From Yuukianura sp. NJ FZ-2021 (Eukaryota): 64,000 nucleotides of DNA. The DNA lies in contig CM102290.1 of the NCBI GenBank assembly GCA_046563655.1, forward strand, positions 1,922,001 through 1,986,000. The letters run 5' to 3'. The stretch's first letter is position 1. Every line of letters begins with the position of its first letter. This document shows positions 1-64,000 of this stretch, piece after piece. The notes under the pieces were generated by a model, which was not told where the DNA came from, did no database searches, and saw nothing but the letters and a program-made list of their open reading frames with translations. A program made the position numbers and the translations under genes.

Positions 1-52
1 ACTTTAGGTTTCAGGAAACGATTTCTTGATCTCTTGGTATTTTTGATTGCAG

Positions 53-3000
53 TGTGCTCGGATGGTTGAAAAGTACTATGCTGACAAGAAACTAGCAGAG
101 GAAAAGGCTAAGAAGGACGAGAAAGTCAGAGTTCAAAAGATTGCTGCATTTATGGCCAAGGAAATCCGGAATTTCTGGTCCAACGTTCGCAAATTAGTAG
201 AGTACAAGGAACAATCCAAAATTGAAGAGCTACGGAAGAAGACAATGGACCAGCACCTTAGTTTTATTGTTGATCAAACGGAGAAGATTTCGTCCATGTT
301 GGCCGAATCTTTTTCAACTGACGTTAAGCCACATCGACTAGCATTAGAAAATGACACTGGAAGTGTAGCAGATACTCAAAACACTTTGAAAATATTTGAC
401 GAAGGCCTAATCAATAGTCTCTCTGACGGTACGCTGTTGATTACTTGCGTTTTTAGTTGATTTAATAATAGAATACGTAATTAATGCTTGATTTTTTTGT
501 CAAACAGATGAGTTCCTTCCATCTCCAGAGTCTGAAGATGACGAAGAAACCATAGCTGTAGCTGACACTGAAGCCAAAGACGTTCGTCGTGAAGTGGATT
601 TGCTCAAGCAGGAGTCTGAGATGGCTATTGACGATATCCTGGATACTCTACCTCCGCAGTACGTTCAAGTCCTTATATCTGGGAAAGGTATGTTCTCCCG
701 TAAATCAATTGTCGATTATCAATTGTGCAGCTATTCATATCCAATTTGATCCAAATAACTTCTTCTTACTTAGTTGAACCAAAGGAAGATCCAGAAGAGG
801 ACATGGAGGCAGACGTAAAATGCGAAACTGACGAGTACGAGCCATCAGGATCTGAGTCTGATTTTGAAGATACAATAGTCGAAGAGGAACGTATGGCCGG
901 GACTGGAGGTGCTGGTGATACGGCTGCTGCAGAAATCAAGGAACTAGAAGAAGACAATTTACTAAGCGTGGAACAACTTCGTGCCAAATATATGATGAAA
1001 CCTTCGGATTCTGACAACGAATCTACTGATGTTGACAATACCATGGAGACAGAAGAGGATACAGAAGTTAATGATAGTGAAGAGGATGAAGAGTCTTCGG
1101 TGTTTGGAGATGGTGACGATGCAAATTCTGCTGAAGACCAAGAACAACAAAGTTCTCTGGCGACTTTACTCCAAACGTTTGCTCCTGAAAGGGCTGGAGA
1201 GGATCATGGGGATGATGAGCTCAACTCTGTTGCTGCATTGGCAGAATCATTTCAACCCAAAGGGTATACCCTGTCCTCCACCAGTGTTGTAACCAAGATT
1301 CCTCCACTTCTGAAACATGTACTTCGGGAGTATCAGCACATCGGCCTGGATTGGCTAGTGACAATGTACGACAAGAAGTTGAACGGAATCCTAGCTGATG
1401 AAATGGGTCTGGGCAAGACAATTCAAACGATTGCTCTCCTGGCTCATCTAGCTTGTGAAAAAGGAAACTGGGGACCTCATCTCATCATTGTCCCAACGTC
1501 TGTGATGCTCAACTGGCAAATGGAATTTTTAAAATGGTGTCCAGGATTCAAAGTTCTCACGTACTATGGCAGTATCAAAGAACGGAAAGCGAAGAGAACT
1601 GGTAATGCTGCCAGTACTTTTAATCCCAATTGCATTGTACTTCCATGCAAGTTAGATTCATTATGATTCTGTTTTCAGGATGGACAAAACCAAACACATT
1701 CCATATATGTATCACATCTTACAAGATCCTGATTCAAGATCATCAAGCGTTCAGACGGAAACGCTGGAAGTATTTAATATTAGACGAAGCCCAGAATATT
1801 AAAAATTTCAAGTCCCAGAGATGGCAACTGCTGCTTAATTTCTCTACACAGCGGTATGCTTACAAATTTTTTTCTCAGCTTGTACTTTGTTGTCAATTGG
1901 CTTTTGGGATTGGCTGCGAAATAAAGTTTCATAACTTTTTTGACATTAAAATTTGTGCATGCAGACGATTACTGTTGACTGGAACTCCGCTTCAAAACAA
2001 TTTGATGGAACTGTGGTCTCTGATGCATTTTCTCATGCCAAATGTATTTCAATCCCATCGAGAGTTTCGCCAGTGGTTCTCAAATCCAATGACGGGAATG
2101 ATTGAAGGAAACTCTGAGTATAACGAGAATATTATTAAGCGTTTGCACAAGGTAAGAAACTTTTTATCAACTGTGTATTACAAAATAGTGCAGAATTTAG
2201 ATAAAGATTTACATACTTCAATGCCTCTTAGTTTTACGTTACGCACGTAGTTTGTACATAACTTGTTTAAAGTTTTGCATACGAACAACAGTTGCACAGT
2301 TTTAGACTTGCATAACTTACATAGTTTGCATCAAGGTTCCTTGACAACCGAATTGTATTTCCTGCAACAGGTTGTCCAATAACTCAGGGTTTTCAAATAA
2401 TCTTGCTTCAAACAACGTTTGGCACCAACTTAGCACCAATCCCATTTAGATTACATGCAAAAAATTGCCAAAGAGAGGCAGATTTGCTACTTTCAAATTT
2501 TAAGACTTCGAGTTGTTGGACAACCTGGTCTAGAAAAAGTTTTCTTTCTGTTTGCGAACATTGGTTTGCATACTTGTAAACTTAATGTAGAGTATTGCGC
2601 ACTTGGGCCTTAAGATTACTGGAACTGGGTACTTGACGTTTTTTTTTACTCAACTTAGGTACTACGTCCCTTCATCCTACGTCGTCTCAAAAGTGAAGTC
2701 GAGAAGCAGCTACCTCAGAAGTACGAACATGTTGTGTTATGCCGACTATCCAAGCGCCAACGCTATTTGTACGAAGACTTCATGTCCAGAGCCAAGTAAG
2801 AAATCGTTTATATTGACATGAGTTACTCAAATTCATTTTTTTTACTCATTTTACACATTCTTTTCAAATTTTAGAACAAAGGAGACACTTCAGACCGGAA
2901 GTTTATTGAGCGTCATCAACGTTCTCATGCAACTTCGGAAAGTGTGTAACCATCCTAATTTGTTTGAGCCCCGCCCAATCATTTCCCCCCTCCAAACTCG

Positions 3001-6000
3001 AGGGTTTCCATATGAAATTCCATCTTTAGTCTGGAACATGAGGGATGACGAGCAGGAAAATGTAAGTTTCGACATGTTTTAAAACAAATCATGAAGCAAC
3101 ATAAACCTTGTTTTTAATGATGTTTGTAGACCGTTAGCTACAATGTCTGGAGTGTCACTGGGAATGAACAAACACTGGACAGGCAGTTGGCCAAGAAACT
3201 CCGATCTTTCGTATCCAAAAACTACCGTCTCACGATTCGTTACCTCCGAGGAAATCCTATAATGGAAACAATCAACTTCCTAACTCCAAAATTAGACAGT
3301 TTACGAAATGTAATTGATTTGAGTCATAATAGAACAGAGGGGGATATAGTGATTCCCATAGATGGTGATGAAGACTGCTCTATAATTTTTGAGCAAAAAA
3401 GTGATCCGAGTACAGTTCGCAAGAAGATGTACACATTCCAAAAATCCATTGTGCCTAATCCACCTAGACTAAAAACTCCTTTCGCCCTTTTCACCGTCGA
3501 CACGAATCCTACAGAAAGTTTAATAGACGATCAGGAGTTTTTGGCTGGACTCAAACAGGATCTGGAGCGTCAAGAGGCCCTGTCGCTTCGTTCACAGTCT
3601 TCCTCAACGGTGAGTCTTAATTTAACACAGTTTCGTACAAATTAATCAATGGTCGGTGTAAGTGATAAGATTTGGACTTATCCATTACTTAATTACTTTT
3701 TCTTGTTCAATTTCTAGTTGATTAGTAGAGATGGTTGGATAGAAATGTCTTCAACCAATGCTAGCCGTCCACCGTCATCGAAACGTAAGTGAATCGTTTA
3801 TAAGTTGTTCTAAAATTTTTGCTCTAATCGTGACTTTTTTTTTGAAAACAGGAAAGCCACGAGTCACAAAGTTGTCAAATTCACAGTATCCTATGAAGTT
3901 AGCTACGACGGCCAATGGTTCCGATGTTATTGTGACTACGAACGGTGTCAGGGTAGTGAAATCTGAACAACCTCAGATCATAAAGGTAAGTACACGCAAC
4001 TATTTTTGAGAAAAAGTAATTGAAGACTAATATGTAACGTTTGTACTTTAGACAACGACTGTGCCATACGCTTCCTTGAGATCTAAACGGAAACGACCGA
4101 TAGAAGTTGATGACGAAGACAGGAGAAGTCTTCTGGATGCAGTTGTAGTCGATTTTGAAGATACGCCAGACATAGACACCGTCAATCCTATACTGGAACC
4201 AACAGCAGCGCCAACTGAGTCCGAACAGCTGATTTTGTCACCACCAAAACGCAATGGGATTGACGACAGCGAAGAGATTGATGTATTTGAAGACAGCGGT
4301 GGAGAGGCAGACGGGATTCCTAGCAAAATAGCACGATTAGACTCTCCTGTCAGAAGAAGACAACGACAGAACAGCGATTCTCCGTCACCAAGGAAAGGAG
4401 CAAGATACACAGAAGACGAAGAAGATGGAACTTCTACGAGGCAGAAGCGCAAGCGATCGACCAATGCTAGATCACCGAAGCGAAGACGTATTGACCTTTT
4501 TAATATTGAATTGGTAAGTTTTTGTATAATTTAGTAACGATTAATTATAGTTTATAAATAGTGAGTCTGCGTTATAAATAATTTATAGAAATTATAGAAT
4601 GTAGCCCCGCCCCTTTCCACTTCCAGCCACTCTTTTTGTTACGACTCCTGTGATTGGTTGATTCCAAATCTGTGACGTCACTTTCCACTTTTCTCATTTA
4701 TGGAACTTATGTTCTGTGTTTTAAATCCCAAACGTTTGAAAAGTGACGTCATACACTCTATACTGTCTATAAATTCTGTAATTTATTTATAGTGCAAACT
4801 CCCTAATTATATTTTTTTTTCATATTTTATAGGAAGAAGTTGTTTATCGAAGGCTGTTGGATCGACAAGCTGTGATTTCCAATATCAAGACGATAAACAA
4901 TCGACGACTCCTGGTCCATACAGTATTTGGTGCAGATTTGCTTTACCAAGTACGAGTGATTGGGGTCCTTGGTCAGCTAAGATTTTATCAAAAGCAGAGC
5001 AAACGGACGACAATGCAAGTTGTTAATGCAAGACCAGAAGTTAGGGAGCACGAGTCACATGGGTACTTCAACTTGGGTAATTAGTAACTTCAATTTATGT
5101 AAATTTGTGACTTAGATGGTAAAAATTAATAATGATTCTTATGTGTTTAGGTTACCATGAGGTGATGCTCACAAAAAGAACCAAAATGACGACAAATGTG
5201 CTGGAACGCAACCATCCTTTCAATGTGTGGAGAATAACCCGGGGTCTTTTGGATTTGATCTGGACACTATCCGATGTGATGGAAATGTTGGAAAATATTT
5301 TAAAACGATTCATCATTCACACTCCAGCAGTTTCAGCTCCCAGAATTCAAACTAGAGTGTTTCATCCTTCCGTATCTCGCTATTCTGAACTCCAAACAAT
5401 AGAACAGAAACTGTCCACTCAACTCAAGGAACCGCTAGAACCTCTCCGTCCAATGTTTTCAGCAATGGAAACACAGTTTCCAGATCCCAGACTCATTCAA
5501 TACGACTGTGGTAAACTCCAAGTTCTGGATGGGTAAGGCACGAATTTTGAATTTTTTGAAATTGATTTGAAAATTTGAAACCTTTTTTTGCTTTTGATTT
5601 TGGTAGACTCCTCCGACGTCTCAAAGCCGAAAGTCACCGAGTTTTAATTTTTACCCAAATGGCGAAAATGTTGGACGTTCTGGAGGCATTTTTAAATCAC
5701 CATGGTTACATTTACTTACGACTCGACGGAGCTACGAAGATTGACCAAAGACAACTTTTGATGGAGAGATTTAACACGGACAAGCGGATATTTTGTTTTA
5801 TTTTATCAACTCGTTCTGGAGGAATTGGAGTGAACTTGACCGGAGCTGACACTGTAATATTCTATGACTCTGATTGGAATCCCACAATGGATGCTCAAGC
5901 TCAAGACCGATGTCATCGGATAGGGCAGACCAGGGATGTCCATATTTACAGGTAAATCCAAGGTTCCTATAGCAACGAAATAGTTTTCCTTTAACAGGTT

Positions 6001-9000
6001 TGGCAATAAGTCCTGTTCCCGCCCCGAACAATTTTTTCCGCCAATCCCATTTGATTACTGCCATAGGAAGGCATGGTGAAGCAAGTTTTGCTTATTTTTT
6101 AACAAAATTTAAAAAGTTCTAGTTATTGCCTAACCTGTTGAAGAAAAAACTATTTTCTTGTTTACGAACCTTGGGTAAATCCCTAACAAACATTTTGAGC
6201 TTAGAATTTGTTGGGCCATTAACTTAACTTTTGTTGATATCTCAGACTCGTAAGTGAGAAAACCGTGGAAGAAAATATCCTCAAAAAGTCAAATCAGAAG
6301 AAGCTTCTTGGTGAACTGGCCATTGAGGGTGGGAACTTCACGACCGCCTATTTTAAAAAGGTCTGATTTTCAAAATTTCAAGTTTTTACAACATTTTCAA
6401 AAAAGTGATTTTTCTCCTTTTTTTTTACGACAGAATACGATTCATGACATTTTTGACGTGGATGAAGGCGAGGTTGACGCCCAGAAGAGAATGGCCGAAA
6501 TCCTTGAAACGCCTGTTTCCTCCCCGCAACCAATCGCTGAAAGTTCTACTCAACTTGCAATTGGAAAAGAAGAGGACGAAACTAACAAGAAATCTGCAAA
6601 GTACATCTTGGAATCTGCTTTGGCCGCTGCCGAAGATGACTCAGATGTTCAAGCCGCAAGGACAGTTACGGCTGAAGCAGCAGCGGAGTTGGCCGAATTC
6701 GATGAAGATATTCCTTTAGTAGACGAAGAGGTAACACTTTGTGTTAAAAATTTCATAAATTTTTGCTTCAGCTGATTTTCAACACAAAATTTTTGCTTGA
6801 AGAGAACATTTTTTGGTTTTGTTAAAAGTGTGCTTGGTTTTTAACTTTAATGTACCGTGTAACGTATTACGTTTTGTAGGCCAACGAAGTCGAAGAACCG
6901 AGTCCGATTGAACAAGAAATGGAGTACATCATGAGCGAGGTAAGGAATGTGTAACACTGGAACTAAATTTGTATTTAGTTGTAAGTTAATTGTTGATTGT
7001 TAATTGATTTTTTTTGTTCTATAGCTGTCCAGTGTGGAACTGTATGCTTTGAGATTCATGGAAAACACGATCGATGATTGGTCCAAGGAAACTTTTGCCA
7101 ACGCCCAACGCGAGCTGGAAATTCAAAAACTGGAGTGGGAACAGGAGCAGCAACAGCAAAACGAAAGTGAGATGATCTTTGGTGATCCAGTGCCGCTGTT
7201 GAGTGCCGGAGAACAATTGGAGGACATGCTGACATACCCAATGCTTCCTCAGGTGACAACCAAATCTCCATCTCCCCCGGTACTTGAACCCCCTAAGGAA
7301 ACTGTTGTAAAAAGGAGTAGACGACAAACACTAAAACCAAAAGAGCCCGAACCAGAACCGGTAAAGACAGGTCCAGCTAGAAGTACGAGAGCCAGGAGAA
7401 AAACCATGTTTTAAGGGCAGGACGAAGGGGCGGGCCTTTGGACAAGTACTCATGCGAGTGTGAGGATAAGGGTCTCCCCTGAGTCTGAGTTTCCATAGTT
7501 ACCAAAAGTGTATAATAGTTGAAAATTGTAGACACGACAAGAGTCCGGGAAGATTTGACTGTTGAATCACATTCCAGTCACCCCCGGTACGACGGTACAA
7601 GAGACTTACTGGGTCTAACCGTCTCCAGTACCGATTCGGCGATCCGAACGGAGAAACCGGTACTAGCGCTACCGGTTTCATTTTGAGGCAATCTACAACG
7701 CCGACATTGCGTTGCCTTCGATGCGGGCCGCGAAAGGTTTAGAATGATGTGATTCGTTTGATTATCGAAAGACGATAGATCTAGAAGATCTAGAACTTTT
7801 TAAATTCGTTTGACGCTAAAAAAAATCTTGCTAAACGAACGTGACGAAGCCATTGGCTGATTATTTCTAAAAGTCAATGTTAATTAAATTAAAGCAACAT
7901 GAATCATGCGACGTTGCTACCAGAAGCCCCGCCCCCTATGTAGCCCCGCCCCCGCCACAAAAACTACTCTTTACTCTTTTGTTCTCTTCCTACCAACCGT
8001 TTAACTACGAATTAATTAACCTTATATATTTAAAATCAATTAATTGTTAATTTGTTAAATTTATCTTTATGAGGTTTAGCCGAAATTAATTTAGTTAAAG
8101 TTAGAATCTTGAAGTTTTTCTAGATTCTGGACTTACAAATTATGGATTTATTGAAAAAGTTGGATGTGTTTTTAGAAAAAAAAATTAAAAAATGTTTTGT
8201 AAAAAGGAAAATAATCCGCTTCCAAAGAAAGAAAATCGAAAACTTTGTTCCAAATTTTCTTTAATTCAACCCAGTCTTTGACCTGATTCCAGAAGTGACG
8301 AAGAGAGGGACGTGGGGCTTTAAATTTTTTAAATTTTTTGTTTGATAGTTTGGGTTTGGTGAAGACTTGTTTTTTAAAAAAAAAATTACGCAATTTTTCT
8401 ATACTTTTTTTTGTTTTAGTTGGGTTTGCTTTCATTTTCAAAACAAAAACAAAGTTGAACCAAAAATCGGGAACAAAAATTGATTAAAAAATTATAAAAA
8501 TGAAACTAAATGCTCAATTAAAGTTTTAAAATGGAGTTTTAAAAATTTCTTTAAAAAAAATTTCCCCAAGGAATTCAAAGTCTGGTTTGAGTTAAAGGAG
8601 ATTAGTATTATTATGGAAAAAGTTTTTGGATCATTTCTTTTCTCTGCGGTTATTTAACTTTTTCCAAAATGTTTTTTTTACCGTGCAAAATCCATAAGTT
8701 AAAATAGTTTTTTTAAACAAAAAAAAGAGCATAATATCAAGTATAATTTTTTACTCAATTCTGTTTTCCGGTTTTTGCAGGAATTTTGGTTTGACGAGGT
8801 ATTGGGTTATGGGATGCCGGTGAGTTTTATGTTTTTAACTTATTTTCAAAAAAAAATTCAAAATTTCAAAATATGCTTTGCTTCCGTGAGTATTTTCTCC
8901 TGCTTGTGCTACTTTATTCGTTCCAGGTCATTAACGCGAAAACAATAAGCGCGAAACTGCAACTTGGCAACACTGAGCCGTATTATCAATGAACGCTTAA

Positions 9001-12000
9001 ACCCAATGTGATTTTGTTCCATTGTTGCCAACTTGGCGAATTCGTGCTTCTGGTTTTCGTGCTAATGGCCTGCTACGACTTTTTTTTTATTACTCGAAAT
9101 ATATTTTATGTTACGTATTTATTTTATTTTATTGCGTTTTTGTTACCAATTCAATTAGGTTTATGGTCCTCCCACACCTCCATTGGGAGATGACGATGTT
9201 TACATTGATCACTCCACTGCCATGTTGTACGACGTGAGTACAACGATTCCAGATCATCTTCTACCCAAAGTATGGCAAGGACCGAAGACACCTAAAGGGA
9301 CAGTAGTTGATTCGCCACCAGTAAAGAATTCAGTAGATGAGACTATTCAGGAGAACAGTACTAAGAAGAGCAGTAGTTCTGTCATGAGTGGATTGTTGTC
9401 CAAGACGATACGACGAGACGAACCGATCTTTGCTCCACGCTCACTTTTTGATCGTCCATCACCAGCATTGGCCAAGATGCGAAGGGACTACAAGATTCAG
9501 AAAATGTCCAAGACGAATTCCAAGTTTCCTGGAGCTCTTTCCGTTATCAACACACAACCATTGCCGAAGACATTGGGGCCACCAGGAGCCATTTCCTTTC
9601 CAGTGACAGTTCCCAAAGCGTCACAACAAGCGCCGACGGACATTCTGGAATGGACCATCCCTGAAGACAATGCTCTTCTTCAGGTTAGGTTTTAACATAT
9701 TATTGAGTTAGCATTAAAGCATAAATGGAATTGAATTGGGCAGACTATGACTCACTTTCACGAAAAAATCGTTTTGATTAATTTTTTACAGTCTATCACG
9801 ACCTTCTTGGAACTTCCGCCGAACCTCCTTATTGTCAATTTGGCTCAAACACCGAACTGGGACTTTTCTACAGAAGTGGTCAACACGCTGTCACGAATTA
9901 ATCGATCCCAAAAGCAATGCAAAATGAGGTAAGAAACAATGGCTGCAGTGTTTACCCAGAAAACAATTGAATACTTTGACTACTGGAGCTAAAACTTAAT
10001 TTTTCCTTAGGTACGAACAAGTGATTCAGCCAAGAGAAGAAGGAAAATACGTTGAGCCAGTGACGATTCCGCCAAAGAAGAAGAAAGCCAAGTCGTTTAT
10101 CAAACTGAGTCCACCGCCAGTTCCAAAGGGACGACGCCTCAAGACGTCTGAAATTGTGGCCAACGACAATAATAGCCAATACAAAACAATGTTTAGCAAA
10201 AAGTTCAGTACGATGATGAGCATTCCAAAGGATCGTAAAGACCTTAGTCTCCCGTCATCTACTCCAGCTAATCCTCCAACCCATAGTTCACGTGCACCCA
10301 AACAACACATCGTCTTTGCCGACCATGGCATCAACTTTGATACGCCGATTCCTCTTCCTGTAATTGCAAATCAACGACTCGAGAGACTATTGGCTGAGCG
10401 ACAAAAGCAAATTGCGACACAACGAGCACAACAAGCTGAACTTGTTGCTGCTGCTGCAGCGGCTCGTAACAGTTCGTCAATCATTCGGTTACCTCAACAG
10501 CAAATGCAGCGAGTTCAATTGGTCTCTTCAGCTGGAACGCCTCAACAGGAACAACAATTGCTTCAACAGCAACAACAACAACAGGCGATTCCTCAACAAC
10601 AACAACAGCAACAACTTCAACGAGTCCAATTAGTTGGATCGCCTACACCGGAACAATTGGCCCAGGCTCATGGTGTGCTATTAGGAATCAACAAAAGTAG
10701 CGCACCGCCAACATCGTCAGTCGTATCTACAGTACAAGGCACTCCAACACTCATAGGAACCCTGTCCCAACCTCCCGGAGTTCTTCTACCCCCTCAAGGT
10801 CAAACTCTACCGCAAAGAGCAGCTCTAATTCCAATGTCTCGATCACCAATTCAAATCCATCAACCAACCTCAATTCAAGCCCAACAGACTAACACACTCC
10901 TCCAAAAACCAAACCAGACAGTACAGTCCCTCATTCTTACACCGCAACAACAGCAACATTCTACAATTGTTACTTCCACAACTGCAGCACAAGCACAACA
11001 GACCATAACGGCACACCAAAAACTTAACCAAACCCCTACTGGACAACAAGCTCTGATTTTCGCACCGCAACAACAACATGCTACAATCGTTAGTTCAGCT
11101 TCTGTTGGACAAACACAACAAAAACCTAATCAAACGATTGGGCAGACCCTGACTCTCGCACCGTCACAACAACAGCAACAACTTGCAACAATTGTTACGT
11201 CAAGTGCTGCTGCTGCTGGACAAAACACTGGACTTCCTATAGTGATTCCCGTGTCTTCACCTAACATCGTCAGAGGAATGTCACCGAATCAGACAATTGG
11301 TCAATCCACGTCTCCTATGGCTCATTCCCATAAGTTCATAATTACACAAAGGGAAGGACAAACTCCTGTTCAGGTTCACAGTCAATCTCAGAGTCCAATT
11401 ATCCTAACTATCACTATTCCAGTGAATACAATTTCTGGACCACAAGGAGCCTATTCTCAAGGGCAAATTGTTCTACCCGCCAGAAGTTCAACTACGACGA
11501 CTGTCACGTCTGGAACGCAAGTTGGATTGACACAAGCGATACAACAGCCAGTACTTGTTCCTGGAGTAAGTTCCTTAATTTATTCAGTTAATAATCATAA
11601 TCAACTTCTACCTTATGCAAAATGTTTTGTTTTTTTTTCTCAGAAGGGCGTACCGTCAAGTCCACAACAAGTTTCGCTCGTGCGCGGTCCAGTTACTCCA
11701 GGAATAATCTCAACGTCACCCGGAGTGATGTCGACTCCAGTAAAATTTTCACCCGGGGTACGCCAGACGTTAGCTCCTACTCGACTTGTGGAGTATCCAA
11801 ATAGTCAACAACCCTACTTTGTATCAGCCATGACCTTGGGCCGTGCCGCTAATCCTCTACCGCCACTGTCAAGGTACGGCAGATTGAATCGAACACCTTC
11901 CCCATCAGGCCTAACTTACAGAAGATCACCTACCAATGAAAGCACAATCCAAGTCAGCCCAAGACCGCTAACAAATCCCAGCGTCAGAACTCAACTCTTT

Positions 12001-12423
12001 ACGCCCGTCTCCCAAATTTCACTTGTACGTGGAACTGTCCCTTCCTCATCCTCTACAACTGTAACATCCATTCCAGTCACCACTAAAACTTCTTTACTAC
12101 GACAAGCTGTTCCTGTCACAACAGAATCCCAGAGACCACAACTATTTCAACGTCCACAGATCATCTCTGGCCCAATTCCAGCCAACAGTCAATTCAACTT
12201 CCACCTTGGGAATTCCCCTGGTCCAACTATCCTGTTGACCAATGTACCCAGAGGAAATACGAATGATCCACCGAAACTGATTGTCAACTCTTCAACGGCT
12301 CCAACAACAGGAGTCTATACAATCTACACAACAACAACTACTACGACAACGGCCGCCACGGCTGGACCTCCCAATCCAAGTCACAGTGCTGGGCCGTCGC
12401 CCGGGCAACAGCCGCAGGAATAA
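53..12423 (+). CDS. dom: Helicase domino (SWR1/SRCAP/p400 family SNF2 ATPase), long p400-like isoform; multi-exon, N-terminus lies before the window
   Basis: Spliced ORFs give an HSA region ([14 protein letters not shown]) and a split SNF2 ATPase ([63 protein letters not shown]). These are followed by a PPTPP..DVYID motif, a Myb/SANT-like domain ([22 protein letters not shown]) and a Q-rich tail. Introns are GT-AG throughout. Confidence 0.96.
2332..2563. mobile_element. MITE family 1 (CAAGG termini, 8-bp TSD; P- or hAT-type), in a domino intron
   Basis: CAAGGTTCC...GAACATTG ends, subterminal CAGGTTGTCCAA/TTGGACAACCTG inverted repeat, perfect TSD GTTTGCAT. Confidence 0.9.
4559..4805. mobile_element. 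MITE family 3 (TAGGGAG...CTCCCTA ends) in a domino intron
   Basis: TAGTGAGTCTGCGTTATAAATAA / TTATTTATAGTGCAAACTCCCTA inverted ends; homologous to 13561-13919. Confidence 0.82.
5959..6173. mobile_element. MITE family 1 copy inserted at a domino splice donor
   Basis: CAAGGTTC...GAACCTTG ends, AACAGGTT/AACCTGTT subterminal repeat, perfect TSD GGTAAATC. Confidence 0.92.
7253..7414 (+). CDS. dom: Alternative C-terminal coding segment of a short domino isoform (DOM-B/SRCAP-like), 53 aa
   Basis: The exon starting at 7024 has an internal donor CAG|GTGACA at 7252/7253. If this donor is not used, the frame continues VTTKSPSPP...[11 protein letters not shown] to TAA at 7412-7414. Confidence 0.65.
   Translation: MTTKSPSPPVLEPPKETVVKRSRRQTLKPKEPEPEPVKTGPARSTRARRKTMF
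8781..8819 (+). CDS. dom: 39-nt phase-0 micro-exon of the long domino isoform ([13 protein letters not shown])
   Basis: Flanked by TTTTGCAG and GTGAGT; joins ...MLPQ to VYGPPTPP (exon from 9159) in frame. Confidence 0.8.
8924..9072. mobile_element. MITE family 2 (long ~50-bp TIRs)
   Basis: CAGGTCATTAACGCGAAAAC...TTGGCAAC mirrored by GTTGCCAA...GTTTTCGTGCTAATGGCCTG; related copies at 46678 and 54339; no clear TSD. Confidence 0.82.
10540..10622 (+). repeat. CAA/CAG poly-glutamine coding tracts in the domino tail
   Basis: Translates [26 protein letters not shown]. Confidence 0.9.
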
Positions 12424-12646
12424 GCTCAAATAGTCTCCAGGAGGACTGAAAGTGACGACTCAAATCTCATTGTCCTTGTTTTACAAAAACTTTTGTAAAT
12501 TGAGTGTGAAAATTGGGAATTGGGTTAGCCTTAAACGAGACTGTCGTTATATAACGTTCGAATAACGATCAAATTCCCGAAAGTGTCGACGTATTTGAAA
12601 CGTTATGGGTTTTGTTTCGACAGCTACAAAACGTTTTAGGACGGAT

Positions 12647-15600
12647 TTATTCGGGTTTGGATTCTAAACTCGTCTGAAAGAATATCCGTGCGGATCTAAG
12701 GTTGTATCGCAAGAGATGAAACTCTTGTAAATAGTCTTGGACACGCTTAGCCGTAAGCGTATTGGCCTGTTGCAATTTTTCATCACTTTTGGATTCGCGA
12801 ATAATTTGAAGAGCACGTTTTCTCTCTTCAACTAGTTTATGGGTTACGCCACTAAACCACTGTAAAGAGTCAAAGTCCGCATCTTGATCTAAAACTTTGA
12901 GCATATAGGCCAAACCTAAAGTAAGATTCGACAGATTATAGTTAAATTTGACCTTGAATTGTTAATCTAAGATTCTAACATTTAAGTTTGACCTTGTCTT
13001 ATGTCTTACCCATTGGAAATCCGTCATCTGTAAACAGTGTAGAATGTTTTGAGTTCTTGGCCAATTTTTCTTTGCATGATCGCATGTGATCCACGTAGGA
13101 AAGTGTAAGTGCAGGGATGATGACGAAGAAGTTTTTCATGTGAGCATTGCTAGGAACGGAGTAAATCGATTAGTGCAGGCAGACTCAGTATGGAAACTGA
13201 TTAATTAAAGTAATTAATAGTAGAAGCAGTATGCCAGCATACGTTGGTCGGAGACAGGCCTCATGGAAGGCAGAAACGAGGAGTCGGAAGTAGGAAATGT
13301 CCGGAGACTGCTGATGTTGAGTCACATCTCTCAACACGGCTTCTAAATTGATCGCTGCGGAGCGCATTTCATCTTCCAGTGCTCCTCGTTTTCCATTTTG
13401 TTCACTAGTTGTAGTAGTTAAAGGTAGAATAGACTCCAGTTGCCCTGGGTTAATGTCCAGTTCCGGTAGAAAGCGAGAGGCTTGAGCAAGGTAATGACGT
13501 CCGCCCGAGACAACAAGTCGTACAAATCTGTATTAAAAATGTATAAAATGTATTTATTAATAGGGAGTCTGCGTTACAAATGATAGAAGTTATGAGAATT
13601 ATAGAATTTATCAAGTCACGCCTCCTTCCACCCGCTGCCACCCCACTTTGTAACGGTTTCTCCGATTGGTCGATTTCTTATCTGTGACGTCAGTTCCAAA
13701 CTGTTCTCAGTTTTGGGAATTATAGACTGTGATTATAACTTTATCCAAAAAGTTTGAAAAGTTACGTCACCGACCGCTATAAATTCTATAATTCCTATAA
13801 TACTGAAATTATAGACCGTGATTATAACTTGAGGAATCCAGCAAGTTTGAAAAGTGACGTAACCGACGGCTATAAATTCTATAATTTCTATAAAACTCGT
13901 TTATAGCGCAAACTCCCTATAGCTAGGTTACTAGGTAAAAGTAGTAATGTTATAATGCTAAACAAGTTAAATCTAAGAATCTCTTGACAAGAATTTGGTA
14001 AACGGTTGTCTTTTTTACATTCTAAGTTAAACCAAAATAAAAACAAAATTGTTAGTCTTACCCCAGAGTATTTCCAATTTGTGTAATTAGGATTCTGAAT
14101 TGATCTAATGGTGACAGGTTGGATTGCGTGAGACCAAGTTTCCGAATTCCTTTTTGAAACTTTTGGGCTTTGTCATAGGGATACGAGTAAGTAGAACTGA
14201 TGGCACCCGTAGTCATCTCCTGATTTTGTCTAGCAACTTTGAATGCTCGAAGATCCCTCGTTAACTTGGACTTGATTTGCTCATCATACAGAAAGTGTGA
14301 GAAGGAATTGATTTTGGTTTTGAGGAACTGATAGGCACAGTTGACTGTGCTGTTGGACATGCCAAGTCCATGTGTCCGAATGGAATTGGCCAAGTGACGA
14401 ATTCCGACTGTTTCTAAATGCTTGTTCGGTGACTCCACTTGAATGAAGACTTGGTTATTCAGGTTGTAACTGAAGTCCGACACGAACTTTTTAAGGTTCC
14501 GGACTATGGCCAAAATGTCTTGTCCCTGAAAATGTCAAAAAATTGACAGAGATGAATTCAGAAACCAACTTTTTTTTTCTAAAATAGAATTTTTCTAAAT
14601 TTTTTTGGAAATCTAACTTGTTCTAAGGCGTGTCCAGGAAGATGGTCTTCAGAAATATGAAGATTGTACTTGTCCCGTCCAAGAACTCTCATCGTTCCGT
14701 ACGATTGCCAATCATGTAGAGCAACGGAGGCTAAATTGTAGAAGTTCTTGCTCAGATGATATTCTGCCTAGAAAGTATCAAAAGTTGATACAAATTATTA
14801 AAATTTTAGTCTTTAAACATGTTTATCCCGACTTACGTTGAATCTTGCATTGATTTTGTGATCTCCGAGAACAAGCGATGGTAACCTTAGAAAAACCTCA
14901 AAGTCTTTGACTCCAATTCGAAATGGCGAAGAGTCGCTGGACTCTTTATGGTTGTGAAGGTGGGAATGCGTCTGAAGTCTTAGATTATTTTCTAAATCTG
15001 TACAGAGTTTGTCAGTTACACAAGTCTTCAAGTAGGATTCAATTTCACGGACAAAGGCCTTCTGAACATTTCCTTGGGAATGGGGACTGTGACGATCCAG
15101 AAGTTGGAGACAGTCGTCCAGAATTAACTCTACAATAGGAAACTTGGAACTTTCATGTTCATTGGAATACAGTGACGAAAAGTAATTGGAGAAGAGTTGG
15201 CGATGCCAGTAGGCCGAGGAACCATTACACAGAGTCTCAATATCGTCCAGTAGATGTACCATGTAGTGGATTCTGTCCAAAACGGCTTTGACAATTGGTC
15301 TCTTCTCTTCTACATCCAGAAAGCAACGGGCCTTGGACCAATCAAAGGCCACTTGAGCCGCTAGAAGTCGTTTTTCTGACGGGGGGCCCTTAAGAACATT
15401 TTCCAAAATGGCGATGATAGTGACTGCTTCTGTTCGGAGTTCCAAATCAGTTCGGTTGGATTTGTTGAGGTTTGAGAGGATAGAGTCCTTGACGTCCTTG
15501 ACATGACTTAGACCAATGTGAAGTGCTGTTTGAAGAATGAACAGTACAGTGTGACAGATTTGGACATTGAAGCGATAAAAAGTACACTGAATGACCTTGA

Positions 15601-17179
15601 GGAGTTCCAGATGCTGCATGAGATAGGAAACTAATTGTAATGTTACTGGTCGTCCCAGTGTAGCATGAAGGTTCATGATTACTCGAAAGTTGATGTTGAG
15701 CTTTTGAGCCAACTTGACTCCATCGAGCAAAACAGCTGATCGTTTGGCCAAGTCTTCGCGTCGTAACTGACTAATGTCACGCCGGTACATGAGTTCCTGG
15801 AGTTGAATTGCCCAGAAGTGAACGTCGAGATGAATTTTGGCAATTGTAGATTGAATTGTACTGATTTTGGATTCGAGAAAGAGGTGACGAGCCTGTGCTT
15901 GACCTTCCAATAACTTCATGTCAACAAAATTAATTTGATTTCCAATTTGAAGGGAACTTAGAAAAGCATCCGGTGTCCAAATTAAGTGACCACCGATCGG
16001 TATCGCTGGAACTTTTCGAATAACTGGCCAGATACGATTTCGAAACGTTTTACGAGTGTCAAAGGTTAAAAGAGATGTCATCAGCACGTAGAGTCCAGTT
16101 AGAGCTATTGGCCGAAGTTCGTCAGCTCCATTCAATGCATTTTGCTCCAGGGTGGCTTCTTCGGCAGTAAAATAAGCCATGAACTTGTCCAGTAGTGTCA
16201 CGTTCTTCCTACTTCCCTTAAATTGTGTACTAATAAATTGAAGCACATTTTTGAAAAGACGTCCGCCCAAAATGCTTTTATCCAATTCTTCCAATTCACT
16301 TTCTACTTCCAGCAGGCTCTCTGAATCGATATCAAAATTGGCTGAATCCGCCCGTACAGACGTGATCATCCGTTTGTACTTTGTCCAGTGCTCGATAAGT
16401 AGTGGTTGACTGGTTATAATTTCGTCTATGACAATGACCAGAGCTACTAGATTTCCAAGTTCTTGGAAAAGTGTATGAAAGTTGACACCGGCGACGGATA
16501 CGACATGTGGACGTGCATCTTTGAACATGGCTTCCAACTGTAAACATGAATGGAGTAACAGGTTGGATACATTTTCAATAAAGTCCTTCAGTTCATACAA
16601 AAGTGGAAGACAACTAGAGAGAGCTACGTGACCTTCTCCTTCTGTAACGGACGTCGACTGTGGAGGTGAACACGACAGAAACGAACCCTGGTCAGCATCA
16701 AATCCATCTCCGTAAAGCACAAATTGAAAGACAAAGTGTTTCCAACCAAAGGATGTCATTTCCTTGAGTTGACTTGTAAGTGTAACTAGAACTAGCATGA
16801 TTTTCTGCACGTCGGGATTCCCACCGTCCGGTCCAGGAAAGCAAAGGAGCTCTTCAAAGGAACCCGTTTCCAGAAATGGCCCCCATACGATTTGAATTGG
16901 ATCTGTTCGAATGTCCCAAACGTTGTGAGTGAGAGCATAGGTTGAGACGAATGGCTGGTAACCTTTCTTCTGTCTATTATGTTCCGTGGATGATATAAGC
17001 GAGTCTTCTTCAATCCCTCGACCTTGATCGGTAGTACCATTCTGTTCATATTCTACTTCTCGATTGTCCAAAATGTCAATTAGGTGTGAGGAATGATTTT
17101 CCAGGAATGTATTGAATTTCTTCACATAATTTTCTGTCAGCGTCTTGTTACTAACAAGCTCATTTTCGGTTCCTCTCAT
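12647..17179 (-). CDS. WASHC4: WASH complex subunit 4 (SWIP/KIAA1033), multi-exon
   Basis: Motifs include VWDIRTDPI, LENNLRLQTHSHL, FSYNLNNQVFI, HLANSIRTHGLG, DQFRILITQIGN, FTDDGFPMGLAYMLKVLDQ and FDSLQWF. The start is inferred at ATG 17179, just after an acceptor at 17205/17206. Confidence 0.93.
13561..13919. mobile_element. MITE family 3 copy with an internal ~90-bp tandem duplication, in a WASHC4 intron
   Basis: TAGGGAGTCTGCG / CGCAAACTCCCTA ends; the block AATTATAGAC..GTTTGAAAAGT.ACGT..CCGAC.GCTATAAATTCTATAATT occurs twice. Confidence 0.85.
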
Positions 17180-17460
17180 GATCTGCGATAATTCTGCAGT
17201 TGAACCTGGAATAGAAATATAATTTTCATAATCTGATAATTCACGACAACTTGTCGTTAATAGGTATGGTCGTATCGTTATTCGCAGAATTATGATGGAG
17301 TGTGTCTTAACTTCAAAGCCTGAGAGTTGTCGATCGATAAAAATCCGTTTGTAAAATTGGCCTTGACCTACTTGAAAGGAAGACGACACTTGTGAATGAT
17401 GAATTGAATAAAAGTATTTCCAAAATGACATTTTGACTGTACCTTTGCTAAGCTAAATGA

Positions 17461-18700
17461 CTATGACCACGATGATTTTTCTACTTGAAGAAGCCAGGCG
17501 AATCTTGATTGACAGCAATTTGAGCACCGTTGTTGTCTTGAATCTTGAATGTAAGGTTGATCGAACTCTTCATGGGGGTTAGGGGAATACAATCTTCTGA
17601 ATCCGGTTGTGATGGTCACTCTTTGAGTCATGTGAGAATGATGAAATGTATACCACAAAAACAACGGTAAAGTTAAGAGTCCAGTCCCAGTGGTAATCAA
17701 CTGGAAATTGAAAAAATTTGCCACTTTCGCCTCTGTCTCTCTGATAATTTTTTTTTGGCAAAAAGGTAAACAAACCAGAAAAAAGAAATCTACTTCAACT
17801 ACATTTTTCAACATTGGCGCATACACCTCCCCTATATCTCTACATGACATGCTCTGATATGCCTCTGATTACTCTGAAAAAGTAGTGGACGTAAACGTAA
17901 TGGCATTCCACACAACAAAACGGTCAAAAGTTTTGCGGTTTAAGGCTTTTGACGCAAAAAGTTGAGCACTTCAACTTGAAGTCAAAGATTGCGACAGGAA
18001 AAGAAAAGCTGAAATCAAAATTTGTTAAAAACTTACAGACGTCGGGGGTGGGTTTTCTCTTGACACAGTCTTCTCCAGTACATGACAGTCCTGGCCCTTG
18101 ACCTCTGCAGTTTGTCTATAGTGAGTACTTCGGTGTCCCAGGTCATCCTTCCTTGTCCATTGGAGATTTGTCAAGCAGAGATTGACTTCGCAGAAAGATG
18201 AAGTCAAAGATTGCGATAGGATAGGAGAAGCTCAAATAAAAAAAATTGGTTACTTACCGACGCCGGGTCTTGAAGTCTTCGCAAATATCCAGGTCACAGT
18301 GAGGGCACTTGAACTTTACAGTCTTTCCACTATGAGTCATGTCACACGTCGTCCTTGTCCACTGCCACTGGTCACTCACAAGTTGATCTGCACAGCCGAA
18401 ATTTGTACATTGTTGCACCAAAATAAGGAACTTTTGCAGTTTTTTTCGCGAGAAACTTGGAGTACGTCTACCCAGGCCGGGGTTCTGAGAATCACTGCGG
18501 GATTCCAAGATGGCGGCCGACGACATCACAACGCGAACCTTCTCGAAGGTTCGAGAAAGCCAGTGAACGTCTTCTGCTTCTAAGCAGTGACTACTATATG
18601 GAAAGCAATGGAGACTGTTACTGGCTATGATCGGTTTTGGATATAATGGAACCTTCCAGAAAGTTCGGAGGGGGAGGGCGGGGGGGGGGGAAGGCGGGAG
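17461..18700 (-). other. Unassigned exon-like or degenerate coding sequence with an internal duplication (pseudogene or UTR exons)
   Basis: Higher-GC blocks with minus-strand GTAAGT donors at 18257 and 18036, an 18-nt exact direct repeat 222 nt apart, and a recurring W-x-W-T/QWTR peptide. No coherent spliced ORF was found. Confidence 0.25.
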
Positions 18701-19129
18701 TTATGACTTTTTCTAGAACAATGGGTTGTTATGGAGTCTTCTGCACATGAAATATAAGAAATCAAATAGGATTAGCAGCCAGCATATACGTACGAAGTAC
18801 GGTACGAAGACCCCTTACGATAAAAAGAAGAAATCACGGTCTTTAGTTTGTAAATTACAAAATATCTCAAACTGTTTTAAATTATTTTAAAATCGTCGGT
18901 ACACTAAAAAGAACATGGATTCAAGAATAAGACAAAACAACAAAATACTACATGCACGCCCACTGTAATACCAACGACAAAAAAAAACTCTAAAAAACGC
19001 TGACTAAAGAAGATAATTTTAGTTAATTAGTTAAGAACAACAACTTTTGTAACATTTATTACCAAATTGGCACCACGTTAAGTAGGTACAAGTTACCCGA
19101 GAACGAGATACTAGGAAATACATGAGATT

Positions 19130-20296
19130 TTAGCGGAGAGGCTTCTTGAGAATGTACAGTCTACGCCACATGAGTCCTGTGATGACTGACAGTGTGAACC
19201 AAGTGACGAAGTACGTGACATGGTCGTTCCTCAATGTGACTCTAGTTTGACCAGGAACAGGAATCGGACCTGTTGGTGGGGGAGCCTTGGGATTCAATGG
19301 ACGAATGGACACCAAGTCCACAAAAACATCAGACGTCCCCAAGTATTCCCCCATGGCAGAGATGTCCCTTGATTTCAAACCATTTGTTTAATTAAAAACG
19401 AAAGGTAGATACTAAGGTTGGCATTTCTGATTACCGGTAGAGCCAAAGGCCGTTTTCACCACGTAAGTTATTGCCCATGAATGGGAGTCTTCTTTCAGTG
19501 GATCTCAATACGGCGATGATCTCTACTTCTTGTGGATCAGTCTCAGGAACGGCGTAGTCCTTGTAATTTCGTGAAGGAATCCAACCACGATTTACAAGTA
19601 CAGCAAGGCTGTAATGTTTCAGATGTAATTAATTTTAAGACACTAGAAATGTTTTGAACTTAAAGTTAAACTGGATTACCTTTGATTGGTGACCCAAAAT
19701 GGTGTCACAACGTGGTACCCACTGGCAGACGGACTCGGAGATGGAGGTTTGGCACCCAGAGGATCCACTGATGAAACTAGTGATCTCGGTCCCATGATAA
19801 GCTGCTTCGAGTAATTGAACTTCCCCTGCATCTTGACCTTGCGGTACTCCAGTTCCGGGAGCTTCGAGAAGCTAGTTTAAGGCAAAATTATGTTAATGAT
19901 TATATTATTAGATTAAGACTAAATCATTAAGCTTACAAACTTACTCATGAACTGGAAAATCCACTGGTTCGGCCAAAACTTTCTTTTCCATTTCCTCAAT
20001 CAAACCCAACTTCCATCTCCAGCGCTTTACTTGCCACACTCCAAGTCCAAATGTAATGACAGGAATCGTCTGCAATTTAAATCAAATTTCGTCAATACGC
20101 TTCCTACAATTAGGTAGTCGTTCAACTTCCTTAAAAATAGTCAAAACGTAAACTTACTCCAAGCAGGATCTTCCCCATTACATCAACCTTTGTAACTGCC
20201 TTATCAGCAAATCCTAAAATTCAAGTAATTTTACAATCGTTCTCGGCTCTCTTGGTTCATTTAACAAGCCAGCAATTGACTTGACAGTTTGTTCAT
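19130..20296 (-). CDS. SURF1: SURF1 cytochrome c oxidase assembly factor, ~6 coding exons
   Basis: [44 protein letters not shown] and [22 protein letters not shown]. The start codon and first donor are uncertain. Confidence 0.93.
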
Positions 20297-20569
20297 GATG
20301 AAACGACGTGTCGGTGGGTAAATAACAAATGTAAAACCTGGTCCTAACTTAATTACACGTTAATTGGCTAAAAGTTGAAGAGATTGATTAAACTAAATTG
20401 GAAAATTGATCAACCCAAAATAAAATTCGGCACGCCAGCCGCCTGCCAAAATGAACTGAAAAAATTACAGCGCAAACAAAAGCCAAAAGCCCGAAACCAA
20501 AACAAAATTTCAGTTTTAAACTTACCGAGTTCCCGCTTCCATCGAAAACTAAAACAATAAGTCTCATCA

Positions 20570-21317
20570 TACCCCAACCCAAATCGAAAAGTGAAAAGGT
20601 ATTCGCAAGTTGCCCCAACAGTTTTAATGTGGGTTTACCAATGAGATGTACACCAAATTGTGTTTAGATTATGTTCAATAAATAAGCTGCACCATAAAAT
20701 AATTAAATCTGCTATAACTGTTGCAGACTGTTAGCGGTGTGCACAAAGAATGACTCAAAGATGATTAGTTTCTTCCAAAAAAAGCGCGGTAAATTTAACT
20801 ACAGCCGACAGACAAGGTACGGAATTGCGAAACTTGTGAAATGGCAATTGACAAATAAACCAAAATTACATTTCGACTTAATTAATTCTAAATCGTCTTT
20901 ATTAATGTAAAATTTAACTGCATCCAAGCTGAATTGTTTTTAAAAAGTTTTGAATATTAAAATCATAGCAATTATCAATGATAGAGTTAGAACAGCATTA
21001 ATATCCAACCTATTAACCACAGTTCCACATATTATTCGAATTGCACTTGACGAAATAAATTGATTTGCCAAAGTGATGAAACGTAATTTTGGCAAAAACT
21101 AATTTTAGTTTAGATTCCAAAATTTTCTTCATCTTTTTGTCTTTTTTGATCTTTTCGTAATCATCTATATTTCTGTAATCTGTAGCTGTACTTTTTCTCT
21201 GAATTCTTTCTGGAAGAGATCAGAAAGAGCATCGTTTATAAAGAATTTTAGCATTTTTCGCTTCTCCGTTGTTAGTTAAAGTGTTTTAGAAACGGAGTAG
21301 TTTAGTGTTTACAAAGC
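20570..21317. promoter_or_regulatory. Probable shared divergent promoter region of SURF1 and PFDN6
   Basis: Head-to-head arrangement. A probable SURF1 5'UTR exon ends at a minus-strand GTAAG donor near 20526. Inferred from layout only. Confidence 0.5.
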
Positions 21318-21888
21318 ATGACATCCGTCACGTCGTCACAAGTAGCCGAAATCAATTCGTTACAATCTCAGTTTCAAACAGAAATTGAAAAGCACAAGTC
21401 CACACAGCGAGGTAAAACATTCATGTTCGTTAGCAAAATTGTAATCGGTTAAACATGATCTAACTGTCTGCTGTCATTTTACTACAGAATACCAGAAGCT
21501 CATCAGTATGGATAATCAGTTAAATACCCAACTCAATGAAAACGGAATGGTAAAAGAAGAGCTGGACTTGGTCGAGAATGATGCTGCTGTTGTTTATAAA
21601 CTCTCAGGACCTGTCCTTCTTCGGCAGTCATTGGTCGAAGCAAAGGAAAACGTTGGTAGACGAATCAAATATATCGAAGGCGAGCTGTAAGGCAACAAAC
21701 AAGATTTCCATTCGATTTGGCCCTGAGATAATGACGATGTCCATCTCCATATTTGATTTTCACTTTATAGGGAACGTAACAAAGACTTACTTGCCAAGGC
21801 TAAAGAGAAGCTCGGAATGGAAAGGGCAACAATTTCTCAGCTGGAAACCAAACTGCAAACTCTCATGACTAAGGCCGGAATGTGCTGA
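21318..21888 (+). CDS. PFDN6: Prefoldin subunit 6; exons 21318-21411, 21489-21686, 21771-21888
   Basis: QLNTQLNENGMVKEELDL..VYKLSGPVLLRQSLVEAKENVGRRIKYIEGEL is the PFDN6/KE2 pattern. Confidence 0.93.
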
Positions 21889-24800
21889 GTGATGGCCATA
21901 ACTGGGAGTGACATAAGAGTTTTCTAATATAATTTCTACTAACTATAACTTACCTGCAACTGCTAAATAGGTGTAAATTTAACATCTTATTCGCGTTACA
22001 AGCTTTGTCTTATAAGTCACGATTCTGTTGAATAATATGGTTACTACGTAACGTTTTGGAGACCTATTTTTTGGGTTTTTATTTCACGAGACTTTCCAAG
22101 GATCTAGGTGACATGTGCCGTTTAATTTTCATGATTTCAGCAGACAATTTGACTAAATCTTTTTTTACAGCGATTAACCCAAATTTACAGCCATAGAAAC
22201 ATATTTTGCTGGATGAGACCAATTCGTAAGTTACGAATCGTAACAGCGTTTTAGGACCTTTCACCAACTTGGCCCTGATTTATGTAAGTTAAAAAAAAAT
22301 TTTTTTTTTACTGCTCCTCCGTTTCCTGTTTTCTATAGTATCTCCATGTGTGTTATAATCTGTTTTTGTTATTAGGTTTTCCATGTAGTACCTTGATGGC
22401 CAAGTCCCCTCTGCCGACCCTTCGTCCATTGCCGATGGCTAACATCTTCCAAGAAGGATCCCTACCCTAACATGTCCATTTTTTGTGGTAAGAGAAGATC
22501 ATGATGGTTCTTAGATCCTGGCGCGTCTCCTTGATCTCTCTTTGTTGTTACAACTTACAAGAAGATTTGAAGTCTCCTGAGACAGTAGTAGTAGTCCAAG
22601 TGGAGTCAGTTACAGCGTTACAACTTGGGAAGGCGATACGCTCCAAGTCCTCCACCAGCCTCACCTGAGTACCCACTTAAGCCGTCCAACAACTCCTGCC
22701 TCATCGTTTACGTCGTTCCACAGTGTCAACTTCCTAAGATCTTCAGATTAATCCAATTCTGCAACTGAAGTGTACTGTGCTGTGACAACGACCTTGACAA
22801 AACCCAACCATTTTCAAAATTTGGCGGCATAAAACCAAAGGAAGTGTTATCAGCACCATCAAGACGAAAGACAGACAAGGAGACACCGCTTTTTTCGACA
22901 GTCTGCGCCGGTGCCTCCGTTATTGTTCCACTGCGATGCGTCACTGAAACTGGGTCAGGTCAAAGACGAAGCGGAATGGATAAGGTCACGTGACTTCAAC
23001 TTAAACGTTTTTTTGTCGTTGTTAGTCCTTCCAGCGATTTTGTGACCTCGAGAGACTGTGGAGGGTCACTTAATTGCTTAGTTGAAGTCCGCATGAGGAG
23101 TAAAAAGTGGAAGAGGGTGATGATGGACGTTGTTTAAAAGGAAGAGGGGGGCACTTCCATTGTAAACCGAAGTGACTGAGACTATAACATAATTTTATAG
23201 GACATTTGCCCAGCACATTTCCCCCTTTCTTCCTTAAAGCCACTTTTACACCGCCGCTGCTGCTGGGATAACAACAACAGCAGCAGTTTTAGTCTTCAGA
23301 TTACTTCAGACGAGGCAACTTCTTTAGTCCAGCGGTTCGCAAGCATTAGGCACAGTTGTATTTCGCGTTAAAAATTTATGCAATAATTGCGTATAACACG
23401 TATCGTAAAAATTTACGTGAAAATCTTCAGTTTGTAGCGTCGCTTTCGTGAAATTCGGCGATTCAGGTAAAAATTCTCAGCTTTTCAGATACACTTTGTA
23501 CTAAAAATTTGCAGGTTTTCAAAAACTTTGAACTTAGGATCATCGTGTATTTTTCAAAATTGATTTTGTTTATTATTAAATTTTTAACGGAAATTTTGGT
23601 TTAAGCAATGGATGAGTATCGTGATGTATGAAACATTCATTTGAGGTCATCTGATTGTATGAGTCAAAGGTCAACTTGAGACAAACACTAACTCATAAAC
23701 ATTCAGTTTTTCTTTTTGACAATTTTGAAACCGCAGAGAGATGAAATGAAAAACAAGATTTAAAAAAATGTTCCTTGAAAATGACTTTTGCATGACACAT
23801 TCATCGCCGCTCTGATTCAATTCAAGGAACAATTTTTTGCAACCTTTGGAACTCTGGACTCTGCTTGAGCGTTTATAAACTTTGAGTCACTTTGCGTCCA
23901 GAATAATTTGGAACCAAAAAAAAGTCGGCATGACTGTACATTCAAAAAAAAAAAATAAACGAAGAGTAACAATAGACAAAGCAAAAAATTTTTATTTTGT
24001 TACGCTAATGACAAAGGGAAGTCTCAAGAAACCATTAAATTTTTTACACTTTAATTTTCAGTTTTGGTTGTAACTCAAAAATTTGAAGAACATGAAAATT
24101 CCATTCACTTTTTTGTCCTTCTCTTAGCACAAAACAAAACACTTGACAAATTTAGCGAAAATTCGCACTTTTTGCAAAATTTCGCAACTTCTCAACCTTC
24201 AAAAGAACAATTCCTAAGTTCGCGAAAATCACGAATCTTGAAAGGAACAAACTTAAGAAAAAAATTATTCTGAAGTGTCTTTTTTTGAATCCCTGAAGAA
24301 GCAAAATTTAATGAAACTTCAATATGCTATTTGTAGCAAAAAATTCAAAATTTAGCAAAAAAATTGTTGTTACTTTTAACCATTGTTTTCAATTCCTTTT
24401 GATTTTTAGGTATCCATTTAATAATTTGAGCATCGGGAATGAACCTGAAGTGAAATTAGCCAGAAACGACTTTTGTGCAAAAGTTTTTCTGCAAAAATTT
24501 TTTTTCTGCAAAAACTTTCAGTTCAAATTGGCACAGGAAGCAACAACACAAACGCGAATAATTTTTTTTTCTTACAAAAAAGTTTTATCAACATAAATCT
24601 TGTAAAAGTGTTAAAGCAGTTGAACTTCTTAAGTTGGAAGTAACCTTACCGATTAATAACTTTAATTGAAACGTAAGAATCGAAAGTGTTAGACCATGCA
24701 CAAGCATACTAAAGAAACAGTTTTCAGTCGAAAGTTTTGAAGTGAGCAGAATTAAAAGTGTTAATGATGGTTCAGTCAAGTCTTCACTAATAATTACCAA

Positions 24801-27800
24801 CTTTGTAGTCATTGTTATTACAATTTTTGTAATAACCGAGTGACATCTTCATCAATCGATTACTTTAGTAATCAAGTTTATCGACTCAGTGAGCATCCCA
24901 ACTATTGACGTGTATCAAAAAGTGCAAGTTTCCAAAATTTCCGGAGTTACAAAAGTTACAAATTCAATGGAGTCACCTACACCACTCAGCGAAACTAATT
25001 TAAAAAGATACAAAGGAATCAGGTTCGTTTTTTCAATTTTTTTTGAAAGTTTTGAATACGCTTAAACCGACATGTTCACATTTTTAAAAAAAATGAACAC
25101 TGGAACTAATACTTTGAAGAGCAGAGTTTAGGCGTGACTTGGACGCAAGTTGGGGCTTAAGCGGGCTTTTCCGAAAATAAGCGCTGGAAAAAGTAAATTC
25201 TAAAAAAACGAAAAAGGGTTTGAAATTTTGAAACGTGTTTTGAGTGGATACGGTTCCGAGGACATTATAGTTGAGAACGTGCTCATTGCCAAATGCTAAA
25301 ATAGGTTTCAGGGTCCATTAAGCTTTTTCGGAAGGCGGAGAAAGTGAATTAACTAATCCATCAAGCTCTCGGATGAAATAAATTCCAAGGATTCTCGGTC
25401 TAAATTTAATTAACTTTAATTAATTAACTTATTTAAATCTAAACCAACTGAAACTGAAACGCTTCTGGCAATTGGGGCGGGGTTTTGTCAAATTCAAATT
25501 TTCCAAATTGGATAATAATTAAAATGAAAAATTATTTGACAAAATAGTTTTCTTTTCGGATTCAAGGTTTGAGTACAAAAATTAACTTTTGGCGCTTTTC
25601 GTTTTTCATTTGGTGACCCTATCACATGGTAAAGTTGGATGGGCGGGGTCAAAGGTCAATTTATGTCCATTGTCCAAAAATTTACTCTACTTTTCCCATT
25701 TTTGGTTCACAATAAGTAAAATGTAAATTTTATTTTGATCCTTATCCAAATATGGCTCAGTTAGTGGTGCATTTCATGTTATGTCCAAAACGTCTTAAGT
25801 CATCAACCAACTCTAGTAACAGTAGACTTGAAAGTGAAAAAAAATTCAACGGTGACACTTTTTCCAAAAAGATTTCGGCGTTCAAACTCCCGGGCACGTG
25901 AAAAAGTTCGCGCGCGATCCTGGCGAAAAGCTGAAAGTTTAGTAACAGTCGTTATGTTTTAAATTGAGAGATTAAATAAACAAAAGCGAAGCCTTTCCTA
26001 TTTGTTTGTTCTTTGGGCGTATGTTTCTTTTTTCTTTTTTTTTCTGATACATAGTGTACTTGACATGACCTTCTCGTTTTAATTAATTGGATCCATCCTC
26101 TCTAATGTAATTGGAATGTACACTATGGTTCAAAGTGTTTTTTTTTCGAAATAGACGCCGAGAAAATTAGGCTTAGCAGAAACTTTAAATTAAACAAAGA
26201 TTTTCCAGGAATATCTTTCGTCCCTGCTCAAATTTATACTTAGTTTAACTTAATCTCCGCAGTATTTCATTTTGTCTAATGTATTTCAAAATAAAGTCTA
26301 AAATTAACCCATTTGAAGTTTCATTTTGAACAATTGAAATTTTGAGTGTTTGAGAGTTGAAAGGGATTTCGAAAGGAAAATCCTGCTTGTTTTGGTTGCG
26401 AAAATCCCTCCAGGGTTTCCTAACTTTTCATCCCCCTTCTTTAATAAACAACCCCAACAAACATCAAAATCTCTTTGTTTTTTTTTCATTTCCCCCCGAA
26501 AGCATTTTGAAAAGTTGAAACTTGAAAAAAAAAGAAGTTGGAAGTGGTTGTTCCAGTCCACCGATTTCAAGAACCTGAATTCACATATGGTTTAAATGGA
26601 CTCTCAGAAACACACATGCAAGTCAAAACTTAACTTCACAAAGTCACACAGGAAAGTGTTTTCTAAAGGTTCTAAAAACCAACATCAAATTTTTAGTTTT
26701 ACAATAATTTAAAAATCAACAGGAAATTTTTGAAAAAAGGGGTTACATACGAAATTTAATTTTTTAGTACATTGTGATAAACTGTGAGTAAATTTTGACT
26801 AGAATCTAAAAAAAATTAGGGACAAATTGTTGGAAAAAAAAATTTCGGAACTTTGCAACGGGGCAATGTGAGAAAAAGTTTTAACTGCAACTCAAGCTTT
26901 ATAATTTATGATTCACAATTGATTTTTGAAATTACACAAATTTGAAGGCGAAGAATGAAAATTACTTTTGTTTTTTGAGAAGAGGTGTCGAAAATTGAAG
27001 TTTTTCGTCTCTGGTTTTTCACACCTCCTGAACAGCTTGACGGAAGGAAAGATGTAATTGCGGTTTTAAGTTGAAGAGGGGAGGGAAACTACTCCATGTT
27101 TAATTAATTTTGAATTTGACTTCTCCCGCTCCTCGCTCTTAAGGCTTACCACGTGTAAATGACCAACCAGAATAACAATTAGTGTTCAACTCAAAATGAA
27201 AATGAAAATTTGTCCAAAAAGTTACGCAATTCTAGAAACAAGTTTTCAACTTATTCCTAAGAGTTCCTGCCCAAAAACTCAAAATCCCTGTATTAGTAAA
27301 TAAATAATCCAAATATTTCATTTTTTAAACATTTCATAAATTAAAACTTTTTCAGAAATTTTTGGATTTTATGTTTCAGAACGACGAAGAAACGCCAACA
27401 CTCCTGTGCTGACTTCTACCTCAACCATAAGGAAAGTGAAGATGATGAAACGCTGGGCCCTAGATCTGTATCTTTGGTAAGTATAATATAATAGTAGGAC
27501 TAAAGCCAGGCTCAGCGCCTCCTGCTCATGCGCCCAAATAAATTTTTAATGAGCCAAAATTATCCCTTTTGCTAAACTTAACTTCGAGGCACTAAAATTT
27601 CCATTACGTTAATTTTCAGTTGCAAAATTAAGGTCCTTTCGTTCCTGTAAGTTGCTTGCATTTTAGACTGTTTCTGTCACTGCCAACTTGATTTGTTGTT
27701 GACAAATAACTTTGTGTACAGCACGTACAGTAATATGAGTTTTTGGTTGAAGTAAACTTTAAGGATCGTCATTGTATCCGCATGCTGTAGCAAGGCGGCT

Positions 27801-27834
27801 GTCTTGAGTGGCTGGTGGAGTTCCATGCCATTCT

Positions 27835-28058
27835 GTCGACTGAATTTTATCAACTACCATTGTATCAACTGAATTGTATCAACTGCCATTGTATCAACTA
27901 AATTGTATCAACGCTCAATTGTGTAAACGGCTGCTTGTATCAACTAAGCTAACAACTCTATTAAACATTACACACGTTGACACAATTAGTCGTTGACACA
28001 ATTGACCAGTTGACAGAATTCAGTTGATACAATGCAGTTGACATAATTGTGAATTCGA
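27835..28058. repeat. Foldback-type element with ~15-bp minisatellite arms in inverted orientation
   Basis: About seven ATTGTATCAAC-like units, followed by five GTTGAYACAAT-like units. Confidence 0.8.
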
Positions 28059-28762
28059 CTAGGTTATGTTTGATTAACATAAAATATCTGGCTTAAAGCG
28101 GCAGCATAATTTGTCACACACTGCAGCCGAAGAATTGCTACACGTTGGAGTTACAACGACTGTCGTTAAAGTTTACTTCAACCCAGTTTTTTTTTAATGA
28201 GCTCTTCAAAATGGAAACGTTGACTTGTGAATTTGTTAAGCTCAAAAGGAGAGAAAACTTTTCATTTTCAAGTGTTTTGACATGCAGCACGGTTTGTAAG
28301 GAAGAAGAAACATTATTAAATGCCCATGGTTAAATTATAAATTAAAACGGTAATAACAAACAGCAGGGAGCCTCAAAAACCAAAAAAAAAGTAGTAGTGC
28401 AAAGCGCTTGAACACGAAATTGTTATTTCAAAAATTAATTGCAATTGGGCCATTTGAAAAGGAAAAGTGGGAACATTTTTTAAAATGTTTTCTCGAAACT
28501 GTATAAAACTTCGACATCCGCAAAAGAAAGCAGATTATGGCCAGATTTAAATGTAAACCAATTTGGCGCCAATTTTTTTGCAGTTTGCTGTTTTTGCAGT
28601 TTGCTTGCAGCGGGTAGTTTGCCGTCATTGACCCGTAACGAGTAGAAGTCATTGACCTTTCACTTAAACTTTGTGAGAGGACGATTGACAAACCCATTGG
28701 TTCAGCGCGGGAAGAGTTGAAAAACTGGAAATGTGTTTAAAGTTGACGTTGGTTGGGTCCAC

Positions 28763-28920
28763 GGGGTTCCATGTAATGTGATCAAAAGCAATTTGGTCAA
28801 AAAGTGAAAAGGTCAAAAAGTGATAGCATAAACATAGGAAAATTACCCTAATCTATTTGTAATGATTGACTTTTTCACTTGTTGATCAAATTATTTTGAC
28901 CATTTCACCTGCTACGTCCC
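28763..28920. mobile_element. Degenerate MITE (~55-bp inverted arms)
   Basis: AATTTGGTCAAAAAGTGAAAAGGTCAA mirrored by TTGACTTTTTCACTTGTTGATCAAATT. Confidence 0.65.
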
Positions 28921-29621
28921 ATAGAGGACCCCATTACTCTCAAATTCCAAAGTAGTTTTAACTATTATAGTAGTAATTACAGATCCTGTAAAGTGATAAA
29001 GGTGAGAAATTGTTGTCTTTCATTTGACAGTTATTGGTAGGATTTTGGCGCAACATTTTAAAAACTTTAAAATGAAGATCATCAGTTCCTCGGTAAGTGG
29101 AGGCTCAAGGGCATTGACCTTTGCTACAAAGAATCTTTAACAGCGAAGTGACACACGCGTGGAGGGGTCAAATGCAATTTTGAAAAAAAAGTTTTGACGG
29201 TTATGAAATTTTGGCAATTTACGACAAAAAATGTGCTTAAAGTGTAGGTTTCTCTGAAAAAGTTTTGGTTATGGTGAAGGTGAAAACTAGTTTTTAAAGT
29301 GATGCTAACGGTGTTCTATTGGATTGAATTGTCCCTTTCCTCCTTTTGTGGCAATTCCTAAGAGATCAAAGTCTTAATCACATGCTCCGTAAATTGGATT
29401 CATCTTTGAACCCCGAGGCAATTTTTCAACAATTTCCGTTTTTGCCAGAAAAAAATTAAACCAATTTGGCCAATTTTTGCATTTTACTACAGATTTTGTA
29501 CATGACTTGATAAACTTGAGAGTTTTTTAATTTACAAAATTTTGATTCAAATTCTTTATTTCAGACGGCCCTCGTCTCTCCGGACCAAAAAAGATCTCAA
29601 TCAGCTATCGAACCTTCCAGG

Positions 29622-32600
29622 ATGTCACAACTGGAAACACTAGAAGCAAAGGTATTTTTTTTTGAAAATTTTCAAAAAATTTGAACAAAAAATAGCAAAA
29701 AGAAAAACTTTAAAAAAAAAAAGCTCAAAATAAGCGTTTGTACAAAAAAAAACTGATCTTGCGAAGGTGACCTCACATGAAGATTAACTAAAAAAAATGT
29801 AGTTAAACATTACATAAGACAATTTAATATAAAAAACATGAAATAATGTAATGTACTATAGCCTAACACAATGTAATGCGATATGAAAAAACATGAAATG
29901 ATGTAAAGTGGCATAACCTAACATAAAATAATGTAATTTGAGCATAACATGATCATGCAGCATAGTAACCTAAACGGTAATTAAAAGCCAATTCCAACCC
30001 CGTTCTGTCAAAGTTGTCACTTGACGAGAAATTACCGTAACTGTCCATTTACACACCCTGAGAAGGAGTGCTGATCGTTTCCTCCTTTTGTCCTTGCCTG
30101 TGACCATGTTCAATTGAATTCCATTAGATCAATTCCACTTTCCCGCCCACAGTCATTTCAAATGTAGCAAATCTAATTACTTTTTAGGAAATGTTTTTAG
30201 ACCTACCTAATTACTTTTGTTGACCTAACCAATTAGGCTCAACACTTCATATGGTTAGGTCCACAAAAGTTAAAGTTTTAGTCACGCTTTTTCCACACTT
30301 CACAGATGACAGTTTGTGTTCTACACAGTAAATTGACTAATGTTTGGAACCATGGGGCGGGAAATTTTGATTTTCATTGACTTTTTGAATTTGAGCGCCT
30401 CCCTTACTGACTACTAACGTCAGATGAGAGTGATGACGGACAGGCATAACCAAAAAAAACTTTGCTATTTCCTCATTTAATGCTTCGTTGAAGCCATTTT
30501 ACCCAAAAGTGTCCCAATTTTAAAACTTTTCAAACGCAAGCGACTTTGATTTTTTGAAGAGCTTTTGTTTTTGACCTTTGACTTTTAAAATGGTTTTAGA
30601 TGGCTAAAATCGAAGTGTCGCTGTCAACCCTAGGCCTTCAGCAGCATCACCATAGTAACCATCAGCATCACGTTCCACAACGTCGTAAAAGAAACAGTGT
30701 CACGCCGTCAGTACGATCTCTACACAGTGTTCCACATTTGAACGGATCGGCCGGAGGGAATAACAACTGTCGTGATGCTCAAATTGCCAAAGAATTGGAA
30801 TTGCTTAGACAAAATCTCAAAGACAAGGACCATTTGGTCATCAAGTAAATACATCAACAGTAATTTAGTCAACAGTTTAGCCAAATTTTCACTTCTTATT
30901 CAAGAATTTCAAAATCTTGAGATTTAGAGTTTATACTACTTTTGTTCAGTCTTTTTTTTTTGCAAATCCTGCCATGTCTTCCATTTTTTTTAAGTTTGCA
31001 GGCTCAGTTACGGAAATTATCAAAACGAAAGCTTCTTCATGGGTCGATTACTTCGACGGACAGTGGAGTCGTGTCACTTCGAATTTTGAGTGACAGTGAA
31101 CGTAAAACAGCAGAAGAGAGGTTAGGTCAACTGGACAAGGAAATGGAGGTCAAGAGGTCAGAAATCAAAAGAATCAATCATCGACTGGAACGATTGGATC
31201 CATCAGAGTAAGTTAAAATTTAAAACAAAGTTGCAAAATTTAGTACAAAACAAAAAAAAAAAACTTATTCGTTTCCTTTTTGTTAAATAACGGACACTAG
31301 AATTGCAAAAAACGAAGGATTTTTGCATATTTTACAACAAAAGTTAAAATGAAACAGAAACAATCGTGACCCTTCCAATTTTGGATTTAGAAATACTCAT
31401 TTTACATGTCTTCGTGCTTAAGTTTTTTTTTCTTCAAATTTTAGTTTTGGTGTAATTTTTCATTTTGGTTTCTTTTTTTTAGCAACATTGATGTGCGAAT
31501 TCAACAAGCCGAATTGGAATATGAATTAGAACGAGAGGAATTGAATCTGATGAATATGCAAGAGGAACGCAGAAATCTTCATACAATTCTGGATGACAAT
31601 GACGCATTTCAAAAGAAAACGGAAAATTCACTCTTTGCGTAAGTTTGTGTGCAAAAAAAATGTGCATATTTTTTTTGGCATGTATCAGTTCATGTTAGCC
31701 AACAGCCAAAGTTACAATTTGCAATGACATGCTCCAAAATCCGTAAAATGTGGTGAGTCATCGGAACTTTACGAAATTTGCAACAACAAAAAATCAATTT
31801 ACGTTTGCACCATTTTAATTTTATTTTAATTTGCTAAAACAATAATGGTCAAGTTCAACATTTTTGTTCAGTTCAAAAGTCTTCAACCTTTTAAAAGGTT
31901 TTTTGGGTGTGTAAACCTGCATTGCACTTCTTTTGCAAAGCAAAAATGTTTTTTCCCGTTTTGTATTTGTTTCTTCTTGTCAATTTTAAGAATTTTTGAC
32001 ATGAGCACGCAGCGCATGCTTAAATTTCATGGTGGAGTGACCTCTTGACCTTGCCCAAAGCCCTTGAAGCAAGTTACAAAAAAATGTTGATCACTTTTTC
32101 CATTGAAGCTTGAACTCAATCTCTACAAAAAGTCGACTTTTCGAGGAAATGGGAAATTATGAAAATGATCTTTCAAAATATTTAAAGTTGGCAATTTGTG
32201 AAGATCAAGATTAACATTATACCACAACAATGCAAAAAAAGATGCATTTGGGCCAGACGTCATTGACTTTTGCAGAAAACTTTCTTGGCAATACCGAACT
32301 TGGAGTCTCACAAATTGCAAATAAACCACAAAATCAGCAAGTTTTAACAAAAAAAGGTTTTAGTTGATACATTGAAACGAGAAAGAAAAAACTTTTTTTT
32401 TTGGCAAAGATTACAAAAAAAGAGAAGGAATTATTTGCAACAAAGAGGAGAAAATTAATTCTTAGGTTTTAAACTTACAGAATGTGACTCCAAGCGTATC
32501 TCCTGTTATGAAAAAAAAAACAAAAACTTTCGTCTGCCGTTTTCAACTTTTTTTCAAAATTTTGAGATTTTTTTTTTGAAATTTTCAGGTCAATGGTAGA

Positions 32601-35309
32601 CAACAACCCTGTTGCTTTATACTCCTTTGAGGTAATGTATGATAGTCAGAATCCATGTTTTACTGTGGGAAAACGCGAAGATAGAACGGGCACTTACGTG
32701 ACCTGGACACGAGATGACCTCAAGACTCTCAAAAGAGGAGACAGGTTTAAAAAATAAATTAAAAAAAAATTCAAAATTTTTGAAAATTTCAATTCCGTTT
32801 TTCAGAATTGTCGAAATCAATGGAACGATTATCATTGCCAAAGGGGTGAACCGTGTTGAAGAATTTTGGTTAGATGAAGGAAGTACTAGCGGGAACGGCA
32901 GCGGAGTGGTTCCGTCGGACGACACGATTTTGGGCGACATGGGTTCGAATCCGTTTCGGCTCGTGGTCATGCGTACTCCGCCACCCCCACCTCCACCGCG
33001 CATTCCAAACCGTGAACTCCACGTAAGTTTTGTTAACGTTTTTGAAAAATTCTTTTTTTAGTTTTAAGTTCGAGAAAAGTGAAAACACTTTTGTCGAGAG
33101 TGACTTTTCACTTTTGTTGGCCCATTTTTTGAAAAAAAGAAAAACGGAAGGAGCTTTTGAACCCCCGCCTCTTTTGCATGCAAAAACACACGAGAGACGG
33201 TTCGTGATTAATCAGTACGTGGTCACATTATTTTGCACTACGTGCCAATTAACTTTAACTTTAACAAGGATGAGACGATTGCTTTAGATTAAAATCACCT
33301 AGTTCTCAAATTCCAATTAGCCTGTACACTCATCATCCATCATGCAAATGGAAGAAGATGCGCAGAGCAAGGTTTTTTGACTTTGATTTCCTTAACAGGT
33401 TGAGTAATACCTCGTGTTTTTTTTATTTTGCAAAAAAAGGGTCTTTGATTTCATGGTATCGTAGTCATAACAATACAGCCGAATTTTTTAAATTTTATAT
33501 ACGAATTGGTACCATTTTTTGGATTGGTACCAAAATTGGTGCCAATTTTTTTTTCTTTTCTTTTTTTTTTGTCAACAAGCGAGGTAGTACCCAACCTGTT
33601 AAAGAAAATTCATTTTTCGTTGTCAAGCAACCTTGCGGAGAAGTGCAGAAGTCTCCTGTGCACAACCGTAATTTCCCTTGAAATTAATCGTTGCAGTAAT
33701 TTCTCATGATTAGTTTCCTTTTCAATGGAAATCATAAAAACATGTTGTGTTGTTCAGATGCTCAAGGAGGAAGTGGCAATTGTGTCTGCAAAATTGGAGC
33801 AAGTGAATGACGAGAAGCGTGAGATGCAGAGTGTCATGGCAACACTGCAGAAAGACCACGCCCTCTGGGAAGAAGCGCAGGAGCGTCTGCGCACTGACGC
33901 TGACAAGTTAGTCAAGGAACGTGACAACCTTCGCACGGAGTCTGTGCGACTCAAGCATCGCATTTCGTACCTCGAAGAACAAGTAAGAGTTGTGTAAAAA
34001 TTTTTTGATTAGTCCAAAAACTAATTAAAATGTGACAGAACTAGAAATTTGAAAATTCATCTTTTGTAAGCGTCTGTGTAATTTTGTTTAACGAATTCTT
34101 AATTTTTTATGCTTCCTTTTTGTAGTGGTGTCCCACAAACTAGTTTTTTTTAGTTCATTTTGCAAAAGTTATTTCAAAAAACGGGCCAGAACTTGCCGAA
34201 TTTGAAAATTTGAAGAAATTGGAGTACTTTTTGTTGCAAGGTTTATTTTTTTTTAAAATTGTTTTTAGGTGGCAGAATTGATACATCGGAAGGACATGAC
34301 GAATGGCATTCATCCGCAACCAATCACAGTTTTTCAAAAAGGAAATCAAAAAACGATTGTTGCTGAAACCACAACAAAAGAGAACAACCAGTGTTCAAAC
34401 AGTCCCTCCAGGCCACCAAGCGTCACTTCCAGGTACTAACTTTTCAACAAAGTTTGTTGACTTTTGATTTTCTTTAACAGGTTGGGTAATACCTCATGTT
34501 TTTTCGATTTTGCAAAGAAAAAAAACTGTATTTTCATTTCAGGGCATCGTAATCATAGCAATACAGCCGAAATCTTTTTTGAATTTTGAATGCGAATTTT
34601 TTGGATTGGTAGTAACTTTTTGTTTTTTCAGTTTTTTTTGTTAACAAACTAGGTAGTACCCAACCTGTTAAAGAAAATTAACTTTTCGTTATCAAGGAAC
34701 CTTGCTTTTCAAAAAAAATTTAAAAAAAAGTTCTTGAACTTTTTTTTCCTAATTTGTAGAAACGGAGAAACCAAGGCTCTGAAAACAAGGCTTTGGGAAA
34801 CATTTCGCCGAGCTACAACGAGTGACGCTCGTTCCGTCTGTTCCGTCGATTCCCGAAGACCGAATCCCACCGAAAACGGGTATTTCAAAAAACGGTGTCC
34901 GGATTCAAAGAAAATCAAGTCCGGTACCAATCCGGAACCACCGCAGAAACCGATTCGTCTGTCTCTTCAAAGAGCCACAAGTACAAATAATGTTTACTCA
35001 ACGGGAGTCGTTGGAAGTCGAGTGGACGGAATGACCTTGACCTCGGGAAGTTCCGGAAGTGGTGACCTCACTGAGGTCACGACTAACCAAGGACTGTTGC
35101 TCAAGAGGTCAAACTACTCTGAACATACGCTTTTACCTGATTGGGCTCCGAGTCATGACGAAGTTCGGTCCGAAGTTTCCGAGAAGAAGAAAAATGGAAG
35201 CGCGGGAAGCAAACATGGAATTCGGTGGCCATCGCTACGACCTGCAAGTAGCATGAGTTACACCATGACGAACAGCAGAGGAAACAATATGCAACAAGTT
35301 AAGTTTTAG
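29622..35309 (+). CDS. Uncharacterised coiled-coil + PDZ-like domain protein, ~9 coding exons
   Basis: In-frame spliced exons start at 29565, 30600, ~30995, 31483, 32590, 32806, 33758, 34269 and 34760. They give MSQLETLEAKMAKIEVSLS, heptad-rich segments and the PDZ signature LKRGDRIVEING. An upstream exon lies at 27380-27476. Confidence 0.8.
33368..33635. mobile_element. MITE family 1 copy in a PDZ-gene intron
   Basis: CAAGGTT...AACCTTG ends; internal sequence similar to the 34448, 48991 and 55960 copies; TSD not clearly preserved. Confidence 0.88.
34448..34704. mobile_element. MITE family 1 copy in a PDZ-gene intron
   Basis: TTTAACAGGTTGGGTAATACCT/AGGTAGTACCCAACCTGTTAAA subterminal inverted repeat; perfect TSD CTTTTCAA. 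Confidence 0.92.
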
Positions 35310-35918
35310 AATCACTTTTTTGAATTTTTGAAAACGAGTTCAAAATTTCAAAAACAAATCAAAATTTCAAAACCTGGAGACTTCCCGGTTACAAACACAA
35401 AAGGTGTAAAACCAGCAGTCAGCAGCACCACGATTTTTTTTTTTGAAAAAAAAATGCGTTCCCGGTGTCCAATCTTGTTCAACTTTATCGTTATTTATAA
35501 AAAAAAAAAAAATAAATAAAATCCAAAAACTTTAAAAAAAAAGCGTTTAAAAAACTCAAACTTATTTGTTTCAAAACTTTCTTTTTCGTTTTCTTTATTC
35601 AGTACTGACGTTTTGATCACTGGAGTTAATTCCAGATTTTGAAAAAAAAATTAATGAAAAACTTGAAAAATTACCCTCGTTTTCTCAAATGAAAAAAAAA
35701 ACTAAACTAATAATTACGGTTGGTGTGACAGAAAAATTAAGTAAGTGAAAAGTTAACTATACGCCTATCAAAATTAGAAGTATGAAGATTACAAAAAATT
35801 TTACAGTTGAGTATCAAAATCAACCAAAACTAAGGGCACATGCTCTTGTATTTTATCTAAATTTTCATGTTTTATCCCAATTTTATCCAAGATATCGAAG
35901 ACTAAGTTTATCCAATGC

Positions 35919-36523
35919 CTATTCCTCATTGACTGTAGCATCATGGTCATCACGGAGTGACTTTTCATAGCGATCCAAAGCCTTTTCGCCTTCACTAATT
36001 GCCAAGTTAGTAATTTCCGATCCAGGGCCAAGGATAACCTTGACTGCCGTTTTGATTTCTCTCGTTGAAATCGTTTTCTTCCCACTGCGTTCAGCCAGTT
36101 GACCAGCCTCAGTTGCAATTCGATGTACAATGTGGTTCAAAATGAAATTGACGCTTTGTAGCGTTGAGCGTTCCAATGTAAAGTCAGGGTGGAGTGACGC
36201 CAGAACAGTGTGAATTCCAGTGGAGAAGTCTTCTTTTGCTGGAGGACTATCCAGCGCAGACGCTTTGACCTTTGGAGGCTGGAAAACCAAAAAATATATG
36301 GAGGATTTGAGTTAATGGCCATTACACGCATGACGGAAACATTGAGTGATACAACTTAAGTTGACCTTGGTAAGTCATGAGTTAACTATGGGATGTCAGT
36401 GACCTTGCAAGTTTGAGCAGGAACGCGCGGTTGACCTTTGGTAGCCAGCAGGGATGAGCAGGTACAACAAATCCGTTCAGCCTTGCCTGGTTTGCAGTGA
36501 GGGGAGGATTGACAGTCGTCCAT
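35919..36523 (-). CDS. Divergent histone H2B variant; histone-fold exon 35919-36279 plus inferred first exon 36404-36523
   Basis: VLASLHPD..RIATEAGQLA..TISTREIKTAVKVIL..AISEGEKA aligns to the H2B fold. A strong acceptor TTTTTGGTTTTCCAG precedes 36279. The first exon (CAAAATG start, AAG|GTCACT donor) is less certain. Confidence 0.88.
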
Positions 36524-37296
36524 TTTGAAAACGCAGTTGAAAAAATAGTAAATTGCACGTTTGTAGAACTTTAGGCTGACACTCCGACTTCGGCTGATGT
36601 CAATCCAACACTGAAAGAGTCTACTGGACACCGGACACTCTGGACATGTCAGCAATACACCCACTTTTTTGTTATACAGTCCTACTCCTACCTGCAGAAG
36701 CCTGTATGTTTGTGGCTTGTGAGATATAGAATTTGGACAGAAATTAGGAATCATGTTGTCACTGTCAGTCGGTGTCAAATGACAAGTCGGAGGTCATTTT
36801 CATATGTTAAACAAGAGTAGAGTTCTTGTCATTTCAAAAGTGAACTGAATTCTTACATGCATTATGCCCAAGTTAACATAAAGACACGAGTAATTGTAAT
36901 GTCGATTTGTGAATTAACATTCGTTACGCTATTTTTTTTCAATTAGATTTCATAAATTTCAAAATTCACAATTTCAAAAATAGATTTTTGGTAGCTGTAA
37001 GGACGTAAGGACGTGGTTTTTGAAATGTCTCAGCGTGCCCCAACTGAAACCAGCAAATTTTTGGAAAGGCGCCAAAACGAGGCCGAAATTCAAATTTTGG
37101 ATTTTGGAGGTTTTTCGGGTTTTTCATTCAAACTCCGGACAAAGAAAATCCGGGTGCTTTTTGAGAAATTGTTGACCGTTGGAAATTGTTCATGCGGAGT
37201 TTTTGTTACTGAATTAAACGCTAATTGCTCATTGTATTTATCTACGAGGTTACCGGACATTAGGACTCGATTGTGAACTGAGTCATCGAATTCGAG

Positions 37297-38538
37297 ATGT
37301 CATCTTCCATGTCATCGGTGGACGTGAAGAAGGTAAAGTAAAGTGTTCTCTGCTTTTATTAATTAACTCATACTGTTATTACGTTATTTTGATGACCATT
37401 TGGTTACTCTATTCAGTAAATGCAAATATAAATCCGAAATTGCATGTTGTCACCTGTTACGTTACCCTCTAATTTATTCCTCTATTACTGTTACAGGGCC
37501 AGGGCAGTGAAGGTTTGACGCGAAAGGCAGGTCAAGTGAGTGGGAGAGGACGTCATGGACCGAAGAATCGGAAACTGAAGCGTCATGCTTCTAAGTTTCG
37601 GGCAATGAAGCCTTTACCATCGGTTTCATCAGGCTACCCCGGTCGCCAATCGCCTGACATTACATCTTGTGTCAGTACTACAAGTTCCCATGCTTATTGT
37701 ACGTCCAGCGCCACTCGCAAATTACCGGAGAACAGTGGAAGTGGGGATGAGCTTACAGAGAAGGAGCCGGTCGATGTCAAAGCTAAGGGTGGGAAAAGTG
37801 TGGGTACTTCTGACGCGGCAGCTTATGATGAGAAAGACTCTGCCGAAGCTATTATGGAGTGGAATCCTGCCAATCGAGCACTACTGTACAAGTTGATGCT
37901 GGATGTGGATTTCACTCCTATAGGTAAATAACACTGACTAAAATTCGTACTTCTTCACATTTTGTTTTTTCACGATCAAAAAGTTGTTTGTCTTCAATGA
38001 TAAGTATCGTAAATTTATATTTTCAGCCCTCCAGCGGAACTTCTCCATGCTGGGAGTCCATGCTAGGTGGTGCAAACTCATCAATAAAAATATCAATACT
38101 ACCGATATCTGGGCACACGCCAATTCTTTATACGATGTGGAAGGACTGGTGAGTCTGCTAAACGCTATGCATTACATTTCTTTCAATAAGTGGATGTTCG
38201 TTCACTCATACATACTCCTTGGTCTTGACTTTGGACACTTTCCGTCAGGTTTGATATGTATTTTGTCTTAGGATTCGTTGCGACGCCCGGATCCAAAGGC
38301 TCCGAAAACGACTGAATTCAAGTTACCAAACAAGATTCAAAGTATGGTTCAAGCCGCATTCGAAGTCCCAAAGTCTGCACATGCCAAACGTGGCCCTATT
38401 AGTGGTAAACCAGCAGCCCCAGTGCCATCTACTAGTAAGGGAGCAGCAGTAGAGAACCCGGATGACAACGACGACGCTGATGTCGAGTCGGTCCATGGCA
38501 CTGGTCCTATTAGTGACCCTGACCCGGACACATTGTGA
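37297..38538 (+). CDS. MRGBP: Divergent MRG/MORF4L-binding protein (MRGBP/Eaf7, NuA4/Tip60 subunit)-like; exons 37297-37332, 37497-37923, 38027-38148, 38272-38538
   Basis: EWNPANRALLYKLM..PIALQRNFSM..IWAHANSLYDVEGL..EFKLP matches the Eaf7 pattern W..E..LF.AM..KPVG.N.HF.M..IW.HL..YD..AL..F.LP. Confidence 0.78.
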
Positions 38539-39120
38539 AAATCTCCAGCTCATTCTCAAATGGTTCTACTGTCTACTCAACTAACTTAGACACCATGACG
38601 TAAAGTTCTGTCTACAGCCACCACCAATTTAATTCTGTCTAAAGCCACTACTAACTAAAGTTGTTTCTCAATAGTTTCTAACCGTCCCTAACTACAAGTT
38701 CTAAAATTATGAGACCCAGTTTTTTCATACACTTCTACTTTCTTGTGTTCAATATCTTAAGATCTTCTATCTTTTACAATTTACCGGGATATTATAACTT
38801 ATTTATTATCATGCACAAGTCCATGTTTATAATAAGAAAGTTAAGGTTTTACTAAACCTGTACAGACTACATTGTAATAGTAATTGTTATTTGTATCCTA
38901 AAAGTTAAATTGTACAGTTCGCAATAGCTCTTCTATCACTTTCCAATAAATTTGTACACCATTTGTTATGTTTATGTGTGCTGTTTCATTCTTTTTATAG
39001 GTCAAAGGCCATCAAAGTGTTTTGACAGATCGTTGACCTGTGACCTCTAGTCACAGTTTTTTGAATTCAGACTTAAAATAGGTGGCGGTTTTTAGATCAG
39101 AATTAGTTTTTAGCTGGCAA

Positions 39121-39362
39121 TAAGGATTAACGACAGTAATTGTACCCGCATATCTTGGCCACTCAGTCGTTTGTAGTGGCTACATTTCCACCACTTTTAG
39201 TGACTACAGTAGGTGGCTACACCTGAGTGGCAACGTCAGTCCAGCCTAGCCTAACCTAAAGTGGCAACATAAGTTTCCACACACTGTAGAAACCCATTCT
39301 AGCCACTAACGATGGCAGGCTAGGCTACACTGTGCGGTTACAATGAGTGTCGTTGAACCTTA
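39121..39362. mobile_element. MITE with ~30-bp imperfect TIRs and internal AGTGGCTAC/CCTAA repeats
   Basis: TAAGGATTAACGACAGTAATTGTACCCGCA versus TGCGGTTACAATGAGTGTCGTTGAACCTTA (inverted). Confidence 0.72.
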
Positions 39363-39653
39363 CTTCAACTTTTTTTTGTCATCATTCATTGAGGAAGCAA
39401 CTTCCTTGAGGCCGTCGGTCAATTAATCACGAATTAATTGTTCAACAACTTGAGCGCTGATAAAGGAAGCGGAAGCGACATCCGCATACTTCCGGTAAGC
39501 AGTATCGAATAGCACTTGAACTCTAGTTTACCTTATTGGTATAAAAGAACTACATATTCCCATTTAATACGTTACGTTTAATAATAAGTAATAAGTACTG
39601 TGCATCTCATAAATTACATTGCATCTGATCTCAGATCCAAAATTCTGGACAAC

Positions 39654-40642
39654 ATGGAGGAAAAGGTCAAAACTACTACTCCCGAAAATCCTCAAGAAGC
39701 ACGACGAAAGGTCGTTCTTCATACAATTGCTGCTCTAACATACGAAGTTGGGTACACCAATGTTCAACATCAAGCACTGGATTTGCTTACAGAGCTATTT
39801 CAAAAGAGTAAAAGAATCCTAAAATACTGATCGATGTTGACAATGGCTACAGATTCTTCTAACTTTATATCTCTCTGATTCATAGAATTAAGTTCGCTGG
39901 CCCGGACTACCATGAAGTATGCTGAAATTGCCTCAAGAGTGGAACCCACTGTTGGAGATATAACAATGGCTATGATTGAGTTAGAACATCCAATTGATCC
40001 CGTTGGTCTCCGAAGCTACAGTCGTCGACACACTCGTCCAATTACTCCTACTCCACAAGGATTAGCGCCGGCTCGAATCCCATTGATACTGAGTGCTGGA
40101 AAACGTAGATGTTTGCCATCCCATATACCAGACTACTTTCCACCTATGCCTGATCCTCACACATACATCCGTACCCCGGTAAACTTGCAATTATCCTAAT
40201 ACTTTCTAAGTAATCCTAATTTTTATTATTGATTGTTTTGTATTAGACTCATAAGCAGCCATTGACCGACTACGCAGCATGTCGAGAGAAGATGTCTCAG
40301 CAGAAGAGAGACTTGGAACGTTCCTTGTCCAAATTCTACTCAAGGACTTTTCCTTGTTTCCTGTTTTTTCCAGACAACAAAGACTTGTTTCCCCTGATGC
40401 TTCCGAAGAACGTTACTTACCACAACGCAGTCATCTGTCGAGATCAAATCTTTGAAGAGGAACAGAACCTTCCTCCTATCAATCTCGTCAAAATTGAGAA
40501 ACCAAGACAACCATTCTCCAACTTCGACAGTAGTGAAGACAGTGACACCGAGACCAAATGGGAGTTGATTGATAATCCATTTCTACGCCCTGCTCGCCCA
40601 CCAAGTCCACTCAAGAAGGCTGGAACCAATCCTACTAACTGA
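39654..40642 (+). CDS. TAF8: TFIID subunit 8 (TAF8)-like; exons 39654-39807, 39886-40178, 40247-40642
   Basis: N-terminal bromodomain-associated histone fold (ARRKVV..ALDLLTE..RVEPTVGD), TAF8_C motif HIPDYFPPMPDPHTYIRTP..REKMSQQKRDLERSL, and terminal IDNPFL. Confidence 0.9.
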
Positions 40643-40801
40643 ACCTGACATGTTCCATTCAGCTTGTGTTCCCACAACTTTGTATTTTACAATGTTCTTT
40701 ACAGTGGATAAGGAGGGCTAAGTTTGATTAATTAATTTCCTAATTAAGTGGGCTTCGTTTTGTACAGGATAATTCTTATAAACGGAAAATTACATGTTAT
40801 G

Positions 40802-43800
40802 TCATGTCAGATCGTCAGCTGTTCCTCTACTGTGTACCATTGACCGGTTTTGCCATAGTCTCATTCTTCGCCTCCGTTTGTCTCCGCCCCCGAAACGGCT
40901 CAGCGGTACTTGAATTTGCAAAATTTTCAATTAATGTATTACATGATTAATTTGTAATTTGATTTCCTATAGGATTGGATACCATTGACGAAATGGATCC
41001 CCTCGGAAGCCCCTTGGGCAAGAACAGACAGCAGCTCCATTCCTAACCTAATTGTTCAACGAAATTGTGTCATTAGCCGTTTTCTCCATTTGACCTTGAG
41101 GTCAAAGGTCAACTTTGGCAGTACCTCGCAATCAGCATTGACTCCACAACTATTGTGACATGGGTTTTCGCAAAAGTTGTTTCTGCAAACTCGCAAGCCG
41201 CCACACTCTCCATCACTCACACACTCACCTCTGGTGCCTACATAATTTGTTCAAAAAATTTTCAAAATTTTTTAAATTTAAAAATTATGATTTGGTGAAA
41301 AGTTATGGACGGAGTCATACATCGGACAAGAGCATTTCCAATGTATCCACTCAAACAACTGCATACTGGACGTTCCTTGCCAGTGTTGTCAAAGCCAGGT
41401 TCACAACGAGCATTTTCTCCACAAATTCCAGGGGTGCAGAGGTCAGCTACAATGTCAAGGTCAAAGTCACTGGATATTGTCGATGGTCAACTTTTTAGTG
41501 AACATTAGTTTTTGTAAAAAGCATTTAATTGTTAAAGTTCTACAAGTTAACTGGATTTATTTGGGAATTAGAACAGCGTGAGCAGTTAAATTAGGATGAA
41601 AGGCGCCATCTTTTTTAGTTTTTAGTTCTTCTGTTCCCACCTGGAGTTTGAGGGCGGCAGGATTCGAACGGGTGACCAGTGTAACCCTGCGCAAAATCAA
41701 CAAATCAATAAGTGGAAATGTAATCTGCGCAGGCGCATATTTACCTTTGGACAAGAGCAAATGGCCTTGTGTGAGGATTTGTCTACTCGGCACTCCGCGT
41801 TCACTCCACAGGCTGGAAAAATGGACATTTCAAAATTTTGAAAAAAAAAATTAGAAAGTTTTTACATTGTTTTGGTCATTTACCTCCAGCACAAGGGTCA
41901 CCACATTTGAGGCCAATACAGGCTCTACGAGACACAGAATTTGAAAAAAAAATCCAAAATTTTAAAAATTTTCAAAAAAAGTTTAAAAACTTTTAACTTT
42001 TTACCGATTTGCAGGACACTCAGAATGTCTAGTGCATTCGGCAAAGCATCTTGTGTATGGATCGCCTAGGAAATCCTTGGGGCAAGAACCTAAACAAGAT
42101 GGCACGTTAATTTAGTTAATTTATAATTATTTATTAATATAATATAATTATTATTATATTATTATTGAGTCTTGTTAGGTTAGTTAGAGGCAGAAGCGGA
42201 GTAGTATTGTGGACTTACAAACAGCTACGTGGTTTCGCACCTAGAAACGAGTTCAACACTTCAGCTCAGCAGGAAATTAGTATTAATTTATAATAATAAA
42301 ACTAATTAATTGTATAATTATATATAATTATATTTTATAATTGTACTTCACAAGTGGCATATTGACCACAGGCCCCAGCACATGGATCGCGGCATTTGAA
42401 GTCAATGCATCCTTGGTGGAAGGCACATTCCCCATCAGACTCACATTCACGACGACACCCATGCAACGGATTTCTGAAATTTTGAAAAAAAATGACACAA
42501 AACTGAAAAAAGTTCAATTTTCAAAAATTGAAGTTACCCAATGTACGATGGAAGACAACTGCAAATTGCTCTGCCGGATTCTACTCGACATTTTGTGTTG
42601 CTACCTGCACAGCAAAAACATCAAACATCCCAGGTATCTAATAATTTATTATATTTTATACAAAATCATATAATATTTACCACACGGCGTCGGATGACAA
42701 AGTTCATCTGAAAAAAAAACACACAACTTATTGAATTTTACCATTTTTTTGACATTTTGGCTTGGCGCTTGAGTTATTCTTTAGTGATTAAATTATGATT
42801 GACAATTGTTAAAGTCAGCCTACTGAAATAATCTAACAAAATTTTGTTAAAACTAACAACGTAACCTTAATTAATTAATTAGTAACTACAAATTTAATTA
42901 TCAACAATTAATTCTACAGCATAACAACTTCTATTCTACACCGTAGTTTGTGAGTTTGCGTTTTGCGATGTTGAGCATTGCAAAGTTAGTTGGTCGTTAG
43001 TACTAATTTACTTTCGTCGTAAATCCTGCAACTTCTTGTGGCGTCTCCTGTCCAGCCAGGGGGACCTAAGAAATTAACAATCACTTTCAAAGTGTCAGAG
43101 GTCACGGGGTCAATGACCTCAAAATATACTAAATATTATAATATAATATAATATAAATATTACAAGAGCAATGGGCCACATGACCACGAACGTCACAGTT
43201 TGCATTGACTCCACAAGCCGACGCACAGGGATTGACGCAAACGTAATTTTGACAGACGTTGTGCGATGGGCATTCGGAATTTGCTAAAAAGCAGAGAACA
43301 AAAAAATAATTTTTTAAATTTTACTTTAACTTTTGTAGTTAAAGGCGTTATTTGAGGAATTGCGGTAACATGAATGCAGTTGATCGTGTATGACCAGTTT
43401 TTGTTTAAAACCTGTTTGAACCGACATCGTTGTCAACTAAAACCTCATTCAAAAGTGTCCGTTCCCTCAGAACAGTTTTTACTTTGAAAAAGTCAATGAC
43501 CTTCGGAAACAAAAAAAATTGGAGGTCAAAGGTCATACCTTCACATTCCCCGCGACGGCAGCCCTTGTAAGGATCCCCTGAAATTCCAATAGCAAAGCAA
43601 CAAAAAAAAAGTTTAAAAAAAAAATTGTTTTTTCAGTCTTCGCTTTATTGAAATTTGACCTCTGTAATGTGGTAGACAACTGCACACAGGGCGGTCTCCC
43701 GAGTTTCGACATCTACCAAATTCAAAATTTTAAATCACAAATTCATAATCGTAATTATTTTAATAGCAATGTTAAATCAAAGCATATTTAAAAAAAACTG

Positions 43801-45407
43801 ACTCTGTATTAGGTCCACAAGGAGATGCGGAACAGGGTTCACGAATTACAAGCGCTCTAGTACAAAAATTCAAAACGACATAAAATTTTCAGAAAGACCT
43901 TTAAAATTTTGAAACAAAATTTTTTACGTAGGATGAGAAATGATTCTTCTGGAAATAGCAGCAGGCTGAGTGCATTGACTCAACGGATCTCCTAAGAAAG
44001 GTCAAAGGTCAAAGGTCAGCAAAGAAAACCAGCATTTCTGTAAAAAATCAAAAACTTACCAGTGTATCCTCTGGGACATTTGCACACAGCTCGATGATTT
44101 TGTGGCTCACATTCTAGAAAATGGAGCTATATATTAATCTATTATTTATTATAGTATTAATTACTTTTATTATATTATTTATATTATATTAAAAAAGAGC
44201 TACCTGCATTGATGCCACAGATTCCTGGTTGACATGCCGCTTGGCACTTATTACCAAAGCATCTCTCGTGGGATCGACACTCCGTGTCAAAGTCACACTG
44301 ATGACCACACCCTGTGAACACAGCATTTAATTGTTAAATGTTATTTACTTATTTGTTGAATTTCTTAAGGAGTTACCAGTTAGAGTGTCTGGTTTCGGAA
44401 AGAAGCCTAAAAACAAAGAGAAGTTGAAATTTGGTTATGACCTTTGACCTTTCTAAAGAATTGTTTTTGAATGACCTTGACCTACCGTGTAAACAGCGGC
44501 AATTGGCAGCTCCCGTGTGACTCACAGTGCAGTAGGTGTTGGGTCCACAGGGAGAGGGAACACAGGGGTCAACTTGAGCAACAGTTGCAAAGGCAGTTTC
44601 AAATCAAATACTTTCAACACAAATCCAATCAACTAACATAATATTAGTATTAATTATTATTAATATTATAACTACTAATAATATAATATTAATTATAATT
44701 AATCATTAGTCTTGTTTAACAACTGCAATTAATCAATTACCAAAGCTACACTGGCAGGCTGGTTCAACTAATACTGCGGTAGACGGAAATTACTAAAAAG
44801 CTAAGAACAATTTCTCAACATCTATTAGCATCAGCATTAAAAAGTTACAAATTATGTTGCAGTTTTTTGTTGCACTAACGTCTAATACAGTTTGTCAGTA
44901 CTAATTTTAAAAGCTATGCAATAACTAACTAACTTGATAGCACACAATTGCTCCGAATGAATCAGTCCTCCAAATGCATAGCTTCGAAACCAACTGTTCC
45001 GAAAGGTTAATTGATCCGAAATTAAATTACATAAACACTCGCTAATTATTTACAAAATGTCCAAAACACAGGAAGTGTAACGACCTGCTCGCAGGAAGCT
45101 TCTGTAGATTAAATTGAATTGAATAGGCCATTAAATCACATTGTACGAATGAATCATCAGATTAGATTTAGCAAATGGAACTATTTTCGGAACAATTCAT
45201 TCGGAGGAATGACCTGACTTTGGTTAAATTTTAATGGTCATTAGTAAAACTATGATTAACTATAGGAAACATTAGGCTAGGTAAAACTAAAAGTCTAATA
45301 CAAGTAAAAGTTGACTCACTTCCGCGAATTTGTCCAGTGGCTGAAGGAATGGAAGCGCTTAACATCCATAGACCAAAAATGGCAAATGCTCTCATCAACA
45401 ACGCCAT
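40802..45407 (-). CDS. Secreted EGF/DPY (dumpy-module) repeat protein, about 24 small exons
   Basis: A signal peptide exon (MALLMRAFAIFGLWMLSASIPSATG) is followed by in-frame exons giving repeated DPC.PSPCGPN..C..C.C..GY.GDP..C..EC..D.EC....C....C.DPC...CG.NA.C modules. No transmembrane segment; stop at 40802-40804. Confidence 0.88.
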
Positions 45408-46677
45408 CACGTTTTTTCACAAAAACTAAAATTTCAAGTCAAAATTTTAAAATCTTGCAATAGAAAATTGTTCTTGTTATGTCCAACTTTTTATGGGTTG
45501 TTGGGAGTGTAATGTACAAAAATGAATTTCAGAGAAATTAAAATGATGTAAAAGAAGCAAAAGTTACTAAATTTGGAAAATCGTAAAAGTTTAAACACAC
45601 AATGCCTTGTTAAGGATATGTCAAAGGTCACACCAGTTACACAACGCCTTTCAGAACTTTTTTACACTTCTATACGTGTCAATGCGTCACATCAAATTTT
45701 ATTGCAACTTTTTGAAAAATTATTCAGAAATACTTAAACCAAAAACTGTCAAAAAAAATCAAAATCTGCCAAAAAGCGAAAATTTACTGAGTAAATAAGA
45801 TTTCACCCATAAATTGACTAACTTTTTTTTTTAAATCTGAAATTAAATTTTACTTTTGCAATTCTAAATTATTATAAAGCAAAGAGGGTTTTTTGATTTT
45901 GGTTACCTTTAGCCGTTGCAAATCCAAAATTCGGAATTCCACAACCAAAAACTTTGAAATTTCCAAAAACTTTTTTTTTGGATAAATTGGAACGCAGAAG
46001 CTGAAAAACTTTTCCAAGAACACCTTGCTCGGACGTGCACAAATGCAGTAATGGACTCAAACTAAAGTTGAAGAGGGGGATGAAGGCAGACTTATTTATA
46101 ACAAATTGCAAAAATTTGCAGAAGGAGAATTTTAGCAATTACAAGGTTCAGTGGGCAGCAAACATGGGACAACACAAAACTTTTGCATCTTCACTTAAAA
46201 CACAAAGGTGTTAAAAAAGTTGATTTTGGAAACGAGCAAAAAAAAGTTGATTTTTTGTCAGTCAAAATTTGCAAACTTTTTATGTCCTGGTTATGCTATG
46301 GCTTGACCTCTACTGAGAAAAATGACGCCTTGTTTGAAATGATTTTTTTTTTCTTCAAATTTTTTTTTAACAGGTTAGAACAATTGGAGCAATTTATTGC
46401 AAACATTGAATTTTGAAACAATGATATTTATTTTAGATAATTATAGATGCCACTGCTGTAATATATTTAACCTAACATACTAAATATGTTTTGTTGCAAT
46501 TTCAAAAAAAAAACTTCTCAAAAAAGTTGCAATTATGACTGACTGTAAGAAATTCTGCACTCTTTTTTTCTATTTGTTTAGAACAACAAAAGCAGTAAAG
46601 GGCTTAACGTAAGGATTTGCTTGATTTAGATTTTTATAATTTTTGTAATATTTAAGTTTTGACTAACTTTAAAAGTT

Positions 46678-46857
46678 CAAGGTCATTAGCGCGAAAACAA
46701 TAAACGCGAATTCCAGAAGTTGGCAACACTGAACGTACATTACCAATGCCACCTAACACACCCTTTTAAAAAAAACTTACCGACGCCCCACTAAGATTCA
46801 GGTCCACTGTTGCCAACTTGCTCAAATTGCGTTTATTGATTTCGCGCTAATGAACTC
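46678..46857. mobile_element. MITE family 2 copy
   Basis: GGTCATTAGCGCGAAAACAATAAACGCGAA / TTGCGTTTATTGATTTCGCGCTAATGA inverted arms. Confidence 0.82.
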
Positions 46858-47267
46858 CCATGACTTCTAAATTTAACTCTTAACTAACTTTAGCATTAAG
46901 ATTTAACATTTTTTTTTACTAATTAATATCTTAGGTTTGCTAAGCTTGTACAAATTGAAATCTAAAGTGTTCGTCCCTTGCAATCCTTTTATCACGTTTT
47001 TTTACGTTAGTTTGAGACACTGCGAGCACCAATTCCCTTAAAATTTTAAGTGCAATTAAACTGTAGTATTGATCACATTATTTTTGCAACTTTGACAACA
47101 AGGTAACATTGACTGATGAGGTATAGTTTATGCAAATGTGTGAAAAAGTTACACAATTGCAGGACAAAAGTGAAGGTAAGTCACTACTGTTAAGTTAGTT
47201 ATTTGGAAAACAAAGTGCATCGAGATTCGTATTTTTAGTTTAGAAAAGTGCGCTTGCAGTTTCCTGT

Positions 47268-48842
47268 TTAGGAGACATTGTCATCAGCACAACCGCCGCC
47301 ACCTCCACGGGGGTTTGAAGTTACTGAGCAAAGGTCGGCACTTTGTTTAGCACTCAGTTCGTTGTACCATCTACGGAGTCCAGTGAGCACTACACAGGCT
47401 ACAACAAGTGCTGACCCTATGTAGCTATACAGGTCAGGCGTATCATGCAGAAGAGAGATTTGGTAGAAGAAGGACAGCACAATGTCCAGCGATCGAGCGA
47501 CAGCTACTGGACCAGCATTTTCCAGTTGCAGCGATTTCGTCAACAGGATTTGACCTAGGAATCCACAGATTCCAATTCCAAGGCACTGGATCACTGTAAC
47601 CCCGGTCGTAGGCAGAGTGAATCCATCAAGTGCTACTGTCAGCACGGCTCCAAAGATGGCCAAGATCATGGAAAACCAGAAGACAGTAACGGCGTAGTGG
47701 ACATGTTTCAGCTGACGAAGGACTATGAATGCCAGGGCAGTAAGCATAGCTGCGCAGACTCCACAGAAGATCCCTACCATATTCGTCCATGAATTGGTCA
47801 GCTGATTTTGACTTTGGCCTGGGAGTACAGTGGGATCCAGTAGACCAAACGACGGTTTGCTCACCAAAACAACTCCGAGTACAGTCAGCACAATCATGCT
47901 CACGTCAAAGAGAGTACAGAGTTCCCCGATGCAAATACAGGCAAAGAGGGATACGAATACTGGCGAAGTGAAGATCACGGTCGATGCATCGGCAAGCGGG
48001 ATGAGATGGATTGAGTTGAATGCCATAATGAGACTGACCGATCCTAGCGTTGCTCGAGCCAGAAGGAGACTGCGTGACCCGGCAGGGCCCAAGAAGCTAT
48101 TTCCAGATGAAATGATGAGGGGGCTGACTAGGAGGGCCTGAAGGGCCCCCCTCACACAAAGGAGTTCCATCGGATGTAGCGGAGACACTTTGACAATGAG
48201 AGAACTCGTTGCAAAGAAAATACATGAGATGGAAGCTAACAAGATTCCAAGAGACAGACTAGACTTGACCGGGGGGTTCTCTTTTCCGGACCCCCCTCCA
48301 CCCCCCTCCTCTTTTGAACAACTTTCATCCAAGTCCTCGTCTTCTTCACTTTGATGAAGGTGGGCCATCACGGGAGTTCGGACTTTGGCACGACGGAGGC
48401 GGCGCAGAAGTCTATGAACGAGACCTTGCTGAGCCGGACCGCGGATCAACGGCAGCTGATCGCCGAGTTCGTTCGGTTCAAGTCCGAAGTCGGCATTATT
48501 GGTCTCAGAGTCGGTAGAAATTGAGAGAAATGTTGGTCCCGGAGAGTGACCGTCGAGGTCGTCAAGTACTTTCGTTCGGTACTTGAGTATAGACGAAGTG
48601 GACATTGGATCATGACCACCGTGGTGGTGGTCCGGTTCACTCGTGGCATCGATCATGTCTGTCATGGGGCAGTTGGACTGCGCAGAAGTGAGGAGATTCG
48701 TTGTTTCTTCCTGATCCAAGGCGTGCTCAAGGTCAAGGTGACTATCGACGAGACAATGGTTGTCACTAGGATGTTTCCCACCTACGTTATTGGGCTGATG
48801 AATTAAATTAGTGGCATAGAAGGGCGGTTGGTGATGCCACAT
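47268..48842 (-). CDS. SLC35G1: SLC35G-type (EamA/DMT) membrane transporter, intronless CDS, 524 aa
   Basis: About ten hydrophobic segments with IPLADASTVIFTSPVFV, LTVLGVVLVSKP and GQILLTKSLQLENAGPVAV motifs. Confidence 0.87.
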   Translation of the reverse strand: MWHHQPPFYATNLIHQPNNVGGKHPSDNHCLVDSHLDLEHALDQEETTNLLTSAQSNCPMTDMIDATSEPDHHHGGHDPMSTSSILKYRTKVLDDLDGHSPGPTFLSISTDSETNNADFGLEPNELGDQLPLIRGPAQQGLVHRLLRRLRRAKVRTPVMAHLHQSEEDEDLDESCSKEEGGGGGSGKENPPVKSSLSLGILLASISCIFFATSSLIVKVSPLHPMELLCVRGALQALLVSPLIISSGNSFLGPAGSRSLLLARATLGSVSLIMAFNSIHLIPLADASTVIFTSPVFVSLFACICIGELCTLFDVSMIVLTVLGVVLVSKPSFGLLDPTVLPGQSQNQLTNSWTNMVGIFCGVCAAMLTALAFIVLRQLKHVHYAVTVFWFSMILAIFGAVLTVALDGFTLPTTGVTVIQCLGIGICGFLGQILLTKSLQLENAGPVAVARSLDIVLSFFYQISLLHDTPDLYSYIGSALVVACVVLTGLRRWYNELSAKQSADLCSVTSNPRGGGGGCADDNVS

Positions 48843-48990
48843 TGATGCTTTGATGTTCCCTGTGATTTCTTTGGCGCGTTTTTTTCAAATTCTTTGGTTA
48901 GGTGAGACTAACTTGGTCCTATGTTGTGTTAAAAATTCAGTTTGGAATGAATCTTTGAAGTATTTATGATCACTCTAACTTATGTTAGAG

Positions 48991-49265
48991 CAAGGTTTGG
49001 TGACTTTGATTTGCTTTAACAGGTTGGGTAATACCTCAAGTTTTTTTTTTATTTTGCAAAAAAAAAAAGTGTCGTTTGATTTTAGGACAGTCATAACAAT
49101 ACGGAGAAATATTTGAAATTTTGCATACGAATTGGTACCAAATTTTTGGATTGGTACTAAAATTGGTATCAATTTTTATTTTGATTTTTCGTTTTTTTAT
49201 GTCAACAAGCGATGTAGAACCCAACCCGTTGAAGAAAATTAATTTTTCGTTGTCAAGGAACCTTG
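48991..49265. mobile_element. MITE family 1 copy upstream of the SLC35G CDS
   Basis: CAAGGTT...AACCTTG ends; perfect TSD TGTTAGAG. Confidence 0.92.
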
Positions 49266-52200
49266 TGTTAGAGTGATTAGGTTAGGTGTAGGTTAACTCA
49301 CCATTTGTTCTAATGATTCAACTCCGCCTTCCGAATGACCTTGACCTACCCACACACATGAACCAGTTCCCCAGTCCTAATATGGATTTAGGCGACAACC
49401 AAAGTTTAAGTGCAAGGAAATAAAAAGTTTTCGATCAGAATCAAATAAATGCGTAACTTCAAATCTTCAATTCAATAAATCTTCCTTACCTTAACTTTTT
49501 TTGGTAATTAAATTCTAAATCCCACGCACTTCAATTCCAAATTCGATTCCTCATCATCACTTCCAAATTTGTCAGAATTGGGACATTCGTTGTACTAAAA
49601 GTGTTCGTCTGCGCAGCAGCCTACAAAAATTTCCAAAATTTCATACCTATTGATTTATTAGTCAAACTTTTTGAAAAACTTTTAGGAGAAAAGTGTTTTG
49701 TTTGTACAGTGTACTTTTTGACAAGTTTGATGACATTTTCTATTATTCCATAAAAAAGGCGGTCAAAAGAGTACACAAAAACCAAGCCTTTTTATTGACA
49801 TTTTCTTTCCTTTTTTTTGGAATTCTGACAGATGAAGGTTTTCTTTTACAACTTTTTATGAATTTTTAATAAAGTGAAAGTCTTTTGACAAATGCTCAAC
49901 TCAAATTCTGGTCTAATAACGTTATAGTCGTGACCTTGACATGATTAAAATAATAGAATACTAAAAATAATAATAACAAACCAATGGCTTTAGTAAAAAA
50001 AAGTTTAAATTTTGATAGTGATCGGCTGGAGTTGGGCTTAACGCCAATTTTTTGGTTCTTCTTTTCTTTTGAATTTTTTTTAAATGTTTGACAATTTTGA
50101 AATTTTGAAATGTTACCTGAGAGTTAATTTTTGAAACCAGGGAAGGTGTAATTGCTGGTTGTCCTTGGGTTGTGGGTTTGTGGTTTGTGGAACTAAATGG
50201 TACGAGATAGATCGATACTGTGGAAGTTGTGTCCAGGTCTACGTTAGTCGGAAGGAGAAAGTGGAATGGAGAAAGTACAAGTGGAAATGAAGTGGTGAAA
50301 GGTACGTGTGCCGGTTAGTTTGGTTGAATTACGCCATCCACCTCCTCTTGTACCCACCTCATATGTACGCCAACTTTTGTTCTAGAAAAAACTGAAATTT
50401 GGAGGAAACTGGAACCGAAAAAATTTTTTGGCTTGGAAGGATGACGTGGAGAAAGTAGAGGGAAGGAAGGCGGAATTCCACTTTACTAGTCAAGTGGATT
50501 TTAACTTTCTCTGGGTAATCGATCCGTTCCGCCAAATTTAACTTCTTTTCTGGATCAATTTTCACTAAAAAGTAGATGCAAATAAATTAGGCCATAAAGA
50601 ATACCAGAATGAAGAATATTCTAGACATTGGATAAAACAATAATAACGACTTTAATTGTTAAATTTCCATTTGAAATTTATGAATAACGTATTGAGATTT
50701 TCAATTTCTGGAGTCATTAAACACCTACTCTAAGATTTTTAAATGTGAAGTTAGAATACTGTTAGCAAAATAACTGTATTACGTAGTAGTGTTCATAATA
50801 ATGTATGTCTAATATAAACCTAATGTTTATAATATAATATTCTATACTTAATTATAAAAATGGAAAGCTACTTTTGATTATTTCATTTTTACTAGCGCCA
50901 TCTCCAAATTAATTTTGTAGTTACAAGAATTTCGCGACTAAAGATAAAAACCAAATTGCAGAATTACAATCCACACTGCAGGTCGCTTTTTAGTAGCTAG
51001 TATGTATAATCGCTATCTTTCTGTTTGTCTGTCCGTCTGTCTGTCATTTAATGTTCAAGTTTTCCGTTTAAAATATTTTTGTAAGAAATGAATGCGACTA
51101 GTACGTGTTGTGTTCTTTTGAACGCTAAATTATGTTTCATTTCTAACAACTTATATCTTACTTAATTGTTTGAATTTAATTTTAATTGTATCTGTTTTCG
51201 GCTACTTTAAAATACTTGTTTCAGAGTGCAGTAAATGGGCAGTAAGGTCAGGCCCATTCAAACATTACACTCCTTTGCTAAGATGCGATTTTTCAAAACG
51301 TTACTCTAATTTCAGAAAGATGTGTAGACCACGATTAGCATGGTTTACGTTAAACAGTATACAATACTTATAAATAATATTAAAAGTTGAAGTTACTCCA
51401 AAGTTTTCCCCTATGTTTATTTTTACCAACAATTAATTCACGACCCCCGACAGGGTTACTCAACTCTAGTGGGCAATAGAGAGGGGCCATTAATCCATCC
51501 CTGACTTAAGCTCAATTAGTCAAATTTAAAAACATAAGATGCATTATAAATATATTTAAAAAATGGTTTTCTAAAAAAAAATTACATTAGGACTAGCTTT
51601 TTTGTTTGAAAAGTTGAAATAAAACTAACGAGTTGAGTGAAACAACAGGTTCGAGCTTTTTCTTTTTGCGTCCAGCCGAAAAATATGTAATAACTTAATT
51701 ATTATTAATTAACAATAATTAAAAACTTATTAATAACTTAAGCAACACATGAATTAAAGCATTCACTGAATTAAAGTAATAACTTTTTATATTTTCAGTA
51801 AAGGTAGTGAAGTGATTGTATTTAAGTGATGACACGTAAAAATGTCGTAAACGTAATGAATTCCCACTTAAACGTAGTGTAATTATGGAGTGGGTGATGG
51901 GTGGGTTGTGTGTGGGGATTTGCAGTGTCTGACTACCCCTGGCGAGTGTCTATTTGCAGTGCATATCATATATCCTCTATCTCTATCACTCTCCGTTAGT
52001 ATTATCTTTACTCTGTTTTGCTTTTCCCATTTCATTTTACAAACTTAATTCACAAACCTCAATTATCCATTACATCCTAAGTGGAAGGTCAACAAGGTCA
52101 CCAGCTCCTTGCCTCCATTGAATTCGGACTCATCGGGTATCAATCATTCAATTTCAGTATAACCTATATCTATTCAAATTTCTTGCTCATGCAACTAATT

Positions 52201-54338
52201 TACTCAATTACTATTACATCATTTATCATTTTGTGTTTTAATGAACTTTAGACTCCCATGGCAACGTTCATTTAACTCATTTATTGACGACTCTCTTCGT
52301 CCAACAATCATTCGTCTTCGTCTTGGTCATCGAACAACTGTGCTACACAATACCATCGTCTACAGTAACGTAACATCTTCGACGTACTCGTTAAAATCTA
52401 CATCTACTGAGCTATACATCGTTGTTACCTCTGTCATCAACTATAACTTGGAGGTAAGATCATTACGACTTTGATTAGCACATCTTTTAAGAGTTTCGAT
52501 CCGTTTGTGTATAATTGTTAGTTCCTTGGATATCAGGATATCCCTTAGATCTCTGTTCGGCATTCCTGGTTTCGTAGTTCCTCCGTGTTCAAGGATCAGT
52601 AATTGTGTTTCTGTGTTTGTTCAATTAATGTTTGAACATATTTGAGTCACAGTCATCTGATCCAATAGTAATCTAAACTTTATCATTAGCACATCATCCT
52701 CAAATGACCTAGACATTTGCATAATCTTCTCCTGGCTCTAAGGTCAACTATCTCATCTCCCGTCTGTGTATCTATTCTGGACTGATTATAATTAACAGTC
52801 TTAATTAAGTATCGTCTTTAAAAGTTGTTTTTTCAATCAGTGTCCTCGACTTTAACAAAAGGAGGTATAAATGAAGTTGACTAGGATTAGTAGATCAGTC
52901 CATTCATTTTGAACTTCCGAATTTCAAAGGTCATCTCTATATACACTTATTTCCAATTTGAAAATTTACCTTGACAAGCACGATTGCTAAAAGTAGACAG
53001 CGATTTGGTGTTGTGAAATTTGATTTTAATTTGAGTATTATCTTTTGTTGCGTTGTTCATCCAGTAAGTGTTTTTTTTCCCAGCAGATCACCTAATAGCC
53101 ATATGATAAAAACGTTACATCCGATTATAACCAGCTTTTAATAGTATTGCAACAGGATATAACTGCTGGCTGCTGGTTTCCCAGAATAGGTTTTAGACTT
53201 ACGTTAGTTAACAACTGACATGACATTCATTTTTATGGTAGTTACCGAACAGCAGGACTAATACGGACATTCAATTTTACGTTAGTTACGGAGTAACAAG
53301 TACGTTTATCTTCAACATTAGACGTTCTCGAACGTTTTATGCATTCTAAAATTTCAATTTGTTGTCTAGAGACTACCAAACTGTGATTCCATTTCTCAAG
53401 TTCTGGATATTCGATTTAAAATACATTTTGATTGGTTTGATCGATTCTTCCTGTTTCTCCATACATGTAGACAGTTTTTTCATAAGAATTCTGCTTTTTC
53501 CAAATAATTTTTTCTTCCTTGGTTATTTTGGTTGAGGTTTGAGTTGTTCCTTTATCGTTCCTGTTGGTTAGTCAACGTTTCCGTTGAAATTTAAAGTGTA
53601 CTTGGTTCTTCCAGTTCAATAAACCCAATAAAATAACGTCTTTTTCAATGTTTTTGAAAATGAAGTTGGATTAGGAAACCGTGGTAGGCATTTTTTTGGC
53701 TGTACTTAACATGTCTGGCTTTTTTTTCCTGGCGTCAAAAGTTAGTTGCGAAAAATAAACATAAGAGCCATACTCTTGTAATTTAGTTTTTGAATTATGA
53801 CTGGAGAATTAATATTTTGTAATCATACTTGAGTCAATTTGGAATTGAATTGCTGGGAACTTGCTTGGAACGGTTTACTGCTTCACATAGTAAACTTGTG
53901 TGTTGTGTTGCATTTTGCCCAATTAAGCCTGGTTTTTATATTTTTTGCTTTAAGTTTCTGCTTTTTTATGAAAACCAAAACTTGGAGGTGCAAACTGCAA
54001 TGCCGTTGCCAGGTTTCATTGGGTCTGTTTTTACAAGTACAACTTTTACGATAAAAAGTTCATGTTTTCATGTGCCTAGCCTTATGCCTGCCATTTGACC
54101 TAAATAAAATAATAACCATATTCTTTTTTTTCTTTGCAACTCACTTAACATACAAACCCATCACAAAGCCTTAACTGCAGCTCTTAAATATTCAGCCTTA
54201 TATATTTAGCGAAAATTGGTCTCGAGATTTTTATATTTTACTTTCCTGTGTTGTTGTTTTTTTTTAAATTTTAGGTTACGTTGTTTCAGTTTTTAAAATT
54301 TTTTGGAAGGTAAGTTTGATTTATGAGCTGAATCGCAG

Positions 54339-54522
54339 CAGGTTATTAACGCGAAAACAATAAACTCGAATTGAGTAAGTTGGCAACGTTGGAAGTGAAC
54401 ATTATTGGGGCGTAGGGTTAGGTTTTTTTTAAAATGGTTGGTCGGTTAGGTTTCATTGCAAGGTAGATTCGCTGTTGCCAAGTTGAGGAATTCGACCTTA
54501 TTGTTTTCGCGCAATTGACCTG
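54339..54522. mobile_element. MITE family 2 copy
   Basis: CAGGTTATTAACGCGAAAACAATAA / TTATTGTTTTCGCGCAATTGACCTG inverted arms. Confidence 0.82.
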
Positions 54523-55076
54523 GAACCGTGTTGAACATATTTTGAAAGCCAAGTTAAAAAAACGAAGTTACAGTAATAAGTGGTTTGTATTGAAACTGGA
54601 TTGATATTTTACTGTGGTTCAAATGCCGGTGTAGTGAGAGGTATATATTATAGTCTAGTTGTAGTTTGTATACAACTCTTGTGGTTTTCTAACTTGAAGT
54701 TTATTTGTCTTCTGTAGGAATTGAAGTGATAGTGGAAGGAAATCTAACCAGAAATAAGACCTCCCTTCTATAAGGCTGAGTTTGTGCAGAAAGAATTACG
54801 AGAACCTCCTCACCCGGCCCATCGTTCTACCGTAACCAGAGATGAAAGTGAGTAAAAGTATCCTCTTTTAGTCTTGCTTCGTGTCTCGAACAGACGTCAA
54901 CATCAATGTTCTCATTTACTAAAGTCTAACGTAATGTCCGTCTGGTCCTAACTTTCAGCCGGACAGTGGAGGAGACTGAAGAGCTGAATTGTTGTGATTT
55001 AAGAACGTGTGGATTGAAGAAATCAAGAAGATCAACACGGAACATTTCTGCTGCAGAATTTGAATTTTGTTGAAAA

Positions 55077-58000
55077 ATGACAAATAGTAGTGAGGACATG
55101 ACTTCAGAGGGCTTGGCAGTGAATGGAAGCTTGAAAGGAGTTGACAGTGGAGGAGGAGTCAATGGGAACGTGAATAGTCTTCAGTCGTCAAACAGTTTCA
55201 ATTCTTCATCTCTGAGTGTCAACAATTATGCTGGATCGGAGAAGAGTAATCGAAAGAAATCTGTTTGTTCTGCACTTGGAGATTCGTCGTCAACTGAAGG
55301 CGGAGGAGGAGGGAATACGTTTGCTACAATTCCATTTGGAAATATACGTGGAGAGAAAGTTTTACAAGTAGTTCAAACATCAGATGGGATGTTGGTCATC
55401 AGTAACTACCGGCTATTTATTCAAGGAAAAGAGAGTCACTACAACATTCCTCTTGGTCTTGTAGACCAAGTTGAGTGTCGTGACATCTTCTACCTCCATA
55501 TCAACTGCAAAGATGCAAGATGTATTCGATGTACTTTTCCAAATAATGAAACGGTCGTTGAAGCCCATCGCAAGATTCAACAGACTCTCCTCTCTGCCAA
55601 ATGTTTGGAAGAGTACTTTGCCTTTACATTTTTCGAAAAAGTGGAGACTGATTTATCAGAGGAAATGAAGTTACAACTGGGTTCAGATTTGCCTCCTCAT
55701 CCAACACCCAAGGAGCGGTTTGATGCTGAAATTCGTCGAATGGAATTCAATGTCCAGAATCCGTGGAGAATTTCTTATGAGAATGAAGACTATGAACTGT
55801 GTAGTTCATATCCAAGACACATCATTGTGCCGAATTCCATCGACAAAAAGAAATTGGAACAAGTAGCCTGTTTCCGAAGTGCGAGACGGTTTCCAGCCGT
55901 TGTTTGGCGGTAACTAAAAATTCTTTTTCAAATTTAGATTTTAGTTTAGTAGTTGCTTTCAAGGTTCCTTGACAACGGAAAGATTTTCTTTAACAGGTTG
56001 AGTACTACCTCGCTTGTTGACAGAAAAAAAAAGAAAAAATTAGTACCAATTTTAGTACCAATCCGAAGAATTGGTATATTCTTATGCAAAATTTAAAAAA
56101 TTCGGCTGTATTGTTTGACTGCGATGCCCTGAAATGAAAAGACAATTATTTTGCAAAATCAAAAAAACAAATAGGTATTACCCAACCTGTTAAAGAAAAT
56201 CAAATATCAACAAACCTTGGTTGCATGCCTTGCGCTCTAAGGATTTATTCACTGACGGACTGACTTGACGTAAAGCCGGAAAGACACTTTTTATTGTAAA
56301 TGATTGAAAGAGAACTGTCACTCTTTTTTAAAAAGTTTTTAAAGCTGTCAAAGGGAGGATTTAAGAGAATTTGATTCTATTGTTTGGAGTCCGTTAGAAA
56401 TAGAAACTCCAAGTTTCATGGAATTGTGTGTTATGAGATTATCCAGGGTTAGGTTTGGACGATGATATTCTCAATTACTTGGGCAAGGTCATTGGATGAG
56501 TTTGTAAGTTAATTAACTCTGCTCCTGCTAGGATATATCGTGTTGTCTGTCCACAAAATTCAGCAAATGTTGGACTAAAAAGTGCAAAAAAAAAGTTTTT
56601 AGCACGTTCGTCAAACTGAACAACTCATAGTTAGACGGAAGTGAAAAAGTTATTTGAAAACTTTTTCCTTTTGAAGTAGGAACTGAACAAGGTAACTCAG
56701 GTTTTTGCAAATTTTGGAATGATTGTGAAAAAAAGTTTTCACAGTAAGATTAAAGAAGTATTTCGTAATTCAATTTTGTACAAAAAAAGAAGAAATTTTT
56801 AATCTCAGTAAGTAAAAAAATTGGCTCGTTTTTGCTTTTATATTTTAGTATTATTTCCCTTGTGTGACATTTTTACCTCAAGGGGAAACGGGAAGGTCAA
56901 AGGTCATGCCTGTACTTTACTGACTATGTAATGGAGTTATAATTTAAGTAGGGATTAAGTGACGCCGTAACCTTAAGTGCATCATTTTCAGAAGAATGCG
57001 TGACAATTTCTTGGAAAAGCATTAATGGACATTGAGGAAAAAATGGAAAAATTGAACAATAGTTTTTTCTTTTGAAGTTGACAGACAACTTGAAAAATTA
57101 TGAAAGGAATTTTGAGAAAAAAACAGAAAGGAATTGTGCTGGTCTTCGGTTGAGGTTTTTTTTAAAAGTTGACGGTTGAGCAAAAATTCAAGTTAAAGCT
57201 TGTGGTTTTATTAAGTAGTGAAAGCTACTTTATGCATCAACCTTGTCTGTCTGTCTAGCCGGCCGTTGGCATCAATTATGTCGAAACATTTTCGGCATCT
57301 CTTATCTGTTTTACGTCATCTTTCGCTACTTTTGTCCACTCCGGGTTATGCCCGATTTATTTTGGTTTATTTTGATTTTTACATGGTGACTTTGTATAGG
57401 GAAAGTTTATGTCTGTTCAGTGCGGTTTTGAGGTGAACAAAATCTAGTCAGGAAGCAAAGCGGCAGAGATTTGGCTTAAGGAACAACAAAGACAAAACGT
57501 TTTGTGTCCTTGCATCTCGTGTTCAAATATTAAATTGTGGCTTAGTCCAGTAATTTGTGGTTGATTTGGAATCTGGAGCGGAGGAAGGACTGATGACTTT
57601 GAAGTCAGAGAAATCAAAGTCCAAGCATAGGATGATTTCATGTTTGTTCTGACTTTGGACTTAACTGTTTAAAATGACTGATGCTAAGGATTACTCTTTT
57701 GATTGTTTTGGTTTCTTTTGTTCCATTGTAGGCACCGTGGGAACGGAGCTGTGATATGCCGTTGTAGTCAACCAGAAGTAGGATGGTTTGGATGGCGGTC
57801 AACGGAAGATGAAGAACTAGTTCAAAATATTATTCAAGCATGTGCCTATGACCGATGGCCCCAAACGACTGGAGAGACACAGTCACTTCCATTGGACAGC
57901 TTGTCGTCACCTACAAATTACAGTGGAGGACTCGAAGTTGTTCCAGAATTTGCGAATCCAGTCAAGGTAAGTCAAGGTGTAAACAATTAAGGAACCAACA

Positions 58001-61000
58001 AAAGTTGCTGGAGGGGAAAAAGTTATTGATTTTGGTTTTTGTAAAAAGATCCAATTATGACCTTAGATTTTCTTTTGATCCTAATTTTCAGAAACTATTG
58101 ATCTTGGATGCAAGGTCATACACTACTGCCGTAGCCAACAGAGCCCGTGGAGGTGGCTGTGAATGTCTTGAGTATTATCCAAACTGTGAGATCCAGTTTA
58201 TGAACCTTGCCAATATTCATTCCATTCGAAAGAGCTTCAGTAACGTCCGCCAACTCTGTGCTCTACCGTCGGATCAAGCCAAGTAAGTCAAGCCATAATC
58301 CACACCATCATTGGTCTTTTTTAGTTGTAAACGATCCATTCAGGAGAGCTTTTGAGCAGACAGCACTGGAAACGCAACTTTGTCCTTGTAAAATTATAAA
58401 GTGAATGAGAATGAAGATGTGCAGATTGGACCATCTTCCTTCCTGTTTTGATTTTTATTGTTCTTTAAAACTAAACTGAAAAACTTTAGTGTGAAAACGG
58501 AATTGGAATAGTAGTTTCTTTTATGACCAGACAAATGATGGTTATCAGTGAGTAATTTCCGTTTTCTCAGGATATTTTCAAGTAAAGTGGAACAGAACAG
58601 GTCAAAGGTCAAACAAAAACTGTTGCATTTTTATACGTAAACTTTGGATTTTTGCTAAACTCTGCTCACAGAAGTTGTGTTGAAGTAAGGTCACGCATTG
58701 GGACACAATTGATTTATTAGAAGTTAGATTTGGTTCCAAGAAAACAGGCAAAAAAGTTTACTTTTTATACTTTTTTTTTAAACTTTGTTTAACGTTTTTG
58801 CCTCACAAATTACGATGAATCACTTTCCACCGCCATCAAAACTACGACTACTGTCAGTGGATGCAACAGGAGAAAGTTTGAAATTAGATTTTTAAATTTC
58901 TATTTAGATCTACTTCACTTCGAGACTTTGTCTGGATTTACCTTGACCTTTGCTCTTACTTTATAACTTTTTTTTTGATAGTTGGATCAATATTTTTTGT
59001 TTGGCTTAGTTTTCTACTACATAATGGGTATCCAGTCTTTTTGAAGAATTTTTTTTTCAGATTTATGCAAAGGTAGTTCAATGTTCAAATTGGCTCTGTT
59101 GTAGATAGAAAGTTGATCCAAGGTATTATTAAGTAACGAAAGCTTCTTTAAGGTTCACTTTGTCTGTCTGTCTGGCCGTTCGTCCGTCCGTCCTTCCGTT
59201 GACGGCGATTGTTCTTCTAGACTTTTTTTTCCTGAAAACTTCTTGAAAAGTAAATTTTGGAGAGTTATGGATTTTTTTTCAATTTACTAAGGTTGAACGA
59301 AGTGAGTTGAAAAACGGTTTAATAGAATTTTAAATTGAAAGTCAAAACTTAAAAACCCGGCTGGCGATGTTACCATTGATGGTGTGTGTTAATTGACGCT
59401 TATGATGACGCTTAAAAATGCTTTTGGATTTTTTTTCTGAAAAGTTATGTTTTAGAAAGCAGGGGTTTCTTCTTATGTATCTGAAAAAAAAAACCACTAA
59501 CTGTGGACTCACCCGTGACTTAGAAGAGGGAGGCGGATGTTTGCGTTTTTTTTTTGAGGAATTTTCTAGGAAACCCTGGTTTTGATATTTATTGAAGCTC
59601 CAAGTCCATTTTTTTAGTTTGATGAAGCAAAAGTGTGGGAAACTTTTTCTTAAAGTTTGTCGAATCGTCTAGTCGTAATTTGTTAAGTAGCGAAAGCTAC
59701 TTTATACATTGGCCTTGTCTGTCTGGCCGGCCGTCTCCGACAATTATCTCGGAAACGGTTCAACATTTCCGTGATTTGTTTTCGCTGGTAGACAAGTAGT
59801 GTTCAGGGGATGCTCACTATAAAACGGTAAAAAAAACTTTTGCATACTAGTATCTCATTACCCTAAGTAACTCCCTTCCGGGTCAAAGGTCAACTTTTTT
59901 TGAGTTATTACCCTTCACTACTACGGTGTATTATGACTCACTATGATGTGCGGGTGTGAGCATCCGTTTGCAAATTCAGTGCCTTCTTTCGCTACTTTCG
60001 TACACTCCGATTTACGACCATTTCATTTTGTTTTGCTAATTGACATAAGGTCATTTGGATTAGGCTGAGGAAAGTAGTTTAATAGAAATGAATTTGGAAA
60101 CATTTGCTCCTAATATGATCTGTGTGGATTAGGAGTTGTACTTTTTTCCCTTTTTAGTCTATTATTTGTTCTTTAGTACTTGAGATTTGTAAAGTGGTGA
60201 CGTTATTAAGTAAGTATGTTAATAATATATTTGGTTTTTGTTTGTTTTCAGTTGGTTCAGTCAATTGGAGGGTTGCAAATGGCTTCAGCACATGTCTGGA
60301 CTAATGAAGGCAGCTGTAACTGTGGTGACGGCCATAGAGAATGATGGACGCCCTGTCATGGTCCATTGTTCAGATGGATGGGACAGAACGCCACAAATTG
60401 TCGCTCTGGCAGAAATACTCCTTGACCCGTATTACAGAAGCCTTGAGGTGAGTGGTCACGTTAGCAAAATGGCCAATTTCTTAAATTTAGAAGCATTCTG
60501 TGACTTAGGTTGAAGGAACGCCAGCATTCCTTTTAAAACAGGGTTTCTGCTTTTAAAGCAAAGGAATAAGCTATTTACAGCAAAAAGCAAAGGATCCACT
60601 TTAAAAAAGCACTTTTACGGAACACTGCAACTACTTGAGTATATCTGTTTTGGCAAGGTGACTTTGTCACTGTTCGGTGGCCACTGGTCCACCATTACTA
60701 ATCTGCACGTAGAGTTGACATAGTGTCACTGGTTGGACAAAAGTTGACGATTTTTTGTGGCACTTGGAAGTGATAGAAGTGACAGAAGATGGAGATGAGA
60801 ATGCATTTGTAATTGTATTTTAAATGGAAAATTATGTTATGGAAAATTCATAAGATTGGAACGACTGACACCTTCAACTTATTCAGCACTTTGACTCATT
60901 ACGTCAGCACGTAGATTCCAGAGAACTTCCAAGTGTGGCACTCTTTTTTAGTGTTTGAAAACTGACAGGAGTGTTCTGAATGAGATACTGTTGGCAGCTT

Positions 61001-64000
61001 ATTAAAAGTTAAGTAATTTTAATTTAACTTATAACGAGTTGCATTGAAGCGTCATGTTTATTTAGGATAGTCTCATGACTTTGAAGTTATCTCAGATTTT
61101 ATGAAACGTGTGACCTTTAGCCTCGACATTACACGAGATGATTCACACTTCAAAATAGTTTGAAGAAACGTAGATTTTGAACTCGCAGATTCGAAAGTGT
61201 GATTGTTTTAGTCCATGACAGTTTCCAAATGGAGATGTGGATGTGGCATGTGTTTTAATTTCCGTTTTTTGTTTGTTTTTGTACTAGGGATTCGAAGTCC
61301 TTGTGGAGAGAGAATGGTTGGACTTTGGTCACAAATTTGGAGACCGTTGTGGTCAAGGACTTGGATCGGAAGATGGGAACGAAAGATGCCCGGTTTTTCT
61401 CCAGTGGCTGGACTGTCTTCATCAACTTCTGCGCCAATTTCCTACGGCCTTTGAATTTAACATGTCATTTCTTGTAAGTTCGGAACATGCTGAAGAAAGC
61501 TGATGAAAATTTAGAAGAACTTCTAAATTTTCATCAGCGTTCTTTTCTAAAAGAGATCTGATTTTGTGAATTTTGTTTTTGTTTTGTTAGGTGAAGTTGG
61601 TTCAACATACTTATTCCAATCTGTTTGGTACATTCCTCTGTAATACTTCCAAAGAGAGAGAACACCATGGGATTAGCCAAAAAACAGTCTCGGTATGGAG
61701 ATTCCTCCGGGCTCCAAGGAATTATGACAAGTTTCGCAACAGCTTGTATAAATCTTGTGATAAGGTATCCACTTTTGGTTTTGGCGCCATAGGATTCTAT
61801 TAATAGACAGATTATGATCTCAAATAAGACTAAATTCTAATCCATGGACTAACTCTTACAGGTATTATGGCCTTCATGTGAAGTAAGAGACTTAGGACTT
61901 TGGTCACAAGTTTACCTTGGTTACGAAAATCCGCCACCTTCTCTCACAGAAGTTGTCAATCCAAGTCAAGAGAGCTCTCCAGCCCCTTCAGTAGCTGAAG
62001 GGGAGGCCCTGGACGGAAGTTACAAGTCACATGCATCCAAAGGACGATCGTCATCTTATGAAAACTTAACACAGCTTCATCCGTCTAAGGGTCATCAGAG
62101 AAAACTGAGTGACTCAAGGTACTGTTTTTTTAGTATGCTAAAAGCATTTATTGCGTAAGAGTCTGACTATCTAAAGAGAGCATCAAGAGATGACAGATGA
62201 CAATGACTTTATAACATTTTGTTTATATATTTAGCATTTATGGACCTCAGGACAATGACACGGACGGATGTATGAATAGGGATCTCTTAGCCAAAGAGTC
62301 ATGTGATGATGGGACGACTGTTCGTGGTGTCAATTCTGACTGTGACGCAGACTACTCTTCTGGTAGCAACGGAATTTTAGCACAAGGCGACTGTGATAAC
62401 TCAGAAAATGATGAAGACACGGAACCAAACTCGGAAGGTCGTTCTGAATCGACACTCATTTGTGCTCAGAAAATCAAATTGAAGTCAATTGAGAGCTCAA
62501 CGGATACGCTTGTAGCAGAATTGGGATTTGCGGCGGCTGATAGTAAACATTGTTTTATGAATGGAGTAGAACATAAAACGGACACTAAACCGAAATTCAG
62601 TGATGACCAAGGCAGTGCGCCGTATGAAACGGAAGGAGAATCAGAACACAACAGAGGAAGTGAAGATGGGTTGCTGAGTGACGTTGATTTTTCTATGCTC
62701 AGCACTAATCTGAGCAGTTTAGCAGTTGAGACAGGGACAAATCACTTGTTGGATGGACCAACTACAGAAAAACTTATACCTGAAGATGGAGATGATTTGA
62801 ATCACTACAATGGGACGGACAATCTGAATGGACATCAATGCAGTGTCTGTGAACAGAGCAAAGCTGTCCTGCGTCACGTACGTTCCGACAACTTCCAAAT
62901 CATGAATGGATTGGGAAATCCATCTTCTACTTCAAGTGGAATTGGGTCAGGGAGCTTTGTAAACAGTAAGTGAACCAAACAAAACATTTTTCATTGACGT
63001 TTGTTTGTGTTTTGTATGTTCTGAACAAAGAAACTTGTTTAACCTAGGTTTTAATGGCCCTGTGACCAATGGAATATCGTCAACTATGAGCTACCTCTTG
63101 AAAGAGAGGCAGAACTTGGATGTTGACGGACTCACATACTATCATGACGAAGCACAAATTCGTCTTACTGCAATTCTGTCTGAATTCCAAGTAAGTTTGT
63201 TTGGTTAAGTTGGAGCTTAATCAAGAATTCATCTGAAATTGGAACCTACTTCAACTAAAGTTGTTTTTTGTTGTTTATAAAGGTTCAAATTGAAACACTT
63301 CAAAGAGATGTACAGATTTACCGGAATGCGTTGAGGGAACAAGTATGTCATCGCTGTCCACCTTCAATTATTCCTATGACGGATGTACTTGATGACACTG
63401 TACGAAAGAAATTCTAAAAAAAGCTTCTAAATTAAGCAATTCGTCGACAATGTATAACAAGGCGTGATGGTGGTTCAGGTGTCTATGTCATCTGAAGCAG
63501 TTTCTCAGTCTTCTGAGGCTTCCTCTTCCTTTGAAGCAATTGATCATGCCGATACTTATCCTCCGCTCTGGGTCCCTGACTTTGCCGTAACACATTGTAC
63601 TGGCTGTTTTCTCAAATTTTCACTAGGACGTAAGAACTCAACATGAAAACCTCAACTTTAAAATTTTAATTTTCTAAATTTTGTTACTAACCTCAATTTG
63701 TTTTTGTTTTAGGACGCAAACATCATTGTCGAGCCTGTGGTCGCGTATTTTGTTCTGACTGTTCTGAAAATTCTATCGCTCTTCCTCATGAGCAAATCTT
63801 TGTTCCCTCTCGTGTATGTCGTCCTTGCTTTGTCAAAAATCGAACTCCTCAGTCATGTGATGTCGTTACAAATGGAGGTGATGGAGTAAGACATGCGTCT
63901 CCAAATTCATCTACTTCAGCGGTTTCCAGACCAGTTTCTGTACCTTCAGTGCCATACTATAATAACACTCTGCATCAAGTCCCTGGATGTACCAATCTTC
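55077..64000 (+). CDS. MTMR3/4: Myotubularin-related phosphoinositide phosphatase with FYVE domain (MTMR3/MTMR4 orthologue), runs off the window
   Basis: PH-GRAM region, LCSSYP, ANRARGGGCE, catalytic VHCSDGWDRT, PVFLQWLDC, a coiled coil and FYVE (WVPD..C..C..RKHHCRACGRVFC). Confidence 0.95.
55960..56219. mobile_element. MITE family 1 copy (opposite orientation) in an MTMR intron
   Basis: Reverse complement of the 34448/48991 copies; flanks GTTGCTTT/GTTGCATG match 6 of 8. Confidence 0.9.
57211..57365 (+). mobile_element. Shorter HINE-like copy
   Basis: Same subTIRs (CTTTCGCTACTT at 57320), (GTCT)n, and a 3' stem-loop CGGG-TTATG-CCCG. Confidence 0.7.
59129..59200 (+). mobile_element. 5' fragment of a HINE-like element
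   Basis: TTAAGTAACGAAAGCTTCTTTA followed by (GTCT)n(GTCC)n. Confidence 0.55.
59683..60030 (+). mobile_element. DINE-1/HINE-like (Helentron-associated) non-autonomous element
   Basis: Perfect 12-bp subterminal inverted repeat AAGTAGCGAAAG (59685) / CTTTCGCTACTT (59986), a 5' hairpin AAGTAG..CTACTT, a GTCT microsatellite and T-rich flanks. Confidence 0.7.
61499..61538. repeat. Perfect 19-bp inverted repeat with a 2-nt loop in an MTMR intron
   Basis: GCTGATGAAAATTTAGAAG-AA-CTTCTAAATTTTCATCAGC. Confidence 0.95.

Follow-up and report, generated by a model that had tools for sequence, protein, structure and literature searches.

Does a protein that has moved this far from the H2B consensus still work as a nucleosomal histone, and is the gene that encodes it a working one? 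The question is raised by an exon on the minus strand of a 64-kb window (the whole 64,000-nucleotide stretch analysed here) from Yuukianura sp. NJ FZ-2021, which a preliminary description had read as a spliced, highly divergent H2B variant. Judging from its sequence, we consider it probable that the locus is a real coding gene for a highly diverged, solitary H2B variant of the replication-independent type, with a loose hold on DNA and no ubiquitylation at K120. Taken as a whole, the earlier interpretation stands for the H2B family, the variant-type gene features and the missing K120 lysine; it does not stand for the proposed cysteine-rich exon 1, which carries no codon-usage signal and has an atypical donor. 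The exon at the centre of the analysis is the following:

35919..36278, minus strand: main coding exon, 119 codons followed by the stop TAG at 35921-35919

Family assignment and departures from canonical H2B

The exon product comprises, in order, 17 pre-fold residues, an H2B fold (alpha1-L1-alpha2-L2-alpha3), a lengthened GPGS turn, an alphaC helix and a 12-residue acidic tail. Its translation, preceded by one extra Q from the last codon of the intron, served as the query P0001. A phmmer search against PDB sequences returned 179 distinct matches at E<=0.01, and the best 60 of the 179 consisted entirely of H2B chains and engineered H2B fusions. Among single-copy chains, yeast H2B.1 matched best (E 5.2e-17); the values for Drosophila and human H2B were 1.7e-15 and about 2e-14. 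When 1.84 billion representatives were searched exhaustively with HMMER, 2172 matched at E<=1e-3, 103 at E<=1e-10 and none at E<=1e-30. Identity to the best 150 library representatives ranged from 31 to 49%, lying mostly between 36 and 49%, and the proposed identity of about 40% to canonical H2B was reproduced against the canonical animal-type H2B P0030 (39.6% over 96 residues). Of the 28 library matches whose sequences were inspected, one, a bacterial repeat protein, is spurious; the others comprised H2Bs of ordinary or variant type, viral-looking histone fusions and mis-fused histone clusters.

Pfam profile PF00808 matched the protein at 22.4 bits, just over its cut-off of 21.4, and PF00125 at 23.4 bits, under a curated cut-off of 26.4 that is an operational threshold and not a biological feature. 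The Pfam scan of the protein revealed no further domain, and no localisation signal was found in it. In the Atlas, the best named cluster was H2B at 0.91, with CENP-W lower at 0.89. Membership of the NF-YB, TAF12 or CENP-W families was considered and rejected, given that the alphaC motif of H2B is present and that the matches are to H2B. Together, the PDB, HMMER and Foldseek matches (the latter described below) assign the protein to the H2B family and to no other histone-fold family, in agreement with the preliminary description, and by its sequence exon 35919..36278 encodes a clear H2B homologue. As a separate observation among the library proteins, P0045 (435 amino acids) and P0125 (356 amino acids) resemble multi-histone chains, with H2B-H2A-H3-like parts in one polypeptide and, in P0045, apparently an H4-like part too; both are reminiscent of the histone fusions of giant viruses.

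Departures from the canonical protein were located in an alignment with 94 library H2Bs, from which multi-stretch and very long matches were excluded. Across the fold and alphaC, identity to the majority consensus is 0.45, compared with a minimum of 0.51 and a median of 0.86 among the 94 H2Bs; by this sequence measure, the protein is more diverged from the H2B consensus than any of them. Fifty columns are at least 90% conserved among the 94, and here 29 of these are kept and 21 changed, about half of the changes being conservative (V>L, M>L, F>I, F>V, R>K, L>V, L>I, V>L and K>R). The individual departures listed in the preliminary description were all recovered. KEDF is found where the canonical sequence has KESY, and KALDRY where it has KAVTKY, with R at the K120-equivalent position (a column with K in 87/94 H2Bs and R in 4/94). 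At the PG turn, LL-PG-EL has become LGPGSEI through two single-residue insertions, G85 and S88 of P0001, in columns of which neither is occupied in any of the 94 H2Bs. The pre-alpha1 majority K K R R K K R K is replaced by A L D S P P A K, leaving no basic patch, and the C-terminal extension is acidic, with a net charge of -4 over its 12 residues. The loss of the basic patch can be regarded as safe, since the residues concerned are encoded by the fold exon itself.

Other changes fall on presumed surface or contact positions, among them the arginine just before alpha1 (column 15; R in 76/93 H2Bs, A here), the S55-equivalent in L1 (S in 93/94, E here) and the Y83-equivalent (Y in 76/94, R here). 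The lost arginine is one that we take to be the minor-groove arginine, and the Y83 tyrosine presumably faces H4. In what we take to be the human numbering, the changed positions include Y40 (to G), Y42 (to H), K46 (to A), S55 (to E), Y83 (to R), K108 (to N), H109 (to L) and K120 (to R), and the kept positions include E76, E93, E105, E113 and K116, with E105 and E113 presumably representing the acidic-patch glutamates of H2B. The L2 loop retains K, K and T. The net charge of the fold is +1 (median +5 and range +1 to +8 among the 94 H2Bs), and that of the 20 residues before the fold, when these are read with the candidate exon 1 at 36523..36404, is also +1, against an H2B median of +7. The pI is 5.97 for the exon-2 product and 7.0 for the 159-residue model spliced with that candidate exon.

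The K120 lysine (K123 in yeast) is the target of Bre1/RNF20-type ligases, which mono-ubiquitylate it. The earlier claim that the protein cannot be ubiquitylated at K120 is borne out to the extent that this lysine is absent and replaced by arginine; it holds for the K120 position only, given that K116 is retained four residues before.

Predicted pairing with H2A and hold on DNA

An AF2 model built on the 94-H2B alignment (pLDDT 87.3) has helices at residues 20-30, 38-65, 73-84 and 89-119 and contains both the histone fold and the H2B-specific alphaC helix; as the alignment behind it consists of H2Bs only, the model is not independent of sequence homology. In this model the turn before alphaC grows from two to four residues, and alphaC continues through the acidic tail. 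Foldseek returned at least 285 matches in the PDB at E<=0.001, the best 48 of which were all nucleosome, histone-octamer or H2A-H2B entries, with the H2B chain 1hq3_F as best match (TM 0.90, rmsd 1.3 A). For complex prediction, P0187, a foreign, canonical-looking H2A from the library search, served as a stand-in for the H2A partner. The predicted complex scored 0.91 (best control 0.01) in a test that can be passed by memorisation and that measures likeness to the H2B interface, not binding, since H2A-H2B dimers have been solved many times. The score passes the mark set for this test, which 51 of 78 solved complexes and 2 of 108 mismatched pairs also attain; contacts agreed between runs to at least 95%, with a partner pLDDT of at least 87. 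As far as such models can tell, H2B-like pairing with an H2A-type partner is most likely.

These features suggest how a nucleosome containing the protein might differ from a canonical one. With the handshake fold and alphaC kept, an H2A-type partner would be bound in the manner of H2B, and much of the grip on DNA would be lost with the basic patch, the pre-alpha1 arginine, the net positive charge and the L1 serine, now a glutamate. The change of the K120 lysine to arginine would remove the regulatory ubiquitylation site. The protein has also gained an extended turn ahead of alphaC and an acidic tail with a helical prediction. Where expressed, the variant would be expected to replace H2B in a subset of H2A-H2B-type dimers, and the resulting nucleosomes may have looser DNA and a more acidic (alphaC) surface, and may be blind to H2B mono-ubiquitylation signalling at K120. 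The less stable nucleosomes put forward in the preliminary description are an expectation drawn in this way, from the lost charge and the altered DNA-contact positions.

A near-neutral protein with an acidic tail would make a poor DNA wrapper, and this fits a role outside the nucleosome equally well as it fits a loose nucleosome. The locus might accordingly encode an H2B-derived protein without nucleosome function, which acts elsewhere with its fold intact; it may also have kept a partner, either of the H2A type or another histone-fold protein. It could, for example, be a structural component of sperm, as is mammalian H2B.L/subH2B, or a soluble protein that binds H2A-type histones or serves as their decoy. 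We judge this to be unlikely, yet a reading that deserves to be weighed. The retained equivalents of E105 and E113 in the acidic patch and of E76 and E93 (numbering as we assume it), the K, K and T kept in the L2 loop and the high confidence with which the H2A interface is predicted all argue for a nucleosomal protein, as does the lack of a localisation signal or extra Pfam domain in the scans described above. They have to be set against the fold net charge of +1, the exon-2 pI of 5.97, the combined loss of the basic patch and pre-alpha1 arginine, the acidic residue in L1, the acidic tail, and a consensus identity (0.45) under that of all 94 representatives (minimum 0.51); such roles are also raised for H2B.L and H2B.N in the available part of PMC8857922. 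In a more specific form, to which we would give a slightly smaller chance, a near-neutral arthropod-type H2B derivative would grip an H2A-type partner, wrap no DNA and have its task away from nucleosomes. It might, for example, trap or escort H2A or H2A.Z as a soluble protein, or have a structural role in germ cells comparable to that of mammalian subH2B. If true, a non-chromatin H2B would have arisen independently in invertebrates.

Gene structure, genomic setting and constraint

Whether the variant acts in or outside the nucleosome, the reading of the locus as a real gene depends on its exon structure and coding signals. The histone-fold exon is contained in a minus-strand ORF at 35922..36311 and starts at 36278, directly after a strong acceptor, ttttttggttttccAG, read off the sequence. 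Given that no ATG occurs between the upstream stop at 36314-36312 and the fold, an intron and an upstream exon are required. Candidates for a first exon running from an ATG to a GT are numerous, up to 3 kb upstream of the fold exon; the acceptor and some of these candidates are as follows (a slash marks the splice boundary):

36279..36300, minus strand: splice acceptor, a pyrimidine-rich tract and then CAG, with AG at 36280-36279, in phase 0 to the fold frame
36404..36523, minus strand: candidate exon 1 of the preliminary description, ATG at 36523, 40 codons, 6 Cys, donor AAG/GTCACT at 36403, 125-nt intron, phase 0
36692..36754, minus strand: another candidate for the first coding exon, 21 codons from an ATG at 36754, donor CAG/GTAGGA, phase 0, 413-nt intron, same acceptor
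36326..36331, minus strand: alternative minimal candidate start, ATG CGT/GTAATG, 47-nt intron, same acceptor
36862-36857, minus strand: similar minimal candidate start, ATG CAT/GTAAGA, 578-nt intron

The gene can thus be described as spliced, as had been proposed, because the fold exon has no ATG of its own; the exon 1 put forward with that proposal, 36523..36404, is only one of several possible. Its donor has C at +3, a position occupied by A or T in 7/7 donors read by eye in TAF8 and WASHC4 nearby. Codon usage was scored after training on 3237 codons from long exons of the window; by this measure the exon reached +0.1 bits, less than the average of 2.5 for random 40-codon windows free of stops. 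In view of the weak donor, the missing codon-usage signal and the other candidates, the cysteine-rich N-terminal tail of the 36523..36404 model is not to be relied on. The alternative exon at 36692..36754 scored -1.1 bits, and a start at 36331 would, from its sequence, leave an H2B-like protein almost without an N-terminal tail. The fold exon scored +17.1 bits in frame (0.144 per codon) versus -6.5 and -82.4 in the other frames, which is similar to the 0.07-0.17 bits per codon of five real exons held out of training. Also present on this strand is a 135-codon open frame (36386-36793), running from upstream of the ATG at 36523 through candidate exon 1 into the intron; its part upstream of candidate exon 1 (36524-36793) scored -0.8 bits and shows no coding-type codon usage, and the frame includes a GTAGGA...TTTCAG pair (36691..36611) whose removal would also keep the frame.

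Given how many first exons are possible, the histone fold could also be the C-terminal part of a larger protein whose gene has further exons farther upstream, in which case the 159-residue model would be incomplete. Long library proteins with a terminal H2B fold (P0090, P0091 and P0122) count in favour of this, as do the ATG-to-GT candidates up to 3 kb upstream. Nevertheless, the upstream DNA at 37001-38535 is taken up by ORFs of another gene on the plus strand and has only short ORFs on the minus strand, and no Pfam domain was found in minus-strand ORFs between 36389 and 39500, so that we hold a larger protein to be very improbable.

The 3' end and the surroundings of the gene are those expected from the preliminary description, which had noted no histone stem-loop and no neighbouring core histone genes. 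Past the stop codon, four copies of GATAAA lie within 65 nt, and the following feature was found:

35594..35599, minus strand: AATAAA, the only canonical poly(A) hexamer in 619 nt past the stop, about 320 nt downstream

Across the whole 64-kb window, the gathering score was attained by no Rfam family, and none of the 13 weak Rfam matches (E<=10) within 35300-36000 was the histone 3' stem-loop. Among the 134 of 178 ORFs of at least 70 amino acids that were scanned with Pfam (the 44 in 1-12423 being left out), PF00125 was hit only here, and tblastn across the whole window with H2A, H2B, H3- and H4-containing queries gave no other match below E 0.3. The lack of a stem-loop and of a cluster, the need for an intron and the AATAAA about 320 nt past the stop agree with the replication-independent type of gene that had been suggested. 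The neighbours are ordinary single-copy animal genes, among them SURF1 and prefoldin, as well as the following:

1-12423, plus strand: SNF2 gene of SRCAP/Domino type
12650-17452, minus strand: WASHC4
39588-40639, plus strand: TAF8, three exons, with Bromo_TP histone-fold and TAF8_C matches, about 3 kb from the H2B-like gene
47271-48884, minus strand: EamA transporter gene
55074-64000, plus strand: myotubularin-FYVE gene

The best named relatives of the WASHC4 product are springtail proteins (Orchesella; 37-38% identity), and one metagenome protein is 74% identical, a weak pointer to an animal host, perhaps a soil microarthropod; the Atlas pointed no further than to an animal. A functional link of the H2B-like gene to TAF8 or to the SRCAP/Domino-type gene was rejected, adjacency alone being no evidence, and the proximity of TAF8 is probably a coincidence. 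Several further features of the region were recorded. The last large exon of the SRCAP/Domino-type gene (10000-12423) holds an 807-codon low-complexity stretch rich in Gln, Pro, Ser and Thr. A plus-strand gene at 37473-38535, in which no Pfam domain was found, is arranged head-to-head with the H2B-like gene, with about 950 nt between start candidates, and two of its ORFs, 37942-38268 and 38272-38535, share one frame with a single stop between them. High-copy repeats are located at 33234-33701 and 34404-34871 (cores 33432-33636 and 34520-34705), and also at 39084-39551, with contig depths 10 to 250 times those of the flanks in all three runs; two copies are 1.07 kb apart and 79-88% identical, and one of them has 31-nt inverted arms (34464-34494 / 34651-34681) and a MITE-like look. 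The unassigned ORF 34653-35309 begins inside a repeat copy.

Orthologues were sought by several routes. A word-indexed protein search yielded seven candidates, none of them scoring, and the exhaustive HMMER search found no match of at least 50% identity in protein libraries that may lack close relatives; the lineage-specific status put forward in the preliminary description is a tentative reading of such results. Peptide patterns matched 482 times in a metagenome scan and 29 times in viral contigs, with none confirmed in either, and a degenerate DNA pattern for REIxTAVxxxLGPG matched once, in a chance frame of a G+C-rich, bacterial-looking contig. As no viral pattern match was confirmed, an origin from viral histones is not supported. 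Five sequencing runs contain the stretch, all of them DNA on record. One contig from a second sample (X5) has 0 differences over 35815-36108, and another, over 36298-37122, has 18 substitutions and 9 gaps; two of the seven substitutions that were located (36425 and 36500) fall in candidate exon 1, both at synonymous third positions. Being nearly identical, X5 says nothing on long-term constraint.

These results bear on whether the exon belongs to a silent or dying copy, namely an old H2B duplicate or retrocopy that is still open by chance and under neither expression nor selection. Such a copy would be consistent with runs that are all DNA on record, a fold exon without ATG joined to no convincing first exon, the lack of an orthologue in the libraries searched, the PF00125 score under its cut-off and the high-copy repeats nearby. 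Conversely, a frame of 119 codons that had drifted to about 60% protein divergence would be expected to hold stops; the codon usage of the exon (0.144 bits per codon) falls within the 0.07-0.17 of real exons, core positions are retained or conservatively swapped, and the strong acceptor is exactly in phase. We regard a dying copy as improbable, if somewhat less so than the larger protein discussed above. Four features point instead to a gene that has probably been kept by selection for the fold: a frame still intact after about 60% divergence, codon usage of the coding type, conservative changes in the core and an acceptor that is in phase.

Comparison with known H2Bs and significance

Among the core histones, H2B has to our knowledge the smallest number of known variants, and the well-described ones come mostly from mammals, plants, echinoderms, cnidarians and protists. 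With canonical replication-coupled H2B, the variant described here has in common the order of fold and helices, the H2B-only alphaC with its SEG..KA..Y motif, an H2A interface predicted to be like that of the solved dimer, and 29 of the 50 highly conserved columns. It differs in its consensus identity of 45%, its insertions, the absence of the basic patch and of the arginine before alpha1, the R at K120, the near-neutral fold and the acidic tail, and its gene differs in needing an intron and in having no stem-loop and no cluster.

Among the mammalian variants described in the available part of PMC8857922, H2B.W (H2BFWT/H2B.M) is likewise diverged and carries a C-terminal extension, but it represents a mammalian clade and is intronless, unlike the variant here. 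Orthology to H2B.W is unlikely; no library match is above 49% identity. The same part of PMC8857922 presents H2B.K and H2B.N as intron-containing genes with poly(A) signals and germline or early-embryo expression. The introns and poly(A) signals are likenesses to the present gene, and a lower charge is a further likeness for H2B.K; in contrast, H2B.N is without the alphaC that the variant here has, and H2B.K has a near-canonical fold, which the variant here does not (PMC8857922, available part). H2B.L/subH2B, compared by its description in that part of PMC8857922, is H2B-derived, differs from H2B in its H4 contacts, in L2 and at modification sites, and has been proposed to act outside chromatin; it is mammalian and intronless, unlike the present variant. 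For molluscs, the available part of PMC12210499 gives only three H2B variants across 28 species. A literature search for arthropod or springtail H2B variants found none by title or abstract opening, a thin search that is no proof of absence.

The closest resemblance in detail among the 94 library H2Bs was found in P0079 (208 amino acids, from a Logan assembly), which is 43% identical over 95 residues and has 5 of the 21 departures of the variant (G22, A28, I47, H50 and R104), the most of any of the 94, the next having three. Unlike the variant, P0079 has no turn insertions and possesses a long basic N-terminal arm, and the states common to both may be convergent.

By analogy with other fast-evolving H2B variants, expression of the variant is probably restricted, perhaps to the germline, which is a guess. 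As judged by its sequence, the variant is an unclassified member of the H2B family. It provides a natural experiment on which features of H2B serve dimer formation and which serve DNA wrapping and signalling and, if expressed in germ cells, would represent an invertebrate case of fast-evolving germline histone variants.

Follow-up and report, generated by a model that had tools for sequence, protein, structure and literature searches.

Strongly altered H2B-like and MRGBP-like genes stand head-to-head beside a probably ordinary TAF8 gene in a 64-kb stretch of Yuukianura sp. DNA

In canonical histone H2B, K120 (human numbering) is the C-terminal lysine that receives ubiquitin. The Drosophila testis TAFs (tTAFs) are spermatocyte arrest (TAF8L), can, mia, nht, and rye; the spermatocyte arrest type is strongly accelerated relative to canonical TAF8. 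These tTAFs are extra copies restricted to the testis, and one study describes spermatocyte arrest as a testis TAF8 paralogue of flies (PMC3469439). MRGBP, the animal protein corresponding to yeast Eaf7 (PF07904; structure of the human protein with MRG15, 2N1D), belongs to the TINTIN arm of the TIP60/NuA4 complex, and an FxLP(x)2-3 hydrophobic motif is given as an MRG15-binding feature in PMC8701324. In flies it is the DOM-B complex that deposits H2A.V, and DOM-A/TIP60 does not; a deposition role has been doubted for human TIP60. MRGBP is absent by name from the main text of PMC7239659. As a solitary H2B variant for comparison we cite H2B.W1, a primate testis variant (PMC11514470). Gene layout also has a described counterpart in Drosophila, where, according to one survey (PMC2670823), head-to-head pairs less than 1 kb apart comprise 31.6% of fly genes. 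Most of these are housekeeping genes, and terms for chromatin binding and transcription regulation are enriched among them; 58% of pairs are positively co-expressed, and partners resemble each other in function more than randomly paired genes do.

The window analyzed here is a stretch of 64,000 nucleotides (contig CM102290.1) in which intact H2B-like, MRGBP-like, and TAF8 genes adjoin each other at 35919..40642 (Table 1). Inspection of the gene models placed all three where an earlier note had put them, the H2B-like gene on the minus strand and the other two on the plus strand, and in the MRGBP-like and TAF8 models the frames are open and all five introns are GT-AG. The note's spacings also held. 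Start codons of the H2B-like and MRGBP-like genes, given as ~770 bp apart, are separated by 774 bp under the note's H2B model and by 435 or 543 bp under alternative first exons, so that the pair is head-to-head within 1 kb in all three start models; TAF8, said to follow 1.1 kb later, begins 1116 bp after the MRGBP stop codon. Domino, said to lie ~24 kb away, has its last long ORF (assigned by position, without a Pfam match) ending at 12420, 23.5 kb from the block.

Table 1. Features of the block and their positions in the window.
Feature	Position	Strand	Description
H2B-like gene	stop at 35919	-	H2B family
Candidate poly(A) signal, H2B-like gene	35594..35599	-	AATAAA
H2B-like last exon	35919..36278	-	119 codons plus stop, whole histone fold
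Candidate H2B-like first exon (uncertain)	36404..36523	-	model of the earlier note, 40 codons
Head-to-head spacer between H2B-like and MRGBP-like start codons	36524..37296	.	gene layout
MRGBP-like gene	37297-38538	+	four exons, 283 aa
MRGBP-like exon 1	37297..37332	+	ATG, GT donor, open frame
MRGBP-like exon 2	37497..37923	+	long low-complexity N-terminal extension, start of Eaf7 domain
MRGBP-like exon 3	38027..38148	+	Eaf7 core with W78 equivalent
MRGBP-like exon 4	38272..38538	+	FxLPxxI motif, acidic tail
Candidate poly(A) signal, MRGBP-like gene, between MRGBP-like and TAF8	38945..38950	+	AATAAA
TAF8 gene	39654-40642	+	three exons, 280 aa
TAF8 exon 1	39654..39807	+	first half of histone fold; Pfam Bromo_TP
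TAF8 exon 2	39886..40178	+	66% identical to Allacma fusca TAF8
TAF8 exon 3	40247..40642	+	Pfam TAF8_C, conserved C-terminal motif

We consider it probable, though with real room for doubt, that the three genes are independent neighbors in a housekeeping-rich region rather than one module. Such an arrangement is nothing out of the ordinary in a compact arthropod genome, and the neighboring genes are unrelated general ones, namely WASHC4, SURF1, a prefoldin subunit, an EamA transporter, a myotubularin, and a dumpy-like gene. If 2-5% of genes are assumed to qualify as chromatin or general transcription genes, chance yields an expected 0.1-3.8 adjacent triples per genome. With a share of 1% the expectation would drop to 0.02-0.03, a value that would speak against independent neighbors. 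No stretch resembling the block was found in the scanned genomes, and the region 35000-42000 holds no RNA genes beyond one chance-level Rfam match.

The TAF8 gene encodes a full-length protein with a Bromo_TP histone fold and a TAF8_C region, no domain missing, in the same domain order as Allacma fusca TAF8 (CAG7836098.1, UniRef A0A8J2PM22) and human TAF8 (PDB 5FUR and others), and of nearly the same length as the Allacma protein (280 and 276 aa). Aligned end-to-end, it is identical to Allacma TAF8 at 154 of 266 positions (57.9%), with 44/50 identities in the TAF8_C region, and to a second relative at 152/266. By-eye counts against human TAF8 gave 66/181 identities for the window gene and 75/181 for Allacma. 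Exon 2 matches the human protein at 36 of 94 positions, equal to Allacma, whereas exon 1 retains 10/35 human residues and its Allacma counterpart 18/35. No part of the gene is more diverged than this first half of the histone fold. The fold as a whole is the fastest part of the gene, 45-51% identical to two relatives that are themselves 66% identical to each other. Over the whole comparison, a relative-rate test with human as outgroup found 22 unique differences in the window gene vs. 13 in Allacma (p = 0.13, differences counted by eye from alignments). For the first fold half the counts are 10 vs. 2 (p = 0.02, the region being chosen post hoc), and this faster half is an observation that sits less easily with independent neighbors. 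No second TAF8 copy occurs in the window. A testis-type TAF8 paralogue was considered and is unsupported, the gene being full length. Unlike the fly tTAFs, with which it has only the parent gene family in common, the window TAF8 shows no significant acceleration overall by the above test. It is likely an ordinary TFIID subunit, and would work in canonical TFIID.

The earlier note had read the block as a co-regulated set of variant H2B, MRGBP paralogue, and testis-type TAF8, with a role in depositing variant histones or in transcription in spermatocytes. Its family assignments stand, and the compact layout, the fly testis TAF8 paralogue with its spermatocyte arrest, and the fast histone fold of the window TAF8 are all in keeping with such a module. 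With a TAF8 that looks ordinary, however, the three genes probably do not make up a germline module. TAF8 lies outside the head-to-head pair and is set off from MRGBP by 1.1 kb and a candidate poly(A) signal, the sole AATAAA in the stretch from the MRGBP stop to the TAF8 start codon; moreover, TFIID and TIP60/TINTIN are separate complexes. The proposed link to variant deposition through Tip60/NuA4 proves weak, because MRGBP is part of the TIP60 arm, and this arm does not deposit H2A.V in flies. Domino is removed from the block by at least four unrelated genes (WASHC4, SURF1, and the prefoldin gene lie in between). With the layout itself common, we regard the three-gene module as highly unlikely. 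The accompanying claim that all three genes have diverged beyond their family norms survives for H2B and MRGBP, as described below, but not for TAF8. Taken at its word, the statement that they have diverged further than the domino ATPase is correct (one domino helicase exon is identical to human SRCAP at 98 of 116 positions), but domino is the wrong control, because Allacma TAF8 itself has only the low human identity given above.

The H2B-like gene is the single H2B copy in the window. Its fold runs uninterrupted through the last exon, which matches Pfam Histone (E 7.5e-05), and each of the 60 PDB matches listed, out of 178, is an H2B chain or one that contains H2B, with the best single-copy match at E 5e-17. 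The product thus shares the histone fold of canonical H2B, to which it is 41-44% identical in the PDB alignments, and differs from it in an arginine at the position aligned with K120, a two-residue insertion before the C-terminal helix, and an acidic C-terminal extension. These alignments confirm a divergence that exceeds the family norm. With arginine at the K120 position, the usual H2B ubiquitin mark could presumably not sit there. Because the frame has no methionine upstream of the fold, a spliced first exon is needed. The uncertain candidate in Table 1 combines a good start context with an atypical donor (GTC), and alternative first exons starting at 36754 or 36862 are in phase and have stronger donors. 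At this gene the histone stem-loop pattern is absent, and no Rfam histone element was found at E up to 1. Solitary, with a predicted intron and a candidate poly(A) signal and no stem-loop, the gene has the predicted structure of a replication-independent variant, and its message would be spliced, polyadenylated, and made outside S phase. Orthology to named variants is unsupported, and none of 10 candidates for a close relative of the exon scored; the atlas returned three unnamed clusters (0.91-0.93) and one H2B cluster (0.91), which serve as leads only.

Assignment of the MRGBP-like gene rests on an Eaf7 profile built without entries L002 (fungal-like in our reading) and L012 (truncated and near-identical to L013). 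The protein scores 41.8 bits, the match spanning positions 2-83 of the 85-position profile, essentially the full-length domain, vs. 6.9 bits for the best shuffled sequence (2000 shuffles, 702 scored). The ten best atlas family matches of exon 3 all fall within Eaf7, either the family itself or its clan, with a top score of 0.87, and Pfam Eaf7 matches this exon alone at E 0.063. Within a panel chosen by score and comprising no named springtail, the domain is by far the most diverged of the 132 animal MRGBP domains compared, with a mean identity of 26% to the other 131, which average 57% mutually. Half of the near-invariant columns (15/30) are altered, vs. at most 8 in any relative, and most of the central KPVG-N motif is changed; the terminal branch measures 3.58, vs. 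1.19 for the next longest among 132 rows. The domain begins at residue 131, vs. a median of 14 in 120 relatives. As judged from sequence, the gene is confirmed as a true outlier beyond its family norm.

Like animal MRGBP and yeast Eaf7, the window protein has the whole domain, the MRG15-binding hot spots W183 (= W78) and F211 (= F105), and the FxLPxxI motif; unlike them, it carries a 130-residue N-terminal extension and is only ~26% identical. Conserved columns of the MRG15-binding segment are kept at 9/14, near-invariant N-terminal columns at 6/16, a split of raw counts to which no significance is attached. The protein is therefore predicted to still bind MRG15 and would, through the kept W and FxLPxxI sites, bridge MRG15 to a TIP60/TINTIN-type complex, its N-terminal helical surface having probably drifted. 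Trees cannot place the domain, the branch being saturated in the careful tree. A one-residue spacing common only to this protein and entry L005 (130/132 rows scorable) suggested kinship, but the grouping was marginally rejected (p-AU 0.04, 25 rows). Exon 3, a weak query of 40-50 residues, found no relative among 1.84 billion representatives and, short as it is, no PDB match at E up to 10. A motif scan for MRGBP returned 13 loci; on metagenome contigs, 0 of 422 pattern matches for exon 3 were confirmed, and no related locus appeared. Among the profile-search matches listed (120 of 351) there is no named springtail MRGBP, so the divergence may be lineage-wide. Of eight unnamed matches that were looked up, one belonged to a crustacean cluster and six to clusters without a name, and one had no entry. 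Divergence this extreme would be less surprising in a spare paralogue than in the only, essential copy, an observation that tells against independent neighbors.

Relaxed selection, with one or both of the H2B-like and MRGBP-like genes being decaying duplicates that have lost their function, would account for several of these features: the H2B-like gene has no clearly good first exon, neither its exon nor MRGBP exon 3 found a close relative in the searches above, and half of the near-invariant MRGBP columns are altered. However, for sequences to change to this extent and acquire neither a stop nor a frameshift implies selection. The MRGBP-like gene stays open for 283 codons in four exons, with 3/3 GT-AG introns and both binding hot spots, and the H2B fold is intact over 119 codons. 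We therefore hold decay to be very unlikely indeed, and the MRGBP-like gene would instead be a fast-evolving family member.

What remains unusual, going by the predicted proteins, is that the head-to-head partners, an MRGBP and an H2B, are both strongly altered. That two strongly diverged chromatin genes should form such a pair is, for independent neighbors, a coincidence. We infer that the two genes share a promoter in the spacer between them; no long repeat or element common to the spacers was found, including in comparison of this spacer with the region upstream of TAF8. The pair resembles the divergently paired genes of the Drosophila survey (PMC2670823) in its spacing of less than 1 kb and its chromatin functions, and differs in that its distance is measured between start codons, as an inferred stand-in for mapped transcription starts. 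The co-expression frequency in that survey is a further point against independent neighbors, as is the disturbance of fly male meiosis by MRGBP knockdown.

One possible, if unlikely, explanation is a two-gene unit in which an H2B variant and a specialized MRGBP paralogue are expressed together from a bidirectional promoter in a single tissue, for which the male germline is the most plausible choice, with TAF8 as a bystander; the paralogue would rewire the MRG15 complex on variant-containing chromatin. This would suit two extreme outliers of conserved families standing head-to-head within 1 kb, as well as the co-expression of fly pairs, and the better retention of MRG15-binding than of N-terminal columns would fit partner switching. 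Against it, the MRGBP divergence may be shared by the whole lineage, our literature search found nothing linking MRGBP to an H2B variant, and germline expression is proposed purely by analogy. A co-transcribed germline pair that builds special germline chromatin is distinctly doubtful. It would combine an H2B lacking K120 ubiquitylation with a TINTIN adaptor that keeps its grip on MRG15 and gains a new partner surface along with the 130-residue extension. Under independent neighbors, which we continue to prefer, any shared expression of the H2B-like and MRGBP-like genes would be an ordinary by-product of a shared promoter region.

As a three-gene module, the block is probably unimportant. The MRGBP-like gene, on the other hand, offers a natural test of which surface a small adaptor cannot do without. 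Should it turn out to be an additional MRGBP, expressed in the germline and sharing a promoter with an H2B variant, it would provide a concrete handle on specialized springtail germline chromatin. Chromosome elimination in springtail males has been reported (PMC9292451). If the germline pair is real and comes from a globular springtail, it would be a direct candidate for the factor that marks chromosomes when the paternal genome is eliminated.

The DNA of the window probably comes from a springtail with a compact genome, since the best named match of its TAF8 gene is that of the springtail Allacma fusca. The H2B variant, MRGBP-like and TAF8-like genes, which an earlier note proposed to be a co-regulated germline chromatin module, occupy 35919-40642 as that note placed them, and its distances were correct: the start codons of H2B and MRGBP are 774 bp apart, and TAF8 starts 1116 bp after the MRGBP stop. 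The frames of the MRGBP-like and TAF8 models are open, and all five introns (5/5) are GT-AG. That the H2B-like or MRGBP-like gene, or both, are decaying duplicates is unlikely.

Coordinates of the three chromatin genes in the window
Feature	Position	Strand	Remarks
H2B-like, fold-coding exon	35919-36278	-	complete H2B histone fold in frame
MRGBP-like gene, four exons	37297-37332, 37497-37923, 38027-38148, 38272-38538	+	283 codons
TAF8 gene, three exons	39654-39807, 39886-40178, 40247-40642	+	280 codons

As judged from its predicted protein, the H2B-like gene is a genuine, strongly diverged, variant-type H2B. Each of the 60 PDB matches listed, from a total of 178, is an H2B or a chain that contains H2B, and hand counts from the alignments give 42/95 identical residues in the fold with yeast H2B and 37/91 with the H2B chain 8grq_D. 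The protein has two extra residues ahead of the last helix, an acidic tail, and an arginine at the position of the canonical ubiquitylated lysine, K120 in human numbering. It is the single H2B copy within the window, and no close relatives of the exon were found among 10 candidates. An AATAAA lies 325 bp 3' of the gene, and a search for a histone stem-loop found none. Because the frame lacks an upstream methionine, a spliced first exon is required, and this is the soft spot of the model: the exon proposed earlier starts at 36523 in good context, but its donor is GTC, and alternative in-phase exons starting at 36754 or 36862 have stronger donors. Under all three first-exon models, the H2B and MRGBP genes are head-to-head and less than 1 kb apart. 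The H2B intron also holds a perfect plus-strand splice donor (36360-36376), and a possible acceptor lies near 37263, right ahead of the MRGBP start; with these sites, which may be chance matches, the MRGBP 5' UTR could reach across the H2B 5' end.

For the MRGBP-like gene, exon 3 by itself matches Pfam Eaf7 weakly (E 0.063), and its top Atlas matches are Eaf7. Against a profile built from 11 of the 13 MRGBP loci retrieved by motif scan, the spliced model scores 41.8 bits over almost the entire domain (best shuffled control 6.9 bits; 2000 shuffles, 702 scored). Its mean identity to a panel of 131 animal MRGBP domains is 26.5%, against 57% for the median member and 41.7% for the most diverged. 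The panel joins the best 120 of 351 profile matches to the 11 profile loci, and this choice of top scorers skews it to conserved members. Of 30 columns in which at least 90% of the panel agree, the window gene retains 15, and panel members lose at most 8; its terminal branch is 3.58 (next longest 1.19). In a careful 25-row tree this branch reaches saturation, so that tree cannot position the gene, and since the panel includes no named springtail, either lineage-wide drift or paralogue-specific change may account for the divergence. One unnamed, diverged MRGBP locus (L005:82-336) has a one-residue spacing in common with the window gene that is absent from the other scorable rows; grouping the two was marginally rejected by a tree test. 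The Eaf7 domain begins at residue 131 (median 14 in relatives). W183 and F211 are retained, equivalent to W78 and F105, whose joint mutation is reported to release MRG15 from human TIP60 (10.1101/2021.08.11.456009), and the protein fits the extended motif defined in PMC8701324, in which FxLP(x)2-3 is followed by a hydrophobic residue. The protein is predicted to retain MRG15 binding.

The TAF8 gene is, by its predicted product, complete and mildly fast. It bears Bromo_TP and TAF8_C domains, and a search of 150 candidates found two proteins. It aligns end-to-end with Allacma TAF8 (154/266, 57.9% identical) and an unnamed TAF8 (57.1%), which are 66.7% identical to each other; its TAF8_C region is 44/50 identical to each. 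Over three segments alignable with human TAF8, counted by eye, the window protein has 66/181 identities and Allacma 75/181. A relative-rate test comparing the window and Allacma proteins (human as outgroup, counts by eye) gives 22 vs 13 unique differences (p = 0.13), and exon 1 alone gives 10 vs 2 (p = 0.02), a split picked after the data were seen. TAF8 is indeed more diverged than domino, as had been noted (domino helicase exon 98/116 identical to human SRCAP), but the comparison is uninformative because the TAF8 family is far less conserved.

A full three-gene germline module is unlikely, and its mechanism is coherent across the genes only loosely. In favor of the module, fly MRGBP is listed among the subunits of DOM/TIP60, male meiosis is disturbed when it is knocked down (PMC10216235), and the testis TAF8 paralogue of flies does exist (PMC3469439, PMC4200853, PMC11535153). 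MRGBP bound to MRG15 and BRD8 forms TINTIN, which is tethered to the TIP60 complex, and the same source states that histone exchange by TIP60 is not supported by current data (10.1101/2024.07.30.605802). In flies, H2A.V is reported to be deposited by DOM-B, not DOM-A/TIP60 (PMC7239659; MRGBP goes unnamed in its main text). TAF8 is part of TFIID, a complex separate from TIP60.

We favor independent neighbors as the probable reading: an ordinary TAF8, a fast-evolving MRGBP and a solitary histone variant. Under a chance model of three adjacent chromatin or general-transcription genes, with assumed shares of qualifying genes, the expected adjacent triples per genome are 0.02-0.03 at 1%, 0.1-0.2 at 2%, 0.4-0.8 at 3% and 1.9-3.8 at 5%. 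The live alternative, less likely, is that the H2B variant and MRGBP are a co-expressed pair. In D. melanogaster, 31.6% of genes, mostly housekeeping, lie in head-to-head pairs under 1 kb, and such pairs are enriched for chromatin-binding and transcription-regulator terms, which fits chance neighbors; positive co-expression is seen in 58% of pairs, and partners are functionally closer than random pairs, which counts the other way (PMC2670823).

The neighbors of the three genes are domino, WASHC4, SURF1, a prefoldin subunit, a coiled-coil gene, a dumpy-like gene, an EamA transporter and a myotubularin. Within 19133-21687, SURF1 (-) and the prefoldin subunit (+), two housekeeping genes with no relation to each other, also appear to lie head-to-head. 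A single open frame of 879 codons in WASHC4 (14816-17452, -) spans the N-terminal domain and some of the middle domain, an unusual length given the otherwise short exons of the locus, and the EamA-type transporter (47271-48884, -) is one 538-codon frame inside or adjoining the dumpy-like gene, whose exons at 41-43.7 kb are on the same strand. A 58-bp stretch 5' of TAF8 (39324-39377) is 78% identical to 28137-28194 (E 8e-07), possibly a shared promoter element or small repeat, and the MRGBP-TAF8 interval carries short, degenerate repeats in direct and inverted orientation (39050-39340; D19, I17), possibly a decayed small element.

A search largely outside subscription journals found no literature joining springtail, histone variant and H2B, and Collembola are unmentioned among the matches listed in literature on MRGBP, TAF8, Tip60 and histone variants. 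The window genes are new variants within known families, and the module is not established. Because elimination of paternal chromosomes has been reported in globular springtails (PMC9292451), a germline H2B/MRGBP pair would be worth testing, and it would be relevant to that elimination if the animal is a globular springtail.
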